From positions 71,949-135,948 of the forward strand of contig JADBYT010000024.1 in the NCBI GenBank assembly GCA_020402865.1: DNA of 64,000 nt, read 5' to 3'. The notes under the pieces were generated by a model, which saw only the letters and a program-made list of their open reading frames with translations, did not search any database and was not told the DNA's origin. How positions within the stretch are numbered: position 1 is the stretch's first letter; every line of letters begins with the position of its first letter. Below, piece by piece: positions 1 to 64,000 of the stretch. A program made the position numbers and the translations under genes. The DNA comes from Bacteroidota bacterium. Its GTDB lineage: Bacteria > Bacteroidota > Bacteroidia > Palsa-965.

Positions 1-10
1 TTCGGCCGGA

Positions 11-1111
11 ATGGTGGTCTTTTGGGTGCTGGTGCTTGCGCTGGCCGTGCAGCTGTTTTATTTTCTGTTTTTCTTTCTGCGTCTTGCACGTTATAAAAAT
101 GCCGAAGGTGTAAACGAATTCCCTCCTGTTTCGGTTGTAATTTGTGCGCGGAATGAAGATGACAATCTGGTGGCTTTTCTGCCGTTGGTGCTGGCACAGG
201 ATTATCCTGAGTTTCAGGTAGTGGTGGTAAATGATTGTTCGTTTGATAATACCGAAGATATTCTCAAGGAGTTTTCTGAGCGGCATCCGCACCTGAAAGT
301 GGTTACTATTAAGGAAGATGAGTATTACAGCCACGGCAAAAAAGTGGCGCTCATGATGGGTATTAAAGGTGCCCGATATGAGCACCTGTTGCTTACCGAT
401 GCCGATTGCCGCCCGGCCAGCGCCAACTGGCTGCGGAGCATGGCCGCACAGTTTACCACCGAAACAGAAATTGTACTCGGCTACGGCCCTTATGAAAAAC
501 GCAGCGGTATGCTTAACAAGCTCATCCGTTTCGACGCGTTTTTCATCGCCCTGCAATACCTCTCGTTTTCAATGGCCCGAATTACCTATATGGGTGTGGG
601 CCGCAATCTGGCCTACCGCAAAGAACTTTTTTTCCGCCATAAAGGCTTTGCCTCCCACTACCATATTCAGTCGGGCGACGATGATTTGTTTGTGAATCAG
701 GCTGCTACGCGACGCAATACACGCGTGGAAGTGCGGCCCGACAGTTTTACACTTTCGGTGCCCGAACGGACTTTCAAGGCCTGGTGGCGGCAAAAACGCA
801 GGCACCTCACCACCGGTAAACGCTATAAATTCGGTCATAAACTGCTGCTAATAACCTATGTAGCCAGTCAGTGGCTGTTTTTCGGCACCTTTATTGCGGC
901 ACTCGTCCTGAATTTTCAGCCTTATGTCGTATTGGGCATCATGTTGCTGCGATTGCTGCTGCAAATGTTTATCTTTAAAAAAGCAATGGAGAAACTTGGC
1001 GAACACGACCTCCTCTTGCTGGTACCGTTCGTCGAAATTTTTCTCCTATTTTTTTACCCGGCACTTACATTTGCCGGCATATTCCAACGCAGGCGTAAAT
1101 GGATGACGTAA
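11..1111 (+). CDS. Membrane glycosyltransferase family 2 (synthase-like, N- and C-terminal TM segments); may be 5'-truncated at the window edge
   Basis: N-terminal TM helix, then 'VSVVICARNEDDNL' (GT2 DXD region), 'LLTDADCRP', 'QSGDDDLF', and a QxxRW-like 'WWRQKRR'. C-terminal hydrophobic helices. The reading frame stays open upstream to base 2. Confidence 0.75.
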   Translation: MVVFWVLVLALAVQLFYFLFFFLRLARYKNAEGVNEFPPVSVVICARNEDDNLVAFLPLVLAQDYPEFQVVVVNDCSFDNTEDILKEFSERHPHLKVVTIKEDEYYSHGKKVALMMGIKGARYEHLLLTDADCRPASANWLRSMAAQFTTETEIVLGYGPYEKRSGMLNKLIRFDAFFIALQYLSFSMARITYMGVGRNLAYRKELFFRHKGFASHYHIQSGDDDLFVNQAATRRNTRVEVRPDSFTLSVPERTFKAWWRQKRRHLTTGKRYKFGHKLLLITYVASQWLFFGTFIAALVLNFQPYVVLGIMLLRLLLQMFIFKKAMEKLGEHDLLLLVPFVEIFLLFFYPALTFAGIFQRRRKWMT

Positions 1112-1716
1112 TTGAGAATGAAAATTTATCCGACAAGGCGTTACACGACTACCGCCTTGTAAGGAAGGCGCTGGATGAGTCTGATCAGCGGGCGTATGCC
1201 GAACTGATGGGACGCTACCGCGACTCTGTTTACTTCATGCTGCTTAAAATGGTAAACAGCAAGGACGATGCGGAAGATTTAACCGTAGAAGCCTTTGGCA
1301 AAGCCTTTAAGCGCCTCAGCCAGTACACGCCAAACTACGCGTTCAGTACCTGGCTGTTTCGTATTGCCACAAATAACTGCATCGACTTTATCCGCCGCAA
1401 ACGCAAAAATACCTTCTCCATCGACCAGCCCATGAGCGACGATGAAGGCGGTGAACTTGTGCTCGATCTCCGCTCGGAAATGCTGGATCCGGAAGAGAAT
1501 GTAATGAAGAAGCAGAAAATTGCCCTGCTGCGCGAACTGGTGGATAAAATGAAGCCGCGTTACCGCACACTCATCGAAATGCGCTACTTCCAGGAACTTT
1601 CCTACGAAGAAATTGCGCAGGAACTCGATCTCCCGCTGGGCACCGTAAAAGCACAACTCTTCCGCGCCCGCGAATTCCTTTACAACGTGCTCAAAAATAC
1701 GCAGGGCAAGATTTAA
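1099..1716 (+). CDS. RNA polymerase ECF-type sigma-70 factor
   Basis: Region 2 'FSTWLFRIATNNCIDFIRRKRK' and region 4 HTH 'LSYEEIAQELDLPLGTVKAQLFRAREFL'. Overlaps the GT2 gene by 13 nt and sits 6 nt before rsmG. Confidence 0.85.
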   Translation: MDDVIENENLSDKALHDYRLVRKALDESDQRAYAELMGRYRDSVYFMLLKMVNSKDDAEDLTVEAFGKAFKRLSQYTPNYAFSTWLFRIATNNCIDFIRRKRKNTFSIDQPMSDDEGGELVLDLRSEMLDPEENVMKKQKIALLRELVDKMKPRYRTLIEMRYFQELSYEEIAQELDLPLGTVKAQLFRAREFLYNVLKNTQGKI

Positions 1717-1721
1717 CCGCC

Positions 1722-2348
1722 GTGAACGGAACTACCGTAACCGATTTCTTTCCGCAGCTCAGCCCTGCTCAGGTGCAGCAGTTTGCCGCCCTGCCCGAAT
1801 TATATGCCCGCTGGAATGCGCAGATCAACGTGATTTCGCGTAAAGACATGGACAATTTCTTCACGCACCACCTGCTGCATAGTTTATCCATTGCCCGCTT
1901 CATTCGTTTCAATGCAGGTACGCAGGTGCTTGATATTGGCACCGGCGGCGGCTTTCCGGGCATTCCCCTCGCCATTTTTTTCCCCGAAGTACAGTTTCAT
2001 CTGGTCGATTCGATCGGGAAAAAAATTAAGGTGGTGAACGAAGTGGCTGCTGAGCTTGGATTGCAAAACGTAAAAGCACAGCAAACCCGCGCCGAAGAAC
2101 TCAAAACCGAATACGATTTTGTGGTGTCGCGAGCCGTGGCGCCCTGGCCCGATATTCACCGCTGGTCGGCCAAACTCATTTCGCGCAAAGGCCGCAATGC
2201 CCTGCCCAACGGCTGGCTCCTGCTTAAAGGCGGCGACCTGAAAGAAGAACTTGCCTCAGCCGCCAAACGCCTCGATGAGTTTGCACTCAGCGACTGGTTC
2301 TCCGATCCGTTTTTCGAAACCAAGAAGCTGATTTATATTCCGGCGTAG
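1722..2348 (+). CDS. rsmG: 16S rRNA (guanine527-N7)-methyltransferase RsmG/GidB
   Basis: SAM-binding 'VLDIGTGGGFPGIPLAIFFPEVQFHLVDSIGKKIKVVNEVAAELGLQNV' is typical of GidB. Length 208 aa. Apparent GTG start. Confidence 0.85.
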   Translation: MNGTTVTDFFPQLSPAQVQQFAALPELYARWNAQINVISRKDMDNFFTHHLLHSLSIARFIRFNAGTQVLDIGTGGGFPGIPLAIFFPEVQFHLVDSIGKKIKVVNEVAAELGLQNVKAQQTRAEELKTEYDFVVSRAVAPWPDIHRWSAKLISRKGRNALPNGWLLLKGGDLKEELASAAKRLDEFALSDWFSDPFFETKKLIYIPA

Positions 2349-2374
2349 GCCCGCATGCAGATCAGTTCTAACAG

Positions 2375-4102
2375 CTACTTTTGGGGCATCTTTTTCAGGA
2401 TCATTCCCTGATAGTAAATGCCTTCGTCGGTTAGAAAAAAGGTTTGACCGGCATTCCTGCCAACGCCTCCCGCAATAGCTTCCGTATCGTTTACCGGCTC
2501 AAGTACATTATTGCCCTTACTGCCATTGATATCTTCAATTGTAATCATCAGGAAGCCATCCCGGATGAAAAGCTTGTAGGATTTAAACAGGCTGTTTTTA
2601 AGGCTGTCGTTGGTTTGTACATAATCGCCGCAGGCCTGTTTCCATTTTTCAGGAATGGTGTAAGGTGCCAGACGTTTACCTATAATCATCGAGTCGCGGA
2701 CCTGTGAATACGCAAATACATAATCCTGTCCGTTGATGCGTTTAAAGCCTAAATACTGGTTGGGAATATTTATCGGAATCAATCCGAAAATACGTGCCTG
2801 AGGAATAAATGAGCTGTCGTTTTGAGCAATGAAATGTACCGTAGCCATGGGTTGTTTGGTCTTGAGCCTGCTACCCTTGCTTTGCAGTTTAAATAAATCA
2901 CCGCCAAGTACATAATATCCTTGTTTTGATGCCGTACTTACATTGGCAGGTTGCGTCTTTATTTTTGTATCGGGCTTTTTGAGTCCGGTTTTTAACTCAA
3001 GATATTTCGCGAGTATTTTGTCCGCTACAATTCTTACCAGCCCTCCTCCCTGCGAGGAATTGTCAAGTACGATCACGCCAATTTTATGTTTAGGCAGTGT
3101 AGCGAACTGGCTGTGATAAATAAACGTATCGCCGGCATGTTCGGCATTACCACCAGCATATTCCCACGAAGCCGAGTTGAGAAACCAGCATAAGCCAATG
3201 GAGAAGTTGAGGTCAAGTGATGCTCCCGTATTTTGTTTGGTTTGCATTTCCAGCAATGAAGCGGCAGAAATAATCTGATGCGAATTGTATTTACCGTTGT
3301 TAAATGTCATTTTCATGAAGTTGGCCAGATCAAGCACATTGCTGTAGAGCTGCCCGGCGGCTACGTCTCTGAAATGCGGCTCATCAAATTCCTTGCTGCC
3401 TTTGTAGCCTTTGGAAAAAAGTGGTTTGATCTGGTCATTCATTTTAAATGATGAATGCTTCATTTCGAGAGGCTCAAAAATATTCTTCTGTGTGTAGGCT
3501 GAAAAATCTTCCTTGCTCAGTCGTTCGGTGAGTACGCCCAGCAGCGAATAGCCCGCATTACTGTAAGAGAAAATCTGTCCGGGAGGTGCTGCGAGGTATT
3601 CTTTTTTCAGGTATCCGATAATGGCTGATGCTGGTTCGGGCTGCTTGCTCATAAAATTGTGCATGATATCAGAAGGCAGTCCTGAATGATGGGTAAGCAG
3701 TAAACGTGGAGTTACAGCCTGCGTACTGCTGAACCTGCTTTTTATGGAGAACTCCGGAATGTAGGTTTGAAGTGCGCTGTCTAAATGCAACTGATTACGT
3801 TCTTTCAGTTGCATAATGCTGGTTGCTGTAAATAATTTACTCACAGAGCCCACGCGGTAAACCGTTTCAGGCGTGGCTTTAATCTGGTTCTGCGCATCCG
3901 CATAACCAAAGCCTTCTGACCAGATTATTTCCTGATTATCCACCAGCGCAATGCTTAGCCCTGTGGCCTTACCTTTCATTTCCTTCCGGATAAATTCTGT
4001 GAGATCCTGCTTCAGGACTGTAAGTTTATCCGGTTGCTCGTCGGTAAATAACGAAGTCTGTGCAATAAAAAGGAAGAGTGCTGTTAGAGAGAAATTTTTC
4101 AT
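2375..4102 (-). CDS. Serine hydrolase, beta-lactamase class C / PBP-like family, secreted, with a C-terminal extra domain
   Basis: Signal peptide 'MKNFSLTALFLFIAQTS'. S-x-x-K active-site motif 'GSVSKLFTATSIM', and 'YSNAGYSLLG' (YxN motif). Likely start at ATG 4102; the ORF track extends to 4126. Confidence 0.75.
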   Translation of the reverse strand: MKNFSLTALFLFIAQTSLFTDEQPDKLTVLKQDLTEFIRKEMKGKATGLSIALVDNQEIIWSEGFGYADAQNQIKATPETVYRVGSVSKLFTATSIMQLKERNQLHLDSALQTYIPEFSIKSRFSSTQAVTPRLLLTHHSGLPSDIMHNFMSKQPEPASAIIGYLKKEYLAAPPGQIFSYSNAGYSLLGVLTERLSKEDFSAYTQKNIFEPLEMKHSSFKMNDQIKPLFSKGYKGSKEFDEPHFRDVAAGQLYSNVLDLANFMKMTFNNGKYNSHQIISAASLLEMQTKQNTGASLDLNFSIGLCWFLNSASWEYAGGNAEHAGDTFIYHSQFATLPKHKIGVIVLDNSSQGGGLVRIVADKILAKYLELKTGLKKPDTKIKTQPANVSTASKQGYYVLGGDLFKLQSKGSRLKTKQPMATVHFIAQNDSSFIPQARIFGLIPINIPNQYLGFKRINGQDYVFAYSQVRDSMIIGKRLAPYTIPEKWKQACGDYVQTNDSLKNSLFKSYKLFIRDGFLMITIEDINGSKGNNVLEPVNDTEAIAGGVGRNAGQTFFLTDEGIYYQGMILKKMPQK

Positions 4103-4454
4103 AGGCAAGAGCCAAATTACTGGCAAAACAACATGCTCTCAAAATATAAGTGATATCAGGCTAAATTAATTGATGAGAGGTGTTTGTCATTTTTAACGAA
4201 ATTCAGCAGCACAAATTTTACCTTTCCCCGATTAAAAAAGCAAAATATACTGGTAATGACAAGTAATCAGGAAGTTGCATTGAACGGAAATATCTCCTTA
4301 TGCTTTAAAAAGTAAAGCCTGCGCGGGGATGATTTATGAGATTATCTTCGGCTGCAAGGAATGCTTTCCGTGCTTAAATTGTTTTTAGCTGTGACTTTTT
4401 TGCCATTCCGGTAATATGATTGGCAAAATGGTTCGCATGGAAGTTGTAGTACAA

Positions 4455-5024
4455 ATGAACGAAGCCGGTACACACCATCAGACAAAAGCGCAGATTGATG
4501 CGGAAATGGAACAGGTGCATGCTGCTCAGCAGGATCCACGCTGTTTTGAGCCGCTCTATCATGCCTATTACAAACGCATTGTTACGTATGTGCATCACCG
4601 GGTCGATGATCAGGAAACGGCGTTTGATATTACGGCACAGGTGTTTTACGTGGCGCTTAACCGGCTTCCGAAGTTCAGGGCACAGGGTGTGCCGTTCGGC
4701 GCGTGGCTTTTCAGTATCGCATACACTGAACTGCAGCAGTGGTATCGGAAAAAGAAACGCGCACAAATTGTACACATTGATGCCGACGGCTTCTGTGAAC
4801 TCCGCGAAAATGTGCAAAGCCACACCACAGCCGACGACGACAACGCCCTTTATCAGGCACTCGAAAAGCTGAGCAGCGGGGAGATGGAAATCATCAACCT
4901 CCGCTTCTTCGAAAAACGCTCCTTTGCCGAAATCTGTGAAATAACCGGCCTCGGCGAAAGTGCCTGCAAAATGCGTGTCTATCGCACCATCGAAAAACTC
5001 AAAAAACATTTCAAACAAAGCTGA
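4455..5024 (+). CDS. RNA polymerase ECF sigma factor
   Basis: Region 2 'FEPLYHAYYKRIVTYVHHRV...ETAFDITAQVFYVALNRL', 'GAWLFSIAYTELQQWYRKKKR', and region 4 'LSSGEMEIINLRFFEKRSFAEICEITGLGESACKMRVYRTIEKL'. Start is ambiguous between 4416, 4455 and 4506. Confidence 0.8.
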   Translation: MNEAGTHHQTKAQIDAEMEQVHAAQQDPRCFEPLYHAYYKRIVTYVHHRVDDQETAFDITAQVFYVALNRLPKFRAQGVPFGAWLFSIAYTELQQWYRKKKRAQIVHIDADGFCELRENVQSHTTADDDNALYQALEKLSSGEMEIINLRFFEKRSFAEICEITGLGESACKMRVYRTIEKLKKHFKQS

Positions 5025-5030
5025 TTCCTC

Positions 5031-6665
5031 ATGGCACGTTTCCAGTTCAACAATAAAAAAGAACCCCTTTCCGATCAGGAAATCAACAGCCGCATGAACT
5101 TCGATCAGTTCCTTGCTGCACGCCCCGCGCCGGTTAACCCTCGTGTAAAAATCTGGAAAGCTGCCGGTATTACCACAGTGGCTGCAGCTGTTGCAGTAGT
5201 AAGCTATTTTATTGCTGCCGATTCACCCGGCGCTGAAAAAAAACAGTACATCCCGGCATTCATTCACCCTCCGCTGCCTGAAGTAAACACAGCTCCGTTT
5301 ACATTCTCGGTAAATACTGCAAAAGATACGCAGGTTGTATCGGCCCGGGGTTCCGAAATAAATGTGCCACGTAATGCGTTTGTGTTTGCAAACGGAACAC
5401 CGGTAAATGGTAATGTGGAATTGCATTACCGCGAATTTCACGATCAGATTGAAATTATGATGAGCGGTATTCCCATGCAATACGATTCGGCGGGTAAGCA
5501 ATGGTTGCTTGAATCGGCAGGTATGTTTGAAATAACAGCCACGCAAAACGGCACGCCATTGCAACTTGCGCCCGGTCGTGAAATCAATGTCCGCCTGATT
5601 TCAAACCGCACCGATAATGATTACAATATTTATTATCTCGATACGGTTAAACGCAACTGGCAATACATTTCCGATAATACCCGCGAAAGCGGCACCTGTT
5701 CCGAACCGCTCTATTTCATAAACGAAAAAGAAGAGGAAAAATACAACACATTGCTTGCTGCGCCTGCTCCGGTACAACCGGTTCAGCCTTTCCGTGCCAC
5801 GCCCGGAGCTACTACATTCAGCATTGATTATGTGCGGGGCGAATTTCCGGAGCTGGAAGCCTACGACGGACTGAAGTTTGAACCGTTAGCCGGTGATGAA
5901 AATTTTGATGAAAAAATGGCGCAACAAACCTGGGAAAATATTGAAGTGGAACACACCGGAACGCCCGGAATCTATTCGGTGCAACTCAGCGCAGGCCGCA
6001 GTTTGCATACGTTTGATGCACGTGTTGTTACTGATGCCGGCAACTACGAACAGGCCATCAGCGAATTCAACCGGCGCGATAAAATTTACCGCGAAAAAAT
6101 GAAGCTGCGCACCAGCCAACTCAATGCCCTCCGTGATTCGATGTACAACCTCAACGAAGCACTCGTGTCAAACGTGCGCACCATAAATTACAACGATAAA
6201 TTCAACGCTTTCGTAACCGGCGATTACAACAATATGCCCAAGAGCATGCTCGTCTATCGAACGGTAAGGGTTCAAACTCTGGGGATCTGGAATTGCGACA
6301 GACCCCGAAATTTCTTTGATGAGTTGTCGGATGCGGTCAGGGCTGGTTTAAATAAGGTGCTTTTTTCTGCCGTATTTGTGAATGCAGTGAAAAAGAAACT
6401 GAATCTCAAAGTGGCTTTCCTTGTAAGAAATGAAATCAATACAGTGTGCCCGGTAAGTGCCGATAAATTTGAAAATTCATTCCCGTTCATGGCCGGTGAA
6501 ATTGATATGGTAATTGGAGTTACAGACGATAATAAAATCTGTTACAGCAAGGGAGCCGATTTGCAACGGGCACAACTTCCCGGAAACAAACTGGAGTTTG
6601 TGATGCAGGAACCCGCAAAGCCCGTGAGTACAGTAGATGAGTTGAAAGCACTATTGAAAAAATAA
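5031..6665 (+). CDS. Putative anti-sigma factor / membrane-anchored protein with a large extracytoplasmic domain (hypothetical)
   Basis: Starts 7 nt after the ECF sigma stop. About 50-aa N-terminal cytoplasmic segment, one TM helix 'ITTVAAAVAVVSYFIAA', then a roughly 470-aa C-terminal domain. No recognisable HxxxCxxC zinc motif. The call rests on gene order and topology only. Confidence 0.45.
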   Translation: MARFQFNNKKEPLSDQEINSRMNFDQFLAARPAPVNPRVKIWKAAGITTVAAAVAVVSYFIAADSPGAEKKQYIPAFIHPPLPEVNTAPFTFSVNTAKDTQVVSARGSEINVPRNAFVFANGTPVNGNVELHYREFHDQIEIMMSGIPMQYDSAGKQWLLESAGMFEITATQNGTPLQLAPGREINVRLISNRTDNDYNIYYLDTVKRNWQYISDNTRESGTCSEPLYFINEKEEEKYNTLLAAPAPVQPVQPFRATPGATTFSIDYVRGEFPELEAYDGLKFEPLAGDENFDEKMAQQTWENIEVEHTGTPGIYSVQLSAGRSLHTFDARVVTDAGNYEQAISEFNRRDKIYREKMKLRTSQLNALRDSMYNLNEALVSNVRTINYNDKFNAFVTGDYNNMPKSMLVYRTVRVQTLGIWNCDRPRNFFDELSDAVRAGLNKVLFSAVFVNAVKKKLNLKVAFLVRNEINTVCPVSADKFENSFPFMAGEIDMVIGVTDDNKICYSKGADLQRAQLPGNKLEFVMQEPAKPVSTVDELKALLKK

Positions 6666-6669
6666 ACGT

Positions 6670-7413
6670 ATGCGCTACCTGTTGTTGATCGTATGGCTGT
6701 GTATCAGCATGTTTTGCCGGGCCCAAACGGGTGCCGGCAAAACGCTTGTGATAAAAGTGCGCGCACCTAAAGCATCCTGCTCGGTGTTTACGGATGGCGA
6801 TTTTTTCTGGCTGGAAAAAAGTAATGTGATTCGTGTGGTCACAAGAGGTTTTTCTGAGCCGGTACAGGTGGTGGTTACCGGCGGACGCATTATTGCGAAT
6901 GATGGCGAACGCTACACGCTTTTTTTTACGCAGCGGAATGATGCAGTTGTTGCAGTGTATAAGCAAGGAGTGTCAAGGCGCGAACTTCTTTATACACGTA
7001 AGTTTGAAGTGCGCGGCCCCACGCTTTGGTTCTGTGGCATTAAAACCGATTCGTCATCGTATGCGCTTAAACTTCGTGGCGATAATCTTTATGCATGGTC
7101 TGATTATTACAAACAACCCCTGCGCGTAAGTTCGTTTGATATGGTGTTTATGCAGGATACCACCAACAAACGGGCAAAGAAAGATAAGCCTGAGTATTTT
7201 CATTCAGATACCTGCATGCTTACCAAAGCAATGACAGATAAAGTGCTGGGTTATCAGCCAAACTACAACTTCATTTACTTCCACAACATTGTGTGTGTGG
7301 TGCCCGATGGTACAAAGCGTATCCTCGATCCGATACGTTTGCATGCGGTGAAAGACAGTATTGATGTGAATACGCGAAAAATGCGCTACGCCGTTTACAC
7401 CAAAACCGATTAA
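6670..7413 (+). CDS. Hypothetical secreted protein (signal peptide), third gene of the ECF sigma cluster
   Basis: Signal peptide 'MRYLLLIVWLCISMFCRAQ'. Starts 5 nt after the upstream gene on the same strand. No recognisable motif. Confidence 0.5.
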   Translation: MRYLLLIVWLCISMFCRAQTGAGKTLVIKVRAPKASCSVFTDGDFFWLEKSNVIRVVTRGFSEPVQVVVTGGRIIANDGERYTLFFTQRNDAVVAVYKQGVSRRELLYTRKFEVRGPTLWFCGIKTDSSSYALKLRGDNLYAWSDYYKQPLRVSSFDMVFMQDTTNKRAKKDKPEYFHSDTCMLTKAMTDKVLGYQPNYNFIYFHNIVCVVPDGTKRILDPIRLHAVKDSIDVNTRKMRYAVYTKTD

Positions 7414-7422
7414 CGCCGTCGT

Positions 7423-9327
7423 TTAGCTTTCACTAGTGGTGAACTCGCCGCTGAACTGCATTTTGCTCAGGTGTTTGTAAATGCCGTTTTCAATGGCCAT
7501 GAGTTCGTCGTGCGTACCTGTTTCGGCCACCACGCCTTTATCAATGACCACAATTTTGTGTGCATTGCGGATGGTGCTCAGACGGTGGGCAATGACAAAC
7601 GAGGTGCGGCCGATCATGAGTTTGTCGATGGCTTCCTGCACCACGCGTTCGCTTTCCGAGTCGAGTGAGCTGGTGGCTTCGTCGAGGATGAGGATGCGCG
7701 GGTTTTTGAGCACGGCGCGGGCAATGGCAATGCGCTGACGCTGTCCGCCCGAAAGCTGAATACCGCGGTCGCCCACTTTGGTGTTGAAGCCTTCGGGAAA
7801 GCTTTCGATAAAGGTGAGCGCATTGGCCTTGCGGGCGGCTTCGGTTATTTCTTCGTCGCTGGCATCGGGGCGGCCGTAGGCAATGTTTTCACGAATGGTG
7901 CCGGCAAACAGCAGCACATCCTGCGGCACAATAGCCATGTTTTCGCGGAGTGCGGTAAGGTCGTATTCGGCCGAAGATTTGCCGTCAATAATCAGTTCGC
8001 CGGAATCGGGCGTGTAAAAACGCAGCAGCAATTGTGCAATGGTTGATTTGCCCGAGCCGCTGCTGCCTACAATGGCAATGGTTTGTCCGGGCTCGGCAGT
8101 AAAGTTTACGCCCTTGAGCACCGGGAAATCGGGGCGGGTGGGGTAGGCAAAATGAATATTGCTCAACTGCACCGCCCCGTTGAGTTTAAGCTGTCCGCGT
8201 TTGCGGCCGGGCGTATCGTTTACCGGCTCGTTTTCCGAGTCGATGATTTCAAAAATACGTTCCGATGCGCCCACCGCACGCTGCACCTGGGCAAACTGCT
8301 CGGGCAAGCCGCTTATGCTGGCCGCCACAAACAGGGTGTACATCATAAAGGCAAGCAGATCGCCGGCCGAAATTTCCTGCTGCACCGCCAGCCGCACACC
8401 ATACCACACCAGCAGCATGATGGCGCCAAACAGCACGAAAATGATAAACGAGAAAAACAGGCCCCGGAAACGGGCGTAGTTAATGGCCTGGGTAATGATC
8501 GAGTCGGTGCTGCGGTGGTAGCGGCCGGCCTCATAGGCCTCATTGGTAAATGATTTTACGTTGGCAATGCCCGTAAGACTTTCGCCCACAATTACATTCG
8601 ACTCGGCAATACGATCCTGCAAATTGCGCGAGTAAGTGCGTATTCGGCGGGCAAACACCACGGCAATAATGGCCACAGGCGGAATAATGGCCAGCATCAC
8701 CAGCGACATTTTCCACGAGTAGAGGCAGATCATGATAATGCCGCCGGTAACAACAATGGTTTGCCGGAGCAGTTCGGCCAGGCCGGTAGCCAGCGTATCG
8801 CCAATCTGGGTAATATCGGCGCTGATGCGGCTGTTGAGCTCGGCAGCCTGTTTGGCCGAGAAGTAGGCCATGGGCATTTTCAGCAGTTTGCCGAAAGTAT
8901 TGCGGCGCAAATTGGCCAGCAGGTTTTCAGTGGCCTGGGCAAACAGCACCACCCGGAAATACGAGGCCACCGCCTGCAGGGCAAACAGAATAAGCAGCTG
9001 AAGCCCCACACCGTTTGCGGCTTTCAGCAGCTGGTCGGCCTGGGTTTGGGTAAGAAAGGTGTCTTTCAGCTTTTCGGCCGAGTCAAGCGCCGCCTTCGTG
9101 TCTTCTGAACCGCTGATCAGTCCCATCAGCTCGCCCAGCATGCCCGGAAACACAATTGCCGTGGCACCGGTGGCCGCCAGAAAAACAAGACCTATATAAA
9201 AGTGTATCTTCTTTTCGCCAAAATAGCCAAACAGCCTCTGCGCCTTGCGCACCGCATCGCGGTTGAGCCTGGCTTTAGGCATTTCGTCTTCGTCTTTACT
9301 CGCTAATCGTCCGCGTCGTGAGGCCAT
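7423..9327 (-). CDS. ABC transporter, fused permease/ATP-binding exporter (MsbA-like type I exporter)
   Basis: Six TM helices, then an NBD with Walker A 'GSSGSGKST', signature '[15 protein letters not shown]', and Walker B '[12 protein letters not shown]'. The ORF track extends to 9378 via an alternative start; in-frame ATGs occur at 9327 and 9282. Confidence 0.85.
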
Positions 9328-9466
9328 AACTTGTTTTTTTCCGGGTGCAAAGGTAGCCGCCCTGATGGTTTCCGGCACAGAAACTGTCGCACAACTCCCC
9401 CGAATTATTGTATTTTCGTCCTCCTCAAGCTATTTTTTCCACAAAAAGAAAAAAAATGCGCCGGGA

Positions 9467-9497
9467 TTTGGTCATGTACCAAAAACAATTACCTTTG
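9467..9497 (+). promoter_or_regulatory. Bacteroidetes sigma-A type promoter (-33 TTTG / 19-nt spacer / -7 TAccTTTG) upstream of rpmH
   Basis: 'gaTTTGgtcatgtaccaaaaacaatTACCTTTGcag' matches the Bacteroidetes consensus TTTG-N19-TAnnTTTG. The -7 element ends 26 nt before the rpmH ATG. Confidence 0.5.
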
Positions 9498-9523
9498 CAG
9501 TCCGATTTAAAGAGAATACGAAC

Positions 9524-9682
9524 ATGAAACGCACGTTCCAACCTTCAAACCGCAAGCGTCGAAACAAACATGGTTTCCGTGAGCGCATGTCAACCGCTAA
9601 TGGCCGCCGTGTCCTTGCTGCACGTCGCTCACGCGGTCGTAAGAAACTCTCCGTTTCTGACGAAAAGCGTCACAAAGGCTAG
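9524..9682 (+). CDS. rpmH: 50S ribosomal protein L34
   Basis: 52-aa product '[52 protein letters not shown]' is an unmistakable L34. It is the 3' part of track ORF 9245..9682. Confidence 0.95.
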
Positions 9683-9703
9683 TCGTTTCTGACCACGATA
9701 GTT

Positions 9704-9737
9704 AAGGCTGTTTCTTTTGAAGCAGCCTTTTTCGTTT
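9704..9737. terminator. Rho-independent terminator hairpin between convergent rpmH and the 161-aa gene
   Basis: 'AAGGCUG-uuucuuuugaag-CAGCCUU' stem followed by 'UUUCGUUUU'. Confidence 0.55.
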
Positions 9738-9758
9738 TGGTGTCGTTGGTTAATGTTT

Positions 9759-10244
9759 TTACTTGTACTGGAGATTGTTTACCGATTCCTCAAATTCATT
9801 TTCAATAAAATCCCTCTGTGGATAATCGTCCCGGTAAATAAACCCGACATAACAATTTTCTTCATCAAGATCCAACTGTTTGATTAAGTGGTTGTAACAA
9901 AACTGCTCCGGTGGATGCTGCTCACAATATTTAAACCAGCGGCAGAATAATCTGAAGCGGTTTTCTGCCCGCCCGTCGGCATTGCTGCATATGTAGTAAA
10001 GTATTTTGTTGTTTTGACTAAACCAGTTCCTGATAATGTACGATATGGTGGAATAAACTTTCGCATCATGTGCGGGAAGCTCGGTACGGGAAATTTCAGC
10101 AAATGAAATAGTATATAAATCATTGCTGTTTGAAATTTCATTTATCAGATAATCGGATGTATGAGTAATAGATACTTTATAATATAATGATTGAGATGTG
10201 GCGAAATAATACGAATCCCCGTCGCGGATATAATCGTAATGCAT
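9759..10244 (-). CDS. Hypothetical protein (Tyr/Cys-rich, no recognised family) in a low-GC insert
   Basis: 161-aa ORF with clean ATG. Markedly AT-richer than flanking genes: sampled 60-nt windows run about 25-43% GC versus about 58% in the adjacent ABC gene. Possible Cys/His cluster 'FCRWFKYCEQHPPEQFCYNH'. Confidence 0.5.
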   Translation of the reverse strand: MHYDYIRDGDSYYFATSQSLYYKVSITHTSDYLINEISNSNDLYTISFAEISRTELPAHDAKVYSTISYIIRNWFSQNNKILYYICSNADGRAENRFRLFCRWFKYCEQHPPEQFCYNHLIKQLDLDEENCYVGFIYRDDYPQRDFIENEFEESVNNLQYK

Positions 10245-10255
10245 AAACGGGGGAA

Positions 10256-10405
10256 TTAAGCTTTGGAAGAAAGCGCAAGTTTGATCCTTTCGAAAGAATC
10301 TTTATCATAAGCAAACAAACGCTCCTTTTCCTCAATTGCTTTGCGGATTTTTTGCTGCAATTCAGGATTGGTAATTTTAACGCGTTGTAGATTAAGACTT
10401 TTCAT
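10256..10405 (-). CDS. Small hypothetical protein (49 aa), upstream partner of the 161-aa gene (not in the ORF track)
   Basis: ATG(10405)...TAA(10256) encodes 'MKSLNLQRVKITNPELQQKIRKAIEEKERLFAYDKDSFERIKLALSSKA'. Predicted helical and charged. Its stop lies 11 nt before the 161-aa gene start on the same strand, and it is likewise AT-rich. Confidence 0.35.
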   Translation of the reverse strand: MKSLNLQRVKITNPELQQKIRKAIEEKERLFAYDKDSFERIKLALSSKA

Positions 10406-10429
10406 TTGTCTTTAGTTTACTATACATCA

Positions 10430-10437
10430 CAAATTTA
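10430..10437 (-). promoter_or_regulatory. Candidate Bacteroidetes -7 promoter element (TAaaTTTG on the minus strand) upstream of the 49-aa/161-aa gene pair
   Basis: The minus strand reads 'TAAATTTG' 25 nt upstream of the 49-aa ORF ATG. No clear -33 TTG at canonical spacing. Confidence 0.3.
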
Positions 10438-10532
10438 CATCAAGAAATACCTGTTCTTACACGATAGATTAACATATTTTCTAAGTTTTTGATTATGAGT
10501 ATATTAAATCGGGAGCAGGTTCGCTTTACGGC

Positions 10533-11303
10533 TTACTGCAAGTTTTGCGGCTGTTGCGGCATTCCAGTTCCCCATTGCCCGTATCCGCTGCGGTTTACGC
10601 GTTCGGCCAGCTCGTCTTCAAACGTCACCATTTTTTTGAGTACCGTGCTCAGCACGGCGAGCGCAGCAAGATAAAATACAGCCGCTATTCCGTTAATAAT
10701 CAATGATGTTTGCATGGATTCCTGCATCATTTGCTGCGTATCGAAGGTTTGAAAACGACGGATTTGCCCCATTTGGTCAAAAGTGCGGTTCATCGCAATA
10801 ACGGCGCCCACTATAGCCACAGCCACGCCGCCCATCCATATACCCCACCAGAGATTTACCGGTTTTTGCGGTTCGTGGGCATACTGCTCACCGTCGGCAC
10901 GCATGGCACGCTGGGTTTTGTTCCAGATTTCGGCAATCATCTGAAACGGGCGTACGAAGTTGAGAAACGGAACAAACCAGCCGCCAATGGTCCAGCCCAG
11001 CGCATAATCGGGCAGGGCAGGGTTTATGCGTTGCAGGTTTTCATAGGCCCGGTACATCCAGATCAGAAACAGAATGGGAAACACCAGTCCGGCCAGCCCG
11101 GTAACAAGACTGATGATTCCAGAGGTTAGAACCATGCCCAGATTATCGCGCACCGACATGGGGTCGGTAGCGATGCGGCTCATTGTGGAAGTCATGATCC
11201 ATTGCAGGGGCAGATTGATGATGTAGGCGGCAAACAACATCCAGAGTGTAATGCGCAGGTAGCGGTGCAGTTTCTGGTTTGGGTGAAGTTTGATGTAGTA
11301 CAT
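10533..11303 (-). CDS. DUF4328-like integral membrane protein
   Basis: Multiple TM helices. Motif 'GGWFVPFLNFVRPFQMIAEIWN' is typical of the Bacteroidetes DUF4328 family. Confidence 0.6.
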   Translation of the reverse strand: MYYIKLHPNQKLHRYLRITLWMLFAAYIINLPLQWIMTSTMSRIATDPMSVRDNLGMVLTSGIISLVTGLAGLVFPILFLIWMYRAYENLQRINPALPDYALGWTIGGWFVPFLNFVRPFQMIAEIWNKTQRAMRADGEQYAHEPQKPVNLWWGIWMGGVAVAIVGAVIAMNRTFDQMGQIRRFQTFDTQQMMQESMQTSLIINGIAAVFYLAALAVLSTVLKKMVTFEDELAERVNRSGYGQWGTGMPQQPQNLQ

Positions 11304-11305
11304 GG

Positions 11306-11968
11306 CTATGCGGGTGTTTCTGTTTTGGGAGTGGATGTGAGGTGTGGATATACCAATTTTTCAAGCCTAAAATATTGAAATAGGGTGATAATGCCTCCTG
11401 TAAAGCCCAAAATGGCTGCAAGCACCTGTGTCATGTAAACAATTACACTCATCTCCACGCGATAATTTTCGTAAACCCGGATCATGATAAAGCCAAACAA
11501 CTGAAGGGTTACAAAAAATGAAAAGCCAATTTGCCAGAGCATAATCGGATATGCTCTGGCGTTGTAATTCATACCGTATGGGAGTTTGGAAATGAGCAAC
11601 TGACGGCAGATTCTAAATTGCCGGAACGGGAAAAATAAGTTGAACAGCGGTATATACCAGCTTGCCGCAGCCAGTGAGGGGTTTATCCGCCTCTCGTCTT
11701 TAAAAGCGGTGGTTACATTCTTTGTGATGCGGAACATCCAGATGCCCACAAAAATGGCCGAAAGAAGCACCGAAAAAAACAAAAAAGCCACTACTGATGC
11801 TGTGATAGTCCGAAGAAAATTGGGGAGCTGCTGTTCGCTTTCCTGCACATATTGGCCAATAAAGTAACTGGATACAGCGATGAAAAGGGAGAAAAATAAA
11901 CCCGCGCCCAGACACAGCATTAATGCAACAGTAATTGCTTTAGCCGGAGAAACAGGCTTTTTCTGCAT
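11306..11968 (-). CDS. DUF4328-like integral membrane protein (tandem paralog)
   Basis: Same architecture and motif 'SWYIPLFNLFFPFRQFRICRQL'. Separated by 2 nt from the downstream paralog. Confidence 0.6.
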   Translation of the reverse strand: MQKKPVSPAKAITVALMLCLGAGLFFSLFIAVSSYFIGQYVQESEQQLPNFLRTITASVVAFLFFSVLLSAIFVGIWMFRITKNVTTAFKDERRINPSLAAASWYIPLFNLFFPFRQFRICRQLLISKLPYGMNYNARAYPIMLWQIGFSFFVTLQLFGFIMIRVYENYRVEMSVIVYMTQVLAAILGFTGGIITLFQYFRLEKLVYPHLTSTPKTETPA

Positions 11969-12148
11969 GATAAAAACGGGTAGCTGAGGTTAGAAACAAA
12001 GCACAAAAATACACAAATCAGGTTACGTGGCGCAGCGATTCGGGGATTAATTCGCGATGTTAAAAAAATGTGTGAATCCCTCACCAGTTAAGGGAGGCAG
12101 GGGAGTTGAATTCGTCTATCTTCGCGTGATTTTTATACGGCTCACACC

Positions 12149-14968
12149 ATGCCCAAAGACAACAGCATCAAATCCGTCCTCATTATCGGCAGCGGACCGA
12201 TCATTATCGGCCAGGCCTGCGAATTCGATTATTCCGGTTCACAGGCAGCGCGCTCACTCAAGCAGGAAGGCATCGAGGTAACGCTTATTAACAGCAACCC
12301 GGCCACCATTATGACTGATAAAGTGACGGCTGATCACATTTACCTTTTACCGCTCACTTCCCAGTCGATTGTGAAAATTCTGGAAGAGCGTAAAATTGAT
12401 GCTGTGCTGCCTACTATGGGCGGGCAGACTGCCCTCAACCTCGCCATGAAGTGCGATGAACTGGGCATCTGGAAAAAGTACAATGTGCGCATGATTGGTG
12501 TGGACATTGAAGCCATTAAAGTAACCGAAGACCGCGATCTTTTCCGCGAGCGTATGGAGAGCATCAACATTGGCATGGCTCCCTCGCGTATCGCCAAATC
12601 ATTCCTCGAAGGCAAAGCCATTGCGCAGGAATTTGGTTTCCCGCTGGTAATCCGTCCTTCATTTACACTTGGCGGCAGCGGTGGTGCGGTGGTATATCAG
12701 AAAGAAGATTTTGATAAAGCTCTCAATCGCGGCCTGCAAACTTCGCCCATTCACGAAGTACTGATTGATAAAGCAGTGCTGGGCTGGAAAGAATTTGAGC
12801 TTGAACTGCTGCGCGATGCAAACGACAATGTGTGCATCATCTGCTCCATCGAAAACTTCGACCCGATGGGCGTACACACCGGCGACTCCATTACCGTTGC
12901 ACCGGCCATGACGCTTTCTGATACCACCTTCCAGAAAATGCGCACCATGGCCATTAAAATGATGCGCTCCATCGGAAACTTTGCCGGAGGCTGTAACGTG
13001 CAGTTTGCAGTGAGCCCCGACAATGCCGAAGATATCATCGCCATCGAAATTAACCCGCGTGTGTCGCGCTCGTCGGCACTGGCTTCAAAAGCTACCGGCT
13101 ATCCGATTGCGAAAATAGCTTCCAAGCTGGCCATCGGCTATCAGCTGGATGAGCTGGTGAATCAGATTACCATGAGCTCCTCGGCTTACTTCGAGCCTAC
13201 GCTTGATTACGTTATTGTAAAAATTCCCCGCTGGAATTTCGACAAGTTCAAAGGCGCCAACCGCGAACTTGGTTTCCAGATGAAATCGGTAGGCGAGGTA
13301 ATGGGCATTGGACGCAGCTTTCAGGAAGCCCTTCAGAAAGCCGCGCAAAGCCTCGAAATTAAACGCAACGGCCTCGGTGCCGACGGAAAAGAAATTACCA
13401 ACCAGCAGGAACTGCTCAACGCACTTGAGCGCCCGTCGTGGAATCGTCTCTTTATGATTTACGATGCCATCAAGCTGGGTATTTCCGTAAAAACCATTCA
13501 GAAGCTTACCCGCATCGACATCTGGTTCCTCAACCAGATCGAAGAACTCATTGCGCTCGAACGCGAAATTGAAAAACATTCGCTCACCAGCATTCCCCGC
13601 GAACTGATGTGGGAAGCCAAGCAGAAAGGCTATGCCGACAGGCAGATTGCTCACCTGTTGCGCTGTCTCGAAAGCGATGTGTTCAAGAAACGCTACGAGG
13701 ATATGAATATCCGCCGCGTATATAAACTCGTTGATACCTGCGCGGCCGAGTTTGAAGCGCAGACACCGTATTATTATTCCACTTTCGAAACCGAAAACGA
13801 GTCGGTGCGCTCTGATAAAAAGAAAGTGGTGGTGCTCGGCTCTGGGCCTAACCGTATTGGTCAGGGCATTGAGTTTGACTACTCCTGCGTACACGGCGTG
13901 CTTGCGGCAAAAGAATGCGGATACGAAACCATCATGATTAACTGTAATCCTGAAACGGTTTCTACCGACTTCAACGTGTCGGACAAACTCTATTTCGAGC
14001 CGGTGTTCTGGGAACACATCTATGAAATTATTCTGCACGAAAATCCGGAAGGTGTAATTGTGCAGCTTGGCGGACAAACAGCACTCAAGCTGGCTGAGAA
14101 ACTTGAACGCTACGGCATCAAAATCATTGGCACCGACTACAAATCGCTTGATCTTGCCGAAGACCGAGGCAGCTTCTCCTCGCTCCTGCGCGATAACAAT
14201 ATTCCTTACCCGAAATTCGGTGTAATTGAAGATGCCGATCAGGCGCTTGAACTCAGCCGCGAACTTGGTTTCCCGCTGCTTGTGCGTCCGTCGTATGTAC
14301 TGGGCGGACAGAGCATGAAAATTGTAATCAACGAGCAGGAACTTGAGCAGCACGTGGTAAAACTGCTCAACGATATTCCCGGCAACAAAGTGCTGCTCGA
14401 TCACTTCCTCGAAAATGCAATTGAAGCAGAAGCTGATGCTATCTGCGATGGTGAAAATGTATATATCATCGGTATTATGGAACACATCGAGCCTGCGGGT
14501 ATTCACTCCGGCGACTCGTATGCCGTACTGCCGCCGTTCGATCTTTCAGAAAAGGTGATGAAGCAGATTGAAGAACACACCCGCACCATTGCACTTGCGC
14601 TGAACACGGTAGGGCTGCTCAATATTCAGTTTGCAGTGAAAAACGAAATCGTATATGTGATTGAAGCCAACCCGCGCGCCTCACGTACCGTGCCGTTTAT
14701 CGCAAAAGCCTATGATGAGCCGTATGTGAATTATGCTACCAAACTCATGCTCGGCGCGAAGAAAGTAACCGACTTTACCTTCAATCCGCGCAAGAAAGGC
14801 TATGCAATAAAAATTCCGGTGTTCTCTTACGAGAAATTCCCCGATGTGCAGAAAGAACTTGGGCCTGAAATGAAATCAACCGGTGAAGCCATTTACTTCA
14901 TTGATAATTTGCAGGATGAGTTCTTCCATCAGATCTACTCCGAACGAAATCTTTACCTGAGTAAATAA
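12149..14968 (+). CDS. carB: Carbamoyl-phosphate synthase large subunit
   Basis: N-terminus 'SVLIIGSGPIIIGQACEFDYSGSQAARSLKQEGIEVTLINSNPATIMTD'. Two ATP-grasp halves: a second 'KVVVLGSGPNRIGQGIEFDYSCVHGVLAAKECGYETIMINCNPETVSTD'. Length 939 aa. Confidence 0.95.
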   Translation: MPKDNSIKSVLIIGSGPIIIGQACEFDYSGSQAARSLKQEGIEVTLINSNPATIMTDKVTADHIYLLPLTSQSIVKILEERKIDAVLPTMGGQTALNLAMKCDELGIWKKYNVRMIGVDIEAIKVTEDRDLFRERMESINIGMAPSRIAKSFLEGKAIAQEFGFPLVIRPSFTLGGSGGAVVYQKEDFDKALNRGLQTSPIHEVLIDKAVLGWKEFELELLRDANDNVCIICSIENFDPMGVHTGDSITVAPAMTLSDTTFQKMRTMAIKMMRSIGNFAGGCNVQFAVSPDNAEDIIAIEINPRVSRSSALASKATGYPIAKIASKLAIGYQLDELVNQITMSSSAYFEPTLDYVIVKIPRWNFDKFKGANRELGFQMKSVGEVMGIGRSFQEALQKAAQSLEIKRNGLGADGKEITNQQELLNALERPSWNRLFMIYDAIKLGISVKTIQKLTRIDIWFLNQIEELIALEREIEKHSLTSIPRELMWEAKQKGYADRQIAHLLRCLESDVFKKRYEDMNIRRVYKLVDTCAAEFEAQTPYYYSTFETENESVRSDKKKVVVLGSGPNRIGQGIEFDYSCVHGVLAAKECGYETIMINCNPETVSTDFNVSDKLYFEPVFWEHIYEIILHENPEGVIVQLGGQTALKLAEKLERYGIKIIGTDYKSLDLAEDRGSFSSLLRDNNIPYPKFGVIEDADQALELSRELGFPLLVRPSYVLGGQSMKIVINEQELEQHVVKLLNDIPGNKVLLDHFLENAIEAEADAICDGENVYIIGIMEHIEPAGIHSGDSYAVLPPFDLSEKVMKQIEEHTRTIALALNTVGLLNIQFAVKNEIVYVIEANPRASRTVPFIAKAYDEPYVNYATKLMLGAKKVTDFTFNPRKKGYAIKIPVFSYEKFPDVQKELGPEMKSTGEAIYFIDNLQDEFFHQIYSERNLYLSK

Positions 14969-14993
14969 CTTTAGAGGCGCTAAGTCACCAACA

Positions 14994-15028
14994 AAAACAC
15001 CCCGGCCAAAATCAGGCCGGGGTGTTTT
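14994..15028. terminator. Bidirectional rho-independent terminator between convergent carB and leuB
   Basis: Perfect 14-bp stem 'AAAACACCCCGGCC-aaaauca-GGCCGGGGUGUUUU' with A-tract and U-tract on both sides. Confidence 0.8.
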
Positions 15029-15072
15029 GATTTCAAATTCTAATTGCCTCTCAGGCAACGCATCGCCCGTCA

Positions 15073-16173
15073 TCAAATCATTGTTTCTGCGGGCGAAAAA
15101 AGTTCGTGACCTACTTCCACCTGTCCGTTTTCTTCGATGTGCAGTGCAAGCAGATCGCCGGTGCGGGAGCAGGAGAGATATTGATTTGGATCGAGATCAG
15201 CTGTAACTACACCATTCTTAAACGACCATTCAATTGCATCTTCAATTGCGTTTGCCGCTTTTGTTTCGCCCAGTTTGCGAAGCAGCATGGCTGCAGAAAG
15301 TATGGCCGCCACCGGATTGGCAATATCTTTTCCGGCGGCTTCGGGATAAGAGCCGTGAACGGGTTCGTAAAGCGATGTATGTTCACCTTCCGAAGCCGAT
15401 GGTAAAATGCCCAGTGAACCGGCCAGCATGGACGCTTCATCGGAAAGTATATCGCCAAACATGTTTTCCGTGAGCATCACATCGAAGTGCGAAGGATTAC
15501 GAATCAGTTGCATGGCGGCATTGTCCACATACATGAATTCCAGTTTCACTTCGGGATAATTGGCGGCTTCGGCCTTTACTACTTCGCGCCAGAGTTGTGA
15601 GGTGTCGAGCACATTGGCTTTATCAACCAGCGTAAGTTTTTTTCTGCGACGCAGCGCAAGCTCAAATGCTTTTCGTGCAATACGGCTTATTTCGTGTCGG
15701 CTGTACTGGCAGGTGTCGAAAGCCGTTTCGCCATCGTTGCCGCGTTTGCCGTAGTATAGTCCGCCGGTTAGTTCGCGCAGTATTATCATATCCACACCTT
15801 CGAGCACTTCCGGCCGGAAGGGGGTGAGAGAAGCCAGCGCCGGATTTGTTTTTACCGGCCGGATATTGGCAAACAGTTCCAGCATTTTCCGCAGTTCAAG
15901 CAAGCCCTGTTCCGGCCGCACGGCGGTTTGCGCAAAGTCGGGATGGCCTACAGCGCCAAGTAAAATCGCATCGGCATTGAAGCAAAGCGATTTTGTGTGT
16001 TCCGGCAACGGCTCACCGTATGCACGAATGGCTGCCGCGCCAATTATCCCTTCCGCAAATTCAATCGTAAAATCAAACCGGCGTGCAGCAGCATGCAAAC
16101 ATTTTACGGCCTGGGCAATAACTTCGGGACCAATGCCGTCGCCGGGCAAAAGTGTGATCTGGTAGTTTTTCAT
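15073..16173 (-). CDS. leuB: 3-isopropylmalate dehydrogenase
   Basis: 'MKNYQITLLPGDGIGPEV', 'NMFGDILSDEASMLAGSLG'. Overlaps leuD by 4 nt. Confidence 0.92.
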   Translation of the reverse strand: MKNYQITLLPGDGIGPEVIAQAVKCLHAAARRFDFTIEFAEGIIGAAAIRAYGEPLPEHTKSLCFNADAILLGAVGHPDFAQTAVRPEQGLLELRKMLELFANIRPVKTNPALASLTPFRPEVLEGVDMIILRELTGGLYYGKRGNDGETAFDTCQYSRHEISRIARKAFELALRRRKKLTLVDKANVLDTSQLWREVVKAEAANYPEVKLEFMYVDNAAMQLIRNPSHFDVMLTENMFGDILSDEASMLAGSLGILPSASEGEHTSLYEPVHGSYPEAAGKDIANPVAAILSAAMLLRKLGETKAANAIEDAIEWSFKNGVVTADLDPNQYLSCSRTGDLLALHIEENGQVEVGHELFSPAETMI

Positions 16174-16760
16174 AAGCTGTAATTGAAACGGTGCTCCTTT
16201 TCAAACGCGGCAATTACTGACCGGTGAGCAATGAGAAAATCGGTTTCCTGAAATCCATCCAGTAAACATTGCCGGTGATAGCTGTCGATAGTAAACGATT
16301 CAGTCAGCTCAGCCGATTCAATTTTTATGGTTTGTTGCAGCAGATCAACGGTAATGCCGGGCGCGGGTGTTTGCCTGATTTTTTCAAGAAATGAATTGGT
16401 CACGGTAACTGGTAAAATTCCGTTTTGCAAAGCATTGTTTTTGAAAATATCGGCAAACGATTCGGCAATGATAACCCTGAAACCTGCGTCGCGAATGGCC
16501 CATACGGCATGTTCGCGACTGGATCCACAGCCGAAATTTTTACCCGCTGCCAGAATCTGTTCAGTACCTTTTGCTTTATTCAGCGGAAAATTTGCTATTT
16601 CATTTCCCTGTGCATCATAGCGCAGATCGTGAAAAAGTGCATCGGCAAAACCGGTTGATGAAGTACGTTTCAGAAAGCGCGAAGGGATGATCTGATCTGT
16701 ATCTACATCATCAGCTGTGAGAATTACCGGCAGCGATGTAAGTGTGGTGAATTTTTTCAT
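16170..16760 (-). CDS. leuD: 3-isopropylmalate dehydratase small subunit
   Basis: 'FTTLTSLPVILTADDVDTDQIIPSRFLK' LeuD signature. ATG at 16760 overlaps the leuC stop in an ATGA arrangement; the track ORF extends to 16796. Confidence 0.9.
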   Translation of the reverse strand: MKKFTTLTSLPVILTADDVDTDQIIPSRFLKRTSSTGFADALFHDLRYDAQGNEIANFPLNKAKGTEQILAAGKNFGCGSSREHAVWAIRDAGFRVIIAESFADIFKNNALQNGILPVTVTNSFLEKIRQTPAPGITVDLLQQTIKIESAELTESFTIDSYHRQCLLDGFQETDFLIAHRSVIAAFEKEHRFNYSL

Positions 16761-18142
16761 ACGTGTGCAGGCATTTTTCTCACATCGGTAATACATCCGT
16801 GAATTGCCGCCGCTGCCGCCATTGCGGGAGAGGCGAGAATGGTGCGGGCTCCGGGGCCTTGCCGGCCTTCAAAATTTCGGTTGCCGGTTGAAACGCAGTA
16901 GCTTCCGGCCGGAATTTTATCTTCGTTCATACCAAGGCAGGCCGAGCAGCCGGGTTCGCGAAATTCAAATCCAGCCTGCCTGAATATTTCGGCAAGACCT
17001 TCTTCCACGGCTTGCTGTTCCACAAGTTTTGAACCCGGCACCACCCAGGCCGTTACGCCCGGTGCAATTTTCCGTCCGCGAACAATACGGGCCGCCTCTC
17101 TTAAATCGCTGATGCGGCCATTGGTGCAGCTTCCGATAAACACATAATCAATTTTTTTTCCGTCGAGCTTTTCACCAGCCCGGAATTGCATGTACGAAAG
17201 CGCCTGTTCAATATCGCTGCCAGCCGGGATTTGTTCGTGAATACCTGTTGCCTGTGCCGGACTGGTACCGTAAGTAACCATTGGCTGAATAAGTTCGGCC
17301 TGAAAATAATACGTGGTATCAAACACGGCCTGCTCATCAGTATATAATGTTTCCCAATACGCTGCGGCTTTTTCTAATGCTTCGTCCTTGAGCGAATACA
17401 GCCGGTTTTTCATGTAGGCGAATGTAGTTTCATCGGGCGCCATCATACCACCACGTGCACCCATTTCAATACTCATGTTGCAAACGGTCATACGCTCTTC
17501 CATGTTCATCTTCGTAAAAACATCGCCTGTATATTCCACGAAATGCTCTTTTCCGCCGTTGGCACCAAGTTGTGCAATAATGTAAAGAATCACATCTTTT
17601 GCCGAAACACCTGGTTGCAAAACGCCATTTACCTCTATTCGCATGCGTTTGGGCTTTCGCATCAGCAGGCATTGCGAAAGCATTACCTGTTCTACCTGCG
17701 AGGTGCCAATACCAAAGGCCACCGCGCCAAATGCGCCGTGCGTGGATGTATGACTGTCGCCGCACACAATGGTCATTCCCGGGCGTGTAATGCCAAGCTC
17801 AGGTCCGATTACATGCACAATACCCTGATGCGGATGCGCAAGATTGAAGCAGGGGATGCCGTGAGCCGCACAGTTCTTTTCAAGCAAAGCCAGCTGTTCT
17901 GCCGATTGCGGATCCTTTACCGGTAAATGACGGTTTTGTGTGGGTACATTATGATCGGCAGTGGCGGTAATACGTTCGGGGAACAGGATCGGTAAACCTC
18001 TTGCCTCCAGGTTATGAAATGCCTGCGGACTGGTTACTTCATGAATGAAATGACGATCGATAAAAAGCAAATCGAAACCATTTTCGAGATGAGTTACCAC
18101 ATGCCGGTTCCAGATTTTATCAAAAAGAGTATCAGCAGACAT
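16757..18142 (-). CDS. leuC: 3-isopropylmalate dehydratase large subunit
   Basis: Aconitase-family motifs '[18 protein letters not shown]', '[11 protein letters not shown]', 'GCSACLGMN'. N-terminus '[16 protein letters not shown]'. Confidence 0.93.
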
Positions 18143-19331
18143 ACACAGCGGCGAGGTTTAGTAAATCATTATCGTTTATTTCCTTTTTCTGATCGGCCAG
18201 CGCAATGAAGCGTTGGTAAAACTCATTCAGTATTTCGCCTTCAAGCACAATGCCCAGTTTTTCGGCACGATAGCGCAGGGCGGCTCTTCCGCTGCGTGCG
18301 GTAAGCACAATGGAATTGGTGAGAACACCTACTTCTTCCGGCGAAATAATTTCGTAGGTTTCACGGTGTTTGATCACACCATCCTGATGAATACCTGATG
18401 AATGCACAAATGCGTTGGCTCCAACAATGGCTTTGTTGGCCTGCACAGGCATATTCATCTTCTCAGAAATAAGATTACTCACCGCATTGAGTTTGCTGGT
18501 TACAATATTTGTGCAAAGCGGAATGTGTTTATGCTGGTGAAGTATCATTACAATTTCTTCAAGCGATGCATTGCCTGCACGTTCGCCAATTCCGTTTATG
18601 GTACATTCTACCTGTCGTGCTCCGTGAAGAATACCGGCCAGTGAGTTTGCAGTAGCAAGACCGAGGTCATTGTGGCAGTGTGTGGATAGAATGGCCTTGT
18701 CGATGTTGGGCACATGATGCTTGAGAAAGCTGATTTTCTGGCCGTATTGTTCGGGCAAACAATAACCGGTTGTGTCAGGAATATTTACTACCGTAGCCCC
18801 TGCATGAATTACAGCTTCCACCACACGGGCAAGAAATTCATTGTCGGTACGCCCGGCATCTTCCGCATAAAACTCTACATCATCCGTAAATTTCCGGGCA
18901 TATTTTACAGCGGCAACTGCACGGCTGATAATATTTTCGGGCGTGTCGTTGAGCTTGTAGCGAATATGGTATTCGGAAGTACCAATGCCCGTGTGTATGC
19001 GTCCGCGTTCAGCATTACGAATTGCTTCAGCGGCAAGATCAATATCACTGAATACGGCTCTTGTGAGTGCGCAGATGACAGGTTTGCGCACATTGGCTGC
19101 AATTTCCTGTACAGCCCTCAAATCGCCGGGGCTTGAGGCCGGAAAACCGGCTTCAATAATATCTACGCCCAGCGCTTCAAGTTGTAGCGCAATTTCGACT
19201 TTCTCCCCCGCATTCAGTTTACAACCCGGAGATTGTTCGCCGTCGCGGAGTGTGGTATCGAAAATTTGTACATATTCGTTTTTCATACTTTTGAAGTCCA
19301 TTTCAGCCACAAAGAAAAATTCACAATACAC
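18132..19331 (-). CDS. leuA: 2-isopropylmalate synthase family protein, short form lacking the C-terminal LeuA regulatory domain (IPMS/citramalate synthase type)
   Basis: '[14 protein letters not shown]' and '[17 protein letters not shown]' (DRE-TIM metallolyase). About 385-399 aa, with no roughly 100-aa C-terminal LeuA dimerisation/allosteric domain. The track start at 19331 is a GTG; the likely true start is ATG 19286 ('[18 protein letters not shown]') or 19301. Confidence 0.85.
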
Positions 19332-19338
19332 CTTGCAG

Positions 19339-19420
19339 AAAACTCATTTTCAGCAACTATGTTTATCTCCACTCCTGTGGTAATGGTCTTAAAGTGCTGA
19401 AAATGAGTTTTTTGTTTTGT
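19339..19420. terminator. Large stem-loop (16-bp perfect stem) with a U-tract on the plus strand, in the leuA / 514-aa-gene divergent intergenic region; function uncertain (attenuator or terminator-like)
   Basis: 'AAAACUCAUUUUCAGC' (19339-19354) pairs perfectly with 'GCUGAAAAUGAGUUUU' (19396-19411), followed on the plus strand by 'UUGUUUUGUUCUG'. The run ends 12 nt before the ATG at 19432. Confidence 0.35.
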
Positions 19421-19431
19421 TCTGAAATACA

Positions 19432-20976
19432 ATGTCCAACACACTAACCGATCAGCTTTTTGCACTTATTCAGTCGATGACCAAGTCGGAGAAGCGGCAT
19501 TTTAAGTTGTTTGTACAACGTTCGGGAAGCCGGACTGATCTGTTATTTGTGAAGGTGTTTGATGCACTTGAGCAACAAAAGACATACGATGAAGAACGCC
19601 TGCTCAAAAAGGTCAGAGGATTACGCAGGGCGCAACTATCCAACGTAAAAAAGCATCTGTATAACCAGCTTTTATCCAGTTTGCGCTTGCTAGCACAGGA
19701 TGATGCGGAGATGAAAATACGTGCCCAGCTTGATTATGCGCGGATATTATACCACAAAGGCCTGTTTTTGCAAAGCCTTCGCATGCTTGAAAAAAGCCGC
19801 GAAGAAGCAGAGAAAATGAATCAGCCCATGCTGTTGGCGCAAATACTTGAAGCTGAAAAGAATATTGAGTTGCGGCATATTACACGAAGTCCTTCAGGCA
19901 GAGCCATGCAGCTTTCGCTGAAAGGGGCTGAACTCCGGCAGCATATTGCCCGCGCAGCAGCCCTCTCTGAGCTGGCGTTGAGCATTTATAATTTTTTCAT
20001 CATTAACGGTCCGGCTAAAGATGCAGAGGATTACGAGGAGGTAACACGTTTGTTTCATACAGGAATGCCTTCGCTTCCTTTTGGCAGTCTCACCTTCAAC
20101 GAACGTGTTTCATACTGTCAGGCCTGTGTGTGGTACAATCTGGTGATACAGAATTTTGTGCAGTGCTACCGTTATGCACATAGCTGGGTTATGTTGTTTG
20201 ATGTGTATCCTGAACAACGACAGCTCGATGCAGCTCTTTACCTCAAAGGACTTCACAACGAACTCACGGCATTATTTTATTGTGGCGATGTGGTTCGGTT
20301 CTCGGCATCACTTTCGCTGCTTGAAAAATTTATTGAAACTGAATCATCACGTTTCAGTTTAAATACACAGTTAACGGCATTTGTGTATCACCATACCAAT
20401 AAGCTCAACCTCTTTTTTATGGAAGGGCGTTTTACAGATGGTGTGGATTATGTGCCGCACTTACTTAAACAGATCAGACATTTCGGCGATCGGATTGATC
20501 AGCACCGGCTTATGATTTTCTGGTACAAGATTGCCTGTATCTATTTTGGTCATGGTGATCATCACTCCTGCATGCGTTATTTACAGAAAATTATCAATTA
20601 TCCTACTCCTCAGTTGCGTGAAGATGTGCAGGTGTTTTCCCGTTTGCTTTATCTGGTAGCCTGTTTTGAATCGGGTGATGATGACTTGCTTGAATATCAG
20701 ATTCGCTCCACTTATCGTTTCCTTTTGAAAATGCGCGATCTGGGTGAGTTACATAAAGAGGTGCTTCGCTTTCTCAGACAATCGGGTAATTTAAACCGCA
20801 GCGAAACACTACAGGCTTTCCGCGATTTGAAACAACGGCTTGAACACGCTGCTGAAGCACCTTTTCAACGACGCATGGCCATGTATCTCGATGTAATTTC
20901 GTGGCTGGAAAGTAAAATTGAACAGGTACCTGTTCAGGAAATTATTCGCAGAAAGGCATTGAAAAAGATCAGTTGA
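19432..20976 (+). CDS. Hypothetical all-helical protein (TPR-like), conserved-looking; function unknown
   Basis: 514-aa ORF with clean ATG and no TM segments. Helical repeat character. N-terminus 'MSNTLTDQLFALIQSMTKSEKRHFKLF'. Confidence 0.55.
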   Translation: MSNTLTDQLFALIQSMTKSEKRHFKLFVQRSGSRTDLLFVKVFDALEQQKTYDEERLLKKVRGLRRAQLSNVKKHLYNQLLSSLRLLAQDDAEMKIRAQLDYARILYHKGLFLQSLRMLEKSREEAEKMNQPMLLAQILEAEKNIELRHITRSPSGRAMQLSLKGAELRQHIARAAALSELALSIYNFFIINGPAKDAEDYEEVTRLFHTGMPSLPFGSLTFNERVSYCQACVWYNLVIQNFVQCYRYAHSWVMLFDVYPEQRQLDAALYLKGLHNELTALFYCGDVVRFSASLSLLEKFIETESSRFSLNTQLTAFVYHHTNKLNLFFMEGRFTDGVDYVPHLLKQIRHFGDRIDQHRLMIFWYKIACIYFGHGDHHSCMRYLQKIINYPTPQLREDVQVFSRLLYLVACFESGDDDLLEYQIRSTYRFLLKMRDLGELHKEVLRFLRQSGNLNRSETLQAFRDLKQRLEHAAEAPFQRRMAMYLDVISWLESKIEQVPVQEIIRRKALKKIS

Positions 20977-20988
20977 ACCTTTTCGTAA

Positions 20989-22296
20989 CTATTTTTTGAA
21001 CTGAAGAAATACGTCCCAGTATTTCTCTTTATTCATTTCCGACCAGTGAATGATTTCGTAACGATACTGTAACGTTTGAAGCTGGCATAAAACAACAATG
21101 AGTATCGTAATTGCAGTAACTGTAATGCGCTGCAGTTTATTTTTGAGCGCATTGAAAAGGGTAAACAAAAGCAAGGCAAATACCGGAAGGTATTCAATCA
21201 TTACACGCGGACCGAAACTGCCTCCGTAGTACCACATCCACCAGCTTGATAACAGATAGACTGTAAGCACCAGAAACAAAGCAGCAACTACTGCACGGAT
21301 TTTATGCTGGCGGAATAATGGAATAAACCCGGTCAGCGCAAGCAGTGTAAGCGGGATATATACAAATAATCCTTTTCTGTAACTGAACAAAAAATCGAAA
21401 AAGTGAAACGTGTTAAACCGGAATTCTTCACCGCCATAGGCATCTATAAAAAAACGGCCTGTTTGTACTTTCCATATAGCCATTTGGATGAAAAGAATGC
21501 CTGCAAAAAGTATCGCGGAAATCACTGGAAAAACAGGTTTGCTGAACAGTTCACGAATGCGGTTGATTAATATTTTAATACTTCCTGCTTCAGCAAAAAG
21601 CCAGAGTACAATCAGGCCGTTAACCGGGCGGACGAGAATAATTAACCCAAGTAAACCGGCTAAATACACAAATTGAAGAGGTTTTCCTTCATTGATCCAT
21701 TTATTACCCTGTAAGAGAAAACAGCTGATTAGTGCAAATGAATACACGTGAGACATTAACGGTTCAGCTACTGCATAATAAAATAAATTGGTGCCGAAGA
21801 GAATGATAAGACAAACTAATGTGGCCGTTAACGGAGCTGTATGATGTTTGAGCAAATAGTTTCGTAAACAAAATAGTCCGAATCCAAGCCAGCAAAGTGC
21901 GCCAATATGCATAAATAGCACATAGGTTTTCGAATAGCCGCTGAAATCGTTAGAAAACGAGCCATAAAGTTTTGCGGTCAGAAAAAAAGGCGTTTGCAGC
22001 AAAGCGGTGCCGCAGAAATACTTATTTACGATGCGTCCGTTTACGGTTACGCGGTAATCGGCGCGGTTGTTTGTATCGGTATATTCTTTATCAATCTTAT
22101 CGTAAAAGCCAAAATTAAGATCGTGGTAAAGGAAAGTAGCCGGCAGGTAGGCGTAGTATCCGCGGCCATCGGATATGATACTGTATTTCCAGAAATGTTT
22201 GTTTAGGCGGATGTTTGAAACCACAGCGAGGCAAATCAACAGGCCAAGAAGAATGCCTGTGCGATTGAGTATTCTTGCCGGGAGATTAATTTTCAT
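20989..22296 (-). CDS. Polytopic membrane protein, putative GT-C-fold glycosyl/mannosyltransferase-like
   Basis: About 11 predicted TM helices. First extracytoplasmic loop carries 'SDGRGYYAYLPATFLYHDLNF'. AT-richer than neighbouring genes. Confidence 0.4.
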   Translation of the reverse strand: MKINLPARILNRTGILLGLLICLAVVSNIRLNKHFWKYSIISDGRGYYAYLPATFLYHDLNFGFYDKIDKEYTDTNNRADYRVTVNGRIVNKYFCGTALLQTPFFLTAKLYGSFSNDFSGYSKTYVLFMHIGALCWLGFGLFCLRNYLLKHHTAPLTATLVCLIILFGTNLFYYAVAEPLMSHVYSFALISCFLLQGNKWINEGKPLQFVYLAGLLGLIILVRPVNGLIVLWLFAEAGSIKILINRIRELFSKPVFPVISAILFAGILFIQMAIWKVQTGRFFIDAYGGEEFRFNTFHFFDFLFSYRKGLFVYIPLTLLALTGFIPLFRQHKIRAVVAALFLVLTVYLLSSWWMWYYGGSFGPRVMIEYLPVFALLLFTLFNALKNKLQRITVTAITILIVVLCQLQTLQYRYEIIHWSEMNKEKYWDVFLQFKK

Positions 22297-22422
22297 GATT
22301 AATGCGATTACTGTTTGCCCTTACAAACTGTTGACGTTGAAATACGAATGTATCTTCAAAAAACAAATAAAGGCAATTCCCGGCAAAACCAACAGCGGGT
22401 TTTTCTCATCTTTACTACCGTT

Positions 22423-24168
22423 ATGAAAAACCGTTTTTTGCTTATACTGATACTTTGGGCAAGTGCTGCCGGAATGGCGCAAAACAGCAGTCGCAGGGTT
22501 TATTCGCAAACGCCGCCTTATGCCGAAGTAATCCGCCAGTTTCAGCGCCTCGACAGTGCTTCGGCACATGGTTCGCTTTTTGAAATTGGTAAAGCCGATG
22601 GCGGTGAGCCGCTGTATTTGTATGTGCTGGTGAAAAACGGTTGCAGCAGTTTGTTTACTGCACAGCAGCAGGCCCGGAAAATGCCTGTAATGTTAATTAT
22701 CAATGCCATTCATCCCGGTGAACCTGATGGCGTAGATGCTTCACTCGAACTGCTTGCTAACCTGCAACAGCCGGGCGCGCTGCCTGATAATCTGCTTATT
22801 GCCATTGTGCCTGTATTTAATGTGGATGGAGCACTGAACCGCAGCAGTACGAGCCGCGCCAACCAGAACGGCCCCGAAGAATACGGCTTCCGTGGCAACT
22901 CGCTCAACCTCGATCTCAACCGCGATTTTATTAAAACCGATGCGCAGGTTACGCAACACCTTCAGCGTGTATTTCAGCTCCTGCAGCCCGATGTGTTTAT
23001 TGATACACATGTTTCAAACGGGGCCGATTACCAGCATACCATGACACTAATTGCCACGCAGAAAGACAAGTTGCATCCGCTGCCAGCTGCGCTTATGACT
23101 GAAACCTTGCTGCCCGGTCTTTACGCCGGCATGAAAAGCAAAGGCTGGCCCATGTGCCCCTATGTGGATACACGCGGCGAAACACCTGAAAGCGGCATTA
23201 TCGGTTTTCTCGAAACTCCGCGCTACTCAACAGGCTATGCGGCTTTGTTCAACTGCATCGGGTTTGTAACCGAAACACACATGTGGAAACCTTACAACGA
23301 CCGCGTGTGGGCTACTTACGATTTGCTTATCTGTTTCACCGAAATGATGAAGCAGCACGGCTCCACAATTAAAGCCACACACGCCAAGGCAAACGAACAG
23401 GTGGCCGCACAAACCAGTTTTGCACTGGGCTGGGAATTAGATACCACTGCCTTCACGGCAATCCCGTTTCTCGGTTATGAAGCCCGCTACAAAACGAGCA
23501 CCATAACCGGCCAGCAGCGTTTGTATTACGACCGCTCCGCACCTTACACGCGCGAAATTCCCTACTACAATTCCTATCGTCCCAAAATGCTTGTGCAAAA
23601 ACCGTATGCCTATGTGGTGCCGCAGCAATATGCCGCGGTGGTGATGCGCCTGCAGCTCAATGGTGTGGTTATGAAGCCTCTGCTTCGCGATACGGTGATT
23701 ACGGCTGAGTCTTATTACATCAGTACATATCAGACCGTAAAAGCGCCTTACGAATCGCATTACATGCACTTTGGCACGCAGGTGCGGCGCGTTACACAAA
23801 GCATAGCCGTGCACGCCGGCGACTGGCTGGTGGTGTGCAACCAGGCCTGTAACCGCTACATTGTGGAAACACTTGAACCTGAAGGCGGCGACAGCTTTTT
23901 TGCGTGGAATTTTTTCGATGGTATTTTGCAGCAGAAAGAATGGTTCAGCGATTACATTTTCGAAGAAAAAGCAGTTGAGCTTCTCGCTGCCGATCCCCAA
24001 CTGAAAGCCGAGTTTGAAGCCGAACGCGCCAGAGATCCGAAATTTGCTGCCGATCATTGGGCACAACTGAACTTTATCTACCAGCGGTCTGTTTATAAAG
24101 AGAAAACTCACAATCGCTACCCGGTGTTACGCCTCCTGCAACCAGCGCCGATGCCCGTGAAAAACTGA
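22423..24168 (+). CDS. Zinc carboxypeptidase, peptidase M14 family, secreted
   Basis: Signal peptide 'MKNRFLLILILWASAAGMAQ'. Zn-binding HxxE 'INAIHPGEPDG'. Start taken at ATG 22423; the track ORF extends to 22315. Confidence 0.8.
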   Translation: MKNRFLLILILWASAAGMAQNSSRRVYSQTPPYAEVIRQFQRLDSASAHGSLFEIGKADGGEPLYLYVLVKNGCSSLFTAQQQARKMPVMLIINAIHPGEPDGVDASLELLANLQQPGALPDNLLIAIVPVFNVDGALNRSSTSRANQNGPEEYGFRGNSLNLDLNRDFIKTDAQVTQHLQRVFQLLQPDVFIDTHVSNGADYQHTMTLIATQKDKLHPLPAALMTETLLPGLYAGMKSKGWPMCPYVDTRGETPESGIIGFLETPRYSTGYAALFNCIGFVTETHMWKPYNDRVWATYDLLICFTEMMKQHGSTIKATHAKANEQVAAQTSFALGWELDTTAFTAIPFLGYEARYKTSTITGQQRLYYDRSAPYTREIPYYNSYRPKMLVQKPYAYVVPQQYAAVVMRLQLNGVVMKPLLRDTVITAESYYISTYQTVKAPYESHYMHFGTQVRRVTQSIAVHAGDWLVVCNQACNRYIVETLEPEGGDSFFAWNFFDGILQQKEWFSDYIFEEKAVELLAADPQLKAEFEAERARDPKFAADHWAQLNFIYQRSVYKEKTHNRYPVLRLLQPAPMPVKN

Positions 24169-24178
24169 TCGCATTTGT

Positions 24179-24613
24179 ATGAAACGAATCAACCTTCGCG
24201 CTTACGCCATTATTGAATACAACGGAAATGTGCTGGTAACCGACGAGCTGCGAATGAACAAGTACATGACTAAATTCCCGGGCGGCGGGCACGAGTGGGG
24301 GGAAGGGCTGGAAGAAACCGTGCGCCGCGAATGCCGCGAGGAATTGAATCAGGAGCCGCTTAGTGTGACACATTTTTACACCACCGATTTCTTCATGGCC
24401 TCCGCTTTTCGTCCCGATGATCAGCTTATTTCTGTGTATTACTTAGTAACGCTCCCCAACCCCGAAAACATTGTGGTGGCTGATACACAGTTTGCATTCA
24501 CCACACACACCGATGGTGCACAAACATTTCGCTGGATAAAACGCAGTGCACTCACGCCCGACGTATTTACTTATCCGATAGATCAGAAAGTAGCCGTTTT
24601 GCTTAGCCGGTAA
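24179..24613 (+). CDS. NUDIX hydrolase
   Basis: Nudix box 'GGGHEWGEGLEETVRRECREELNQE' (GX5EX7REUXEEXGU). Confidence 0.8.
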   Translation: MKRINLRAYAIIEYNGNVLVTDELRMNKYMTKFPGGGHEWGEGLEETVRRECREELNQEPLSVTHFYTTDFFMASAFRPDDQLISVYYLVTLPNPENIVVADTQFAFTTHTDGAQTFRWIKRSALTPDVFTYPIDQKVAVLLSR

Positions 24614-24681
24614 ACATTATCCTAAACAACAAGGCCGCATACTTTGACAGATGCGGCCTTGATGTGTTTTAACCAGAACAA

Positions 24682-25620
24682 TTACCAGGTTGATCCGCCA
24701 TGTCCGCGCTGACCAGTAGCAAATACACGCGAAATATTGAAACCAAAACGAATACCGCCATCAAACGGATTGGCGCGGGTGTAGGGTACAAACTGGGCTT
24801 CATTTACACCATATGCATTTGTGAAGTGAAGCTGAAACACGTGGCCGCCTGTTTCAAGATCAATGCCAATGCCCATCGGATCGTAGAAGCTGTCGAAATT
24901 GTCGGTGTATTTGTTGAGGCGGCGGGCATACTCAAACGTAAGTGCCAGACGCTTGGTGAGTTTGTAACGACCCGAAATACCTGCAGCAAACATGTCGTTT
25001 TTGTCGGATGCCCGTTCTACCAGATTGTAGTGCACATGAAATGCATTGATCTGGATGGAAAAATTTTCGCTGAACTTGCGTGAAATGGTAAGCGAATTGG
25101 AATACGACATGCGTGAAGTCGCATACTGGTATTTATTAACACCTGTGGCAATTCGGTTCGGATCCTCCTGAACTGTGTAATTCATTGTGCCCTGATACGT
25201 CAGCGATATGGGCATTTTGCCATCCACAGTCTGACGGAGCACACGCACTTTCACAGCCCCGTCAATCAGCTTCTCAAACGAACTGCGGCCAATGCCTACG
25301 GTCATCCAGTCGGTTACACCGTAGTCAAGTCCAAGACGAATACCGGCCGGGCCGTCGAGCCCGAATGCATTTTTCACGCCGGTGTTGAGTTCGCCGAAGC
25401 GGTGATTAATGCGAAAGTCGAGCATTTTTTTGCCGATGGTTTCGCAGGAAGGGAAGTTGATTACACGTGTGGTTTTGAAAGTAGCGCGCACATAGTCTGG
25501 TTCAGCGGCTTTGGCTTCTTCAGCAGCCATCTGGTCCATCATGAGCTGCATTGAATCAACCTGTGCCATTGCGGCAAGGGAAAACAGTAAAGCGAGTGTG
25601 GTAGATAAAAATCGTTTCAT
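24682..25620 (-). CDS. Outer-membrane beta-barrel protein (hypothetical; DUF5777-like)
   Basis: Signal peptide 'MKRFLSTTLALLFSLAAMAQ'. Alternating amphipathic beta-strands. Aromatic C-terminus '...GGSTW'. Last gene of a 4-gene minus-strand operon. Confidence 0.55.
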   Translation of the reverse strand: MKRFLSTTLALLFSLAAMAQVDSMQLMMDQMAAEEAKAAEPDYVRATFKTTRVINFPSCETIGKKMLDFRINHRFGELNTGVKNAFGLDGPAGIRLGLDYGVTDWMTVGIGRSSFEKLIDGAVKVRVLRQTVDGKMPISLTYQGTMNYTVQEDPNRIATGVNKYQYATSRMSYSNSLTISRKFSENFSIQINAFHVHYNLVERASDKNDMFAAGISGRYKLTKRLALTFEYARRLNKYTDNFDSFYDPMGIGIDLETGGHVFQLHFTNAYGVNEAQFVPYTRANPFDGGIRFGFNISRVFATGQRGHGGSTW

Positions 25621-25644
25621 CAGGATACTATCAGTGGTATATAA

Positions 25645-26016
25645 TTACTGGGGACAACCGGCCTGCACCCATTTACGGATGAGTGTTTTCTGACATTCGT
25701 CGAGCGGCGGTCCGGAGGGAGGCATAGCCTGAAAGCCCGCTTGCTGATACACGGCGCCTACAAGTTGCCCCGATAACCCGACAGTCCGTACGCCCTGATA
25801 ATTATCAAGTACATACGGATTTCCGGAACCCGGATTATGACAGGAGATACAACTGTTCGTCATAATCTCACTTATTTTACCACTGTAAGTAGGTGCAATT
25901 GTGGTATCACAATTGTTATTGAGAATAAGCGCCGGATACATTTCCTCCATGTTGTCATAATAGCAACCTGAAAAGGTGGCTGTAATGGCAAAGGCTGCAA
26001 TCAGAATTTTTTTCAT
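25645..26016 (-). CDS. Small lipoprotein with a class-I c-type cytochrome-like / PSCyt1-like domain (CxxCH)
   Basis: Lipobox 'ATFSGC'. Heme motif 'CISCH', then 'AMPP' (candidate Met ligand) and 'LIRKWVQAG'. 123 aa. Confidence 0.55.
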   Translation of the reverse strand: MKKILIAAFAITATFSGCYYDNMEEMYPALILNNNCDTTIAPTYSGKISEIMTNSCISCHNPGSGNPYVLDNYQGVRTVGLSGQLVGAVYQQAGFQAMPPSGPPLDECQKTLIRKWVQAGCPQ

Positions 26017-26022
26017 AGCAGT

Positions 26023-26388
26023 TTAGTTATTTTTTGCACCCTGCTCAATCCAGACAAGAAGCAGTGTGGTTTGACGTTTAGAGAGAGCCGGGTAGGGGGG
26101 GAGCGGCATAAACTCATTATCCCGGCCGGTAACTACTTTGTAAATGTCACTGTCTGCGGCATTGCCCGGTTTTACGTCGCCGTTCTCAATTACATCATTG
26201 TAATCAAGAAGAGTGAACTCAGACGTGTTGGTGGTGCCGTGACAGCCATTATGCTGACAAGAAGCTTGAATGATGGGAAGAATTTCGTTGGCGAAACTTA
26301 CTTCCCTGTCTGGTAATACAGGCTCGTGTTTGCAGCCTGTTGCCAGTGCAATTCCTGACAAGATAATTACGGCGAGAATTGTTTTCAT
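26023..26388 (-). CDS. Small lipoprotein, paralog of 25645..26016, with variant CX4CH cytochrome-like motif
   Basis: Lipobox 'ALATGC' from ATG 26388. 'ILPIIQASCQHNGCHG' aligns with the paralog's 'IMTNSCISCHNPG'. Shared 'L(L/D)DYN', 'MP(L)PP' and 'L...WI.QG' blocks. Confidence 0.5.
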   Translation of the reverse strand: MKTILAVIILSGIALATGCKHEPVLPDREVSFANEILPIIQASCQHNGCHGTTNTSEFTLLDYNDVIENGDVKPGNAADSDIYKVVTGRDNEFMPLPPYPALSKRQTTLLLVWIEQGAKNN

Positions 26389-26605
26389 GTTGCTACGGTT
26401 ATTTACAAATATAAGTTTTTTGGCACAGGATGCCTGAAGTTTGATGCCGGTTTTCTTGTGTTTTCCCGGGAAAGGGGAAGTGCTGCCGGAGTTTCGCTCC
26501 AACAGCACTTCCAAAAACATGCAGAGGCTGTGTAAAATTTATCTTTTGATATTTCCTAACCATTCCTAAAACAGCCTCTAAACGTCTGCTTACCGCCCGT
26601 GTGAA

Positions 26606-27307
26606 TTATTTTTTCGTTTTTTCGAGTCTGTAAAGCTCGGGTAAATTAATACGAATGGTGAATGAGCTTGTCCAAAGCCACATGTTTAAATATTCGTTTT
26701 TTATTACCGGTTGCTGGTCGATATGTGCCGAAAATTCAAAATCAGCCACATTATTTATTGAGATACCCGCACACGCCACAAACTTTGCGGTAAACGGGTT
26801 GTAGCCTTCGGCCGGAATAATTGTTTGCACCGGGAGGTAAATGGGATCTTCTACCTGGATATTATTTCCCACACCGTTTTTTCTTTTCAGCACATAGTTG
26901 AAACCGCCGCCCACGCCTGCAAAAGGATTAATGCGAGGCCGGTTCATTTTTACCCGAAGCTGTATATCGCCATCGAGGCATTGAAAGCGTTCATCAATAT
27001 CGATCAGTACGAGCTGATTGTTTGGAACAGGAACATATATTATACTCCCGCTTCCGCGTTTACGATAACCTGCATTGGCTATAAACTCTATCCATTGCCC
27101 CGAATAGGGTTTGATGAATAAACCAAATCCCGGCGAAAGAAACGACGAAGTCTGAAACCTCGGATCGCGCCGGTCGGCTGACTGGGTAAATACGGTTGAA
27201 TTGGCATTTACCTGAAAATTAAGCCCCCAGTTGTGCAGCGGCGAGTTTTCAGATTGCGCATGAAGAAAATTTGCAAGGAACAGTCCGGCAACAAGAAAAC
27301 GATTCAT
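26606..27307 (-). CDS. Outer-membrane beta-barrel protein, porin/OmpW-like family (hypothetical)
   Basis: Signal peptide 'MNRFLVAGLFLANFLHAQ' (ATG about 27305-27307; the track ORF extends to 27349 via GTG). Beta-strand periodicity. C-terminal 'SSFTIRINL'. Confidence 0.55.
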   Translation of the reverse strand: MNRFLVAGLFLANFLHAQSENSPLHNWGLNFQVNANSTVFTQSADRRDPRFQTSSFLSPGFGLFIKPYSGQWIEFIANAGYRKRGSGSIIYVPVPNNQLVLIDIDERFQCLDGDIQLRVKMNRPRINPFAGVGGGFNYVLKRKNGVGNNIQVEDPIYLPVQTIIPAEGYNPFTAKFVACAGISINNVADFEFSAHIDQQPVIKNEYLNMWLWTSSFTIRINLPELYRLEKTKK

Positions 27308-27454
27308 AGCGTTTGTGATAGATGAAGGGTAAAAAAATCCGGGCCGCACTTACGCAGCAGGAAGATGAATTAATCAGAAGCAGAGTAAATACTGCTGTTC
27401 AAAAGAAGCAGCCGGGAGAATAAAAGCTAGATGAAAACGGCGGGTGAAAGCGTA

Positions 27455-28174
27455 TTATTGTTCAGGAACTTCAATTTTACGCATGCGCGTAAACAGTATG
27501 GCAAGTGTTACTTTCCACATATAATACAACGCGCGCACACTGTCTATGGATGAAGTTCCCCCCTGCCGCTCGCGCATCTGCACGGGTATCTCTCTGATGT
27601 GTAATTCGGCCCGCGCAAACTGAACCAGAATCTCGGGTTCGGGATATTCATCGGGATACCAGTGGCTCACCATTTGAAGCGCCCGGCGGCTAAACAGGCG
27701 GAGCCCGGATGTTGTGTCTGCCACACGCAGTCCGGTGAGCATTTTATTGAGCAGGCTGAACCATTTAATCCCCAGTCTGCGCAGAAACGACGATTGAAAG
27801 CCCTGTCCGGTAATAAAGCGGGAACCAATCACCACATCGGCCTTGCTGCGTTGCATTTCCATGAGCAGCATCGGCACCGCATCGGCCGGATGTTGCCCGT
27901 CGCCGTCAACCTGCACAGCTGCATCATAACCATTTTCGAACGCATAGCGGAAGCCTGTTTGCACTGCGCCACCAATGCCCAGATTAACCGGTAAATGCAG
28001 CGCCACACAATCGAGCCTGTCAATCTGCGCGCCGGTATCATCCTTCGAGCAATCGTTCACTACAATTACCGTAAGTGCAATGCCCGCCTGCTTTGCCGCT
28101 TCATTCAATTCATTTACAACAGCCGCAATACTTTGCGATTCGTTGTAGGCAGGAACAATGGCGGCGGTTTTCAT
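27455..28174 (-). CDS. Glycosyltransferase family 2, polyprenyl-phosphate sugar transferase type (DPM1/ArnC/GtrB-like)
   Basis: 'AAIVPAYNESQSI', 'VIVVNDCSKDDT', 'QVDGDGQHP'. C-terminal hydrophobic helix. Confidence 0.8.
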   Translation of the reverse strand: MKTAAIVPAYNESQSIAAVVNELNEAAKQAGIALTVIVVNDCSKDDTGAQIDRLDCVALHLPVNLGIGGAVQTGFRYAFENGYDAAVQVDGDGQHPADAVPMLLMEMQRSKADVVIGSRFITGQGFQSSFLRRLGIKWFSLLNKMLTGLRVADTTSGLRLFSRRALQMVSHWYPDEYPEPEILVQFARAELHIREIPVQMRERQGGTSSIDSVRALYYMWKVTLAILFTRMRKIEVPEQ

Positions 28175-28206
28175 TTTGCTACAGGTTCAGTTCAAATTTA
28201 TAGGTT

Positions 28207-28761
28207 TTGTGCATTTATCAGTTAAGTTTGTGCATGATGCACCGACTCCCGCGCTTATTTCGCTTTCATACACTGAGTATCATCAGGCTCAACAGGCTGC
28301 TGACCCGTTTTTTGCTCATTCAGGCTGGCCTGGGGCTGCTCTCCTTTCTTGCAGTTTCGGTCATTTTCTTCGACGAAGTCAAATTCCTGTTTTCCGAGCC
28401 CTTTTATTACGTTTTTCTTATCATCCTTCTGTATATGTTCGTGCGCATCTACTGGTTCAGCCGCAGGCATTGGTGGTCGTGGTGTGTGCTTACCTTTTTG
28501 TCTGTGATTGAGTTACTGGTTGTGCTGGATCAGTTGATTTACTGGTTTATACCGTATAATTTTTCTGTAGTTGCAGAGGAAACAGGTTATCTGCTGCCCG
28601 CCATTTTCATCGTAATGAATTTAGCCATGCTGGTGTTTTATCTGGCTACGGTGGCCGGTTTAACCAGTTATCGCATTGCCGGCTATCACGGAATCGGTCG
28701 CATTGCATACCGGTTTTCTATTGGTGCCGGTTTGCTCGCAGTGGTTTTTCTATTGGCCTAG
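28207..28761 (+). CDS. Hypothetical small polytopic membrane protein
   Basis: Four or five hydrophobic helices. Start uncertain (GTG/ATG options). An overlapping alternative-frame ORF 28158..28511 is less membrane-like. Confidence 0.35.
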   Translation: MCIYQLSLCMMHRLPRLFRFHTLSIIRLNRLLTRFLLIQAGLGLLSFLAVSVIFFDEVKFLFSEPFYYVFLIILLYMFVRIYWFSRRHWWSWCVLTFLSVIELLVVLDQLIYWFIPYNFSVVAEETGYLLPAIFIVMNLAMLVFYLATVAGLTSYRIAGYHGIGRIAYRFSIGAGLLAVVFLLA

Positions 28762-29078
28762 TCCACACTTTCGTGCAGTAAATTGTTAGCTGTCAGCCCG
28801 ACACCGGTTGCCGGTATTACCCGTTTAGCAGTATTATTTTAGCCATTGTTTTGCAAATATTAATCCGGTATAATCGGTTTGAGTATGCTTTACTGGCCTT
28901 GCTGGCCTTTAATAGTGGTCATTTACTGCTTATCTGGCAATTCAGACCGTTCGTAGATTTATTGAAAAAATCACCCGAAATGCTGGCGGGGCAACAAAAA
29001 ATTCATTATATCTTTACGTAGCAAAAACATTAAGAACTGTCTTTCTCTCAGCCATAAGCGCCCATATTCATCCGAAAT

Positions 29079-31289
29079 ATGATCGAAACAGCCACACCCG
29101 CCCTGTCCGAATGCTTGCAAAAGTTTTTCGGCTTCACAAAATTCAAGGGGCAGCAGGAAGCTATCATCAACAGCATTCTCGACGGTCACGATACATTTGT
29201 AATCATGCCCACCGGTGGTGGCAAATCGCTTTGTTATCAGCTGCCGGCATTAATGAGTGAAGGCACCGCCATTGTGGTTTCGCCGCTCATTGCCCTGATG
29301 AAGAATCAGGTGGATGCAATCCGCAATTTCGGTTCGGAAGAAGGTATTGCGCATTTCCTCAATTCATCGCTCACCAAAGCCGAAATTGCTCAGGTACGCA
29401 AAGACATCACTTCGGGTATAACCAAGTTGCTTTATGTGGCTCCCGAATCACTTACCAAAGAAGAAAACATCAGTTTCCTGCGCGATATCCGCATTTCCTT
29501 CTTCGCTATTGACGAGGCGCATTGTATTTCTGAATGGGGCCACGATTTCCGCCCCGAATACCGCCGCCTGCGCCCGATGATTGAGGAAATAGGACAGGTG
29601 CCCATTATTGCCCTCACCGCCACGGCTACGCCTAAAGTACAGCAGGACATTCTCAAAACGCTGGGCATGACCGGCGCCAATACCTTCAAATCGTCGTTCA
29701 ACCGCCACAACCTCTATTACGAAGTACGTCCCAAGAAAGACGTAGTAAAGGAAGTAATCCGCTACGTAAAAAAACAACCCGGCAAATCAGGCATTATCTA
29801 CTGCCTGAGCCGCAAAAAAGTAGAAGAACTTGCCGAAACCCTCAAAGTAAACGGCATTAAGGCGCTTCCCTATCACGCCGGTCTTGATGCTTCAACCCGT
29901 GCAGCCACACAGGATAAATTCCTTATGGAAGATATCGACGTAATTGTGGCTACCATTGCTTTTGGTATGGGTATCGACAAGCCGGATGTACGTTTTGTCA
30001 TTCACCACGACATTCCCAAGAGTCTCGAAGGATATTACCAGGAAACCGGTCGCGCCGGCCGCGACGGCGGCGAAGGAAATTGCCTGGTGTTTTACAGCTA
30101 CGACGATATCCAGAAACTGGAGAAGTTTATGAAAGGCAAGCCCGTGGCCGAACAGGAAATTGGTAAACAACTCCTGCTCGAAACCGTGGCTTACGCTGAA
30201 ACGTCGATGTGCCGCCGCAAAGTACTGCTGCATTATTTCGGTGAAGACTACAAGGAAGAAAACTGCAACGGCATGTGTGATAACTGCCGTCATCCCAAAA
30301 CCAAAGTAAATGCCACCGAAGACGTGGCGCTGGTACTGGAAACGGTAAAAGCAGTGAAGGAAAAATTCAAAGCCAAACACATTGAGCAGATGCTGCTGGG
30401 CGTGGTTACGGCCACGGTAAAATCATACAAGCACAATGAACTCGAAGAGTTTGGCAAAGGGGTGGAAGAAGGCAAGGATGAAACTTGGTGGAATGCGGTT
30501 ATCCGCACTGCCGTTGTAGAAAACCTGCTCAGCAAAGACATCGAAAACTACGGCCTGCTCAAACTTACCAAAGCCGGTAAAGCATTTATTGAGAAGCCTT
30601 ACGAGATCATGGTTTCACGTGATCACTCTTACGAAGATACCGAAACTGATGATGAAGATATCGTAACTGCGGGTGGTAAACAAAGTGGCGGCGGAGCCGA
30701 TACACAGCTTTACACGATGCTTAAAGATCTGTGCCGCACCATTGCCCGTCAGAAAAATCTGCCCCCTTACGTGGTGTTTCAGGAAACCTCGCTTGAGGAA
30801 ATGGCTATACAGTATCCCACCTGTATGGATGAACTTATGCGCATTACAGGCGTAGGATCAGGAAAGGCCGCCAAATTTGGCAAACCGTTTATCGACCTTA
30901 TTGCCAAGTATGTGGAGGAAAATGAAATTGAGCGTCCGCAGGATCTGGTGGTAAAGTCAATCGTAAACAAATCAGGCCTCAAGGTGCATATTATTCAAAG
31001 CATCGACCGTAAGCTTGATCTGGTGGACGTGGCCGAGGCCAAAGGGTTGAAAATTGAAGATGTAATTTCAGAAATCGAAAGCATTGTTCATTCCGGTACG
31101 CGGGTAAACATCAACTATTACATCGATCAGACCATTGACAGCGAGAAACAGGAAGAAATTGTAGATTACTTCCGTGAATCGGATTCCGATTCCATCGCCG
31201 AAGCCTTGAAAGAACTTGGAGAAGGAGATTTTTCGGAAGAAGAAATCCGGCTTGTGCGTATCAAGTTTCTTTCTGAATTCGGAAACTAA
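29079..31289 (+). CDS. recQ: ATP-dependent DNA helicase RecQ
   Basis: 'FGFTKFKGQQEAIINSILDGHDTFVIMPTGGGKSLCYQLPAL', DEAH box 'FAIDEAHCISEWGHDFRPEY', Zn-binding Cys cluster, and C-terminal RQC/HRDC region. Confidence 0.93.
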   Translation: MIETATPALSECLQKFFGFTKFKGQQEAIINSILDGHDTFVIMPTGGGKSLCYQLPALMSEGTAIVVSPLIALMKNQVDAIRNFGSEEGIAHFLNSSLTKAEIAQVRKDITSGITKLLYVAPESLTKEENISFLRDIRISFFAIDEAHCISEWGHDFRPEYRRLRPMIEEIGQVPIIALTATATPKVQQDILKTLGMTGANTFKSSFNRHNLYYEVRPKKDVVKEVIRYVKKQPGKSGIIYCLSRKKVEELAETLKVNGIKALPYHAGLDASTRAATQDKFLMEDIDVIVATIAFGMGIDKPDVRFVIHHDIPKSLEGYYQETGRAGRDGGEGNCLVFYSYDDIQKLEKFMKGKPVAEQEIGKQLLLETVAYAETSMCRRKVLLHYFGEDYKEENCNGMCDNCRHPKTKVNATEDVALVLETVKAVKEKFKAKHIEQMLLGVVTATVKSYKHNELEEFGKGVEEGKDETWWNAVIRTAVVENLLSKDIENYGLLKLTKAGKAFIEKPYEIMVSRDHSYEDTETDDEDIVTAGGKQSGGGADTQLYTMLKDLCRTIARQKNLPPYVVFQETSLEEMAIQYPTCMDELMRITGVGSGKAAKFGKPFIDLIAKYVEENEIERPQDLVVKSIVNKSGLKVHIIQSIDRKLDLVDVAEAKGLKIEDVISEIESIVHSGTRVNINYYIDQTIDSEKQEEIVDYFRESDSDSIAEALKELGEGDFSEEEIRLVRIKFLSEFGN

Positions 31290-31307
31290 ACAGTATTATT
31301 TTCAATG

Positions 31308-31340
31308 AAGAGAGGCTGCCCGTAACAGGCAGCCTCTCTT
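31308..31340. terminator. Terminator hairpin downstream of recQ
   Basis: 'AAGAGAGGCUGCC-cguaaca-GGCAGCCUCUCUU' 13-bp stem. Weak U-tract 'UAUUA'. Confidence 0.55.
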
Positions 31341-31417
31341 TATTACAAGGCGATTACTCCGGTTTTCAGGCAGAAAGCAGATCAGTTTGATGTAAAACGG
31401 GTTTATTGATGCGTGAG

Positions 31418-31651
31418 TTATGCCGCATCGGCACCCAACTCACGAAAACGTTTCCATTCGTAATAATGAAGCAGTGAGGCTTTGTGTGCAAACTCGCTGC
31501 GGAGTTTTTCATTGAGTTCGGGATGGGCTGTTTGTTGTGCGCAAAAAAGTGCGAGGAGGCGTTCGGTAGTTTCCAGTTGTAAAAGAGTAATACTTGAACG
31601 GATACTTTTACTGATACGCTCCGCAATAACGGGAATTTGTGACGTGTCCAT
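31418..31651 (-). CDS. Small hypothetical protein (77 aa, helical) downstream of alkB
   Basis: Clean ATG ORF, 96 nt downstream of alkB on the same strand. No motif. Confidence 0.3.
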   Translation of the reverse strand: MDTSQIPVIAERISKSIRSSITLLQLETTERLLALFCAQQTAHPELNEKLRSEFAHKASLLHYYEWKRFRELGADAA

Positions 31652-31747
31652 GCCAGAAGGGTTTAATATTATGCATACGAATAATGAACTACTTGCAGAA
31701 TATGTGCCAATATTTAATACAGAATATACAACAAACGCCGCCCGATG

Positions 31748-32347
31748 TCAAGTTATTGTTTGTATGTGGCGGAATGTCAGATTGATACGCATGCCCTGGG
31801 CTGTGCTGCTTTTGGGCAAACAATGTTGCCAGTGCGCCTGTGTGGGGCCGTGCATGAGCAGTAAACTGCCGTGTTGGAGGTGAATGGTGTGTTTGATTTG
31901 CAGGTTTTGTTTGTGGCGGAGCAGAAAACGCCGTGTTTGGCCCAGGCTGAGTGAGGCAATAACCGGGTCAGGACCGAGTTCGGCTTCATTGTCGCTGTGC
32001 CAGCCCATGCTGTCGTTGCCGTTGCGGTAGAGGTTGCAGAGCACACTGTTGAAGGTGTGTCCGGTTTCTGTTTGCAGGCGTGCGCGGAGTTGTTCGAGGG
32101 CGGGTGTAAACGGCAGCGGATCGTGGCGCAGGCCGCTGTAGGTGTATGCCGCGCCTTTGTCGCCGTACCATGCGGTGAGGCGGGGTTGCATCACCATTTT
32201 GCCAAACATGCGTATGGGCTGTTGCTGCCAGTGCAGCGATTGGTGCAGAAGTTGCAGCAGCGCATCGGCTTCGGGCGGCGACAGCCAGCCGGGTGTGTAG
32301 CTCAGCGCGGCATCGTGAAGGTGAAGGGTTGAATGTTCGTGAAACAT
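31748..32347 (-). CDS. alkB: Alpha-ketoglutarate-dependent dioxygenase AlkB (2OG-Fe(II) oxygenase, DNA/RNA alkylation repair)
   Basis: 'GWHSDNE' (HxD), 'SLLLMHG' (second His), 'RINLTFR' (2OG-binding Arg). Likely start ATG 32347; the track ORF extends to 32491. Confidence 0.8.
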   Translation of the reverse strand: MFHEHSTLHLHDAALSYTPGWLSPPEADALLQLLHQSLHWQQQPIRMFGKMVMQPRLTAWYGDKGAAYTYSGLRHDPLPFTPALEQLRARLQTETGHTFNSVLCNLYRNGNDSMGWHSDNEAELGPDPVIASLSLGQTRRFLLRHKQNLQIKHTIHLQHGSLLLMHGPTQAHWQHCLPKSSTAQGMRINLTFRHIQTIT

Positions 32348-32371
32348 TTTATTACCTTCATAACGTCTGAT

Positions 32372-33001
32372 ATGAAAAAAAGTTTGCTTCTTCTTTTTTG
32401 CATCACCTGCACGGCTCATTTTCTTGAGGCGCAACCTGTGCGGAGTTTTGGCGGGGCATCGGGGCCCGAATTGCGCTGGGCAATGTTTCACCCTCAGGCA
32501 TCACGCCATGCCTATGAAAGCGCACAGCGCGCACGCGCCGCTACCGATTCTTTACAGAAAGCCGGTGTGCTTACTGATGGAAACGGCGGACAGCTTGATG
32601 CGTTCAGACATGCTTACTGGATGGCCTTGTGTGTGCAGGAAATTACACCGCAAAAAGCGGAGGCGCTGGGCAAGGCACACGAAAAATCAAACTACCGCCA
32701 GTTCAAACGCGGTCGCTTCGAAGACGGTGTTCAACCCGATTCTATGGCCTGCGAAATGGACTTGTTCAACAACAGTACCGGTATTGCCATTGGCCTGGCT
32801 TATAAGTTTGATCAGCAAAAAAATAAATCTCCGCTTATTAACCGTGTTATTGCAGCCATAAAATCCGGACAGTTGCGCATACTCCGTAAAGATGCAGCCG
32901 GGAATTATTTAACCTGCAGCGGCGTAGTAATTGATATGGTCAGCCATAAAGGGAAATGGAATATCCCCAAATGTCTGGTAAAGTCGGATAACACTCCCTG
33001 A
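32372..33001 (+). CDS. Hypothetical secreted protein
   Basis: Signal peptide 'MKKSLLLLFCITCTAHFLEAQ'. Conserved-looking 'DAFRHAYWMALC' block. Confidence 0.5.
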   Translation: MKKSLLLLFCITCTAHFLEAQPVRSFGGASGPELRWAMFHPQASRHAYESAQRARAATDSLQKAGVLTDGNGGQLDAFRHAYWMALCVQEITPQKAEALGKAHEKSNYRQFKRGRFEDGVQPDSMACEMDLFNNSTGIAIGLAYKFDQQKNKSPLINRVIAAIKSGQLRILRKDAAGNYLTCSGVVIDMVSHKGKWNIPKCLVKSDNTP

Positions 33002-33203
33002 ATCAATTTGAAATAGATATTCCTATTAAAGAAGTAGGTAAATATAAATTATTAAACACCGTAGAATAGTCTGATTGAATTTTTCATTTTACCAATGATT
33101 ACAAGTGGCTCAGCGAATAATAACATAAATACTTCAATTTGCTCACCGAAGAATAATCTTATCCTGTATTGATTCAATGATTATTTTGGGAATACATTTA
33201 CGT

Positions 33204-34997
33204 ATGTACCCCTTTAAACATCAGTCCTCAAAATTTATTGCCGCATTGCTTGGTAGCTTGTGCTGTCTTGCTTTGCAGGCGCAGGTAAGCTTGTATTCGT
33301 TTTCCGAAACAGCCGCCACTTATACTGCTGTTTCGGGAACAGTAATACACGCTGCCGGGTGGAATGATCCTGCGCCGGTGAGTGTGCCTATACCATTTAC
33401 ATTTACGTTTAACAGTGTGGGTTATACTTCGTGCAGTGTAAACGGAAACGGGTATATCACTTTTGGAGCTACTGTTTCTGCGGCAGCGGGAACAACGCCT
33501 GTTTCTGTCGCAACGGGATACAATGGTGCCGTTTCTGCGATGGGGATTGATCTCATCAGCAACAGTTCTGTTATCGAATATGCCACCACCGGCATTGCTC
33601 CCAACCGTGTTTTTGTGGTTCAGTGGAGTAATTGCAGGAGGGTGGCCGATAACAATGCCGGTGCCGACTGGAATTTTCAGATCCGGCTGCTGGAAACCAG
33701 CAATGTAATTCAGGTGCGCTATGGCACATGCGGGGCAACCAATGCCACCAATACCATTGTTTCCCAAATTGGTTTGCGCGGTGCCACAAATGCCGACTTC
33801 AACAACCGCCGCAAAACCACAGCTTCCTCCTGGGCACTCACCACCACTGCCGGCACACTGAATACACATACCGTACTAAGTCGCAGCACGGCTCTGCCGC
33901 CTTCGGGGCGTACTTTCATCTGGACACCCTCGTTAATTACCAATTCCTGCGACCCGAACGGGAATGTGATTATTTATTCAAACTACGATGGCGGCATACT
34001 CAACATCAATGTCGATCAGAATATTCCCAATCTGAAAATAGGCGTGTGTACGTATGAAGGTGTAACGATAAACATTTCCGGCACATTTGCAGCAAATGTA
34101 ACCGAGGTGCGCTACGTGGGCTTCAACGGCGCCAATGCACATTGCAGCGGTGTAATCAATACCAGTATAAATGGGGCACCGGCAGCTGTTACTTCTGTAA
34201 GTTTTTATCCTTCAGCCACCATGACCGATCCAAATGGCAGCAGTAATATGGTTTGTGGTTACAGCTGCAGCACCGGCAATCAGGGCGGATGTAATACCGC
34301 CGGGCAAATTGCACACTATTTCCTTACGCAGTTTGGCGGTACATTGCGTTATCATTTTACCCAATACGGTTGCTGGGCCAGTTCCTATCTGGTAAGCAGT
34401 GGCGGCAATTGTTGCTTTGTCAATCAGGTATTGCCCGTTGAACTTAACTATTTCACTGCTGTATGCGATGTAAACGGCAATGCACAACTCGTATGGGAAA
34501 CCGCTACCGAAACCAACAATCATTATTTTACCCTTGAACGTTCCGACGATGGCAGCCGGTTTTATACGCTTGCCACATTAAACGGAGCCGGCAACAGTTC
34601 GTCGCCCAGCCACTATTCATTTACTGATCAAAGCGAACATCCGGCAGTGGTTTACTATCGCTTACGCCAGACCGATTATAACGGAGCTTCAGCACTTTTT
34701 CCGGTGCGTGTATTTAATCGTGAATCGTGTATGGATCAGGCCAATGAAGTGAGTGTATTTCCGAATCCGGCTTTACACAGGCTGGTACTTCAATGGAACA
34801 ATGAAGAAGAATCACCATACACAATTGAAGTGCGTGATCTTCTGGGAAGGGTAATGCTTACTCAGTATTTCACTCCTCAAACGGTATCGGCTTTAGTTGT
34901 GCTGCAAATTGATGATCTTCCGCAGGGCACATACATTGTTTCTCTTTACGATGAGGAATTCGGAAAGCACCGGCATGTGCATTTCGTGAAGCAGTAG
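33204..34997 (+). CDS. Secreted protein with T9SS C-terminal sorting domain (cargo of the type IX secretion system), function unknown
   Basis: Signal peptide 'MYPFKHQSSKFIAALLGSLCCLALQAQ'. C-terminal roughly 80 aa '...VSVFPNPALHRLVLQW...GTYIVSLYDEEFGKHRHVHFVKQ' matches a T9SS type A CTD. Confidence 0.7.
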   Translation: MYPFKHQSSKFIAALLGSLCCLALQAQVSLYSFSETAATYTAVSGTVIHAAGWNDPAPVSVPIPFTFTFNSVGYTSCSVNGNGYITFGATVSAAAGTTPVSVATGYNGAVSAMGIDLISNSSVIEYATTGIAPNRVFVVQWSNCRRVADNNAGADWNFQIRLLETSNVIQVRYGTCGATNATNTIVSQIGLRGATNADFNNRRKTTASSWALTTTAGTLNTHTVLSRSTALPPSGRTFIWTPSLITNSCDPNGNVIIYSNYDGGILNINVDQNIPNLKIGVCTYEGVTINISGTFAANVTEVRYVGFNGANAHCSGVINTSINGAPAAVTSVSFYPSATMTDPNGSSNMVCGYSCSTGNQGGCNTAGQIAHYFLTQFGGTLRYHFTQYGCWASSYLVSSGGNCCFVNQVLPVELNYFTAVCDVNGNAQLVWETATETNNHYFTLERSDDGSRFYTLATLNGAGNSSSPSHYSFTDQSEHPAVVYYRLRQTDYNGASALFPVRVFNRESCMDQANEVSVFPNPALHRLVLQWNNEEESPYTIEVRDLLGRVMLTQYFTPQTVSALVVLQIDDLPQGTYIVSLYDEEFGKHRHVHFVKQ

Positions 34998-35069
34998 GGA
35001 AGAGGATTTGCATAAAATCAGGGCATTTCTAACTTTGCCTTCATCATGGCATAATCGTTGCCCTGAAAC

Positions 35070-35843
35070 GTGCCGATGAAAACACTTTTCTGCTTCATTC
35101 TCTTCACTTTTTGCTCAACCGTGCTGCCTGCACAGTTTGGTTTACCGCCCGGTTTTGATATTAAAGCCTTCCAGCAAACCGAGCGTGATGTGATCTGGAT
35201 GCTTGAATGCGATACCGCGCAGCAACTGGTAGAACAGGCCGACGCATCAGTGGCCGGACAAACACTTATTTGCATTCAAAATACAAAAAACACCGGCTGG
35301 CAGGTATTTGCCGGAAAACTCGATTCAAACGGACTGTTCAAACAGGTACGCTATACTGTTTCCGAAAAAGGAAAAGTAGAAAAGCAAACCCGCACCGGCG
35401 ATACCACACAGTGTGATGCCATGGCCCGCGCACTCTGGCATGCAAAACAACTTAGCCAGAAGTATCACCGGCCCGAAGCCAAACGTTTTTACGTGCGCGC
35501 TAATACAGATCTTTCTATTCAGGTTAATGCATTTACCGAAATGCAATCACCCGCACGTATTGAATACGACGACGAATGTAACTGGTGGTTTTCGGCCGAC
35601 GGCACAAAACTGGTTACATCAAAAATTATCCGCCATGGCATTGTTGCTGACGATATTCAGAACGGGTTACCTCGTTTTCAAACAAAAGAAAAAATGCCCA
35701 CTGCGGGAATAATGTATAATATTTACAAATTCCGTTTCCCGATTGCTGAGGTGGAATATCGGAATGGTATCAGCACCTGTCATTACAAAGCCAGTGAATT
35801 ACTGCGCACATGGGAACATGTGGCAAAAGAGAAAAAGAAGTAA
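35070..35843 (+). CDS. Hypothetical secreted protein
   Basis: Signal peptide 'MPMKTLFCFILFTFCSTVLPAQ'. No recognised motif. Confidence 0.5.
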   Translation: MPMKTLFCFILFTFCSTVLPAQFGLPPGFDIKAFQQTERDVIWMLECDTAQQLVEQADASVAGQTLICIQNTKNTGWQVFAGKLDSNGLFKQVRYTVSEKGKVEKQTRTGDTTQCDAMARALWHAKQLSQKYHRPEAKRFYVRANTDLSIQVNAFTEMQSPARIEYDDECNWWFSADGTKLVTSKIIRHGIVADDIQNGLPRFQTKEKMPTAGIMYNIYKFRFPIAEVEYRNGISTCHYKASELLRTWEHVAKEKKK

Positions 35844-35874
35844 GCCGGGATAATTATTTCCTGAACGGGAATAA

Positions 35875-36825
35875 TTACGTTCTTAATCCCAAAGCCTTGA
35901 GCACGTTTCGGCCTTCATCGTGTATTTCCCATGCCAGTATGGCGCGATCGTCGCCTGTGGAAATGAGCAGATCGTGATAGTTGCTCCACAACAGGCGGTT
36001 TACCGAATTGTGGTGGCCGTTAAAACGTTCGCGGTTAAGACGTACAATAATATTACGCGTAGCGGGATCCCAGATTTTAACTGTTTTATCGCGGCTGCCG
36101 GTGGCAAAGTAATTTCCCTCGGGCGACCATACAATGCTGTAAATGGCGTAGTTGTGGGCCGGAATGGATTCGATGCGGTTGTAATTTTCATCCCACACAT
36201 TCAGGTGTGCATCTTTTCCGCCCGAAAGCAGGAAACTTCCGTCGGGCGACCAGCTCACACAATTTGCCGACTGGGCATGCGCTTCGAAGCAGGCAATTTC
36301 GGTTACTGCAGGCAGCTCGAAAATGCGCACGTTACCATCGCCCGAAGCCACCGCCAGCAAATTGCCGTTTGGATGCAGCGCAAGGCCGCGTACTTTGCCG
36401 GTGCAGAGTTTGCGGATTTTCAGCAACTCAAGTGTATCAGTATCGCCCACGGCCAGCTGCCCGTCGGCACCGGCCGAAAAAAACAGGCCATGAGCAGGCG
36501 CCACCAGCAGGTCGAACACGGCGGCCGCATGCAGTTGCAAAATTTTAATCTCGCTTCGCTTTATCGTATCAATAAAATGTATGCTGCCTGCACCTGTTCC
36601 GGCCAGCAGCACGTTTTGCGGCTGAAGATGCAGCAAACTGTACACCGGCGCAGGCAGCTGGGCCGTAAATCCGCCCTGGTGCCCGGTTTCAAGATCCCAG
36701 GAAGCGATAAATCTGTCGCTGCTTCCGCTAAGGATCTGATTGTGTGTAAACCCTTGAGCCAGTGCATATACTGCGCCACTATGGCCGGTAAGGGCATGCC
36801 GTTTGCGAATCACCGGTTCACTCAT
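35875..36825 (-). CDS. WD40-repeat beta-propeller protein
   Basis: Repeated WD units: 'SGSSDRFIASWDLETG', 'GGKDAHLNVWDEN', 'TGSRDKTVKIWDP', 'TGDDRAILAWE'. Start ATG 36825 ('MSEPVIRKRHALTGHSGAVYAL'); the track ORF extends to 36873. Confidence 0.75.
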   Translation of the reverse strand: MSEPVIRKRHALTGHSGAVYALAQGFTHNQILSGSSDRFIASWDLETGHQGGFTAQLPAPVYSLLHLQPQNVLLAGTGAGSIHFIDTIKRSEIKILQLHAAAVFDLLVAPAHGLFFSAGADGQLAVGDTDTLELLKIRKLCTGKVRGLALHPNGNLLAVASGDGNVRIFELPAVTEIACFEAHAQSANCVSWSPDGSFLLSGGKDAHLNVWDENYNRIESIPAHNYAIYSIVWSPEGNYFATGSRDKTVKIWDPATRNIIVRLNRERFNGHHNSVNRLLWSNYHDLLISTGDDRAILAWEIHDEGRNVLKALGLRT

Positions 36826-36899
36826 ACTGCAAAGATGGAGGGTTTTGCGTAAATTCGCGGAAGAGATTTTCATTCATTCACATTAAACTGCGCATTAGT

Positions 36900-39329
36900 A
36901 TGAGCAACGCAGCCGTCAGCCCGGCAGTATCGGTTTCTGCCGCCGAAAAAAATTTCAGAGACATTGTGCTTAATGATTACCGCATTGCCTTTGAAAGCCG
37001 CGAAACCAGCCTTACCGGCCGTAAAGAAGTACTTACCGGTAAAGCCAAATTCGGAATTTTTGGCGACGGGAAAGAACTTGCTCAGATTGCCATGGCCAAA
37101 GTTTTCCGCAACGGCGATTTCCGTTCGGGCTACTACCGCGACCAGACCTTTATGCTGGCCACCGGCAATCTTACCGTGCAGCAGTGGTTTGCACAACTCT
37201 ACGCGCATACCGATGTGGAAGCCGAACCTTCTTCGGCAGGCCGACAAATGAACGGACACTACGCCACCCGTAGCATCAATGCCGACGGGTCGTGGAAGAA
37301 TCTCATGCAGATCAAGAATTCATCGTCCGATATTTCACCCACTGCAGGGCAAATGCTCCGTCTGGTGGGGCTGGCGCTGGCATCAAAACATTACCGTCAC
37401 AACGAATTGCTGCACGCTTCGCAATACAGCATTTTCTCTGATAAAGGAAACGAAATAGCATTCGGTACTATTGGTGATGCTTCTACATCAGAAGGGCATT
37501 TCTGGGAAGCCATGAATGCGGCCGGTGTGCAACAGATTCCGATGCTCGTTTCGGTGTGGGATGATGGTTACGGAATTTCGGTTTCCAAAAAATACCAAAC
37601 CACCAAAGAAAGTATTTCCGAAGCACTTGCCGGTTTTCAGCGAACAGCCGATACACCCGGTTTTGAAATTTTCAAAACACGTGGCTGGGATTATCCGCAC
37701 CTTGTGGAAACCTACGAGAAAGCTGCCAAAGTTTGCCGCGAAGAGCACGTACCCGTTCTTATTCACGTGGAGCAGGTGTGCCAGCCGCAAGGGCACTCTA
37801 CTTCAGGCTCGCACGAGCGTTACAAAACGCCGGAGCGTTTGCAGTGGGAGAAAGATTTCGATTGCATTTTGCGGTTCCGCAACTGGATTATCAGCAACAG
37901 TGTAGCTACTGCCGAGGAGCTTGATAATATTGAAAAGTCGGCCAAAGAAGCCGTGCGTAATGCGCGACGCGCAGCCTGGGAAGCGTTTACCACACCCATA
38001 TCGGCCGAAGTAAAAGAAGTGCTCAGCCTGCTTGATGCACTTGCTGCTGAAAGCGCAAACGGCGTATTCATCACCAAACTGCGCAACACGCTTGCCGAAA
38101 CAACCGACCCTATTCGCCGCGATATTTTTGTAACTGCACGCGGTGCGCTGCGCTATGTGCGCAACGAAAACATCCCTTCCCGCACACGCCTTGCCGGATG
38201 GGTAAAACAGCAAACGGCTGTCAACTTTACACGTTACAGCTCCACACTTACCAGCGAAACCGCCGGCGCGGCCGCACAGCTTACACCTGTGCCTGTACAC
38301 TACGGCAGTGAGGAAAAGCAGCTTAACGGCTACGAAATTCTCCGCGATAACTTCGACGCTATTCTGAAGAAATATCCCGAAGTGTGCATCTTCGGCGAAG
38401 ATGCCGGTGGAATTGGCGGTGTAAACCAGAGTCTCGAAGGCCTGCAGAAAAAATACGGCACCATTCGCGTGTTCGATACAGGTATCCGCGAAGCCACCAT
38501 CCTCGGTCAGGCTATCGGTATGGCCATGCGCGGTCTTCGGCCGATTGCCGAAATTCAGTACCTCGATTATCTGCTCTATGCACTGCAGGCCATCAGCGAT
38601 GATCTTGCAACTGTGCAGTGGCGCACGATGGGCGGACAAAAAGCGCCCGTAATTATCAGCACGCGCGGGCATCGCCTCGAAGGTGTGTGGCACTCCGGCT
38701 CGCCCATGGGTATGATTATTCATGCCGTGCGTGGTGTGCATGTGTGTGTGCCGCGCAACATGACGCAGGCCGCAGGTTTCTACAACACACTGCTGCGCGG
38801 CGACGATCCGGGCCTTGTGGTGGAGCCGCTCAACTCGTACCGCCTCAAGGAACGCATGCCCGAAAACATGGGTGAGTTCTGTGTACCGCTCGGCCAGCCC
38901 GAAACGCTGCGCGAAGGAACTGATGTGACGCTGGTAAGCTACGGCCCCACGCTGCGTCTGGCCATGGAAGCTGCCAGCCAGCTCCAGCAGGCTGATATTA
39001 GTGTGGAAGTAATTGACGTGCAAACACTGCTGCCTTTTGATGCCAACCACCGCATCGCCGAATCATTGAAAAAGACAAACCGCCTGCTGGTGGTTGACGA
39101 AGATGTACCCGGCGGCGCAAGCGCATTCATCCTGCAACAGATTATGGAAGTACAGGGCGGTTTCCGCTGGCTCGACAGTAATCCGCGCACACTGGCTGCT
39201 AAGGAGCATCGTCCGGCATACGGCTCAGACGGCGATTATTTCAGCAAGCCTTCTGCCGAAGATATTTACGAAACTGTATATGAAATGATGCACGAAGCAA
39301 ATCCTGCCAAGTGGCCTTCGTTGTATTAA
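36900..39329 (+). CDS. 2-oxoacid dehydrogenase E1 component, fused alpha and beta subunits (TPP-dependent; branched-chain keto acid / pyruvate dehydrogenase E1 type)
   Basis: N-terminal half has E1-alpha TPP-binding features ('GDASTSEGHFWEAMNAA'). C-terminal half has transketolase-like Pyr and C-terminal domains ('IFGEDAGGIGGVNQSLEGLQKKYG...RVFDTGIREATILGQAIGMAM'). 809 aa. Confidence 0.85.
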   Translation: MSNAAVSPAVSVSAAEKNFRDIVLNDYRIAFESRETSLTGRKEVLTGKAKFGIFGDGKELAQIAMAKVFRNGDFRSGYYRDQTFMLATGNLTVQQWFAQLYAHTDVEAEPSSAGRQMNGHYATRSINADGSWKNLMQIKNSSSDISPTAGQMLRLVGLALASKHYRHNELLHASQYSIFSDKGNEIAFGTIGDASTSEGHFWEAMNAAGVQQIPMLVSVWDDGYGISVSKKYQTTKESISEALAGFQRTADTPGFEIFKTRGWDYPHLVETYEKAAKVCREEHVPVLIHVEQVCQPQGHSTSGSHERYKTPERLQWEKDFDCILRFRNWIISNSVATAEELDNIEKSAKEAVRNARRAAWEAFTTPISAEVKEVLSLLDALAAESANGVFITKLRNTLAETTDPIRRDIFVTARGALRYVRNENIPSRTRLAGWVKQQTAVNFTRYSSTLTSETAGAAAQLTPVPVHYGSEEKQLNGYEILRDNFDAILKKYPEVCIFGEDAGGIGGVNQSLEGLQKKYGTIRVFDTGIREATILGQAIGMAMRGLRPIAEIQYLDYLLYALQAISDDLATVQWRTMGGQKAPVIISTRGHRLEGVWHSGSPMGMIIHAVRGVHVCVPRNMTQAAGFYNTLLRGDDPGLVVEPLNSYRLKERMPENMGEFCVPLGQPETLREGTDVTLVSYGPTLRLAMEAASQLQQADISVEVIDVQTLLPFDANHRIAESLKKTNRLLVVDEDVPGGASAFILQQIMEVQGGFRWLDSNPRTLAAKEHRPAYGSDGDYFSKPSAEDIYETVYEMMHEANPAKWPSLY

Positions 39330-39345
39330 ACAATACAAATAATTA

Positions 39346-39380
39346 AAAAAGAGTCGCCGGATGAACGGCGACTCTTTTTG
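39346..39380 (+). terminator. Rho-independent terminator after the E1 gene
   Basis: 'AAAAAGAGUCGCCG-gaugaa-CGGCGACUCUUUUU' 14-bp stem then 'GUAAAAUC'. Confidence 0.75.
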
Positions 39381-39406
39381 TAAAATCAACTTTCAAATTC
39401 AACGCA

Positions 39407-40225
39407 TTGAAACGTATCACAGAATCCGAGTCGAATTACCACAACCTTGAGCAGCAAAGTCTGCACGAACTTCTTCACCACATCAACCACGAAGATCAAA
39501 CCGTGCCGCATGCTGTGGCGGCAGCAATACCGCAAATTGAAGCATTAACGGCTCAGGTGGTGGCAAAACTGAAAGCCGGCGGACGTTTGTTTTACATGGG
39601 AGCAGGTACCAGCGGACGATTGGGTATTGTGGATGCATCGGAATGCCCGCCTACGTTTGGTGTGGAGCATGGGCTTGTAATCGGCCTTATTGCAGGCGGT
39701 GATAAAGCCATACGCAAAGCCGTGGAGTTTGCCGAAGACGACCGCAACCAGGGCTGGCTTGATTTGAAGGAATATATAATTAGCAATAAGGATGTGGTGA
39801 TTGGCATTGCTGCATCGGGTACTACACCGTATGTAATTGGTGCGCTCGAAAAATGCAATGCCGAAGGAATTACCACCGGCTGCATTACCTGCAATCCCGA
39901 TAGCCCGCTTGCTGCGGTGGCGCAGTTTCCGGTGGTGGCTGTAGTGGGGCCTGAGTTTGTGACCGGCAGCACCCGCATGAAATCCGGTACAGCACAAAAG
40001 CTGATACTGAATATGATTTCTACTGCCACTATGATTCAGCTTGGCCGCGTAAAAGGCAACCGTATGGTGGATATGCAGCTGAGTAATAACAAACTCATCG
40101 ACCGTGGTGTACGCATGGTTATTGAGGCTACAGGGCTTGAGTATGAAGCCGCTGCAAAGCTGTTGCAGGATGAAGGCAGTGTGCGCAAGGCGGTGGAGCG
40201 GTTTGCGCGTGAAACCGGGAAGTAG
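39407..40225 (+). CDS. murQ: N-acetylmuramic acid 6-phosphate etherase
   Basis: SIS domain 'RLFYMGAGTSGRLGIVDASECPPTFGV', 'VIGIAASGTTPYV', 'TGSTRMKSGTAQKLILNMIST'. 272 aa. Confidence 0.88.
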   Translation: MKRITESESNYHNLEQQSLHELLHHINHEDQTVPHAVAAAIPQIEALTAQVVAKLKAGGRLFYMGAGTSGRLGIVDASECPPTFGVEHGLVIGLIAGGDKAIRKAVEFAEDDRNQGWLDLKEYIISNKDVVIGIAASGTTPYVIGALEKCNAEGITTGCITCNPDSPLAAVAQFPVVAVVGPEFVTGSTRMKSGTAQKLILNMISTATMIQLGRVKGNRMVDMQLSNNKLIDRGVRMVIEATGLEYEAAAKLLQDEGSVRKAVERFARETGK

Positions 40226-40246
40226 AAGCTTTCACTACGTATAAAG

Positions 40247-40284
40247 AAAAACTCCGGCACAGAATTTCTGTGCCGGAGTTTTTT
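40247..40284. terminator. Bidirectional rho-independent terminator between convergent murQ and the DEAD-box helicase
   Basis: 'AAAAACUCCGGCACAG-aauuu-CUGUGCCGGAGUUUUUU' perfect 16-bp stem with A/U tracts. Confidence 0.85.
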
Positions 40285-40298
40285 GTGGTGAAGCAAAA

Positions 40299-41720
40299 TT
40301 AAACCACCGCAGGTTTTCTGAACTTGTTGCGGTTTCTGTTTCGGCTGCGTTTTTTGCCCGGATTACTTTCGCCGTGTTGTTGGGGCTTTTGTGCGCGGGG
40401 CTGCTGCTGCGATTGCGGTGAAGAAGCATCGTTGCGTGAGATGCGATTGCGGTTTCCGCCGTTGCTTTGTCCGTTGCCCGAATTGCTGCCCGGCTTTTTG
40501 CCAAAGCGCGGTGCTTTGCGGTCGCGGCCTTGTGCCCAGGCGTGTTTGGCTGCGGGTTTGGCCGAAGGAACATCCACTCCGCCCACTTCGGGTGTGGGGC
40601 GCAGGGCAATTTTTTCTTTGCCCACCAGTTTGCGGATGTCGGTGAGGTAATCCTTCTCTTCGTCGGAGCAGAACGAAATGGCTTTGCCGTTTGTGCCTGC
40701 GCGGCCGGTGCGGCCAATGCGGTGTACGTAGGTTTCGGCTACTTCGGGAAGATCGTAATTGATTACCCAGGTAAGCTCGTCAATGTCGATGCCGCGTGCG
40801 GCAATGTCGGTGGCCACAAGCACACGCACGGTGCTTTTCTTGAAGCCGTCGAGTGCGCGTTCGCGTGCGCCCTGCGATTTATCGCCGTGTATGGCGGCTG
40901 CCGTAATGCCTGCGCGGGTAAGTACGCGTGCAATACGATCGGAGCCGTGCTTGGTGCGCGAGAAAACGAGCACACGTTCATGCACTTCGGTGCTGAGCAG
41001 GTGCAGCAGCAGTTTGGGCTTATCGGCTTTCGGAATGTAGAAGAATGATTGCTGCACGGTTTCGGCCGGAGCGGAAACTGCGGCCACGCGCACGTGAACC
41101 GGATTGCGAAGCAGCGCAGAGGAGAGCTTGATGATTTCGTCGGGCGCAGTGGCCGAGAAGAAAAGTGTTTGCCGTTGTGCGGGCAGCTTGGGCAGAATGC
41201 GGCGAATATCATGAATAAAGCCCATGTCGAGCATACGATCCACTTCGTCGAGCACGAGATAGCGGATGGTATCCAGCTTGAGCAGGCCCTGATTCATAAG
41301 GTCGAGTAAACGACCGGGAGTAGCTACAAGCACATCCACGCCGCGTCGCAGTGCTTCTTCCTGGGGCTTTTGCGAAACACCGCCAAAAATTACGGCAGTG
41401 CGCAGGCCTACACCTTTGCCATACACGATAAAACTTTCGTTTATCTGCGAAGCAAGTTCGCGTGTGGGGGCAAGCACCAGAATAACCGGCTTGCGGTGCG
41501 ATGGATGTTGCGGTGATTCGCCGCTTACAAGCTGAATGAGCGGCAAAGCGAATGCAGCCGTTTTACCGGTACCGGTTTGCGCCATGCCAAAAACATCGCT
41601 GCGCTTTAATACGTGAGGAATTGCCTGTTGCTGAATAGGCGTAGGTTGTACATAACCTTCATTAAGAAGATTCTGCACGAGCTGTTCGTTCAGCCCGAGA
41701 TCCTGAAATTGCATTTTCAA
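40299..41720 (-). CDS. DEAD-box ATP-dependent RNA helicase (RhlE/DeaD type) with Arg/Gly-rich C-terminal tail
   Basis: Q-motif 'GYVQPTPIQQQAIP', Walker A 'AQTGTGKT', 'PTRELA', 'DEVD' box, 'SAT', 'HRIGRTGRAG'. C-terminal RG/RN-rich basic tail. Confidence 0.92.
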   Translation of the reverse strand: MKMQFQDLGLNEQLVQNLLNEGYVQPTPIQQQAIPHVLKRSDVFGMAQTGTGKTAAFALPLIQLVSGESPQHPSHRKPVILVLAPTRELASQINESFIVYGKGVGLRTAVIFGGVSQKPQEEALRRGVDVLVATPGRLLDLMNQGLLKLDTIRYLVLDEVDRMLDMGFIHDIRRILPKLPAQRQTLFFSATAPDEIIKLSSALLRNPVHVRVAAVSAPAETVQQSFFYIPKADKPKLLLHLLSTEVHERVLVFSRTKHGSDRIARVLTRAGITAAAIHGDKSQGARERALDGFKKSTVRVLVATDIAARGIDIDELTWVINYDLPEVAETYVHRIGRTGRAGTNGKAISFCSDEEKDYLTDIRKLVGKEKIALRPTPEVGGVDVPSAKPAAKHAWAQGRDRKAPRFGKKPGSNSGNGQSNGGNRNRISRNDASSPQSQQQPRAQKPQQHGESNPGKKRSRNRNRNKFRKPAVV

Positions 41721-41982
41721 TAAAATTTTGGTTGCCCCGTGCGTCGTTTCGTTTGGCAGTGTATAACTAGAAATGATTTCGTGGACGCGAGGCTGTTGAT
41801 TTACCGTGAGGCAGAGATAAACAGAAACGATAATGATGAAATCAGATGCAAAGATATGAATTAGCGGCTGATATTAGTATTGAATTGCCGGAAATTATGC
41901 AAAATTGGTTTGCAAGGTTTTTCATTACTTCTATGAAATGGGTTTTCTTTTACTAACTTGAATTCACTAAACTCCTTAATCC

Positions 41983-43542
41983 ATGAAATGTTTATCCCTT
42001 TTTTTTATTCTGTTGATTGTTTCATTTTCAGCCTTTTCACAAAACTGGGCCCCCTTAACAATTAATGATACATTTCATTATCGACTAGACGGGGAGCAGG
42101 TAATTTCTGTTACTTTTTTTGTTCAGAATTATTCTACTAATAATGGCGATACCACATTTACATTTAATCAGATCGGGCAGGATAGCGGTATTTATCGCCC
42201 TGTTGGGCCGATTAACTGTCAAACCTGTTACGGGCTGCTCAATCAGCCGCAGGCAATTTGTGGTTACAGTATGCTCAAATCAACAGCCGGAATCTGTCAA
42301 ATAAATACAGGCACCAGCGTAAATGAAATTCATACACTTGGCAGTACTGGAAACTCATGGATGTTTAATGCCAGTTCAAATACTGCCGCACAAATTATTG
42401 CCGAATATACCGGAACGGTGCTCGGTCAGCCTGATTCACTTAAATTTGCGCTGTTGAGTACAGGCGATTCGCTGATCTGGTCCAAGCACCACGGTATTGT
42501 ACAATGGCCCACCGGCAACGGAATTTATTACCGAATAGCCGGTATTCAAAACCGGAATACCGGTGATAAACCACCGGGTGTAAAAGATTTTTTTGATTTT
42601 CAGCCCGGTGATATGTTTGAGTATGTTTCCGAGCATCACGAAACGTTTCAGAAGTACGACTATCACCGCACTAAAATTACAATCAATTCGAGAACAGATA
42701 GTGGAAGCAGCATTACTTATACTTATTCAGGTGCACACACGGCCATGAATTATGATTATCTGAATAATCCTCCCGGAAATGCTACAAGTTATTTATTCAC
42801 TCCTGTTAGCGGGTCATTCACGATTACCGATTCAGCAAATCATGCAGCCAATGGTTATCATCATCAAATGGTGAGTTTAAATGCCGCATTTATGAACACT
42901 GTTCACATGCTCGATGGCAATTCAGTTTTATTTACAAATGAAGTCTGGTATGAAACCCGCCACTTTATTGATTCGTTGGGGAACTATGGTGTCGTAATTG
43001 GCGGGAATGATCCGGTTGACAGCTCCACATATACATTTTGGGGAACAATGGGGGCAAAAAATCTCTCCAGTGGATCGGATACCACATATATGGTTTATGA
43101 CGGAATTAATATGTACCCTTCGTTCACGCATACAGGAAGTGCCTATGTAGCAGGTTTAGGTATGGTACGTGCTTCATTCCGCACAGTGGGCTATCCTGAC
43201 GGGTTTATATATAGCGAAAAACTAGTGGCTTACCGTAAGGGAAATGATACGGTAGGCGTATTTACGCCCGATGCAATACTGTTAGGGCTTTCAACAGATG
43301 AAGTTTTACCCGGGCTTGTGATTTATCCGAATCCGGCTTCTGATTATCTTCATATCGAAACTAAAGGAGCTTTTGTAAATTTGGTTTGTGTTTATGATGC
43401 AACAGGCCGGCTAGTTCTTCGTCATGCAAATGATGGTTTACAATGCGTGGTAAATGCACAGACGCTTAATGAAGGGATTTATTATGTGGAAGTATTTACT
43501 GAAAAAGGAAAGATTCGGGAAAAGCTGTTCGTTCACAGATAA
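41983..43542 (+). CDS. Secreted protein with T9SS C-terminal sorting domain, function unknown
   Basis: Signal peptide 'MKCLSLFFILLIVSFSAFSQ'. C-terminus '...PGLVIYPNPASDYLHIET...GIYYVEVFTEKGKIREKLFVHR' matches a T9SS CTD. Lower GC than flanking genes. Confidence 0.7.
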   Translation: MKCLSLFFILLIVSFSAFSQNWAPLTINDTFHYRLDGEQVISVTFFVQNYSTNNGDTTFTFNQIGQDSGIYRPVGPINCQTCYGLLNQPQAICGYSMLKSTAGICQINTGTSVNEIHTLGSTGNSWMFNASSNTAAQIIAEYTGTVLGQPDSLKFALLSTGDSLIWSKHHGIVQWPTGNGIYYRIAGIQNRNTGDKPPGVKDFFDFQPGDMFEYVSEHHETFQKYDYHRTKITINSRTDSGSSITYTYSGAHTAMNYDYLNNPPGNATSYLFTPVSGSFTITDSANHAANGYHHQMVSLNAAFMNTVHMLDGNSVLFTNEVWYETRHFIDSLGNYGVVIGGNDPVDSSTYTFWGTMGAKNLSSGSDTTYMVYDGINMYPSFTHTGSAYVAGLGMVRASFRTVGYPDGFIYSEKLVAYRKGNDTVGVFTPDAILLGLSTDEVLPGLVIYPNPASDYLHIETKGAFVNLVCVYDATGRLVLRHANDGLQCVVNAQTLNEGIYYVEVFTEKGKIREKLFVHR

Positions 43543-44668
43543 TAGTGAAACAAGTTGTTATGTCAGGTTATTAGTCTGTTCAAAAAAAGCTGGGTTTGCG
43601 AACTGTCTGCTTTGTATTATTTCCTTATTGTTTTCAGTAATACTACACGCACAAAATCCTAATCTCATTCCCAATCCCGGTTTTGAAGATTACTTAGGTT
43701 TCCCTGATAAAAAAAATCCTGCGAAATACTGTATCTCACAATGGTCGGTGCCTTATCAGGCCGGTGCTGGTGATTATTACCACACGAAGGCAAATCCCGG
43801 TCAGCGTCCGGAAGACAATAAATACGGTTCACAAAAACCGTTTGACGGTGAGGCTATGACGGCCATCTGTAATTATCCCGGTTTCCGCGAGTTTCTGCAA
43901 ACAAAACTTACACGAACGTTATCGCGCGACAGTGTGTATCAGTTTACCGTTCGTATCAGTTGTGCGGATGGAATGAAACCGGGAGATGTGCTTACTGATT
44001 TTGGCGTTGTTTTTTTGCCGGCTGAAGTGGATGAATTTGACGGCGAACCCTTGCTCAGGGAACCGCCGGCCATGTATTGGCGCAATGAAAACGGATTTGC
44101 AGACAAAGAAAACTGGATTGAATTAAAACAAACCTATAAGGCAAAAGGGAATGAACGTGTTTTGTTATTTGGTTCGTTTCACTGGAAAGATTCGCTTAGC
44201 GGAAAAGTATATGGAAACGTGAATTATAAGCGTTATACACATTATTACATTGACGGATTTGAACTCCGAAAAATTACACAGGTGAAAGCGCAAACAAAAG
44301 ATGATGAAAAATTGTTTGTGAATACTGATTTGCTTGTGCTCCGTAATTTGCTTTTTGCCACCGCCAGCGACAGACTTGACACAAACTCAACTGCCGAACT
44401 GGATGTGCTTGCCACCTATTTGCTCCGCCATCCGGAGAAAAAAATACGCATCACCGGTCATACCGACAGTGAAGGTGATTCGACGGCAAACATGTGGCTG
44501 AGTTTAGCACGTGCAGCAAGCGTGAAACATTATTTAGTACAAAAAGGGATTTCTGCTGTACGCCTGCAAACTGCGGGCAAAGGAGAAAATGAACCGTTAA
44601 TACAAAACACCACGCCCGAAGGACGGCAGCAAAACCGCCGTGTGGAAATACGACTATTGAAAGACTGA
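43454..44668 (+). CDS. OmpA-family protein (novel roughly 290-aa N-terminal domain plus C-terminal OmpA peptidoglycan-binding domain)
   Basis: C-terminal 'ITGHTDSEGDSTANMWLSLARAASVKHYLVQKGI...QNRRVEI' (OmpA_C). Hydrophobic signal-like 'FANCLLCIISLLFSVILHAQ'. True start unclear: the ORF overlaps the upstream gene by up to 89 nt, and no in-frame ATG/GTG/TTG lies between the upstream stop and the signal peptide. Confidence 0.6.
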   Translation: MHRRLMKGFIMWKYLLKKERFGKSCSFTDNSETSCYVRLLVCSKKAGFANCLLCIISLLFSVILHAQNPNLIPNPGFEDYLGFPDKKNPAKYCISQWSVPYQAGAGDYYHTKANPGQRPEDNKYGSQKPFDGEAMTAICNYPGFREFLQTKLTRTLSRDSVYQFTVRISCADGMKPGDVLTDFGVVFLPAEVDEFDGEPLLREPPAMYWRNENGFADKENWIELKQTYKAKGNERVLLFGSFHWKDSLSGKVYGNVNYKRYTHYYIDGFELRKITQVKAQTKDDEKLFVNTDLLVLRNLLFATASDRLDTNSTAELDVLATYLLRHPEKKIRITGHTDSEGDSTANMWLSLARAASVKHYLVQKGISAVRLQTAGKGENEPLIQNTTPEGRQQNRRVEIRLLKD

Positions 44669-45234
44669 TGCATACAATTGAACCTTACTTCAACTGGCGG
44701 CACGAGTACATGGCCGAAGACGATGAGCGTTCGCCTTTTTACGGCCGCGAATACAGTGAGTTTGAATTCACCAATCAGATTTACAATTACCTGCTGCATC
44801 CGCAGTGGGACGAGTTCGGCTCAACCACGTTATTTATGAAAATTCTTTTTGTGGATTACGATGAACGTTATTGTATCATTGAACTGATCGGCGAATGGAA
44901 TGATGCGCTTTACAACGATATTATGACTTTAAAGCGCGATGTGGTTGAGTCAATTATGTTTGAAGGCGTCGATAAATTTATTTTCATTGGTGAAAACGTA
45001 CTCAACTTTCATTATTCCGATGATAGTTATTACGAAGAATGGTTTGAGGAAGTGGACGAAGGCTGGATTGTATTTCTCAATTTCCGTGAGCATGTGCTTA
45101 CCGAGATGAAACGTGCCCGCCTCGACTGGTACATTCATTGGGGCGGTGCATTGAATGAAATGAGCTGGCGGCCGCTTAAGCCGAGGCAGTTATTTAAAGC
45201 TGTGGAACGCGAGGTACATACGCGCCTGGGTTAA
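44668..45234 (+). CDS. Hypothetical cytoplasmic acidic protein (188 aa), translationally coupled to the OmpA-like gene
   Basis: Its ATG shares a nucleotide with the upstream TGA (TGATG). No signal peptide. Trp/Tyr/Glu-rich. No recognised family. Confidence 0.5.
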   Translation: MHTIEPYFNWRHEYMAEDDERSPFYGREYSEFEFTNQIYNYLLHPQWDEFGSTTLFMKILFVDYDERYCIIELIGEWNDALYNDIMTLKRDVVESIMFEGVDKFIFIGENVLNFHYSDDSYYEEWFEEVDEGWIVFLNFREHVLTEMKRARLDWYIHWGGALNEMSWRPLKPRQLFKAVEREVHTRLG

Positions 45235-47612
45235 TTCTTCTTACTTACAATTTCAATCTGCATCGAAATTGTTTCTCCCTGTTCGTCCACAACCGTAAGC
45301 GTGTGTACACCTTCTGCGGGAGCTGAGGCAAACTGGTGTATGTCTTTTGTTTCGCCGAGATATTCTTCGTCGAGATGCCAGAATACTTTTGTGCCGGGGC
45401 GGCGGTGTGCAATTTCAAAAACTACTTTTCCCGGCCTGCCGTTTAATTCGGTAGGGATAAACAGCCGTGGTTCATCGCGCGGATACACGAACTCCATGGC
45501 CCGGGTATTACCTGATCCGCTTATGCAGTCGGCCCGGAGCGGAGGCAGGGCGCGGTATCCTGGATTTTTTGTTTTGTAATAAAATTCCATCGAGGGCGGC
45601 AGCACAAACCACGGCACATGCTGCATATTACCCGGCGATTCACAATCGCTGGTTACGCGGTACTCACCGGTACTGTTTAAATGTACGGTACGATGATACG
45701 GGCATGGCGCGCTTTTAAGTCCGGCTTTGGGTACGCGCATTTTTTGTTTGGGGCAAATGTCAAGGGCCCGGTGTCCGCTTTCGTTACACACTTCAATTTC
45801 CTGCATATCGTTAAGCGGAGCAGTAAACCAATCGCCGGTAGGCAGCATGGCAAAAATATCGAACATAACTGGCGCCGCGGTTGCAATGCCGGTGAGGCCC
45901 GGGCGTCCTTCACCATCCGCATTTCCGGCCCATACGGCCACTACGTAGCGGGGCGTTACACCTATTGCCCAGCCATCGCGGAAACCAAAGCTGGTACCGG
46001 TTTTCCATGCCACACGTTTTGACGAACTGAACTGCGTCCATGCAGCTTCATCATCAGGCCGTGTAAGTTCCGACATGGCTTCAAACGTAAACCAGGTTGC
46101 TGCCGGATCAAACGGTGCGCGTGCCTGTGTATTGCGCAACAACGAGTCTTCGGCAATTTCATTGTGCATGTAATTGGCCGCATGAAAATCGGCGCGGAGA
46201 TTTTTGCCGGTACGTGTATAATGGTTGAGATTTCGCGCCATTGAGGCATACGTTCCTGCAAGATCCCAAAGCTTTCCTTCTGCGCCGCCGAGTATGAGCG
46301 ACAGGCCGTAATCATCGGGCGTTCGTGTAATTGTACTCAGTCCGGCGCGGCGCAGCAGCGTATGAAAGCGTTCTACGCGATATTGTTTCAGCATACGCAC
46401 GGCGGGCACATTGAGTGAGCGTGCAAGCGCACGGTGTGCAGGCACGGCTCCGTCGTAAGTGCGGTTGAAGTTTTCGGGCGAGTAGCCGGAGAGATCAGTA
46501 GGAATATCGGGCACAAGTGTATTGGGCAACAGCTCGCCGTCGGTAAGCATGGCGGCGTAGAGATAGGGTTTGAGTATGCTGCCCGTGCTGCGTGGCGCGG
46601 TAATTACATCCACATCGTTTCCATATTCATCGCCGCTGAGTTCGGTGGTAAGCGGAGCGGGCGAATTGCCTGCGTAGGCGAGTACGTTGCCGGTTTCCAC
46701 ATCGAGCACAAGTGCGGCGCAGTTGTGAATTTCGTTGGTGCGAAGTGTGCGCGCATGCCTGGCCACAATGCCGTTTACACGATCCTGCAGGTTGTAATCG
46801 AGTGTGGAATGAATGATTTGTCCGTTCCGTCCTTCTGCGGCTGCACGCTGTAGCAGGTGCGGGGCAAGGCGCGGAAGCGGGTAGGGTGCACCGGGCAGCG
46901 GCTCGTGTTTGGCAAGGTCGCATGTGCTGCGGTCGATGATACCAGCCGTGCAGAGCCGTTCGAGCAGGCGGTCGCGTTTGTCTTTGAGGCGTTGCTGGTT
47001 TTTGCCGGGATAGATGAGTGAGGGGCTGTTGGGCAGCACGGCCAGCGTAGCCGATTCGGCCCAGGAGAGTTGTTCGGGTGTGCGGCCAAAGTAGCGCCAG
47101 GCGGCGGCATCAATGCCCACCACGTTGCTGCCAAAAGGTGCATGTGAGGCGTAGAGTGCAAGGATTTCGTCTTTGCTGTAACGCAATTCAAGCCGTGTGG
47201 CCAGCACAATTTCAATACTTTTTTGCCAGAGGTTGCGCGGCGGATTGCCACGCGCCATGCGAATGACCTGCATGGTAATGGTGCTGCCACCGCTTATTAC
47301 ACGCTTTCCGCCAATGTTTTGCTGCAACGCCCGCGCCAGCGCCAACGGATTAACACCCGGATGCTGGCGGAAATTGCGGTCTTCAAACTGAATGAGGCAT
47401 TGCGAAAATTTTTCGGGAGCCTTTTCCCGCGCCGGAAACCGCCATTGTCCGTCGGCTGCAATTCGCGCACCAAGCAACTGCCCGTCGGCCGATAAAATAA
47501 CTGTGCTCGACGGAGCTTCAAACAAGTTGCGTGGAAGGCAAAACGCATATACACCACAAAGAACAGTAAGAACGAGCACATGCCTTCCGCGCTTTGTACG
47601 CAGAAAAGCCAT
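45231..47612 (-). CDS. pbpC: Penicillin-binding protein 1C (bifunctional peptidoglycan glycosyltransferase GT51 / transpeptidase)
   Basis: GT51 motifs 'FEDRNFRQHPGVNPLA', 'GGSTITMQVIRM'. Transpeptidase 'STGSILKPYLYAAML' (SxxK), 'WKTGTSFGFRD' (KTG). C-terminal PbpC-type domain. Likely start ATG 47612 (or 47648); the track ORF extends to 47768. Confidence 0.85.
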   Translation of the reverse strand: MAFLRTKRGRHVLVLTVLCGVYAFCLPRNLFEAPSSTVILSADGQLLGARIAADGQWRFPAREKAPEKFSQCLIQFEDRNFRQHPGVNPLALARALQQNIGGKRVISGGSTITMQVIRMARGNPPRNLWQKSIEIVLATRLELRYSKDEILALYASHAPFGSNVVGIDAAAWRYFGRTPEQLSWAESATLAVLPNSPSLIYPGKNQQRLKDKRDRLLERLCTAGIIDRSTCDLAKHEPLPGAPYPLPRLAPHLLQRAAAEGRNGQIIHSTLDYNLQDRVNGIVARHARTLRTNEIHNCAALVLDVETGNVLAYAGNSPAPLTTELSGDEYGNDVDVITAPRSTGSILKPYLYAAMLTDGELLPNTLVPDIPTDLSGYSPENFNRTYDGAVPAHRALARSLNVPAVRMLKQYRVERFHTLLRRAGLSTITRTPDDYGLSLILGGAEGKLWDLAGTYASMARNLNHYTRTGKNLRADFHAANYMHNEIAEDSLLRNTQARAPFDPAATWFTFEAMSELTRPDDEAAWTQFSSSKRVAWKTGTSFGFRDGWAIGVTPRYVVAVWAGNADGEGRPGLTGIATAAPVMFDIFAMLPTGDWFTAPLNDMQEIEVCNESGHRALDICPKQKMRVPKAGLKSAPCPYHRTVHLNSTGEYRVTSDCESPGNMQHVPWFVLPPSMEFYYKTKNPGYRALPPLRADCISGSGNTRAMEFVYPRDEPRLFIPTELNGRPGKVVFEIAHRRPGTKVFWHLDEEYLGETKDIHQFASAPAEGVHTLTVVDEQGETISMQIEIVSKKN

Positions 47613-47755
47613 TGTTTTTTGCAGTGCCGGTTTCAGCTTTTCGTTCATGTGTGTGCGCATACTACTCACATCACAAAGATAGGATTGCGCGGTGAACGAG
47701 AAGTGGAAGGCTGATTTGTGTGGGGAGGTTTGAATAAGTGAGAATTTCCGGCAAA

Positions 47756-49294
47756 TTACTGTGCACATTTAATCAGCCTGCCTGTGTATATACGTCCGTT
47801 CTGGTTAAGCTGCCAGAAATACATCCCTGCTGGCAATTCACGAACTGAGAATTCCGAATTATTCTGAACGGTTTCACTCATCACCGTTTTACCCGAAATA
47901 GCATACATCGTGAATATACTTCCCGGAAATACTGGTTTGCTGAAAGAAATGACCTCAACAGCCGGATTTGGAAAAACACTTATCCGTTCTTCAATTTCCG
48001 TTTCATTCAATCCAATTATGAGGCAGTTACTGGTGATATTCAGATTTAGTGGTGTGGATACAAATGACACGGCAGCCTGATTAAAATTGCATGGAATAAA
48101 CATTTCGATGACCGCTGAATCAATTAAGTTAGCCGATTGAAAGGAGAGTGAAACAGGATTTATCGCACACCCGGAGATCGGAAGTGCTGAGCTGGCCGGA
48201 AGTGTTTTTATTAATCGCTGTGCGAAATTATTTCCTGACGGTGTTTTACCATAGCAGGTAAAACTTCCGTCGGCATTGCGGTAAAAATCTTTAGGTTCAA
48301 ATCCTGTACCACTAGCTATTTCTATAGCATTGGTTGAATTAGCTGACCAGTCTGTAATTACCGTTTTATCTGCGGCAGAATTGTAGGTAAGTGAAATCAA
48401 CTGTCCGTTTTCATTTATAAGTTTTACAGACATCAGCGAGTCTATGCGATTTCCACTTTGAAACGTACCCGCACTGTCGTAAACATATAATGTTGTTTTA
48501 TTTCCGGTTTCATTCATAAGCAGTGCATTCACTGATCCGTTAGTATGAAATACAAAGTCTGTAAATGAACTTGCTGTGTTGGTGCGATAGAACGTTGAAT
48601 GAAGTACATTCCCGGATGTGTCTGTGACTACAACTTTTGCCCCCATTTGGGTACTTGAATAGTTGCCCAGCGCTAATTTATTGTTTGAAAGTAGCTGCAT
48701 TTTTTCAAGCACATAGCCGGTTTCGGTCGATTCTTTAGCCCATACAGGCATTCCCGAAGGATTAAGTTTAAGCAAGAGATTACTTTTGGACGGATTTCCC
48801 TGCGGAGTAGTCTGACGCTCATAACCGAGATAAAAATAACCGGCAGAATCTTCAATAATTGTCTTGCAATAAAATCGAAGTCCGTCAACATATAGTTTTT
48901 CCTGCCATAAGATAGTCCCCGCACTGTCAAGTCTGATAATTACAGTACCCTCATTGTTTACAGTATTTTGTTGTTGATTACGGTAAAAACCGGCGATACA
49001 AAATCCGGCATCGTTTGTTTCTATCATTGCATCCGGACTTACCCGGAATAATGCGGTGTTCTGAATTACACGCGCCCAGATTATATTTCCCGAAATATCC
49101 GTGCGTGTTAAATAAAAATAGTTGACCCCTACACTTATTGTACTCAGCGTAACATAATCGCCGTTCATACACTTTGTTTGTAGTAGTGCATGAGAAGTAG
49201 TCGGAGCTGTATAAGAATAATCAAAAGACACAACCTGTGCTCTTGTATGCAGGTAAAACGACACGAAAGAAAAAAGTAGTATAAATTTTTTCAT
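47756..49294 (-). CDS. Secreted protein with T9SS C-terminal sorting domain, function unknown
   Basis: Signal peptide 'MKKFILLFSFVSFYLHTRAQ' (ATG 49294). C-terminus '...ISVFPNPAVEVISFS...GMYFWQLNQNGRIYTGRLIKCAQ' matches a T9SS CTD. AT-rich. Confidence 0.7.
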   Translation of the reverse strand: MKKFILLFSFVSFYLHTRAQVVSFDYSYTAPTTSHALLQTKCMNGDYVTLSTISVGVNYFYLTRTDISGNIIWARVIQNTALFRVSPDAMIETNDAGFCIAGFYRNQQQNTVNNEGTVIIRLDSAGTILWQEKLYVDGLRFYCKTIIEDSAGYFYLGYERQTTPQGNPSKSNLLLKLNPSGMPVWAKESTETGYVLEKMQLLSNNKLALGNYSSTQMGAKVVVTDTSGNVLHSTFYRTNTASSFTDFVFHTNGSVNALLMNETGNKTTLYVYDSAGTFQSGNRIDSLMSVKLINENGQLISLTYNSAADKTVITDWSANSTNAIEIASGTGFEPKDFYRNADGSFTCYGKTPSGNNFAQRLIKTLPASSALPISGCAINPVSLSFQSANLIDSAVIEMFIPCNFNQAAVSFVSTPLNLNITSNCLIIGLNETEIEERISVFPNPAVEVISFSKPVFPGSIFTMYAISGKTVMSETVQNNSEFSVRELPAGMYFWQLNQNGRIYTGRLIKCAQ

Positions 49295-49413
49295 AAAGTA
49301 TGAGTTCATACAAAACTGCCAAATGAAAGTCATATTACATGTTAAAATAGACAGGTGGTTATACAACTTGGCTAAGTGGTCGTATCATCCCACACAAACC
49401 CGTACATTTACAC

Positions 49414-50040
49414 ATGCACCCAACACAAAAAGCGCATCCCTGGCATGGCATATCGCCCGGAGCAGATGCACCCGATACAGTTACTGCATTTATTGAAATC
49501 GTTCCTGCGGATACCATCAAGTATGAAATTGATAAGGAAAGCGGTTATCTGAAAATAGATCGTCCGCAACTTTTTTCGAATGTGGTGCCGGCATTATACG
49601 GATTTGTGCCGCAAACCTATTGTGGTGATGAAATAGCGGCATACTGCGCAGCGCGAAGCGGAAGGCCTGTAACCAGTGGCGATGGTGATCCGCTGGATAT
49701 TTGCGTGCTCAGCGAAAGACCTGTTACACACGGGGATATTCTGGTTACTGCAATACCAATTGGCGGTTTCAGGCTAATCGACAAGAATGAAGCCGACGAT
49801 AAAATTATAGCAGTACTCAAATCAGATGCTGTTTACGGCGGTTTGAAGGATATTACGGAATGCCCGGTGGAACTCATTAACCGGCTCAGGCATTATTTTC
49901 TTACTTATAAAGTGATACCCGGCGAAGCACGTGTACCTGTTGAACTGGCTGCCATTTATGGTAAAGAGGAAGCCCGGCAGGTGATCAGGCACAGCATGAA
50001 CGACTATAATCACCGTTTTGGCACCGGGGCAAGGCAGTAA
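49414..50040 (+). CDS. ppa: Inorganic pyrophosphatase (family I, soluble)
   Basis: 'AFIEIVPADTIKYEIDKESGYLKIDRP', 'DGDPLDICVL' (Asp cluster of family I PPase). Confidence 0.85.
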   Translation: MHPTQKAHPWHGISPGADAPDTVTAFIEIVPADTIKYEIDKESGYLKIDRPQLFSNVVPALYGFVPQTYCGDEIAAYCAARSGRPVTSGDGDPLDICVLSERPVTHGDILVTAIPIGGFRLIDKNEADDKIIAVLKSDAVYGGLKDITECPVELINRLRHYFLTYKVIPGEARVPVELAAIYGKEEARQVIRHSMNDYNHRFGTGARQ

Positions 50041-50087
50041 ACGGGAATTATTTATGTATTGTCGCTTTATTTAATGGCTTCATCGAA

Positions 50088-50121
50088 AATGAATGCGGAT
50101 TATTGCGCATTCATTACCTTT
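50088..50121 (+). terminator. Possible terminator hairpin after ppa (weak U-tract)
   Basis: 'AAUGAAUGCG-gauuauug-CGCAUUCAUU' 10-bp stem followed by 'ACCUUUAAUU'. Confidence 0.3.
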
Positions 50122-50132
50122 AATTCAGGAAC

Positions 50133-53100
50133 ATGCCTTTCTCCTTAGTAACATATCCGGCCGGCGCTTTGCGTCATTATGTGCTGTGCATACTTTTTTG
50201 TGTGCTTGGGTTGGTACTTCACGGGCAGCAATATAATTTTCAGCAATACTCCGTAAACAACGGATTGCCGCACACACAAATCAACTGCGTTTTTCAGGAC
50301 AGCTCGGGTTATGTGTGGGTGGGTTCGGAAGGCGGGCTGAGCCGTTTCGACGGAAAAATATTTGAGACTTTCAGTTTTGGAGAGCAGTTGCCGGGGAATA
50401 ATATCACTGCTATCTCACAAACGGCAGAAGGAGTAATCGTTGCAACCAATAAAGCACTTTGCTGGTATCGCTCCGGGAAATTCAGCGCTCATCCTTTTCC
50501 GGTTAATTCCGGGTTAACACAAGTGAATCAATTTTTGCGCGGCGAGGGTGGTGAACTTTTGCTGTGTACAAACAGAGGTTTGTGGAAATACGAAAAACAT
50601 AAGTATTCGTTTATTGTTACGTCCACCCCGCTTGATCATCTATCCTTAAAATCGGCCACATTCGATTCACACAATAAACTCTGGGTGGGAAGCTCCAGCA
50701 ATGGGTTGTTTTGCCTTGTGAAAAATAATCAGGGCTATGCCAATGAGCCTTTTTCTGATCAGGATAAGCTGGTCACAAACCGGATCAGAGGAATTGTGGA
50801 AGTGGATAACCGCACACTCTGGATTGCTACTTCTGACAATGGGCTTTTCAGTTACGACGGACAAACGATGAACCGGGTAATATTGCCCGAGGGGATGAGT
50901 ACAACCTCTCTTACCTGCATGCAGCGCGATGCGGCAGGTGATATTTGGCTGGGCACATGGGGTAGCGGATTGCTGTATTATCACAACGGAATATTCCGCA
51001 ACCTTACACAGAAGAACGGACTTAACGACGATATTATTCTTTCCATACTTTGCGATAATCAGGGTAATATCTGGCTTGGTACATATCAGCAGGGGCTTAT
51101 TTTTTATTATGGGGAGATGTTTGTTACTTACACAGTCAAAGACGGACTGCCCAGTAACAATGTGCGTGCTGTACGTACAGACGGACAGGGGAATGTGTGG
51201 ATGGCTACATTGGTCGGGGTGTCAATGTTTGACGGAACGGAGTTTGTGAACTGGACAGCACAAAACGGATTAAGTAATAACCGGGTTGGGGCGCTGTCAA
51301 TTGATAAGAAGGGAAATGTGTATGCGGGTACATTTAGCGGAGAGATTAACATTATAAGACCGGGTAATCGCACTCCGGAAGTTATTTTCCCCGACAAGAA
51401 TAATAACCCGGGCGAAATATTGTCGTTATGCATTACCCGCGATGGAATGCTTTGGATCGGAACCGCCTCGCATGGATTATTTACATACAGCAACCGTAAA
51501 ATAGAAAGTTACAATACCGGCAATGAACTGCTTGGGGCTGTTATCTGGTCGATATATGAAGACTTTCAGGGCATTATCTGGCTGGGTACTTCTAAAGGAT
51601 TGTATATGCTTGATCATGGCAAGGTGGTTAGGCCATTGGAAAATAAACCCACACCTGCTGAAGAACTCGAACAGACGGTTTTCGATATTACGGGCGACGA
51701 AACCTATATTTATTTCGCTACCCAGCGAAGCGGTATCTGGCGATACAACCGTAAAATGAATAAGTATCAGATACTCAATCAACGTGAGGGAATTGGTTCT
51801 GATTTTACACGGGGGCTATTTTATCAGCCTGAAGCGAATGTGATGTTTGTAACTACTATTTTGGGTTGCGACAGAATAATTTTTCGTGAGAAGGATCAGT
51901 TAATCCAGCATTTCTGGCACAGAGACGGCATCGGAACTACAAATTTTACTCCGGCTACCATTACTACCGACAATAACGGACGTATCTGGTTTGGATCTGT
52001 GGATGGTGCGGTGGTGTATTCTCCTGCCTTGTCGCGTAAACGAAATCAGGTGCCCAAAGTTGAGTTTAAAGCGCTTCAGTTATTTAACCAGCCTGTTACC
52101 GACTGGAGTAACTATGCTGATTCGGTGATGCGTGATGGTTTGCCGTTTGATCCGGTATTTCCGTATAACAAGAATACGCTCACGTTTGTGTTTACCGGGA
52201 TTCAGTTTGGCACCGGATTAAACTTGAGTTTTGAATATAAGCTGATCGGGCGTGATACAGGTTGGGTAAAACTGAACAGTGGTAACTCCGTAAGTTTTAA
52301 CGATCTTGCTCAGGGCGAATATACATTTCTTTTAAAAGCACGTAATGATGATGATTATGTGAGTGAACCACGGTCGTATTCGTTTACCATTTCACCTCCG
52401 TTCTGGAAGTCCTCCTGGTTTTTCCTTGTCTCCACCGTTTGCCTGCTGATCATCATTTTTGCACTCATTTTTGTCTATCGCAATTTTCGCGAAGACTTTA
52501 TACGCGATCAGCGTTCACTGTATAATCATAATCTTACCGTTGGCCGGTTTGTATTATTCACTGCTGCATTTCTTTACCCGGTATCCGGCAGCCTTATCCG
52601 CATGTTTTCGGAGAGTACCAATTTGAACCTGCCGGTTATGTTTGCCATTGGTGTGCTGATGATGCTCACCGGTTTACTAAGCTATTCAGTACGTCTGATA
52701 AAAGAGCATACACACTTACTCGCTCGTTTTGAATATGGTCTTCTGATTTTTCATATGTATTATTTATGTTACTACAATAAACTTGCACCTGTACCGGTAA
52801 TTATGCTCATTTTGGTATTGTCGGCCATAGGTTTACTTGTTGATCGTTTAAGACAGCTGATTGCATTTGCATCCCTGTCCTTATTCTTATCAATATCCCT
52901 TGTTATTGTTATTCCTTCTACCCCTTACGGATACAACGGCTGGTTGTTTCTGCTTGCCATTCTGGTAGGATTAATTATAGCATTTATCAGTGTGATTACA
53001 CGTCTGAATTTGTTTAACCGCCTGATCTTTGCGGATACAATCATAAATAATTCCAGCAGTATTGTGCTGGCTGTGGATCAGGGCGGTTCTGTAGTTTTTG

Positions 53101-55397
53101 CCAGTAAAAGTGTCACCACCATTCTGGGGTATGAACAACATGAGGTGCTGGGCGACGGCTGGTGGAAAGTACGGTCTGATGATTATGTCGATAACCTCAA
53201 TCGTAAGCAGCAGGTGATAAATATGCGCGAAGCCCGCGAAACCTATATATCGCCTATAAAAACCAAAAACGGCCGTATTCGCTGGATTCAGTGGCAGGAT
53301 ACTATTCTTGAAGGTAATCTGAAGGTAGGTGTGGGGCTCGATGTGACCGACAGGCAAGAAATGGAAGAACGCTACCGGCATATTGTGGAAACTGCGAATG
53401 ATATTATTTATACTGCCGATTTTAAAGGTTGCTTTACATATACCAACGAGGTTGCGGTAAAAATTCTTGGGTATGAATTGTCTGAGCTCATCGGGCGGCA
53501 TTTCTCGGAGTTTGTGCATCCCGACTGGGTGCAGGAAGTCACTACATTTTACGCCAAACAGTTTCAGCGCCGTTTGCTTTCTACTACGCTTGAGTTTCCC
53601 GTAATCAGTGGCGATGGCGGTATTGTATGGTTAGGCCAAACCGTGCGCATTATTATTGATGACGAACATCCTGAACGTATAAAGGGGTTTCAGGCAATTG
53701 CACGGGATATTACAGAGAAAAAGCAATATGAGGAGGAGCTCGAAAAGCTGTCACTTGTGGCGAGCGAAACCATTAACGGCGTACTTATCTGCGACCCGGA
53801 AAGTAATATAGAATGGGTAAATGAAGGGTTTACACGGATTACAGGTTACTCACTTGCCGAGGTAAGAAACCGGCGTGCGGGCGATGTGCTTAAAGGCGAA
53901 AAAACCAATATGGCCACCATTTACAATGCCCGCGAACGTGTGCGCACAGGGCAGGGCTTTGAGGTAGAGCTGCTGGTATATAACCGTGATGGAAATGAAA
54001 TCTGGATTTCGGTTTCAAACACACCTATTGTGGATGAAAATGGCAGATTACTGAAACAGATTGAAATTTTTACCGACATCTCCGAAAAGAAACGTTACGA
54101 ATTACAGCTCAGCCGCTATTCTAAGAATCTTGAGCTTTTAAATAATACCCGGCAACGCCTGCTCGATGCAAACACCGTAGAATCGCTTGCGGCAAGTGTG
54201 CTTCCGGTGTATTTCGATCATATTCATTACACCAGCCGTGTAATTCTTGCGCTTATTGATGAACGGCAGGATCTTATCGAGGTGTATGAAGTAACTAAAG
54301 AAAATGTCGGCGACAAACCACAGTATATATTATTGTCTCAGGCCGATTTTCTTCAGCTCGACCATATCCGGTTGTCGCGCTACAGGCTTATTACCGAGCT
54401 GAATGAGCAGAATGCAATTTCTATTTTCGACCAACGGCTTTTGGCATCCGGTGTGCGTTCCTATCTGGCAACCACACTGCAAATTGAAGGAAAGGTAAAT
54501 GGTTTTCTTTCTCTTTGCTCGGACTACGAGGATGCGGTTGACGACAGCGATATTGACCTTATGGATGAAGTGGCAGATGTTATGGCTTCTACCATTCAGC
54601 AGATCCGCTACCGCGAAATTATCCAGCAAAAAAACAACGACATTTCCTCAAGCATCAATTATGCCCGCCGCATTCAGAATGCGATTCTTCCGCCCGAAGA
54701 AGTGCTGCGCAAGGAACTTGGTGATATGTTTGTCCTCTTCAGGCCCAAAGACATTCTTTGCGGCGATTATTACTGGGCCGAAACACGTGGCAACTACATT
54801 TTTGTGGCAGTGGCCGACAGTACGGGGCACGGTGTGCCGGGTGCGCTGCTCAGTCTGATGGGACACAACCTGCTCAATCAGGCCATCCGCGAACGGCATC
54901 TTACACGCCCTGCAGCTATTCTCGATTTCTTAAACCTCAGCATTCAGCAAACGCTGAACCAGTATAAACAGGCCGGCGAATTGCATGATGGTATGGACAT
55001 AGCCCTCTGTGTGTTTGAACGCAAGAGCCGCACCATGATGTTTGCAGGGGCTATTAACCCGCTTTACATTGTGCGCGGGCAGGAACTCATACAGGTGAAA
55101 GGAAACCGCTTTTCAATTGGCAGTTATTTCGACTTTAAGTCGCGGCCTTTTGATCATCAGGAAGTGGAAATTAAGTCGGGCGATATGCTTTATATGTTCA
55201 CCGATGGTTATCCCGATCAGTTTGGCGGCGATCACGACCGTAAACTTTCTTATCGCCGGTTCCGCGAATTACTTATTCAGGTGGCTTCATTGCCAGCCAT
55301 TGAACAGCGCGAAATACTTACGGCCCGCTTCAGCGAATGGATGGGCAAAGGTAATCAGACCGACGATGTGTGTGTGCTGGGTATTCGTGTAGATTAA
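50133..55397 (+). CDS. Giant multidomain sensor: periplasmic two-component-regulator propeller (Reg_prop repeats) + Y_Y_Y domain, one TM helix, polytopic membrane module, three PAS domains, GAF-like domain, C-terminal PP2C/SpoIIE serine phosphatase. No histidine kinase or receiver domain.
   Basis: N-terminal TM/signal. About 14 Reg_prop repeats (e.g. 'GLPHTQINCVFQDSSGYVWVGSEGGLSRFDG'). Y_Y_Y 'FEYKLIGRDTGWVKLNSGNSVSFNDLAQGEYTFLLKARN'. TM 'WFFLVSTVCLLIIIFALIFVY' plus about 6 further helices. PAS cores 'IVETANDIIYTADFKGCFTYTNEVAVKILGYELSELIG' and 'INGVLICDPESNIEWVNEGFTRITGYSLAEV'. SpoIIE/PP2C 'FVAVADSTGHGVPGALLSLMG', 'DGMDIALCVFE', 'MFTDGYPDQFGG'. No H-box or HATPase_c motifs seen. Confidence 0.8.
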   Translation: MPFSLVTYPAGALRHYVLCILFCVLGLVLHGQQYNFQQYSVNNGLPHTQINCVFQDSSGYVWVGSEGGLSRFDGKIFETFSFGEQLPGNNITAISQTAEGVIVATNKALCWYRSGKFSAHPFPVNSGLTQVNQFLRGEGGELLLCTNRGLWKYEKHKYSFIVTSTPLDHLSLKSATFDSHNKLWVGSSSNGLFCLVKNNQGYANEPFSDQDKLVTNRIRGIVEVDNRTLWIATSDNGLFSYDGQTMNRVILPEGMSTTSLTCMQRDAAGDIWLGTWGSGLLYYHNGIFRNLTQKNGLNDDIILSILCDNQGNIWLGTYQQGLIFYYGEMFVTYTVKDGLPSNNVRAVRTDGQGNVWMATLVGVSMFDGTEFVNWTAQNGLSNNRVGALSIDKKGNVYAGTFSGEINIIRPGNRTPEVIFPDKNNNPGEILSLCITRDGMLWIGTASHGLFTYSNRKIESYNTGNELLGAVIWSIYEDFQGIIWLGTSKGLYMLDHGKVVRPLENKPTPAEELEQTVFDITGDETYIYFATQRSGIWRYNRKMNKYQILNQREGIGSDFTRGLFYQPEANVMFVTTILGCDRIIFREKDQLIQHFWHRDGIGTTNFTPATITTDNNGRIWFGSVDGAVVYSPALSRKRNQVPKVEFKALQLFNQPVTDWSNYADSVMRDGLPFDPVFPYNKNTLTFVFTGIQFGTGLNLSFEYKLIGRDTGWVKLNSGNSVSFNDLAQGEYTFLLKARNDDDYVSEPRSYSFTISPPFWKSSWFFLVSTVCLLIIIFALIFVYRNFREDFIRDQRSLYNHNLTVGRFVLFTAAFLYPVSGSLIRMFSESTNLNLPVMFAIGVLMMLTGLLSYSVRLIKEHTHLLARFEYGLLIFHMYYLCYYNKLAPVPVIMLILVLSAIGLLVDRLRQLIAFASLSLFLSISLVIVIPSTPYGYNGWLFLLAILVGLIIAFISVITRLNLFNRLIFADTIINNSSSIVLAVDQGGSVVFASKSVTTILGYEQHEVLGDGWWKVRSDDYVDNLNRKQQVINMREARETYISPIKTKNGRIRWIQWQDTILEGNLKVGVGLDVTDRQEMEERYRHIVETANDIIYTADFKGCFTYTNEVAVKILGYELSELIGRHFSEFVHPDWVQEVTTFYAKQFQRRLLSTTLEFPVISGDGGIVWLGQTVRIIIDDEHPERIKGFQAIARDITEKKQYEEELEKLSLVASETINGVLICDPESNIEWVNEGFTRITGYSLAEVRNRRAGDVLKGEKTNMATIYNARERVRTGQGFEVELLVYNRDGNEIWISVSNTPIVDENGRLLKQIEIFTDISEKKRYELQLSRYSKNLELLNNTRQRLLDANTVESLAASVLPVYFDHIHYTSRVILALIDERQDLIEVYEVTKENVGDKPQYILLSQADFLQLDHIRLSRYRLITELNEQNAISIFDQRLLASGVRSYLATTLQIEGKVNGFLSLCSDYEDAVDDSDIDLMDEVADVMASTIQQIRYREIIQQKNNDISSSINYARRIQNAILPPEEVLRKELGDMFVLFRPKDILCGDYYWAETRGNYIFVAVADSTGHGVPGALLSLMGHNLLNQAIRERHLTRPAAILDFLNLSIQQTLNQYKQAGELHDGMDIALCVFERKSRTMMFAGAINPLYIVRGQELIQVKGNRFSIGSYFDFKSRPFDHQEVEIKSGDMLYMFTDGYPDQFGGDHDRKLSYRRFRELLIQVASLPAIEQREILTARFSEWMGKGNQTDDVCVLGIRVD

Positions 55398-55442
55398 GGA
55401 TCCTGGTTTCGTTTGCAAAGCGGCTTTGCGTATTTTTACAGT

Positions 55443-56129
55443 ATGAAAGCAATCCGATTTGTTCTGCTCCTGTCTGTTGTATTACTGCTCACCTCGTTTC
55501 GTCCGGCCGATACGTGGAGTTGTAAACTGGGCTTGCTTAAATACAATGGTGGAGGCGACTGGTATGCCAATTTAGAGACGTCGCTGCCGAATCTGGCTCG
55601 TTTTTGCAATGAACAGACAGGCACCCGCATCAATCCTGAACAGGGCATTGTGGAAGCGGGGAGTTCCGAAATATTCAACTATCCTTTTGTACACATGACG
55701 GGTCATGGCAACGTGATCTTTTCGGCTCAGGAGGCCAACAACCTGCGTAATTACATGATGGGCGGCGGCTTTCTGCATATTTCCGATAATTACGGCATGG
55801 ATAAGTTCATGCGGCCGCAAATGAAAAAGGTATTCCCCGAACTCGACTTTGTAGAAATTCCGTTTTCACATCCGGTCTATCATCAGAAGTTTGATTTTCC
55901 CAACGGCCTGCCCAAAATCCACGAGCACGAAGGCAAATCGCCCAAAGGTTTCGGACTCATCTGGCAAGGTCGTCTGGTGTGCTTTTACGATTATGAATGT
56001 GATCTTGGCGATGGCTGGGAAAGCCCCGAAATACATAAAGACAGCCCCGAAGCACGCCTCAAAGCCCTGCGTATGGGGGCCAATCTGGTGCAGTTTGCCT
56101 TAATGGGCGGTGAGCAGCAGAAGAAGTAA
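55443..56129 (+). CDS. Hypothetical secreted protein, DUF4159-like (tentative family assignment)
   Basis: Signal peptide 'MKAIRFVLLLSVVLLLTSF' (ATG 55443). 'YPFVHMTGHGNVIFSAQEANNLRNYMMGGGFLHISDNYG' resembles a DUF4159 / ThuA-like fold. Confidence 0.45.
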   Translation: MKAIRFVLLLSVVLLLTSFRPADTWSCKLGLLKYNGGGDWYANLETSLPNLARFCNEQTGTRINPEQGIVEAGSSEIFNYPFVHMTGHGNVIFSAQEANNLRNYMMGGGFLHISDNYGMDKFMRPQMKKVFPELDFVEIPFSHPVYHQKFDFPNGLPKIHEHEGKSPKGFGLIWQGRLVCFYDYECDLGDGWESPEIHKDSPEARLKALRMGANLVQFALMGGEQQKK

Positions 56130-56142
56130 GCCACAAACGTTT

Positions 56143-56189
56143 CAACACCACACAGGGCGGAATCATTGATTCCGCCCTGTGTGGTGTTG
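56143..56189. terminator. 47-bp perfect palindrome (23-bp arms) between convergent genes; likely a bidirectional terminator hairpin or protein-binding palindrome
   Basis: 'CAACACCACACAGGGCGGAAUCA-u-UGAUUCCGCCCUGUGUGGUGUUG'. No U-tract. Confidence 0.4.
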
Positions 56190-56244
56190 GCCAATAGTGT
56201 ATAAAGTCTGTAGTAATTTTGTTGCTTACCTCACTCAGATGAGC

Positions 56245-56559
56245 CTAGCAGGCACATACATACACATAATCGTGTTCGGGATCGAAGCCGGGTTCTTTTT
56301 CGAGCAGGGCCTCCATGAGTTGGAGCAGGGCATAGTTGCGAACCGGGCGGCCTTCGTTTAAATCTTCAAGGCGCGAAATGTAGCGGTGAGGAATACCTGT
56401 CCAAACCTGAGCAAGCGGTTCGGATATTTCGGTAAACTTAAACTGAGCCCACAACTCCAGCTCGGCATCGTTGTGCCCGTGTGTGCCGTTGAGCATGCGC
56501 TCTGCATTTACCGGAATGATCCGGACGCCGGTAGAGGTTTCAAGAGCGGAAATGTACAT
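56245..56559 (-). CDS. Hypothetical protein (104 aa)
   Basis: Clean ATG ORF with a 320-bp upstream intergenic region. No recognised motif. Confidence 0.4.
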   Translation of the reverse strand: MYISALETSTGVRIIPVNAERMLNGTHGHNDAELELWAQFKFTEISEPLAQVWTGIPHRYISRLEDLNEGRPVRNYALLQLMEALLEKEPGFDPEHDYVYVCAC

Positions 56560-56828
56560 AGGCTTGCTGTTAGCGGCTTACTTATGCTGCCAAAAGTAGA
56601 AGCCTGCACTTTACACACTCGTAAATGCAATGCGAAGTTTTCTACATTGATATGTTTATTGCAATTAATAGCTTCCCCGGCTGGTGTTGATAAGCTATAC
56701 TTTGCAATAGTGCATAATGTGTTGTAAGGCTTGTGCAGCCTGCTTTTGAGTGATAACCGGGGTTAGTGTGAGGTGTTGTTAATATCCTTCGGTTCTGCAT
56801 GGTTCAGGAAGTTATTAACAACAAAAAA

Positions 56829-56854
56829 CGAGGCAACTGTTTTCAGTTGCCTCG
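56829..56854 (-). terminator. Rho-independent terminator (minus strand) after the 156-aa gene
   Basis: On the minus strand: 'CGAGGCAACUG-aaaa-CAGUUGCCUCG' then 'UUUUUUGUUGUU'. Confidence 0.75.
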
Positions 56855-56880
56855 CCGATGTGCGAAATTATGGCTTGTGC

Positions 56881-57351
56881 TTAGCGGTAGCCCAGCATGA
56901 AAATGAGGCATTCCGGTGTATTCACAGAGTCTTTGGTGGCCGGAATTTCATAATCTACATAAAATTTGAACTTGGCCTGCTCGGGTTCATACACGTGTAT
57001 TTTTTTACCAGGTTGTGCATTTTTGGTAGTAAACAACACTTTACGGTTCTTGGTTTCCTTGTCTTTATTGTACACCGAGATCACCACACTTTTAGAAAGT
57101 GCTTCGGTATTGAACACCATGCGGTATTTCTCGCCAATAAACACAGGTACTTCAATTTCCTTAACCTGAGTTTTGGGCTTGTAAAGTACACGGGTTACCT
57201 TACCTGAGTCGTACTTAAACGGATTCAGTGCTTCTTTGGCTTTTTGTTTCAATACGGCACTGTTGCAGGTTTCTGCAGTCTGAAATGCGGCTCCGGCAAA
57301 GGCAATCACCAGCAGGAGTAGAATCAGGCCACTATGTTTCAATGCTTTCAT
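56881..57351 (-). CDS. Hypothetical secreted protein (156 aa)
   Basis: Signal peptide 'MKALKHSGLILLLLVIAFAGAAF'. Lys-rich. Two Cys. Confidence 0.5.
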   Translation of the reverse strand: MKALKHSGLILLLLVIAFAGAAFQTAETCNSAVLKQKAKEALNPFKYDSGKVTRVLYKPKTQVKEIEVPVFIGEKYRMVFNTEALSKSVVISVYNKDKETKNRKVLFTTKNAQPGKKIHVYEPEQAKFKFYVDYEIPATKDSVNTPECLIFMLGYR

Positions 57352-57373
57352 AGTATATGAGGTTTGGGGTGAA

Positions 57374-58255
57374 TCAGGCTTTGGTTACGGTTTTGGCGTG
57401 TATTTCTTCCACTTTGCGGATGAGTACCATCAGCTCTTCTTTCGTTGGTTTCACGTCAGAGAAACCGAGGTCAGGGTTCTCATTCATTTTCTTCACCGAA
57501 GCCAGTCCGTTAAATGCATCCTGAAGCGAATTAAGATCGGTAATAAGCTGAACAATTGCGGGATCTTTGTCTTTGTTGCGTTCAAGTTCTTTTACAATGC
57601 TTTCCAGAATAACCATCTGCTCAAACAGTTTAAGCAGCACCATGTCGTTGGGTTCCTGCTCATACACTTTACCGGCAATATGCAGCGATTCGATCCAGGC
57701 ACCGGCAAAAATTACTCCATAAAGGTGGTTCTGGTCGTTGCTGAGCAGCTGGGCATCAGTTTCTTCTTTTATGCCGGCCAGAATGCTTTGCAGCGAGTCT
57801 TCGTTACCCAGATTGTTGTTGAAACGATCGAAAAGACTGGTTTGCGCGAAGATTTTGCCCAGATTAATCTGTTCGGCCTGGGTACGTACCACTTTTAAAT
57901 ACGACTGTGCCTGCTGGGTTTGCTTGTTAAGCACGCAGTAAGCCATGTCGGCGCTGTACACCCCCATGCTCCAGGCGCGGGTGTAGGTGGTGCTGTAGGA
58001 AGCCGCTTTTTCGGCCGAACTGGTCACTCCGGGAAGGAATTTAAGTCCGGAAGATTTAAAAATGGCCGCCACCTGAAGCGGAGAGGGCAGCATGCCTCCT
58101 TCGTCTTCGGTTTCATCGGCCATTATGAGGGTGTCCTGAGTAACGGTATCGGTTGCGGTTGTTTCAGTGTCGCCGCTACAGGAAGTTTGGGAAACAATTG
58201 TTCCGGCTACCACTGCAGGAAGCAGGAGTTTCAGCAAATCCGGGCTAAATTTCAT
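57374..58255 (-). CDS. Hypothetical lipoprotein (293 aa)
   Basis: Lipobox 'VSQTSCSGD' after the signal peptide. Helical. No recognised motif. Confidence 0.5.
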   Translation of the reverse strand: MKFSPDLLKLLLPAVVAGTIVSQTSCSGDTETTATDTVTQDTLIMADETEDEGGMLPSPLQVAAIFKSSGLKFLPGVTSSAEKAASYSTTYTRAWSMGVYSADMAYCVLNKQTQQAQSYLKVVRTQAEQINLGKIFAQTSLFDRFNNNLGNEDSLQSILAGIKEETDAQLLSNDQNHLYGVIFAGAWIESLHIAGKVYEQEPNDMVLLKLFEQMVILESIVKELERNKDKDPAIVQLITDLNSLQDAFNGLASVKKMNENPDLGFSDVKPTKEELMVLIRKVEEIHAKTVTKA

Positions 58256-58514
58256 GGGTGAGGTCGGTTGGTTAAGGTATTAAAGCGCTCTTTATACGGT
58301 AAGGATCTTTTTTTGTTTCGTTTTCACCGGGAAATGTGATCTTCTGATTTTCAGGCATTTGGGTGTTTATTTTGCGGGTAACCCGGCCCAGATCAGGTTA
58401 CACAAGGCGCCGGATTCACCGAACTTCAACAAAATTCGGCGTTGTGGCCTTTGGGCGGGGGAATTGGTTATTTTTGCTGCTTATAAAATCTTTATACTTC
58501 GATAGTAAACCCGT

Positions 58515-60626
58515 ATGAAAAAGTTCCTGCTCTTCGCAGTGCCTTTGTTTGCACTTAGTACTGCGCTTCCGGCTCAGACTCCGGCAGCAATGCCCAATGA
58601 TCCGAATGATCCGATTCTGATGACGATTGGTGGCTCGCCCATCCGCCTTTCAGAATTTATGTATGTATATAAGAAGAACAACAAAGATCAGGGCAATGAT
58701 CCGAAAGCGATAGAGAATTATCTCGACCTTTTTGTGACCTTTAAAATGAAGGTAAAGGAAGCTGAAGACCTGAAACGCGACACGGTGAGCAAGTTCCGCA
58801 CCGAGCTTGCCGGCTACCGCCGTCAGGTGGCCCAGCAGTATCTTACCGATAAACGCGTAAACGACAGTCTGCTACGCGAAGCCTACAACCGTATGCAGTG
58901 GGATGTGCGCGCCAGCCACATTCTTGTAAAACTTCCCGAAAATCCGCTTCCCAAAGACACCATGCTGGCATGGATGCGTGTGAACATTGCCCGCAACATG
59001 GTGCTTGGTAAGCCTGTAACCAAACAAATTGCCGACTACGATCAGCAACTGCGTAAAACCAATGCCGCCTGGCCTAAGCTCACACCGGCTGATACGCTTA
59101 AAATTTTCAATCTGGTAAACCCGCTTCGCCAGCTCGATCGTCGATACAAAGGCAAGGTGGTGCCGTTTGAAGAAGTAGCCCGCCTTATTTCCGAAGATCC
59201 TTCGGCCGCACAAAACAGCGGCGACCTGGGTTATTTCACCGCCTTTTCAATGGTTTATCCCTTCGAAACGGCTGCTTACAACACGCCCGTGGGGCAGATC
59301 AGCACACCGGTTACTACCCGTTTTGGCTATCATATTGTAAAAGTAGTTGACCGCCGCAAGGCGCAGGGCGAAATTCTGGTGGCGCACATTATGGTAAAAG
59401 CCCCCGATGGCATGCCGGCAACCGATTCACTGAACGCCAAGCAAAAAGCCGATGAAATTTACGCTAAAGCCAAAGCCGGTGAAGACTTTACCACATTGGT
59501 AAAACAATTTTCCGACGACAAGGGCTCGGCTGCCAAAAACGGTGAGCTGCCCTGGTTTGGCCTTTACAAAATGCCGCCCAGCTTTGAGAAGGCATCTTTT
59601 GCCCTGCAAAACAACGGTGATATTTCAGAGCCGGTTAAAACGGCCTGGGGCTGGCACATCATCAAACGCATCGACCGTCGCGACGTGCCTGCTTACGAAA
59701 CCATTAAAGGCGAAATCAAAGGCAAGGTAAGCAAAGACCAGCGCGCACTCAGCGGCCGCACGGCGCTCATCGAGCGTGTGAAAAAAGAATATGGCTTTAC
59801 CCAAAACCTCGCTGCCCGCGATGAGTTTTACAAACTGGTTGACAGCACCTACTTCCTCGGGCAGTGGACCGCCGAATCGAAAGCAAAAGGGTATGATAAA
59901 CAGCTCTTTACCATTGGTAAAAAAGTATATACCCAGAAAGAATTTGCGGCCTGGCTCGAAGTACGTCAGGTGCGTCGTGGCGGAAAAGGCGATGTGAAGC
60001 AGGTGGTGGACATGATGTACAACCAGATGGTTGAAGAAATGTGTGTGGCCTACGAAGACAACCAGCTCGAAACCAAATACCCTGATTTCCGCAACCTCAT
60101 GCAGGAATACCGCGACGGCATTCTGTTGTTTGATTTGCAGGATGAAAAAGTATGGTCACGTGCGGTAACCGACTCAACCGGCCTTCGTAATTTCTACGAA
60201 GCCAACAAAAACAACTACCTCTGGCCCGAGCGTGCGGATGCCACCGTGTATTCCTGCGCCGATGAGAAAACCGCCAAAGCTGTGCGTAAAATGCTCAAGA
60301 AGGGTAAATCGGAAAAAGAAATTCTCGAAACCCTCAACAAAAACTCACAGCTTAACGTGCAAACCGAAACCAAACTCTATCACAAAGGGGATAATGCCCT
60401 TGTGGATCAGAACTGGAAAGAAGGCACTTCTGCCAACACCGTGAAAGACGGCCGCGTAATGTTTGTGGTTACCCGCAAGGTTATGCCGCCCACACCCAAG
60501 TCGTTGCAGGAAGCACGTGGTTTGATTACCAACGACTATCAGACACAACTTGAAAAGGAATGGGTAGAGAGCCTGCGCAAAAAGTATCCGGTGGTAATTA
60601 ACCGCGAGGTGCTTCCGCGTAAATAA
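58515..60626 (+). CDS. Peptidyl-prolyl cis-trans isomerase, parvulin (PpiC) type, SurA-like periplasmic chaperone with two PpiC domains
   Basis: Signal peptide 'MKKFLLFAVPLFALSTALPAQ'. Parvulin domains 'SGDLGYFTAFSMVYPFETAAYNTPVGQISTPVTTRFGYHIVKVVDRR' and 'NGELPWFGLYKMPPSFEKASFAL...WGWHIIKRIDRR'. Confidence 0.8.
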   Translation: MKKFLLFAVPLFALSTALPAQTPAAMPNDPNDPILMTIGGSPIRLSEFMYVYKKNNKDQGNDPKAIENYLDLFVTFKMKVKEAEDLKRDTVSKFRTELAGYRRQVAQQYLTDKRVNDSLLREAYNRMQWDVRASHILVKLPENPLPKDTMLAWMRVNIARNMVLGKPVTKQIADYDQQLRKTNAAWPKLTPADTLKIFNLVNPLRQLDRRYKGKVVPFEEVARLISEDPSAAQNSGDLGYFTAFSMVYPFETAAYNTPVGQISTPVTTRFGYHIVKVVDRRKAQGEILVAHIMVKAPDGMPATDSLNAKQKADEIYAKAKAGEDFTTLVKQFSDDKGSAAKNGELPWFGLYKMPPSFEKASFALQNNGDISEPVKTAWGWHIIKRIDRRDVPAYETIKGEIKGKVSKDQRALSGRTALIERVKKEYGFTQNLAARDEFYKLVDSTYFLGQWTAESKAKGYDKQLFTIGKKVYTQKEFAAWLEVRQVRRGGKGDVKQVVDMMYNQMVEEMCVAYEDNQLETKYPDFRNLMQEYRDGILLFDLQDEKVWSRAVTDSTGLRNFYEANKNNYLWPERADATVYSCADEKTAKAVRKMLKKGKSEKEILETLNKNSQLNVQTETKLYHKGDNALVDQNWKEGTSANTVKDGRVMFVVTRKVMPPTPKSLQEARGLITNDYQTQLEKEWVESLRKKYPVVINREVLPRK

Positions 60627-60647
60627 TTTAGCCCGAAAACAGGGCCC

Positions 60648-61568
60648 ATGCAGCCATCGAAAAAAGCATTCAGGCAACGATTCAGCCGTGTACACGTCAT
60701 AATTCAGACAGGTACACGGCTGCTGCCGTTGTGGCTGCTGCTGTTCCTTGCTTCGTGCCGTGAAACTGCCCCTGAAACTTCGGCTCCTTCCGGAACTGTG
60801 GTGGCGCGGGTGTTTGACTACAAACTCTACAGTTCGGAACTTAAAGATGTAATTCCGGCCGGCACGCCTAAAGACGACAGCATACGCATGGCCGGCAGCT
60901 TTATTAATACCTGGGTACGTGAAATGCTGCTGGTGCATAAAGCCGAACAAAACCTCAGCGCCGCTCAGAAAAATGTGGAAAAGCAACTCAAAGCCTACCG
61001 CAATTCGTTAATCATTTATGAATACGAAAAGGCGCTGGTGGAACAACAGCTTGATACATTAGTAAGCGACACCGAAATTGAAAAATACTATAACGAGCAT
61101 CCGGCCGACTTTGCCCTGCGTGATATTATTGTAAAAGTGATTTACGTGAAAACTGATAAGAACGCTCCCAATTTGCCCCGGCTTCGCAACTGGATGCGTT
61201 CGGATAAACCGCAGGATCGGGTGGAGCTGAATTCCTACTGCCGTCAGTTTGCCGAAAACTTTTACCTCAATGATGATTCCTGGCTGTTGTTTGATGACCT
61301 CATCAAGGAAATTCCGATTGAAACCGATAACAAGGAACTGTTTCTCAAAAACAACAAATACCTCGAAGTCAGCGATTCAACCAATTTGTACCTGATTAAC
61401 TTCAAAGGCTACATGGCGCGCGACAGCCGCTCGCCGCTGGCTTTTGAAAAAGAAAACATCCGCAAAATTATCCTCAACCAACGCAAACGTCAGCTCATTG
61501 ACCGTATGCGCGATGATCTGTACCGCGAGGCCACAGACAGCGACGATATTGAGATTTACAACAAATAA
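60648..61568 (+). CDS. Hypothetical lipoprotein (SurA N-terminal-domain-like chaperone candidate)
   Basis: Lipobox 'LLFLASCRE'. Sits between two PPIase genes. No PpiC domain. Confidence 0.45.
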   Translation: MQPSKKAFRQRFSRVHVIIQTGTRLLPLWLLLFLASCRETAPETSAPSGTVVARVFDYKLYSSELKDVIPAGTPKDDSIRMAGSFINTWVREMLLVHKAEQNLSAAQKNVEKQLKAYRNSLIIYEYEKALVEQQLDTLVSDTEIEKYYNEHPADFALRDIIVKVIYVKTDKNAPNLPRLRNWMRSDKPQDRVELNSYCRQFAENFYLNDDSWLLFDDLIKEIPIETDNKELFLKNNKYLEVSDSTNLYLINFKGYMARDSRSPLAFEKENIRKIILNQRKRQLIDRMRDDLYREATDSDDIEIYNK

Positions 61569-61570
61569 TC

Positions 61571-62938
61571 ATGAACCGATTTTTTTTCCTCCTCTTCCTT
61601 CTTCTTTCAACAGGCTCGCTTTTTGCCCAGGATAACGGCGCACGTATTGACCGTGTGGTGGCCGTGGTAGGCGATCAGATTGTGAAAGAGTCGGAAGTGG
61701 AAAATGTGCTGCTGCAGTATGCCCGCGAGGGAGTAACAATAACCGACAGTGTACGCAGCTCGGTGTTGGAGCAACTGCTTTTTCAGAAACTTCTCGTGTC
61801 GCAGGCGCTGCACGACAGTCTTACCGTGTCTGAATCTGAAATTCAGCAGGAAATGGATCTGCGTATGCGCTACTACCTGCAAAGCTTTGGCTCAGTGGAG
61901 GCGTTTGAAAAGTTCTACGGCAAAACGGTTGATGCGTTTAAGTTTGAACTGCACGACAAAGTGCGCGATCTGTTGCTTGCCAAACGTATGCAGCAACAGA
62001 TTACCCAGAACGTAACTGTTTCGCCGGTTGATGTGAAAGACTACTTCAGCAGTCAGCCGCAGGACAGTTTACCATTTATTAGTTCAACGGTTGAGGTGGG
62101 GCAGATTGTGGTTTCACCTCCGGTTAATCCTGAAATTCTCGAATACACCCGCTTGGAAACCGAGAATATCCGCAATAAAGTAATAAAGGGTGAAATTGAT
62201 TTCTGTGCAGCGGCTGCGCTTTACTCACAGGATCCGGGCTCGGCACAGAAATGTGGCACCTACGAAAACATCCGCCGTGGTTCGTTTGTCCCCGAATTCG
62301 AAGCACTCATGTTCACACTCAAGGAAGGCGAAACATCGCCTGTGTTTAAAACCGATTTCGGCTTTCACTTCCTTCAGGTAATTTCCCGCAAGGGCGATGA
62401 AGTTACGGTGCGCCACATCCTGCGCGTTATTCCCACACTTCCCGAAGATCTTCGTAACTGTAAGGTGCGCCTCGATTCCATTATGCGCTTTGTGCGTCTT
62501 GATTCGCTTACCTTCTGCGAAGCAGCCGCCCGCTTTTCTACCGACGATGAATCAAAATACAGTTGCGGACTTATTCTCAATCCGATAACTGGTAACTCTC
62601 GTATTGACGTGGAACTGCTCGGTCAGCTTGATCCTGATCCCAACTTCCCCATTACCGTTAACCAGATGAAAGTGGGGGCTTTTTCAGCACCGATGCTCAC
62701 ACTCACCCGCCAGTCGAAAGAAGCATACCGTGTGCTCTGGCTCAAATCGCGCTCCGAGCCGCACCGAGCCAATCTCAAAGATGATTACCAGATGATTCAG
62801 GATCTCACCCTGCAAAAGAAACAGGATGAAGCGCTCAACAAATGGGTCGATAAAAAACTGGCGACTACTTATATTCGCATTTCCCCCGATTACAGAAATA
62901 CCAGTTTCCGCTTTTCATGGCTGAAACACGCACAGTAA
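61571..62938 (+). CDS. SurA-like peptidyl-prolyl isomerase/chaperone (PpiC parvulin domain)
   Basis: Signal peptide 'MNRFFFLLFLLLSTGSLFAQ'. Parvulin 'AAAALYSQDPGSAQKCGTYENIRRGSFVPEFEALMFTLKEGETSPVFKTDFGFHFLQVISRKGD'. Confidence 0.8.
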   Translation: MNRFFFLLFLLLSTGSLFAQDNGARIDRVVAVVGDQIVKESEVENVLLQYAREGVTITDSVRSSVLEQLLFQKLLVSQALHDSLTVSESEIQQEMDLRMRYYLQSFGSVEAFEKFYGKTVDAFKFELHDKVRDLLLAKRMQQQITQNVTVSPVDVKDYFSSQPQDSLPFISSTVEVGQIVVSPPVNPEILEYTRLETENIRNKVIKGEIDFCAAAALYSQDPGSAQKCGTYENIRRGSFVPEFEALMFTLKEGETSPVFKTDFGFHFLQVISRKGDEVTVRHILRVIPTLPEDLRNCKVRLDSIMRFVRLDSLTFCEAAARFSTDDESKYSCGLILNPITGNSRIDVELLGQLDPDPNFPITVNQMKVGAFSAPMLTLTRQSKEAYRVLWLKSRSEPHRANLKDDYQMIQDLTLQKKQDEALNKWVDKKLATTYIRISPDYRNTSFRFSWLKHAQ

Positions 62939-62970
62939 CCGGTAAATTTCATACACACACAAGCACACTT

Positions 62971-63936
62971 ATGATCGAGTTTAAGTCAGACGTAGAAGCA
63001 GTTGATTATTTCCGTGAACGCTACAACCGCCTCACTACCGAAATCCGCAAGGTAATTGTAGGGCAGGAGGATGTGGTGCGCGATGTGCTTATCTCTATAT
63101 TCAGCAACGGACACTGTTTGCTTGTAGGCGTTCCCGGACTTGCCAAAACGCTGCTTGTAAACACCATTGCACAATCGCTTGGTCTTAGTTACAACCGCAT
63201 TCAGTTTACGCCTGATCTTATGCCGGGCGATATTATCGGTTCGGAAATTCTCGACGAGAACCGCCAATTCCGCTTCATCAAAGGGCCGCTGTTTGCCAAT
63301 ATTATTCTGGCCGACGAAATTAACCGTACGCCGCCAAAAACGCAGTCGGCCCTGCTCGAAGCCATGCAGGAACGTGCAGTAACAGCTGCCGGCAAACGCT
63401 ACGAACTTGATAAGCCGTTTTTCGTACTTGCCACACAAAATCCTATTGAACAGGAAGGTACGTATCCGCTGCCCGAAGCGCAGCTCGACCGTTTTATGTT
63501 TAACGTGTGGCTCGATTATCCAAATCTGAACGACGAAATCCAGGTTGTACGTCAAACAACCGCTGGCACCACACCCGAACTGAACAAGGTACTCAGCATC
63601 GAAGAAATAAGCTACCTGCAACAGCTTGTGCGCCGTGTACCTGTGCCCGACAATGTGCTTGAATATGCCGTGAAACTGGCCGCTTCCACACGACCAAACA
63701 CCGCCACCGCCGCTGCCGAAGTAAACCGCCTGCTCTCCTGGGGCGCCGGTCCGCGTGCTTCACAGTACCTGATCATCGGTGCCAAGTGCCACGCTGTGGT
63801 TAACGGAAAATACTCGCCCGATATTGAAGATGTACGCGCAGTGGCTGCCCCCATTCTCCGCCACCGCATTGTGCGCAACTACAAGGCCGAAGCCGAAGGT
63901 GTGAAAGTGGACGATATCATCAAGTCGCTGCTATAA
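62971..63936 (+). CDS. MoxR-family AAA+ ATPase
   Basis: '[33 protein letters not shown]' (Walker A), '[24 protein letters not shown]' (Walker B / sensor). ATG 62971; the track ORF extends to 62917. Confidence 0.88.
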   Translation: [321 protein letters not shown]

Positions 63937-64000
63937 CCGGCTCACTGTTTTGCCTTGCAGCTCGGCCTGCAGCCAGTTTTCAAACACAAAGCTCTGAAGG

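Follow-up and report, generated by a model that had tools for sequence, protein, structure and literature searches.

A conserved Bacteroidota gene trio for two cytochrome c-like lipoproteins and a DUF5777 barrel, a probable electron-transfer module of the outer membrane

The window, a 64-kb stretch of Bacteroidota DNA analysed as a whole, carries a conserved unit of three genes that encode lipoprotein B, lipoprotein A and an outer-membrane beta-barrel of the DUF5777 family (positions 26388 down to 24682, minus strand). Our preferred reading, to which we give a probability of about 60%, is that this trio is an outer-membrane-linked haem electron-transfer module operating on a small or lipophilic redox molecule. 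Judged from sequence comparisons, the trio appears to be a reduced copy of a module present across the Bacteroidota, which usually also includes genes for a YceI-like lipocalin and an OB-fold protein anchored in the membrane, often along with a two-component regulator.

Layout and limits of the gene unit

Table 1. Positions of genes, motifs and candidate signals in the window
Feature	Position	Strand	Details
Orphan ORF, signal peptide, putative barrel	26606..27307	(-)	233 aa
TATATTTG, candidate promoter box matching TAnnTTTG	26406..26413	(-)	read from sequence
Lipoprotein B	26023..26388	(-)	121 aa from ATG at 26388
B, CQHNGCH (CX4CH)	26239..26259	(-)	residues 44-50
B, predicted distal Met-Pro (in FMPLPP)	26104..26109	(-)	Met94-Pro95
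Lipoprotein A	25645..26016	(-)	123 aa
A, CISCH	25837..25851	(-)	residues 56-60
A, Met-Pro (in AMPP)	25720..25725	(-)	Met98-Pro99
DUF5777 outer-membrane beta-barrel, signal peptide	24682..25620	(-)	312 aa
Terminator-like hairpin, AAGGCCGCAU...AUGCGGCCUU then GUUGUUU	24624..24660	(-)	RNA fold

All four minus-strand ORFs named in the original prediction are present at the coordinates it gave, and reading of the sequence reproduced its gaps of 6 nt between B and A and 24 nt between A and the barrel gene. The hairpin located between the DUF5777 stop codon and a convergent NUDIX gene has a folding energy of -29.9 kcal/mol (z -5.6), equalled by none of 200 shuffled sequences, and marks the 3' end of the B-A-DUF5777 unit. 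At the opposite end, TATATTTG lies 18 nt upstream of the start codon of B, within the 217 nt that separate B from the preceding ORF, and both the box and its A-rich flank are conserved in the relative L001. The -7 promoter consensus of Bacteroidota is TAnnTTTG, and the box is a possible, weak candidate, at the level of consensus evidence, for a dedicated promoter of the three genes. Matches from a sigma-70 promoter scan were set aside because this consensus is unsuitable for Bacteroidota and the matches were inside genes.

The ORF upstream of B had been labelled an OmpW/porin-like barrel and counted as the first gene of a four-gene operon. Searches of its product did not bear out the label: no match was found in Pfam or NCBIfam at E-values up to 1 or among PDB profiles at E-values up to 10, and hhalign revealed no relation to DUF5777. 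The model in which this ORF supplies a second outer-membrane barrel acting together with the cytochromes draws on its adjacency and shared strand, its signal peptide, a beta-like alternation of hydrophobicity (detected by a crude amphipathicity scan that cannot decide the fold) and its retention in the closest relatives. However, homologs were found only in these near-identical, fully syntenic relatives (L001-L005), and the ORF is absent from L007-L087, including all 80 distant loci; in L007, with a B ortholog at 46% identity, a GT2 gene directly precedes B. The gap with the promoter-like box and the lack of a matching family or solved structure also argue against a joint operon, which we consider very improbable. 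Since the ORF is 217 nt away from B and missing at distant loci, the four-gene operon is reduced to a three-gene core. The proposed sandwiching of the lipoproteins between two barrels is an accident of lineage, the upstream ORF being a putative barrel outside the conserved unit.

Two cytochrome c-like lipoproteins

From their sequences, A and B look like paralogous lipid-anchored monohaem c-type cytochromes with His/Met ligation, belonging to the PSCyt1/FoxE branch of class I. Both carry lipoprotein-type signals, with the lipobox cysteine at position 18 in A (...FSGC) and 19 in B (...ATGC). The motifs reported earlier, CISCH and AMPP in A and CQHNGCH in B, are all present (Table 1) and conserved far beyond chance. 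In 69 A-type sequences, the C and CH of the motif are invariant, and an extra Cys36/Cys108 pair, predicted to form a disulfide, is nearly so. The B motif is not the canonical CXXCH; its CX4CH occupies the same alignment columns as the CXXCH of A and is kept in six of six B orthologs, and across 13 orthologs C, CH and MP are invariant.

The lipoproteins were originally described as clear paralogs. This is true at the profile level (B-type versus A-type in hhalign, 99.8%, E = 1.9e-29), whereas plain BLASTP, in which only 26 residues aligned (E = 5e-4), is insufficient alone and was replaced by the profile-profile comparison. The A-type profile aligned over the full length with cytochrome c6 (3dr0, E = 4e-5), bringing both CxxCH and the axial Met-Pro into alignment, and also matched many other class-I cytochromes. 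The B-type profile matched FoxE (E = 2.5e-7) and the CAMCH segment of the hydrazine synthase alpha subunit (5c2v_A, residues 640-667, E = 1e-3). B is homologous to a solved haem c protein and similar to it in fold; among solved structures, FoxE and PccH stand nearest to the B-type domain by sequence profile as well as by fold. With the joint A+B profile, 18,617 representative proteins were retrieved; canonical planctomycete PSCyt1-PSCyt2-PSD1 proteins received high scores (P0230, P0144, P0234). No match of A to PSCyt1 (PF07635) was found in Pfam, and B scored 13.2 bits (E = 0.15), below the gathering threshold of 22 bits; all Pfam and NCBIfam matches of the two proteins were below curated cut-offs. 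The AF2 model of B was of moderate confidence (pLDDT 69), lowest around the motif, and Foldseek found nothing significant for it. The strict conservation of both Cys, the His and the Met agrees with the original description of cytochrome c-like lipoproteins with a PSCyt1-like layout, and the profile searches led to the opposite of a non-haem family without conserved Cys and His, the result that had been named as contrary to that description.

The spacing CX4CH, thought to be a rare variant of the attachment motif, turned out to be usual in this family. Among 158 domains encoded next to DUF5777, it was the commonest form (77, versus 68 with CXXCH) and the majority state of the B-type (55 of 61). 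All 158 domains contained C…CH, with His directly after the second Cys, and a downstream Met-Pro; the Cys spacing ranged from 2 to 9, and CX4CH and CXXCH replaced each other between domains 50-63% identical. Of 445 domains in the top representatives, 444 kept C…CH and 431 of these also had Met-Pro. In 149 top representatives and in the 80 loci, CX4CH accounted for 39-49% of the domains inspected. System II (CcsBA) is the presumed machinery for cytochrome maturation in Bacteroidota. Cys spacings of 4 to 9 residues make unusual haem lyase substrates, a point against the electron-transfer reading.

The drift of the Cys spacing from 2 to 9 could alternatively mean that the domains have a cytochrome c-derived fold that lost its haem, the Cys pair, His and Met forming a metal site (e.g., for Cu or Zn) or a redox-active disulfide, in which case they would act as a metal chaperone or thiol-redox partner of the barrel. 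The scores below threshold with every curated cytochrome model and the low AF2 confidence around the motif are consistent with this, but every element of the haem c ligand set (Cys, Cys-His, Met-Pro) is invariant and the cytochrome c6 alignment spans both the motif and the axial Met. Moreover, a metal site of fixed geometry would not tolerate the spacing changes between such similar domains, and CX3CH and CX4CH haem sites are known in other cytochromes from the literature. We therefore regard the loss of haem as improbable.

The DUF5777 barrel and its conserved neighbours

The product of the third gene matched DUF5777 (PF19089) over profile positions 1-247 of 247, with 303 bits against a cut-off of 23.1 (E = 1.7e-90), and the larger beta-barrel of the original prediction is thus a solid member of this family. 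Its modelled fold is that of an outer-membrane beta-barrel with 12 strands, of the small-channel type. In the AF2 model (pLDDT 86.7), the barrel comes after two helices, that of the signal peptide (residues 2-19) and an N-terminal one (residues 23-38); its predicted lumen-facing positions are polar and highly conserved. The nearest structures were small channels, namely FapF, the KdgM/NanC porins and the COG4313 channel, as well as LpxR. His73, His197 and His260 are invariant, their placement following from strand parity only. No papers on DUF5777/PF19089 were found in the searchable literature.

DUF5777 loci, at least 598 in number, occur in hundreds of species-level Bacteroidota genomes, and synteny was analysed in a sample of 80 species-level loci around this gene. 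One to three cytochrome-like domains were encoded immediately upstream of DUF5777 and on the same strand in 68 of the 80. Since these syntenic loci come from different species, a chance adjacency of the three genes was rejected; the proposed tie of the lipoproteins to an outer-membrane barrel was supported. A YceI-like lipocalin gene was present in 66 loci, an OB-fold protein gene in 45 and a two-component system in 28, while 56 loci contained both YceI and cytochrome genes. Ten more had YceI and DUF5777 and lacked a cytochrome gene; hence the barrel can evidently work without cytochromes. A T9SS-secreted protein with CxxCH was encoded in six DUF5777 loci, with a weak, sub-threshold match to Reeler (E = 0.016).

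The HMM scan revealed no YceI-like ORF in the 64-kb window, an OB-fold partner was likewise missing there, and no two-component system adjoins the trio. Nor did the Pfam survey reveal cytochrome-maturation genes (CcsBA/ResBC or Ccm) or other redox genes in the window, so that the local context is uninformative on function. Taken alone, the window copy is an ordinary, reduced family member. No paper describing the module was found in the searchable literature, and in line with the original statement that the genes are not assigned to a known pathway, no published pathway was found to cover the trio.

Possible function and comparison with known systems

Transfer of electrons within the cell envelope is the probable role of the module. 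The analysis established the order of the genes, their homologies, the conserved haem ligands, the shared synteny and the fold of the barrel. At the outer membrane, the two cytochromes would act as a short relay, giving electrons to or taking them from a redox molecule, small or lipophilic, that would be admitted or held by the DUF5777 barrel, and YceI, where present, could help the exchange between the relay and its substrate. YceI-like lipocalins have a polyisoprenoid- and quinone-binding fold. Covalent haem, the membrane side faced by the lipoproteins, the contacts between the proteins and the nature of the substrate are what we infer. The most likely version, put forward tentatively and by analogy, is that the relay re-reduces a lipocalin-bound isoprenoid quinone or quenches lipid radicals, and would thereby protect the outer membrane as BcnA(YceI)-LcoA does in proteobacteria; YceI proteins associated with cytochromes have been reported before (PMC9113575, PMC8981238).

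A FoxE-like oxidation of an imported reductant, e.g., Fe(II), ranks next. A soluble reductant, which may be Fe(II), Mn(II) or a phenolic or humic compound in reduced form, would enter the periplasm through the DUF5777 channel and be oxidised there by B and A, its electrons going on to the respiratory chain; alternatively, the reaction could serve plain detoxification. The two solved proteins nearest to the B-type domain are FoxE, a putative Fe(II) oxidase of a photoferrotroph, and PccH, a cytochrome that in Geobacter is connected with the uptake of electrons. The haems of FoxE have His/Met ligation as well, and a disulfide stabilises the protein, comparable to the A-type Cys36/Cys108 pair; the barrel resembles small solute channels. 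We consider this reading unlikely, if still deserving attention. The exported lipoproteins could also donate electrons at the cell surface, feeding extracellular oxidative enzymes or substrates as do Cbp2D and Cbp2E of Cellvibrio. The latter combine a YceI-like domain with c-type cytochrome domains. The T9SS-secreted CxxCH protein with its weak Reeler match would fit such a role, but no signal for export to the surface is evident, no LPMO or polysaccharide-utilisation genes were found in the 64-kb window and no electron route across a 12-stranded barrel is apparent, which makes surface donation slightly less probable even than the loss of haem. A true porin-cytochrome wire is unlikely because a barrel of 12 strands is too narrow to house a cytochrome.

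It is possible, although we would not expect it, that the electron-transfer module belongs to an undescribed, phylum-wide and regulated redox system of the outer membrane composed of lipoprotein cytochromes with a flexible CXnCH motif (n = 2-9), YceI as a quinone or lipid carrier, the OB-fold protein and DUF5777. If so, it would deliver reducing power to or from the outer membrane or the cell exterior, for antioxidant protection of outer-membrane lipids or the oxidation of external reductants, and the System II haem lyase of Bacteroidota would routinely load non-canonical CX4CH and longer motifs. Electron supply or removal at the Gram-negative outer membrane is known for only a few specialised metal-respiring systems. 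The module links YceI lipocalins, which are poorly understood, to c-type cytochromes in a second phylum and gives DUF5777 a testable functional context. Should haem indeed be bound by the lipoproteins, CX4CH would be no curiosity but an everyday attachment site in a large family, and this would directly raise the question of which substrates System II maturation accepts.

Among known systems, BcnA-LcoA resembles the module in the genetic link between a lipocalin of the YceI family and a cytochrome. In the published model of that system, the cytochrome re-reduces the lipocalin-bound quinone that quenches lipid peroxyl radicals in the envelope (PMC9113575). LcoA is an inner-membrane b-type cytochrome (b561), in contrast to the c-type lipoproteins and outer-membrane barrel described here, and the Pfam survey detected no cytochrome b561 in the window. 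FoxE of Rhodobacter ferrooxidans SW2 (PDB 5MAB) is soluble, carries two haems at canonical CXXCH motifs with cross-domain Met ligation and is encoded with FoxY (PQQ) and FoxZ, whereas B is a single-domain lipoprotein with CX4CH, encoded together with the DUF5777 barrel and about 20% identical to FoxE. Of the foxEYZ partners, the Pfam survey showed the window to encode neither a PQQ protein nor a DMT-type transporter (FoxZ is an inner-membrane transporter of the DMT fold).

PSCyt1 (PF07635, 'Planctomycete cytochrome C') shares the layout of helix, motif and Met-Pro with A and B. It occurs in large multidomain planctomycete and verrucomicrobial proteins, P0230, P0144 and P0234 having CXXCH, while the Bacteroidota branch consists of small lipoproteins or arrays of 2-8 domains in which CX4CH is common. 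Among the class-I cytochromes c (c6, c552, c5, CcoP domains), the likeness is to c6, to which the A-type aligns in full; A differs in its lipid anchor, in the N-terminal extension with the Cys36/Cys108 pair and in belonging to an outer-membrane gene module.

Haem sites with CX3CH, CX4CH and CX15CH have precedents in other cytochromes, cytochrome c3 being one for CX4CH. Its motif in Desulfovibrio, CGTAGCH, and the consensus of the present family, C-A-x-S-G-C-H, have in common the two-residue-longer spacing and a Gly before the second Cys. Since a 35-residue B-type consensus peptide, searched for this likeness, had no match in PDB, the resemblance rests on the motif itself and on weak profile matches of the B-type to cytochrome c3 that cover the CX4CH segment. 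The haems of cytochrome c3 are bis-His in a different fold, while the A/B family is class-I-like with a Met ligand, and cytochrome c3 is matured by System I (Ccm), the host phylum using System II. The relationship, if any, is convergent. CX4CH haems are documented in the literature for tetrahaem cytochrome c3 and other multihaem proteins.

As for the barrel, FapF, KdgM/NanC, COG4313 (Phenol_MetA_deg-like) and LpxR also have 12 strands, with 15% or lower identity to DUF5777, which differs in its own invariant motifs, LDFRIxHRFG and ETGGHVFQ, and in gene context. The arrangement of c-type cytochromes encoded beside an outer-membrane barrel is shared with MtrCAB, PioAB, Pcc and Cyc2. In those systems, barrels of 16-26 strands enclose or are fused to a mostly multihaem cytochrome. 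With its 12-stranded barrel and separate monohaem lipoproteins, the trio therefore stands outside the porin-cytochrome conduit class.

Conserved three-gene core of the locus

All four minus-strand ORFs of the original prediction are present at exactly the positions claimed (table below), and the core gaps in the sequence are those claimed, 6 nt between lipoproteins B and A and 24 nt between A and the barrel. The motifs claimed for A and B were likewise found, and B additionally has FMPLPP. IM638_15590 and IM638_15595 are exact protein matches for the locus.

Genes of the core locus and other genes of interest in the window
Feature	Position	Strand	Length	Characteristics
Upstream ORF	26606-27307	-	233 aa	
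Lipoprotein B	26023-26388	-	121 aa	lipobox ATGC; CQHNGCH, residues 44-50; FMPLPP
Lipoprotein A	25645-26016	-	123 aa	lipobox FSGC; CISCH, residues 56-60; AMPP
DUF5777 barrel	24682-25620	-	312 aa	full-length PF19089 match
DUF6169 gene	9759-10244			near the DUF4328 pair
DUF4328 paralogs	10533-11303, 11306-11968	-		tandem
WD40 protein	35875-36873	-	332 aa	bacterial; almost entirely WD40 repeats (E 1e-46)
Por_Secre_tail proteins	33177-34997, 41983-43542, 47756-49366			T9SS C-terminal sorting domain; no other recognised domains
OmpA-family gene	43454-44668			after the Por_Secre_tail gene 41983-43542
Signalling protein	50133-55397	+	1,754 aa	Reg_prop/Y_Y_Y propellers, several PAS, C-terminal SpoIIE (PP2C) phosphatase
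ORF	5031-6665	+	544 aa	no significant Pfam match
ORF	19432-20976	+	514 aa	no significant Pfam match
ORF	20989-22296	-	435 aa	no significant Pfam match; looks like a polytopic membrane protein

The upstream ORF had been labelled an OmpW/porin-like barrel, but it matched no family in Pfam or NCBIfam, gave no PDB profile match and showed no relation to DUF5777 in hhalign. An HMM search of related loci in other genomes (L001-L087) found its homologues in L001-L005 alone, where the entire neighbourhood of the window is shared, and none in L007-L087. A GT2 gene lies directly before B in L007, where the B orthologue is 46% identical. Since the upstream ORF is restricted to close relatives and has no family match, the conserved core consists of three genes, B-A-DUF5777. 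The proposed four-gene operon is thereby reduced to this core; the upstream ORF is separated from B by a 217-nt spacer. The spacer contains TATATTTG, kept in L001, which matches the Bacteroidota -7 box consensus and is a weak candidate for a promoter element. At its 3' boundary the core is followed by a strong predicted hairpin (24631-24660; -29.9 kcal/mol, z -5.6) with a U-rich tail.

Housekeeping genes (GT2, RecQ, NUDIX, M14 peptidase, carB, leucine biosynthesis) flank the trio, and a Pfam survey of the 64-kb window revealed no further cytochrome, cytochrome-maturation or other redox genes. The 435-aa ORF is kept beside the locus in L001 and L004. The large signalling protein is of a sensor type common to DUF5777-linked kinases in other loci, but is encoded 25 kb from the trio.

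The gene described earlier as a second beta-barrel encodes a member of DUF5777 (E 1.7e-90), a family with at least 7,994 matches. In a confident AlphaFold model from a 72-sequence alignment (pLDDT 86.7), the signal-peptide helix is followed by one N-terminal helix spanning residues 23-38 and by 12 beta-strands, consistent with a weak Pfam match to Phenol_MetA_deg. Invariant charged and polar residues, including D68, K124, R218, K220, E230, E256, Q263 and N295, have lumen-facing strand parity. A wire of the Mtr or Cyc2 type is unlikely, since the predicted 12-stranded barrel is unable to enclose a cytochrome.

Cytochrome-like lipoproteins and their variable putative haem motif

Curated Pfam and NCBIfam models matched the lipoproteins below threshold: A scored 19.6 bits against Cytochrome_CBB3 and B 13.2 bits against PSCyt1, and both matched LIC11213_lipo weakly. 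A joint A+B profile matched 18,617 proteins at E <= 1e-3 among 1.84 billion representative proteins, many with two to eight tandem domains. The matches include the textbook planctomycete PSCyt1-PSCyt2-PSD1 proteins P0230, P0144 and P0234, which by homology places A and B in the PSCyt1 superfamily and bears out the earlier PSCyt1-like guess.

The two lipoproteins had been called clear paralogs. BLASTP aligned only their C-terminal 26 residues, but alignments built separately from 55 B-type and 69 A-type domains (the classes named after B and A) matched each other in hhalign with 99.8% probability (E 1.9e-29, 123 columns), and the CX4CH of B fell in the alignment columns occupied by the CXXCH of A. 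This profile-profile match identifies them as real paralogs. Among PDB sequences, the A-type profile retrieved cytochrome c6 (E 4e-5), with CxxCH and the axial Met-Pro in register, and dozens of other class-I cytochromes, while the B-type profile retrieved FoxE (E 2.5e-7) and, at E 1e-3, residues 640-667 of 5c2v_A, a CAMCH segment of the hydrazine synthase alpha subunit; both profiles support the cytochrome c assignment. The AF2 model of B, of moderate confidence (pLDDT 69), has a signal-peptide helix followed by the four-helix layout of class-I cytochromes. In A-type domains two further cysteines (C36 and C108 of A) are almost always kept and probably form a disulfide comparable to the one that holds the C-terminus of FoxE.

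The close orthologues, a handful for each lipoprotein, always keep the motif, C[ILV]SCH in A and CQH[NDS]GCH in B. Cys…Cys-His and a downstream Met-Pro were retained in all 158 domains adjoining DUF5777, with the spacings CX2 (68), CX4 (77), CX3 (5), CX5 (4), CX6 (2), CX8 (1) and CX9 (1). CX4CH occurred in 55 of 61 B-type domains (consensus C-[AT]-x-S-G-C-H); among A-type domains CXXCH predominated (64), but 22 had CX4CH. The 149 top representative proteins contained 445 domains: 261 with CX2, 174 with CX4, nine with other spacings and one truncated fragment lacking the motif region; Met-Pro was found in 431 of the 444 motif-bearing domains. Spacing differed even between domains 50-63% identical (e.g., CSGCH and CTQSGCH), and for 28 of the 158 the nearest neighbour had a different spacing. 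These sequence comparisons indicate that the spacing is evolutionarily labile and that CX4CH, previously regarded as a rare variant, is a normal, interchangeable state in A/B-like domains.

Very long spacings occur at L010:4549-4953, L026:4073-4456, L015:1058-1450 and L072:2715-3338, with the motifs CGTTGGAASGCH (CX9), CSSGSISCH and CGINDNTCH (CX6) and CTNPGEGLNCH (CX8); if haem-binding, these would be unusual attachment sites. Many predicted lipoproteins among representatives P0134-P0282 string together three to eight A/B-type domains (e.g., P0146, 749 aa; P0135, 602 aa), typically one or two B-type (CX4CH) among several A-type (CXXCH); a tail resembling a T9SS sorting domain closes some of them. 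Such arrays would be lipid-anchored multihaem chains of monohaem class-I modules.

Genomic context of DUF5777 in other genomes

A DUF5777 alignment scan of one genome per GTDB species yielded at least 598 confirmed loci, of which 80 were taken with 5-kb flanks; their ORFs were searched with HMMs, clustered and labelled from Pfam. One to three A/B-like domains were encoded directly upstream of DUF5777 on the same strand in 68 loci (61 of the 69 with at least 3 kb of upstream sequence), a co-occurrence seen across Bacteroidota. Cultured carriers of the module include Adhaeribacter terreus CGMCC 1.6961 (L086), Taibaiella koreensis THG-DT86 (L029) and Pinibacter aurantiacus MAH-26 (L077). A YceI-like protein (PF04264) was adjacent in 66 loci, a membrane-anchored tRNA_anti-like OB-fold protein (PF12869) was nearby in 45, and a two-component system, either Reg_prop/Y_Y_Y-His_kinase with LytTR or HisKA with an OmpR-type regulator, in 28. 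Cytochrome-like and YceI genes occurred together in 56 loci, YceI alone in 10, and cytochrome-like genes alone, as in the window, in 12. With Cys spacings in parentheses, one typical order is [kinase-regulator] [OB] c(4,2) c(2 or 4) [OB] YceI DUF5777, and another is c(4) c(x) DUF5777 YceI. An HMM scan found no YceI-like or OB-fold gene in the window, and no two-component system adjoins the trio; the window copy is a reduced, unremarkable member.

Some loci (L013, L035, L062, L066, L078, L082 and L085), including those of cultured Flammeovirga strains, have a YceI-DUF5777 pair and no cytochrome-like gene within 5 kb; barrel plus lipocalin may represent the more basic arrangement. In six of the 80 loci (e.g., L075:3519-4361) a T9SS-secreted protein of ~280 aa with an N-terminal CTSCH, which matches Reeler only weakly and below threshold (E 0.016), is encoded in or beside the module; it may be an additional redox component at the cell surface.

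Possible function and relation to known systems

The three-gene unit, the homology to haem c proteins with the full ligand set and the gene linkage were observed directly, and we infer haem binding from them; our main reading, with a probability of about 0.6, is a module that transfers electrons through haem at the outer membrane. Each lipoprotein would carry a single haem ligated by His and Met, and the two, tethered at the outer membrane, would form a short relay; its redox partner would be a small or lipophilic molecule that DUF5777 handles, together with YceI where that is present. Within this reading, a quinone or lipid radical as the partner is the leading, though tentative, proposal.

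The invariant Met and the His directly after the second Cys fit a haem c site in which the loop joining the two thioether cysteines varies in length. The haem motif of cytochrome c3 is CGTAGCH. The haem reading is weakest in that Cys spacings of four to nine residues may not suit the System II haem lyase of Bacteroidota; Wolinella has an extra CcsA/CcsB paralogue for CX15CH. CX4CH haems exist in other proteins, according to the literature. A non-haem metal or thiol role for the A/B-like domains is unlikely; the strictly kept His and Met fit a fixed-geometry metal site poorly. FoxE, matched by the B-type profile, carries two haems and is the putative Fe(II) oxidase of Rhodobacter ferrooxidans; a similar oxidation of an imported reductant is possible, if doubtful. 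That the module delivers electrons to the cell surface or beyond is unlikely.

The individual components are already catalogued: Pfam lists DUF5777, and YceI and the folds of PSCyt1 and class-I cytochromes are known as well. In the literature searched, no paper mentions DUF5777 or PF19089, and neither the module as a system nor the prevalence of CX4CH within it is described, in agreement with the original view that it belongs to no known pathway. It is a widespread module that has yet to be explained and can be tested directly, and every functional statement made here derives from homology and synteny. We place it among systems in which c-type cytochromes are coupled with a YceI lipocalin and a protein of the outer membrane. 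Lipid peroxyl radicals in the envelope are countered by BcnA (YceI) together with LcoA, a cytochrome b561, and the proposed mechanism is re-reduction of a lipocalin-bound quinone (PMC9113575). In Cellvibrio, Cbp2D has both c-type cytochrome domains, which can reduce LPMOs, and a YceI-like domain that binds ubiquinone (PMC8981238). In both systems a YceI domain is linked to a cytochrome, as YceI-like genes are to cytochrome-like ones in most DUF5777 loci.

Follow-up and report, generated by a model that had tools for sequence, protein, structure and literature searches.

A 1754-residue reading frame in the genome of an uncultured Bacteroidota bacterium raises the question of whether the propeller sensor of hybrid two-component systems (HTCS) has here been joined to a PP2C/SpoIIE phosphatase in place of a histidine kinase, as the initial annotation proposed, and of what such a phosphatase would act on. 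In HTCS proteins, the sensor leads on to HisKA and HATPase_c and then to a receiver and an AraC-type DNA-binding domain. Sensor PP2C phosphatases, for their part, are a recognised but little-studied class of bacterial signalling output. We have analysed the gene within the whole stretch of DNA in which it lies (64,000 nucleotides, hereafter the window), together with its orthologues and their loci.

A single intact gene for a sensor phosphatase

The gene is one ORF on the plus strand (50133..55397), with an ATG start and no internal stop, in exact agreement with the coordinates first assigned to it. The encoded domains follow one another in the order signal or anchor segment, Reg_prop propellers, Y_Y_Y, seven transmembrane (TM) helices, three PAS domains, GAF, a long helix and a SpoIIE/RsbU-type PP2C (Table 1). 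When the complete protein was scanned with Pfam, the PAS families matched three stretches each and GAF matched weakly. The domain reading of the initial annotation was correct in all details, as judged from the Pfam scan, hydropathy, orthologue alignment and an AlphaFold model, and the motifs quoted in it are present (ADSTGHG at residues 1561-1567, DGMDIA at 1619-1624 and FTDGYPDQFGG at 1689-1699). Sequence comparison and predicted models show seven membrane helices, a PAS/GAF/helix/PP2C chain and an HTCS-like periplasmic module.

A long ORF of this kind could be an assembly or frameshift fusion of a propeller sensor gene with a PAS-GAF-PP2C gene, or could conceal a diverged histidine kinase core between the PAS and SpoIIE regions, and both concerns had been raised with the initial annotation. 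However, the same full-length gene is found in 34 protein clusters (independent clusters at 90% identity with an identical Pfam set, 45-86% identical, 1721-1754 aa) and in 21 GTDB species-level MAGs, and the ORFs in independent MAGs are likewise full-length (1738-1782 aa), which rules out a frameshift or fusion artefact. Pfam gave no match to HisKA, HATPase_c or Response_reg anywhere in the 1754-aa protein at E ≤ 1, as had been noticed from the sequence, and none to an HTH_18/AraC DNA-binding domain; the NCBIfam histidine kinase models match the PAS region only. In the model of the C-terminal 433 residues (1322-1754), we observed GAF, a 47-residue helix and PP2C and no further fold, and all stretches of the protein have a domain assignment. 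These results exclude a cryptic histidine kinase and leave no space for a concealed kinase core, and the probability that the ORF is an artefact or hides such a core is negligible.

Table 1. Features of the sensor phosphatase gene and its immediate surroundings (positions in the window)
Feature	Residues (aa)	Position	Strand	Evidence or remark
ppa (inorganic pyrophosphatase), conserved gene upstream, same strand		49414..50040	+	Recurs in orthologue loci; proximity only
Hairpin, 10-bp stem, between ppa and sensor start codon		50088..50115	+	
Whole gene, sensor serine/threonine phosphatase	1754 in all	50133..55397	+	NCBI MCA6364481.1, annotated 'PAS domain S-box protein'
N-terminal hydrophobic segment, signal peptide or membrane anchor	11-31	50163..50225	+	Hydropathy peak 2.09
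Periplasmic Reg_prop beta-propeller region	~35-690	50235..52202	+	Pfam Reg_prop, 8 stretches, 127 bits; PDB matches
Y_Y_Y Ig-like domain	692-753	52206..52391	+	Pfam PF07495, 43.2 bits
TM1, immediately after Y_Y_Y	761-783	52413..52481	+	Hydropathy peak 3.15; helix 10-38 of model
6-TM membrane module	~801-960	52533..53012	+	Hydropathy, orthologue alignment, AlphaFold model
PAS1	~968-1075	53034..53357	+	Scanned alone (aa 960-1078): PAS 30.6 bits, PAS_3 29.7 bits
PAS2	1079-1193	53367..53711	+	Pfam PAS best stretch 1079-1193; TIGR00229
PAS3	1215-1321	53775..54095	+	Pfam PAS_9 1215-1318; orthologue identities
GAF domain	~1346-1471	54168..54545	+	Scanned alone: GAF 23.0 bits, GAF_2 23.4 bits; 3o5y; model
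Long signalling helix, links GAF to PP2C	~1472-1518	54546..54686	+	Single helix 151-197 of model; invariant columns; 6k4e alignment
PP2C/SpoIIE phosphatase domain	1554-1753	54792..55391	+	Pfam SpoIIE; 6k4e match; invariant Asp
Terminator-like hairpin and T-run directly 3' of sensor stop codon		55414..55437	+	

An HTCS-type sensor in the periplasm

The propeller region matches PDB entries 4a2l (1.4e-54), 3v9f (2.2e-48) and 3ott (7.2e-23), and the propellers are followed by Y_Y_Y, as expected of the HTCS-type module that had been recognised here. BT4663 (PDB 4a2l and 4a2m) is an example of a Bacteroides HTCS. By these alignments, the periplasmic part, a double propeller with Y_Y_Y, is genuinely homologous to the solved Bacteroides HTCS sensor domains. 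No SusC/SusD or glycan-utilisation genes were found near the gene.

The membrane module

TM1 is succeeded by six further TM helices, as hydropathy, orthologue alignment and the AlphaFold model all indicate, so that the "second roughly 6-TM module" of the initial annotation has proved real. The seven helices have positive-inside loops, and this puts the propeller outside and the PAS domains inside. Signature residues of the 6-TM module are R805, Y815-P816, H874, N882 and R957, and its last helix continues into PAS1.

The 6-TM module is the least ordinary part of the sensor phosphatase. It is covered by no Pfam or NCBIfam model. Among the TM blocks of 15 orthologues, no Pfam family recurred at E ≤ 10 (one MHYT match at 0.0067 and two 7tm_3 matches), and NCBIfam gave no match to the TM block; in the absence of any consistent match, 7TMR-DISM, MHYT and MASE were ruled out as its identity. 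A Foldseek search of the 6-TM model against the PDB returned nothing significant. What comes closest to the predicted fold, at 10-11% identity, is the 6-TM type of membrane anchor seen in adenylyl cyclases and in diguanylate cyclases. It is worth noting that the module is also found at the N-terminus of histidine kinases (HisKA-HATPase_c), PP2Cs (SpoIIE) and a few GGDEF proteins.

The PAS, GAF and helical segments

Conservation is highest in the linker, PAS3 and PP2C, and of the domains PAS3 is the best conserved across the orthologues. PAS3 has a LOV-like sequence without the photoactive Cys, and NCBIfam YtvA/LOV models match far below their cut-offs. At the position of the LOV motif GxNCRFLQ it reads RRAGDVLKG; because the cysteine motif is missing, we do not regard it as a LOV photosensor. 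The GAF region, scanned alone, exceeds the PF01590 cut-off (23.0 against 22.4 bits), its profile matches the GAF structure 3o5y (8.5e-5), and orthologues have precomputed GAF or GAF_2 matches; score and fold both place it in the GAF family. The signalling helix carries a conserved KN-DI-SI-YA-RIQ-AILPP motif, which the alignment to 6k4e shows to be held in common with SiaA.

The phosphatase domain

The C-terminal domain scores 80.1 bits with SpoIIE (PF07228), against a gathering cut-off of 25. The PP2C aspartates D1562, D1619, D1622, D1691, D1695, D1744 and D1745, together with GHG at 1565-1567 (DxxGHG), are invariant among 12 orthologues down to 49% identity (alignment A2), and by sequence the metal-binding site is complete. 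SiaA-PP2C (6k4e) is the best match of the domain both in sequence (4.7e-46) and in fold: with the GAF-helix-PP2C model (pLDDT 82), Foldseek gave E 9.5e-22 and a target-normalised TM-score of 0.90 at 34% identity, which assigns the predicted structure to the PP2C fold. The top NCBIfam match is also the SiaA model, NF038263, at 188.9 bits against a cut-off of 700 and over profile positions 402-658 only (the C-terminal 257), and so the protein is not a full-length SiaA equivalog. The nearest relatives of the domain are SiaA, RssB, SpoIIE and the RsbU domain of Rv1364c, and PstP/Stp-type phosphatases rank lower.

Gene neighbourhood and the search for a partner

The genes of a partner switch, phosphatase included, usually lie in one cluster. 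Pfam searches of essentially all ORFs of at least 70 aa in the window identified no STAS, no RsbW-type or HATPase_c_2-type kinase, no SiaC/DUF1987 and no Hanks kinase, in keeping with the earlier remark that no partner-switch target is encoded there; for four of these ORFs the Pfam content was read from the precomputed annotation of an 81%-identical locus (L001). Likewise, the 10 kb on either side of the orthologues and of three more distant relatives contain no STAS, HATPase_c_2 or SiaC partner gene, six related loci having been inspected with precomputed Pfam. Thus, a STAS-like substrate and an RsbW-like kinase are not encoded with the phosphatase at any of these loci. In a further clustering of 1081 ORFs drawn from 79 GTDB loci, the only neighbours to recur are ppa, either DUF4159 or a pseudouridine synthase, and secreted proteins that carry no annotation; not one of these is STAS-like or kinase-like. 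Three conserved small ORFs downstream on the minus strand (104, 156 and 293 aa) have no Pfam match, and those of 156 and 293 aa have signal-peptide-like N-terminal segments. DUF7793, which adjoins some TPR-PP2C relatives, was considered as a link to STAS and gave no significant match to PDB sequences. Several neighbours have an envelope flavour, namely PBP1C, an OmpA-family protein, T9SS-tail proteins and PpiD/SurA-like rotamases.

A proposed mechanism and its alternatives

We lean, with modest confidence in the explanation as a whole, towards a single-polypeptide transmembrane sensor phosphatase that acts on a partner-switching target. It is reasonable to suppose that a PP2C output implies such a target: SiaA, the closest relative of solved structure, is itself a partner-switch phosphatase, and in other phyla STAS proteins are the targets of PP2Cs that carry periplasmic sensor domains (PMC11619594; PMC9239204). 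The domain order, the absence of kinase and receiver, the homology to HTCS sensors, the seven helices with their positive-inside loops, the GAF-helix-PP2C model, the SiaA match, the invariant aspartates, the strong conservation of linker, PAS3 and PP2C and the occurrence of the 6-TM module with several kinds of output speak for this explanation, whereas the lack of partner-switch genes in the window and the inspected related loci speaks against it. The protein would act as a homodimer. A ligand in the periplasm, which the analogy with HTCS sensors suggests is probably a glycan or a molecule from the envelope, would alter how the helical linker packs, possibly in concert with a cue from the membrane or the cytoplasm that the 6-TM, PAS and GAF modules detect. 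The change in packing would turn the PP2C dimer on or off. When active, the phosphatase would strip phosphate from Ser/Thr of a small partner-switch protein, either a STAS-type antagonist or SiaC-like, encoded elsewhere in the genome, and the dephosphorylated protein could then swap its partner and alter transcription or enzyme activity. The sensor phosphatase would thus fill the role of a sensor histidine kinase, with dephosphorylation as its output.

Two alternatives concern the output itself. The PP2C-like domains of P. aeruginosa RssB are among the fold matches, which leaves room for a non-catalytic adaptor or pseudo-phosphatase that, like RssB, signals by partner binding only. We consider this very unlikely, as all seven metal-binding aspartates and DxxGHG are invariant across the orthologues and the domain is closer to active SiaA (34% identity) than to RssB (15-16%). 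More weight is due to a fairly unlikely alternative in which the phosphatase is active and has no partner-switch target, and instead reverses phosphorylation by eukaryote-like (Hanks) Ser/Thr kinases or acts on other phosphoproteins, e.g., components of the envelope or of gliding/T9SS. The absence of a linked STAS or kinase partner from every locus inspected could be explained in this way, the envelope-flavoured neighbours would fit it, and PP2C phosphatases are known to act opposite both kinds of kinase, Hanks and partner-switch (PMC9239204). The domain nevertheless belongs to the SpoIIE family, with SiaA, RssB, SpoIIE and the Rv1364c RsbU domain ranked above the PstP/Stp type, and there are no Pkinase genes in the window; a partner-switching target encoded elsewhere is the reading that we prefer.

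Prevalence and significance

The initial annotation implied that wiring a propeller to a PP2C is rare, which the databases contradict: all of the 120 best database relatives have the Reg_prop + Y_Y_Y + SpoIIE architecture, and JGI already gives it an automatic name that includes 'serine phosphatase RsbU'. Public sequence data for Bacteroidota contain many proteins of this design, and the sensor phosphatase is therefore largely ordinary. No publication on the architecture came to light in literature searches that combined Reg_prop or Y_Y_Y with SpoIIE, or the two-component regulator propeller with phosphatase. The gene shows that Bacteroidota re-employ the glycan-sensing periplasmic sensor of HTCS with a phosphatase output, an arrangement that is frequent in databases. 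If the substrates were identified, an entire tier of signalling in Bacteroidota would become accessible, which could comprise from hundreds to thousands of genes, with several in each genome. These findings extend current understanding and overturn none of it.

A wider proposal, which we regard as possible rather than probable, is that the 6-TM block is an undescribed ligand-sensing membrane domain with a cyclase-anchor fold, interchangeable before Bacteroidota histidine kinases, PP2Cs and diguanylate cyclases, and that the propeller-PP2C proteins form a large unstudied route, parallel to HTCS, for sensing the envelope or glycans via Ser/Thr dephosphorylation of unlinked targets. The module, which is uncatalogued and common to kinases, phosphatases and cyclases, presents itself as a definite candidate for a domain family of its own. 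It also offers a means of testing the idea that sensor modules are swapped among these outputs via a common helical linker.

Comparison with known systems

The 6-TM module can be compared with the membrane anchors, likewise of six TM helices, found in class III adenylyl cyclases and in the diguanylate cyclase ImcA (PDB 6r3q, 8sl3, 7yzi and 8wcn), although identity is only 10-11%, the output domain differs and the comparison is made from a predicted model. In relation to Bacteroides HTCS (BT4663), the Reg_prop + Y_Y_Y module is homologous (1.4e-54), whereas both the HisKA-HATPase_c core and the fused receiver and AraC domain are missing from the sensor phosphatase.

The siaA operon also carries the kinase, substrate and cyclase that belong to SiaA, whereas no partner gene is linked to the sensor phosphatase. 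Like SiaA of the Pseudomonas aeruginosa SiaABCD system, the protein is a membrane-bound sensor PP2C, and the two have in common every catalytic residue and the helix, with its YA-IQ-AILP motif, that precedes the domain. SiaA is an experimentally demonstrated partner-switch phosphatase for SiaC pT68 and is a dimer in crystals (PMC7647112). The sensory parts differ, with two membrane spans and a HAMP domain in SiaA (PMC7647112) and propellers, seven TM helices, PAS and GAF in the sensor phosphatase. The short Reg_prop-Y_Y_Y-TM-SpoIIE proteins of Bacteroidota (1040-1240 aa), which JGI names 'ligand-binding sensor domain-containing protein/serine phosphatase RsbU', have the same input and output domains (38-46% identity in PP2C and 24-29% in the propellers) and are likewise without linked partners. 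In those whose sequence was read, one TM helix and a coiled coil lead directly to PP2C, and the 6-TM module is missing; most also lack PAS and GAF. Chlamydial RsbU and other PP2Cs with periplasmic sensors follow the same logic, from periplasmic sensor through the membrane to cytoplasmic PP2C, but their sensor fold differs and their RsbV/RsbW partners are known (PMC11619594; PMC9239204).

Domain architecture of the sensor phosphatase

The sensor protein is identical to NCBI MCA6364481.1, annotated there only as 'PAS domain S-box protein'. The Pfam domain set bears out the initial annotation, which had read the protein as a propeller sensor with a PP2C/SpoIIE output, and that observation stands as written; its three quoted motifs are located at aa 1561-1567, 1619-1624 and 1689-1699. 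When pieces were scanned alone, the PAS1 region (aa 960-1078) scored 30.6 bits and aa 1325-1499 exceeded the Pfam GAF cut-off (23.0 vs 22.4). The proposed sensor module of the Bacteroides hybrid two-component systems (HTCS) is also evident, as aa 32-756 are homologous to solved HTCS sensor domains (4a2l, 1.4e-54; 3v9f, 2.2e-48; 3ott, 7.2e-23). SusC/SusD and glycan-degrading genes are absent among the sensor's neighbours, and the neighbourhood therefore gives no clue to the ligand.

Features in the window and in related loci (nucleotide positions refer to the window unless a locus is named)
Feature	Position	Strand	Remarks
DUF6169 gene	9759-10244	-	
DUF4328 gene pair	10533-11968	-	adjacent genes
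WD40-repeat propeller protein, bacterial	35875-36873	-	332 aa; very strong WD40 score, 156 bits
ppa	49414-50040	+	family I inorganic pyrophosphatase
Hairpin, 10-bp stem	50088-50115	+	in ppa-sensor gap; consensus match only
Sensor ORF	50133-55397	+	1754 codons, ATG start, no internal stops
Reg_prop	eight stretches		Pfam, 127 bits
Y_Y_Y	aa 692-753		Pfam
PAS families	three stretches for each family		Pfam
PAS3	53775-54095 (aa 1215-1321)	+	LOV/YtvA-like in NCBIfam scans
GAF	aa 1372-1489		weak Pfam matches on whole protein
SpoIIE	aa 1554-1753		Pfam, 80 bits vs cut-off 25
Terminator-like hairpin and T-run	55414-55437		3' of sensor stop codon; consensus match only
DUF4159 gene	55413-56129	+	downstream of sensor
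ORF, 104 aa	56245-56559	-	no Pfam match
ORF, 156 aa	56881-57351	-	no Pfam match
ORF, 293 aa	57374-58255	-	no Pfam match
Tandem Reg_prop-Y_Y_Y-SpoIIE genes	L005 8001-14879		1183 and 1072 aa, 5.9-Mb genome; PAS in just one
DUF7793 ORF	L063 10723-11220	+	also directly after PP2C gene in L070 and L079

Hydropathy indicates an N-terminal hydrophobic segment (aa 11-31), a strong TM segment immediately after Y_Y_Y (aa 761-783) and further segments as far as aa 960. Aligned orthologues and an AlphaFold model covering aa 752-972 (pLDDT 76 overall, 80-93 in the core; pTM 0.70) resolve seven helices. Basic loops come after TM1, TM3, TM5 and TM7, which puts the propellers on the periplasmic and the PAS domains on the cytoplasmic side. 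The final TM helix is continuous with PAS1 via a conserved RLNLFNRLIFADT junction.

The two refuting conditions set by the initial annotation, a histidine-kinase core concealed in the protein and an artefactual fusion of two genes, were both checked with a negative outcome. NCBIfam histidine-kinase models do match the protein, through the PAS region only, and Pfam gives no HisKA, HATPase_c or receiver match at E<=1, in agreement with the initial annotation. A cryptic kinase core is ruled out because aa 1322-1754 are modelled (pLDDT 82) as GAF, a single 47-residue helix and PP2C, with no further fold. A fusion artefact is ruled out by full-length orthologues in many clusters and MAGs. The same Pfam set was found in 34 90%-identity clusters in a database search (1721-1754 aa, identity 45-86%), and the full GAF-PP2C region is present in 21 MAGs among GTDB species representatives (identity 47-89%), all uncultured and Bacteroidia or Flavobacteriales-like, with orthologue ORFs of 1738-1782 aa where the contig permits.

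An uncatalogued six-helix module

The part most deserving follow-up is the uncatalogued 6-TM module, which is common to kinases, phosphatases and cyclases. The TM block has no consistent Pfam match across 15 orthologues at E<=10 and no NCBIfam match. Its profile retrieved 323 proteins at E<=0.001 from 1.84 billion representatives, many of which carry the six helices at the extreme N-terminus. Pfam architectures in a sample of the 323 include 6TM-HisKA-HATPase_c, 6TM-PAS-kinase, 6TM-PAS-GAF-kinase, 6TM-SpoIIE, 6TM-PAS-GAF-SpoIIE, TPR-6TM-PAS-SpoIIE and Reg_prop-Y_Y_Y-7TM-PAS-SpoIIE. By an approximate motif count, the outputs among the best 150 representatives are about 56 kinases, 54 PP2Cs and 5 GGDEFs, and R805, Y815-P816, H874, N882 and R957 each recur in about 60-80% of members. 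In a fold comparison the predicted 6-TM model agrees best with 6-TM anchors of adenylyl and diguanylate cyclases, and the next match scores 9.1; the diguanylate cyclase ImcA is a homodimeric 6-TM + GGDEF protein (PMC10904736). The likeness is at fold level only (10-11% identity, predicted model), which makes it a lead and not family membership.

Conservation and gene neighbourhood

Across orthologues, conservation is highest in PAS3, the linker helix and PP2C, and the propellers, TM block and GAF diverge fastest. This pattern is consistent with variable inputs into a fixed output. PAS3 is the most conserved domain of all, being 99% identical to that of an orthologue with 81% overall identity. 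It is without the photoactive cysteine, as RRAGDVLKG replaces GRNCRFLQG of LOV.

The ppa gene lies 92 nt 5' of the sensor on the same strand. This pairing is kept in 13 of the 15 informative orthologue loci, the outer flanking genes vary, and a relative with 28% identity also has the pyrophosphatase gene close to it; the pairing may be plain synteny or may be functional. The DUF4159 gene probably starts at ATG 55443, which yields a 228-aa product with a signal-like N-terminus and agrees with the orthologous locus L001; the alternative TTG 55413 overlaps the terminator-like hairpin. Among the three ORFs that follow, those of 156 and 293 aa have a signal-peptide-like start, those of 104 and 156 aa are conserved 3' of the sensor/DUF4159 pair in 5-6 GTDB orthologue loci, and that of 293 aa recurs in L001 only. 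The neighbourhood also encodes PBP1C, an OmpA-family protein, T9SS-tail proteins and PpiD/SurA-like rotamases.

The phosphatase and its putative substrate

Among solved structures, the phosphatase end is closest to the PP2C domain of Pseudomonas aeruginosa SiaA (6k4e; profile E-value 4.7e-46; Foldseek E 9.5e-22, TM-score 0.90 normalised to target, 34% identity). Only the final 257 positions of the NCBIfam SiaA model are matched, and the score of 189 bits is well under the equivalog cut-off of 700. All PP2C metal-binding aspartates, like the GHG motif, are invariant among 12 orthologues with identities as low as 49%. The enzyme is expected to be catalytically active.

SiaA removes phosphate from SiaC, which has an anti-sigma-antagonist-like fold, within a partner-switch pathway (PMC7647112). 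Because of the similarity to SiaA, the target here is, by analogy, most likely a partner-switch substrate. The initial annotation had seen no partner nearby, and Pfam scans likewise found no STAS, RsbW-type kinase, SiaC/DUF1987 or Hanks kinase in the window's ORFs, nor any STAS, RsbW-type kinase, SiaC or Hanks kinase within 10 kb of three orthologues and three more distant relatives. When 1081 ORFs from 79 GTDB loci were clustered without prior, no conserved neighbour of STAS, RsbW, SiaC or Hanks type emerged. We lean slightly towards a mechanism in which periplasmic sensing, possibly also membrane or cytoplasmic, would control a dimeric phosphatase of the RsbU/SiaA type whose target is an unlinked partner-switch protein, the substrate being the weakest link.

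At a distance of 48 kb from the sensor, window 1099-1716 (+ strand) encodes an ECF-type sigma factor, with no anti-sigma or STAS gene identified beside it. Three GTDB Bacteroidia loci have a ~664-aa PP2C gene of the TPR-TM-PP2C group with a DUF7793 (PF25056) protein of 133-165 aa encoded 3' of it on the same strand. The DUF7793 protein matches no PDB sequence significantly and could represent a candidate partner family.

Distribution of the architecture

SpoIIE and Reg_prop are present in all 120 best database matches, and Y_Y_Y in all but one; propeller-to-PP2C wiring is thus a frequent, automatically annotated Bacteroidota architecture. Besides the 34 close orthologues, most of the 120 are proteins of 1040-1240 aa, named 'ligand-binding sensor domain-containing protein/serine phosphatase RsbU' by JGI; those whose sequence was read pass from a single TM and coiled coil directly into the phosphatase. 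In GTDB Bacteroidia MAGs (loci L031-L087), the commonest PP2C-domain relatives are ~700-aa proteins (42-47% identity in PP2C), often in several copies per MAG and at times in tandem, with no STAS or kinase neighbours beside them; in L031, whose protein was read in its entirety, TPR repeats are combined with a single TM and PP2C.

The sensor finding is real and was correctly read, and the protein belongs to the modular sensor PP2C phosphatases, a class that is widespread and already catalogued but unstudied. Full-text literature searches returned no paper treating the propeller-PP2C architecture. The general principle is already published. Known PP2Cs with periplasmic sensor domains come from Chlamydia and Campylobacterota (PMC11619594, PMC9239204).
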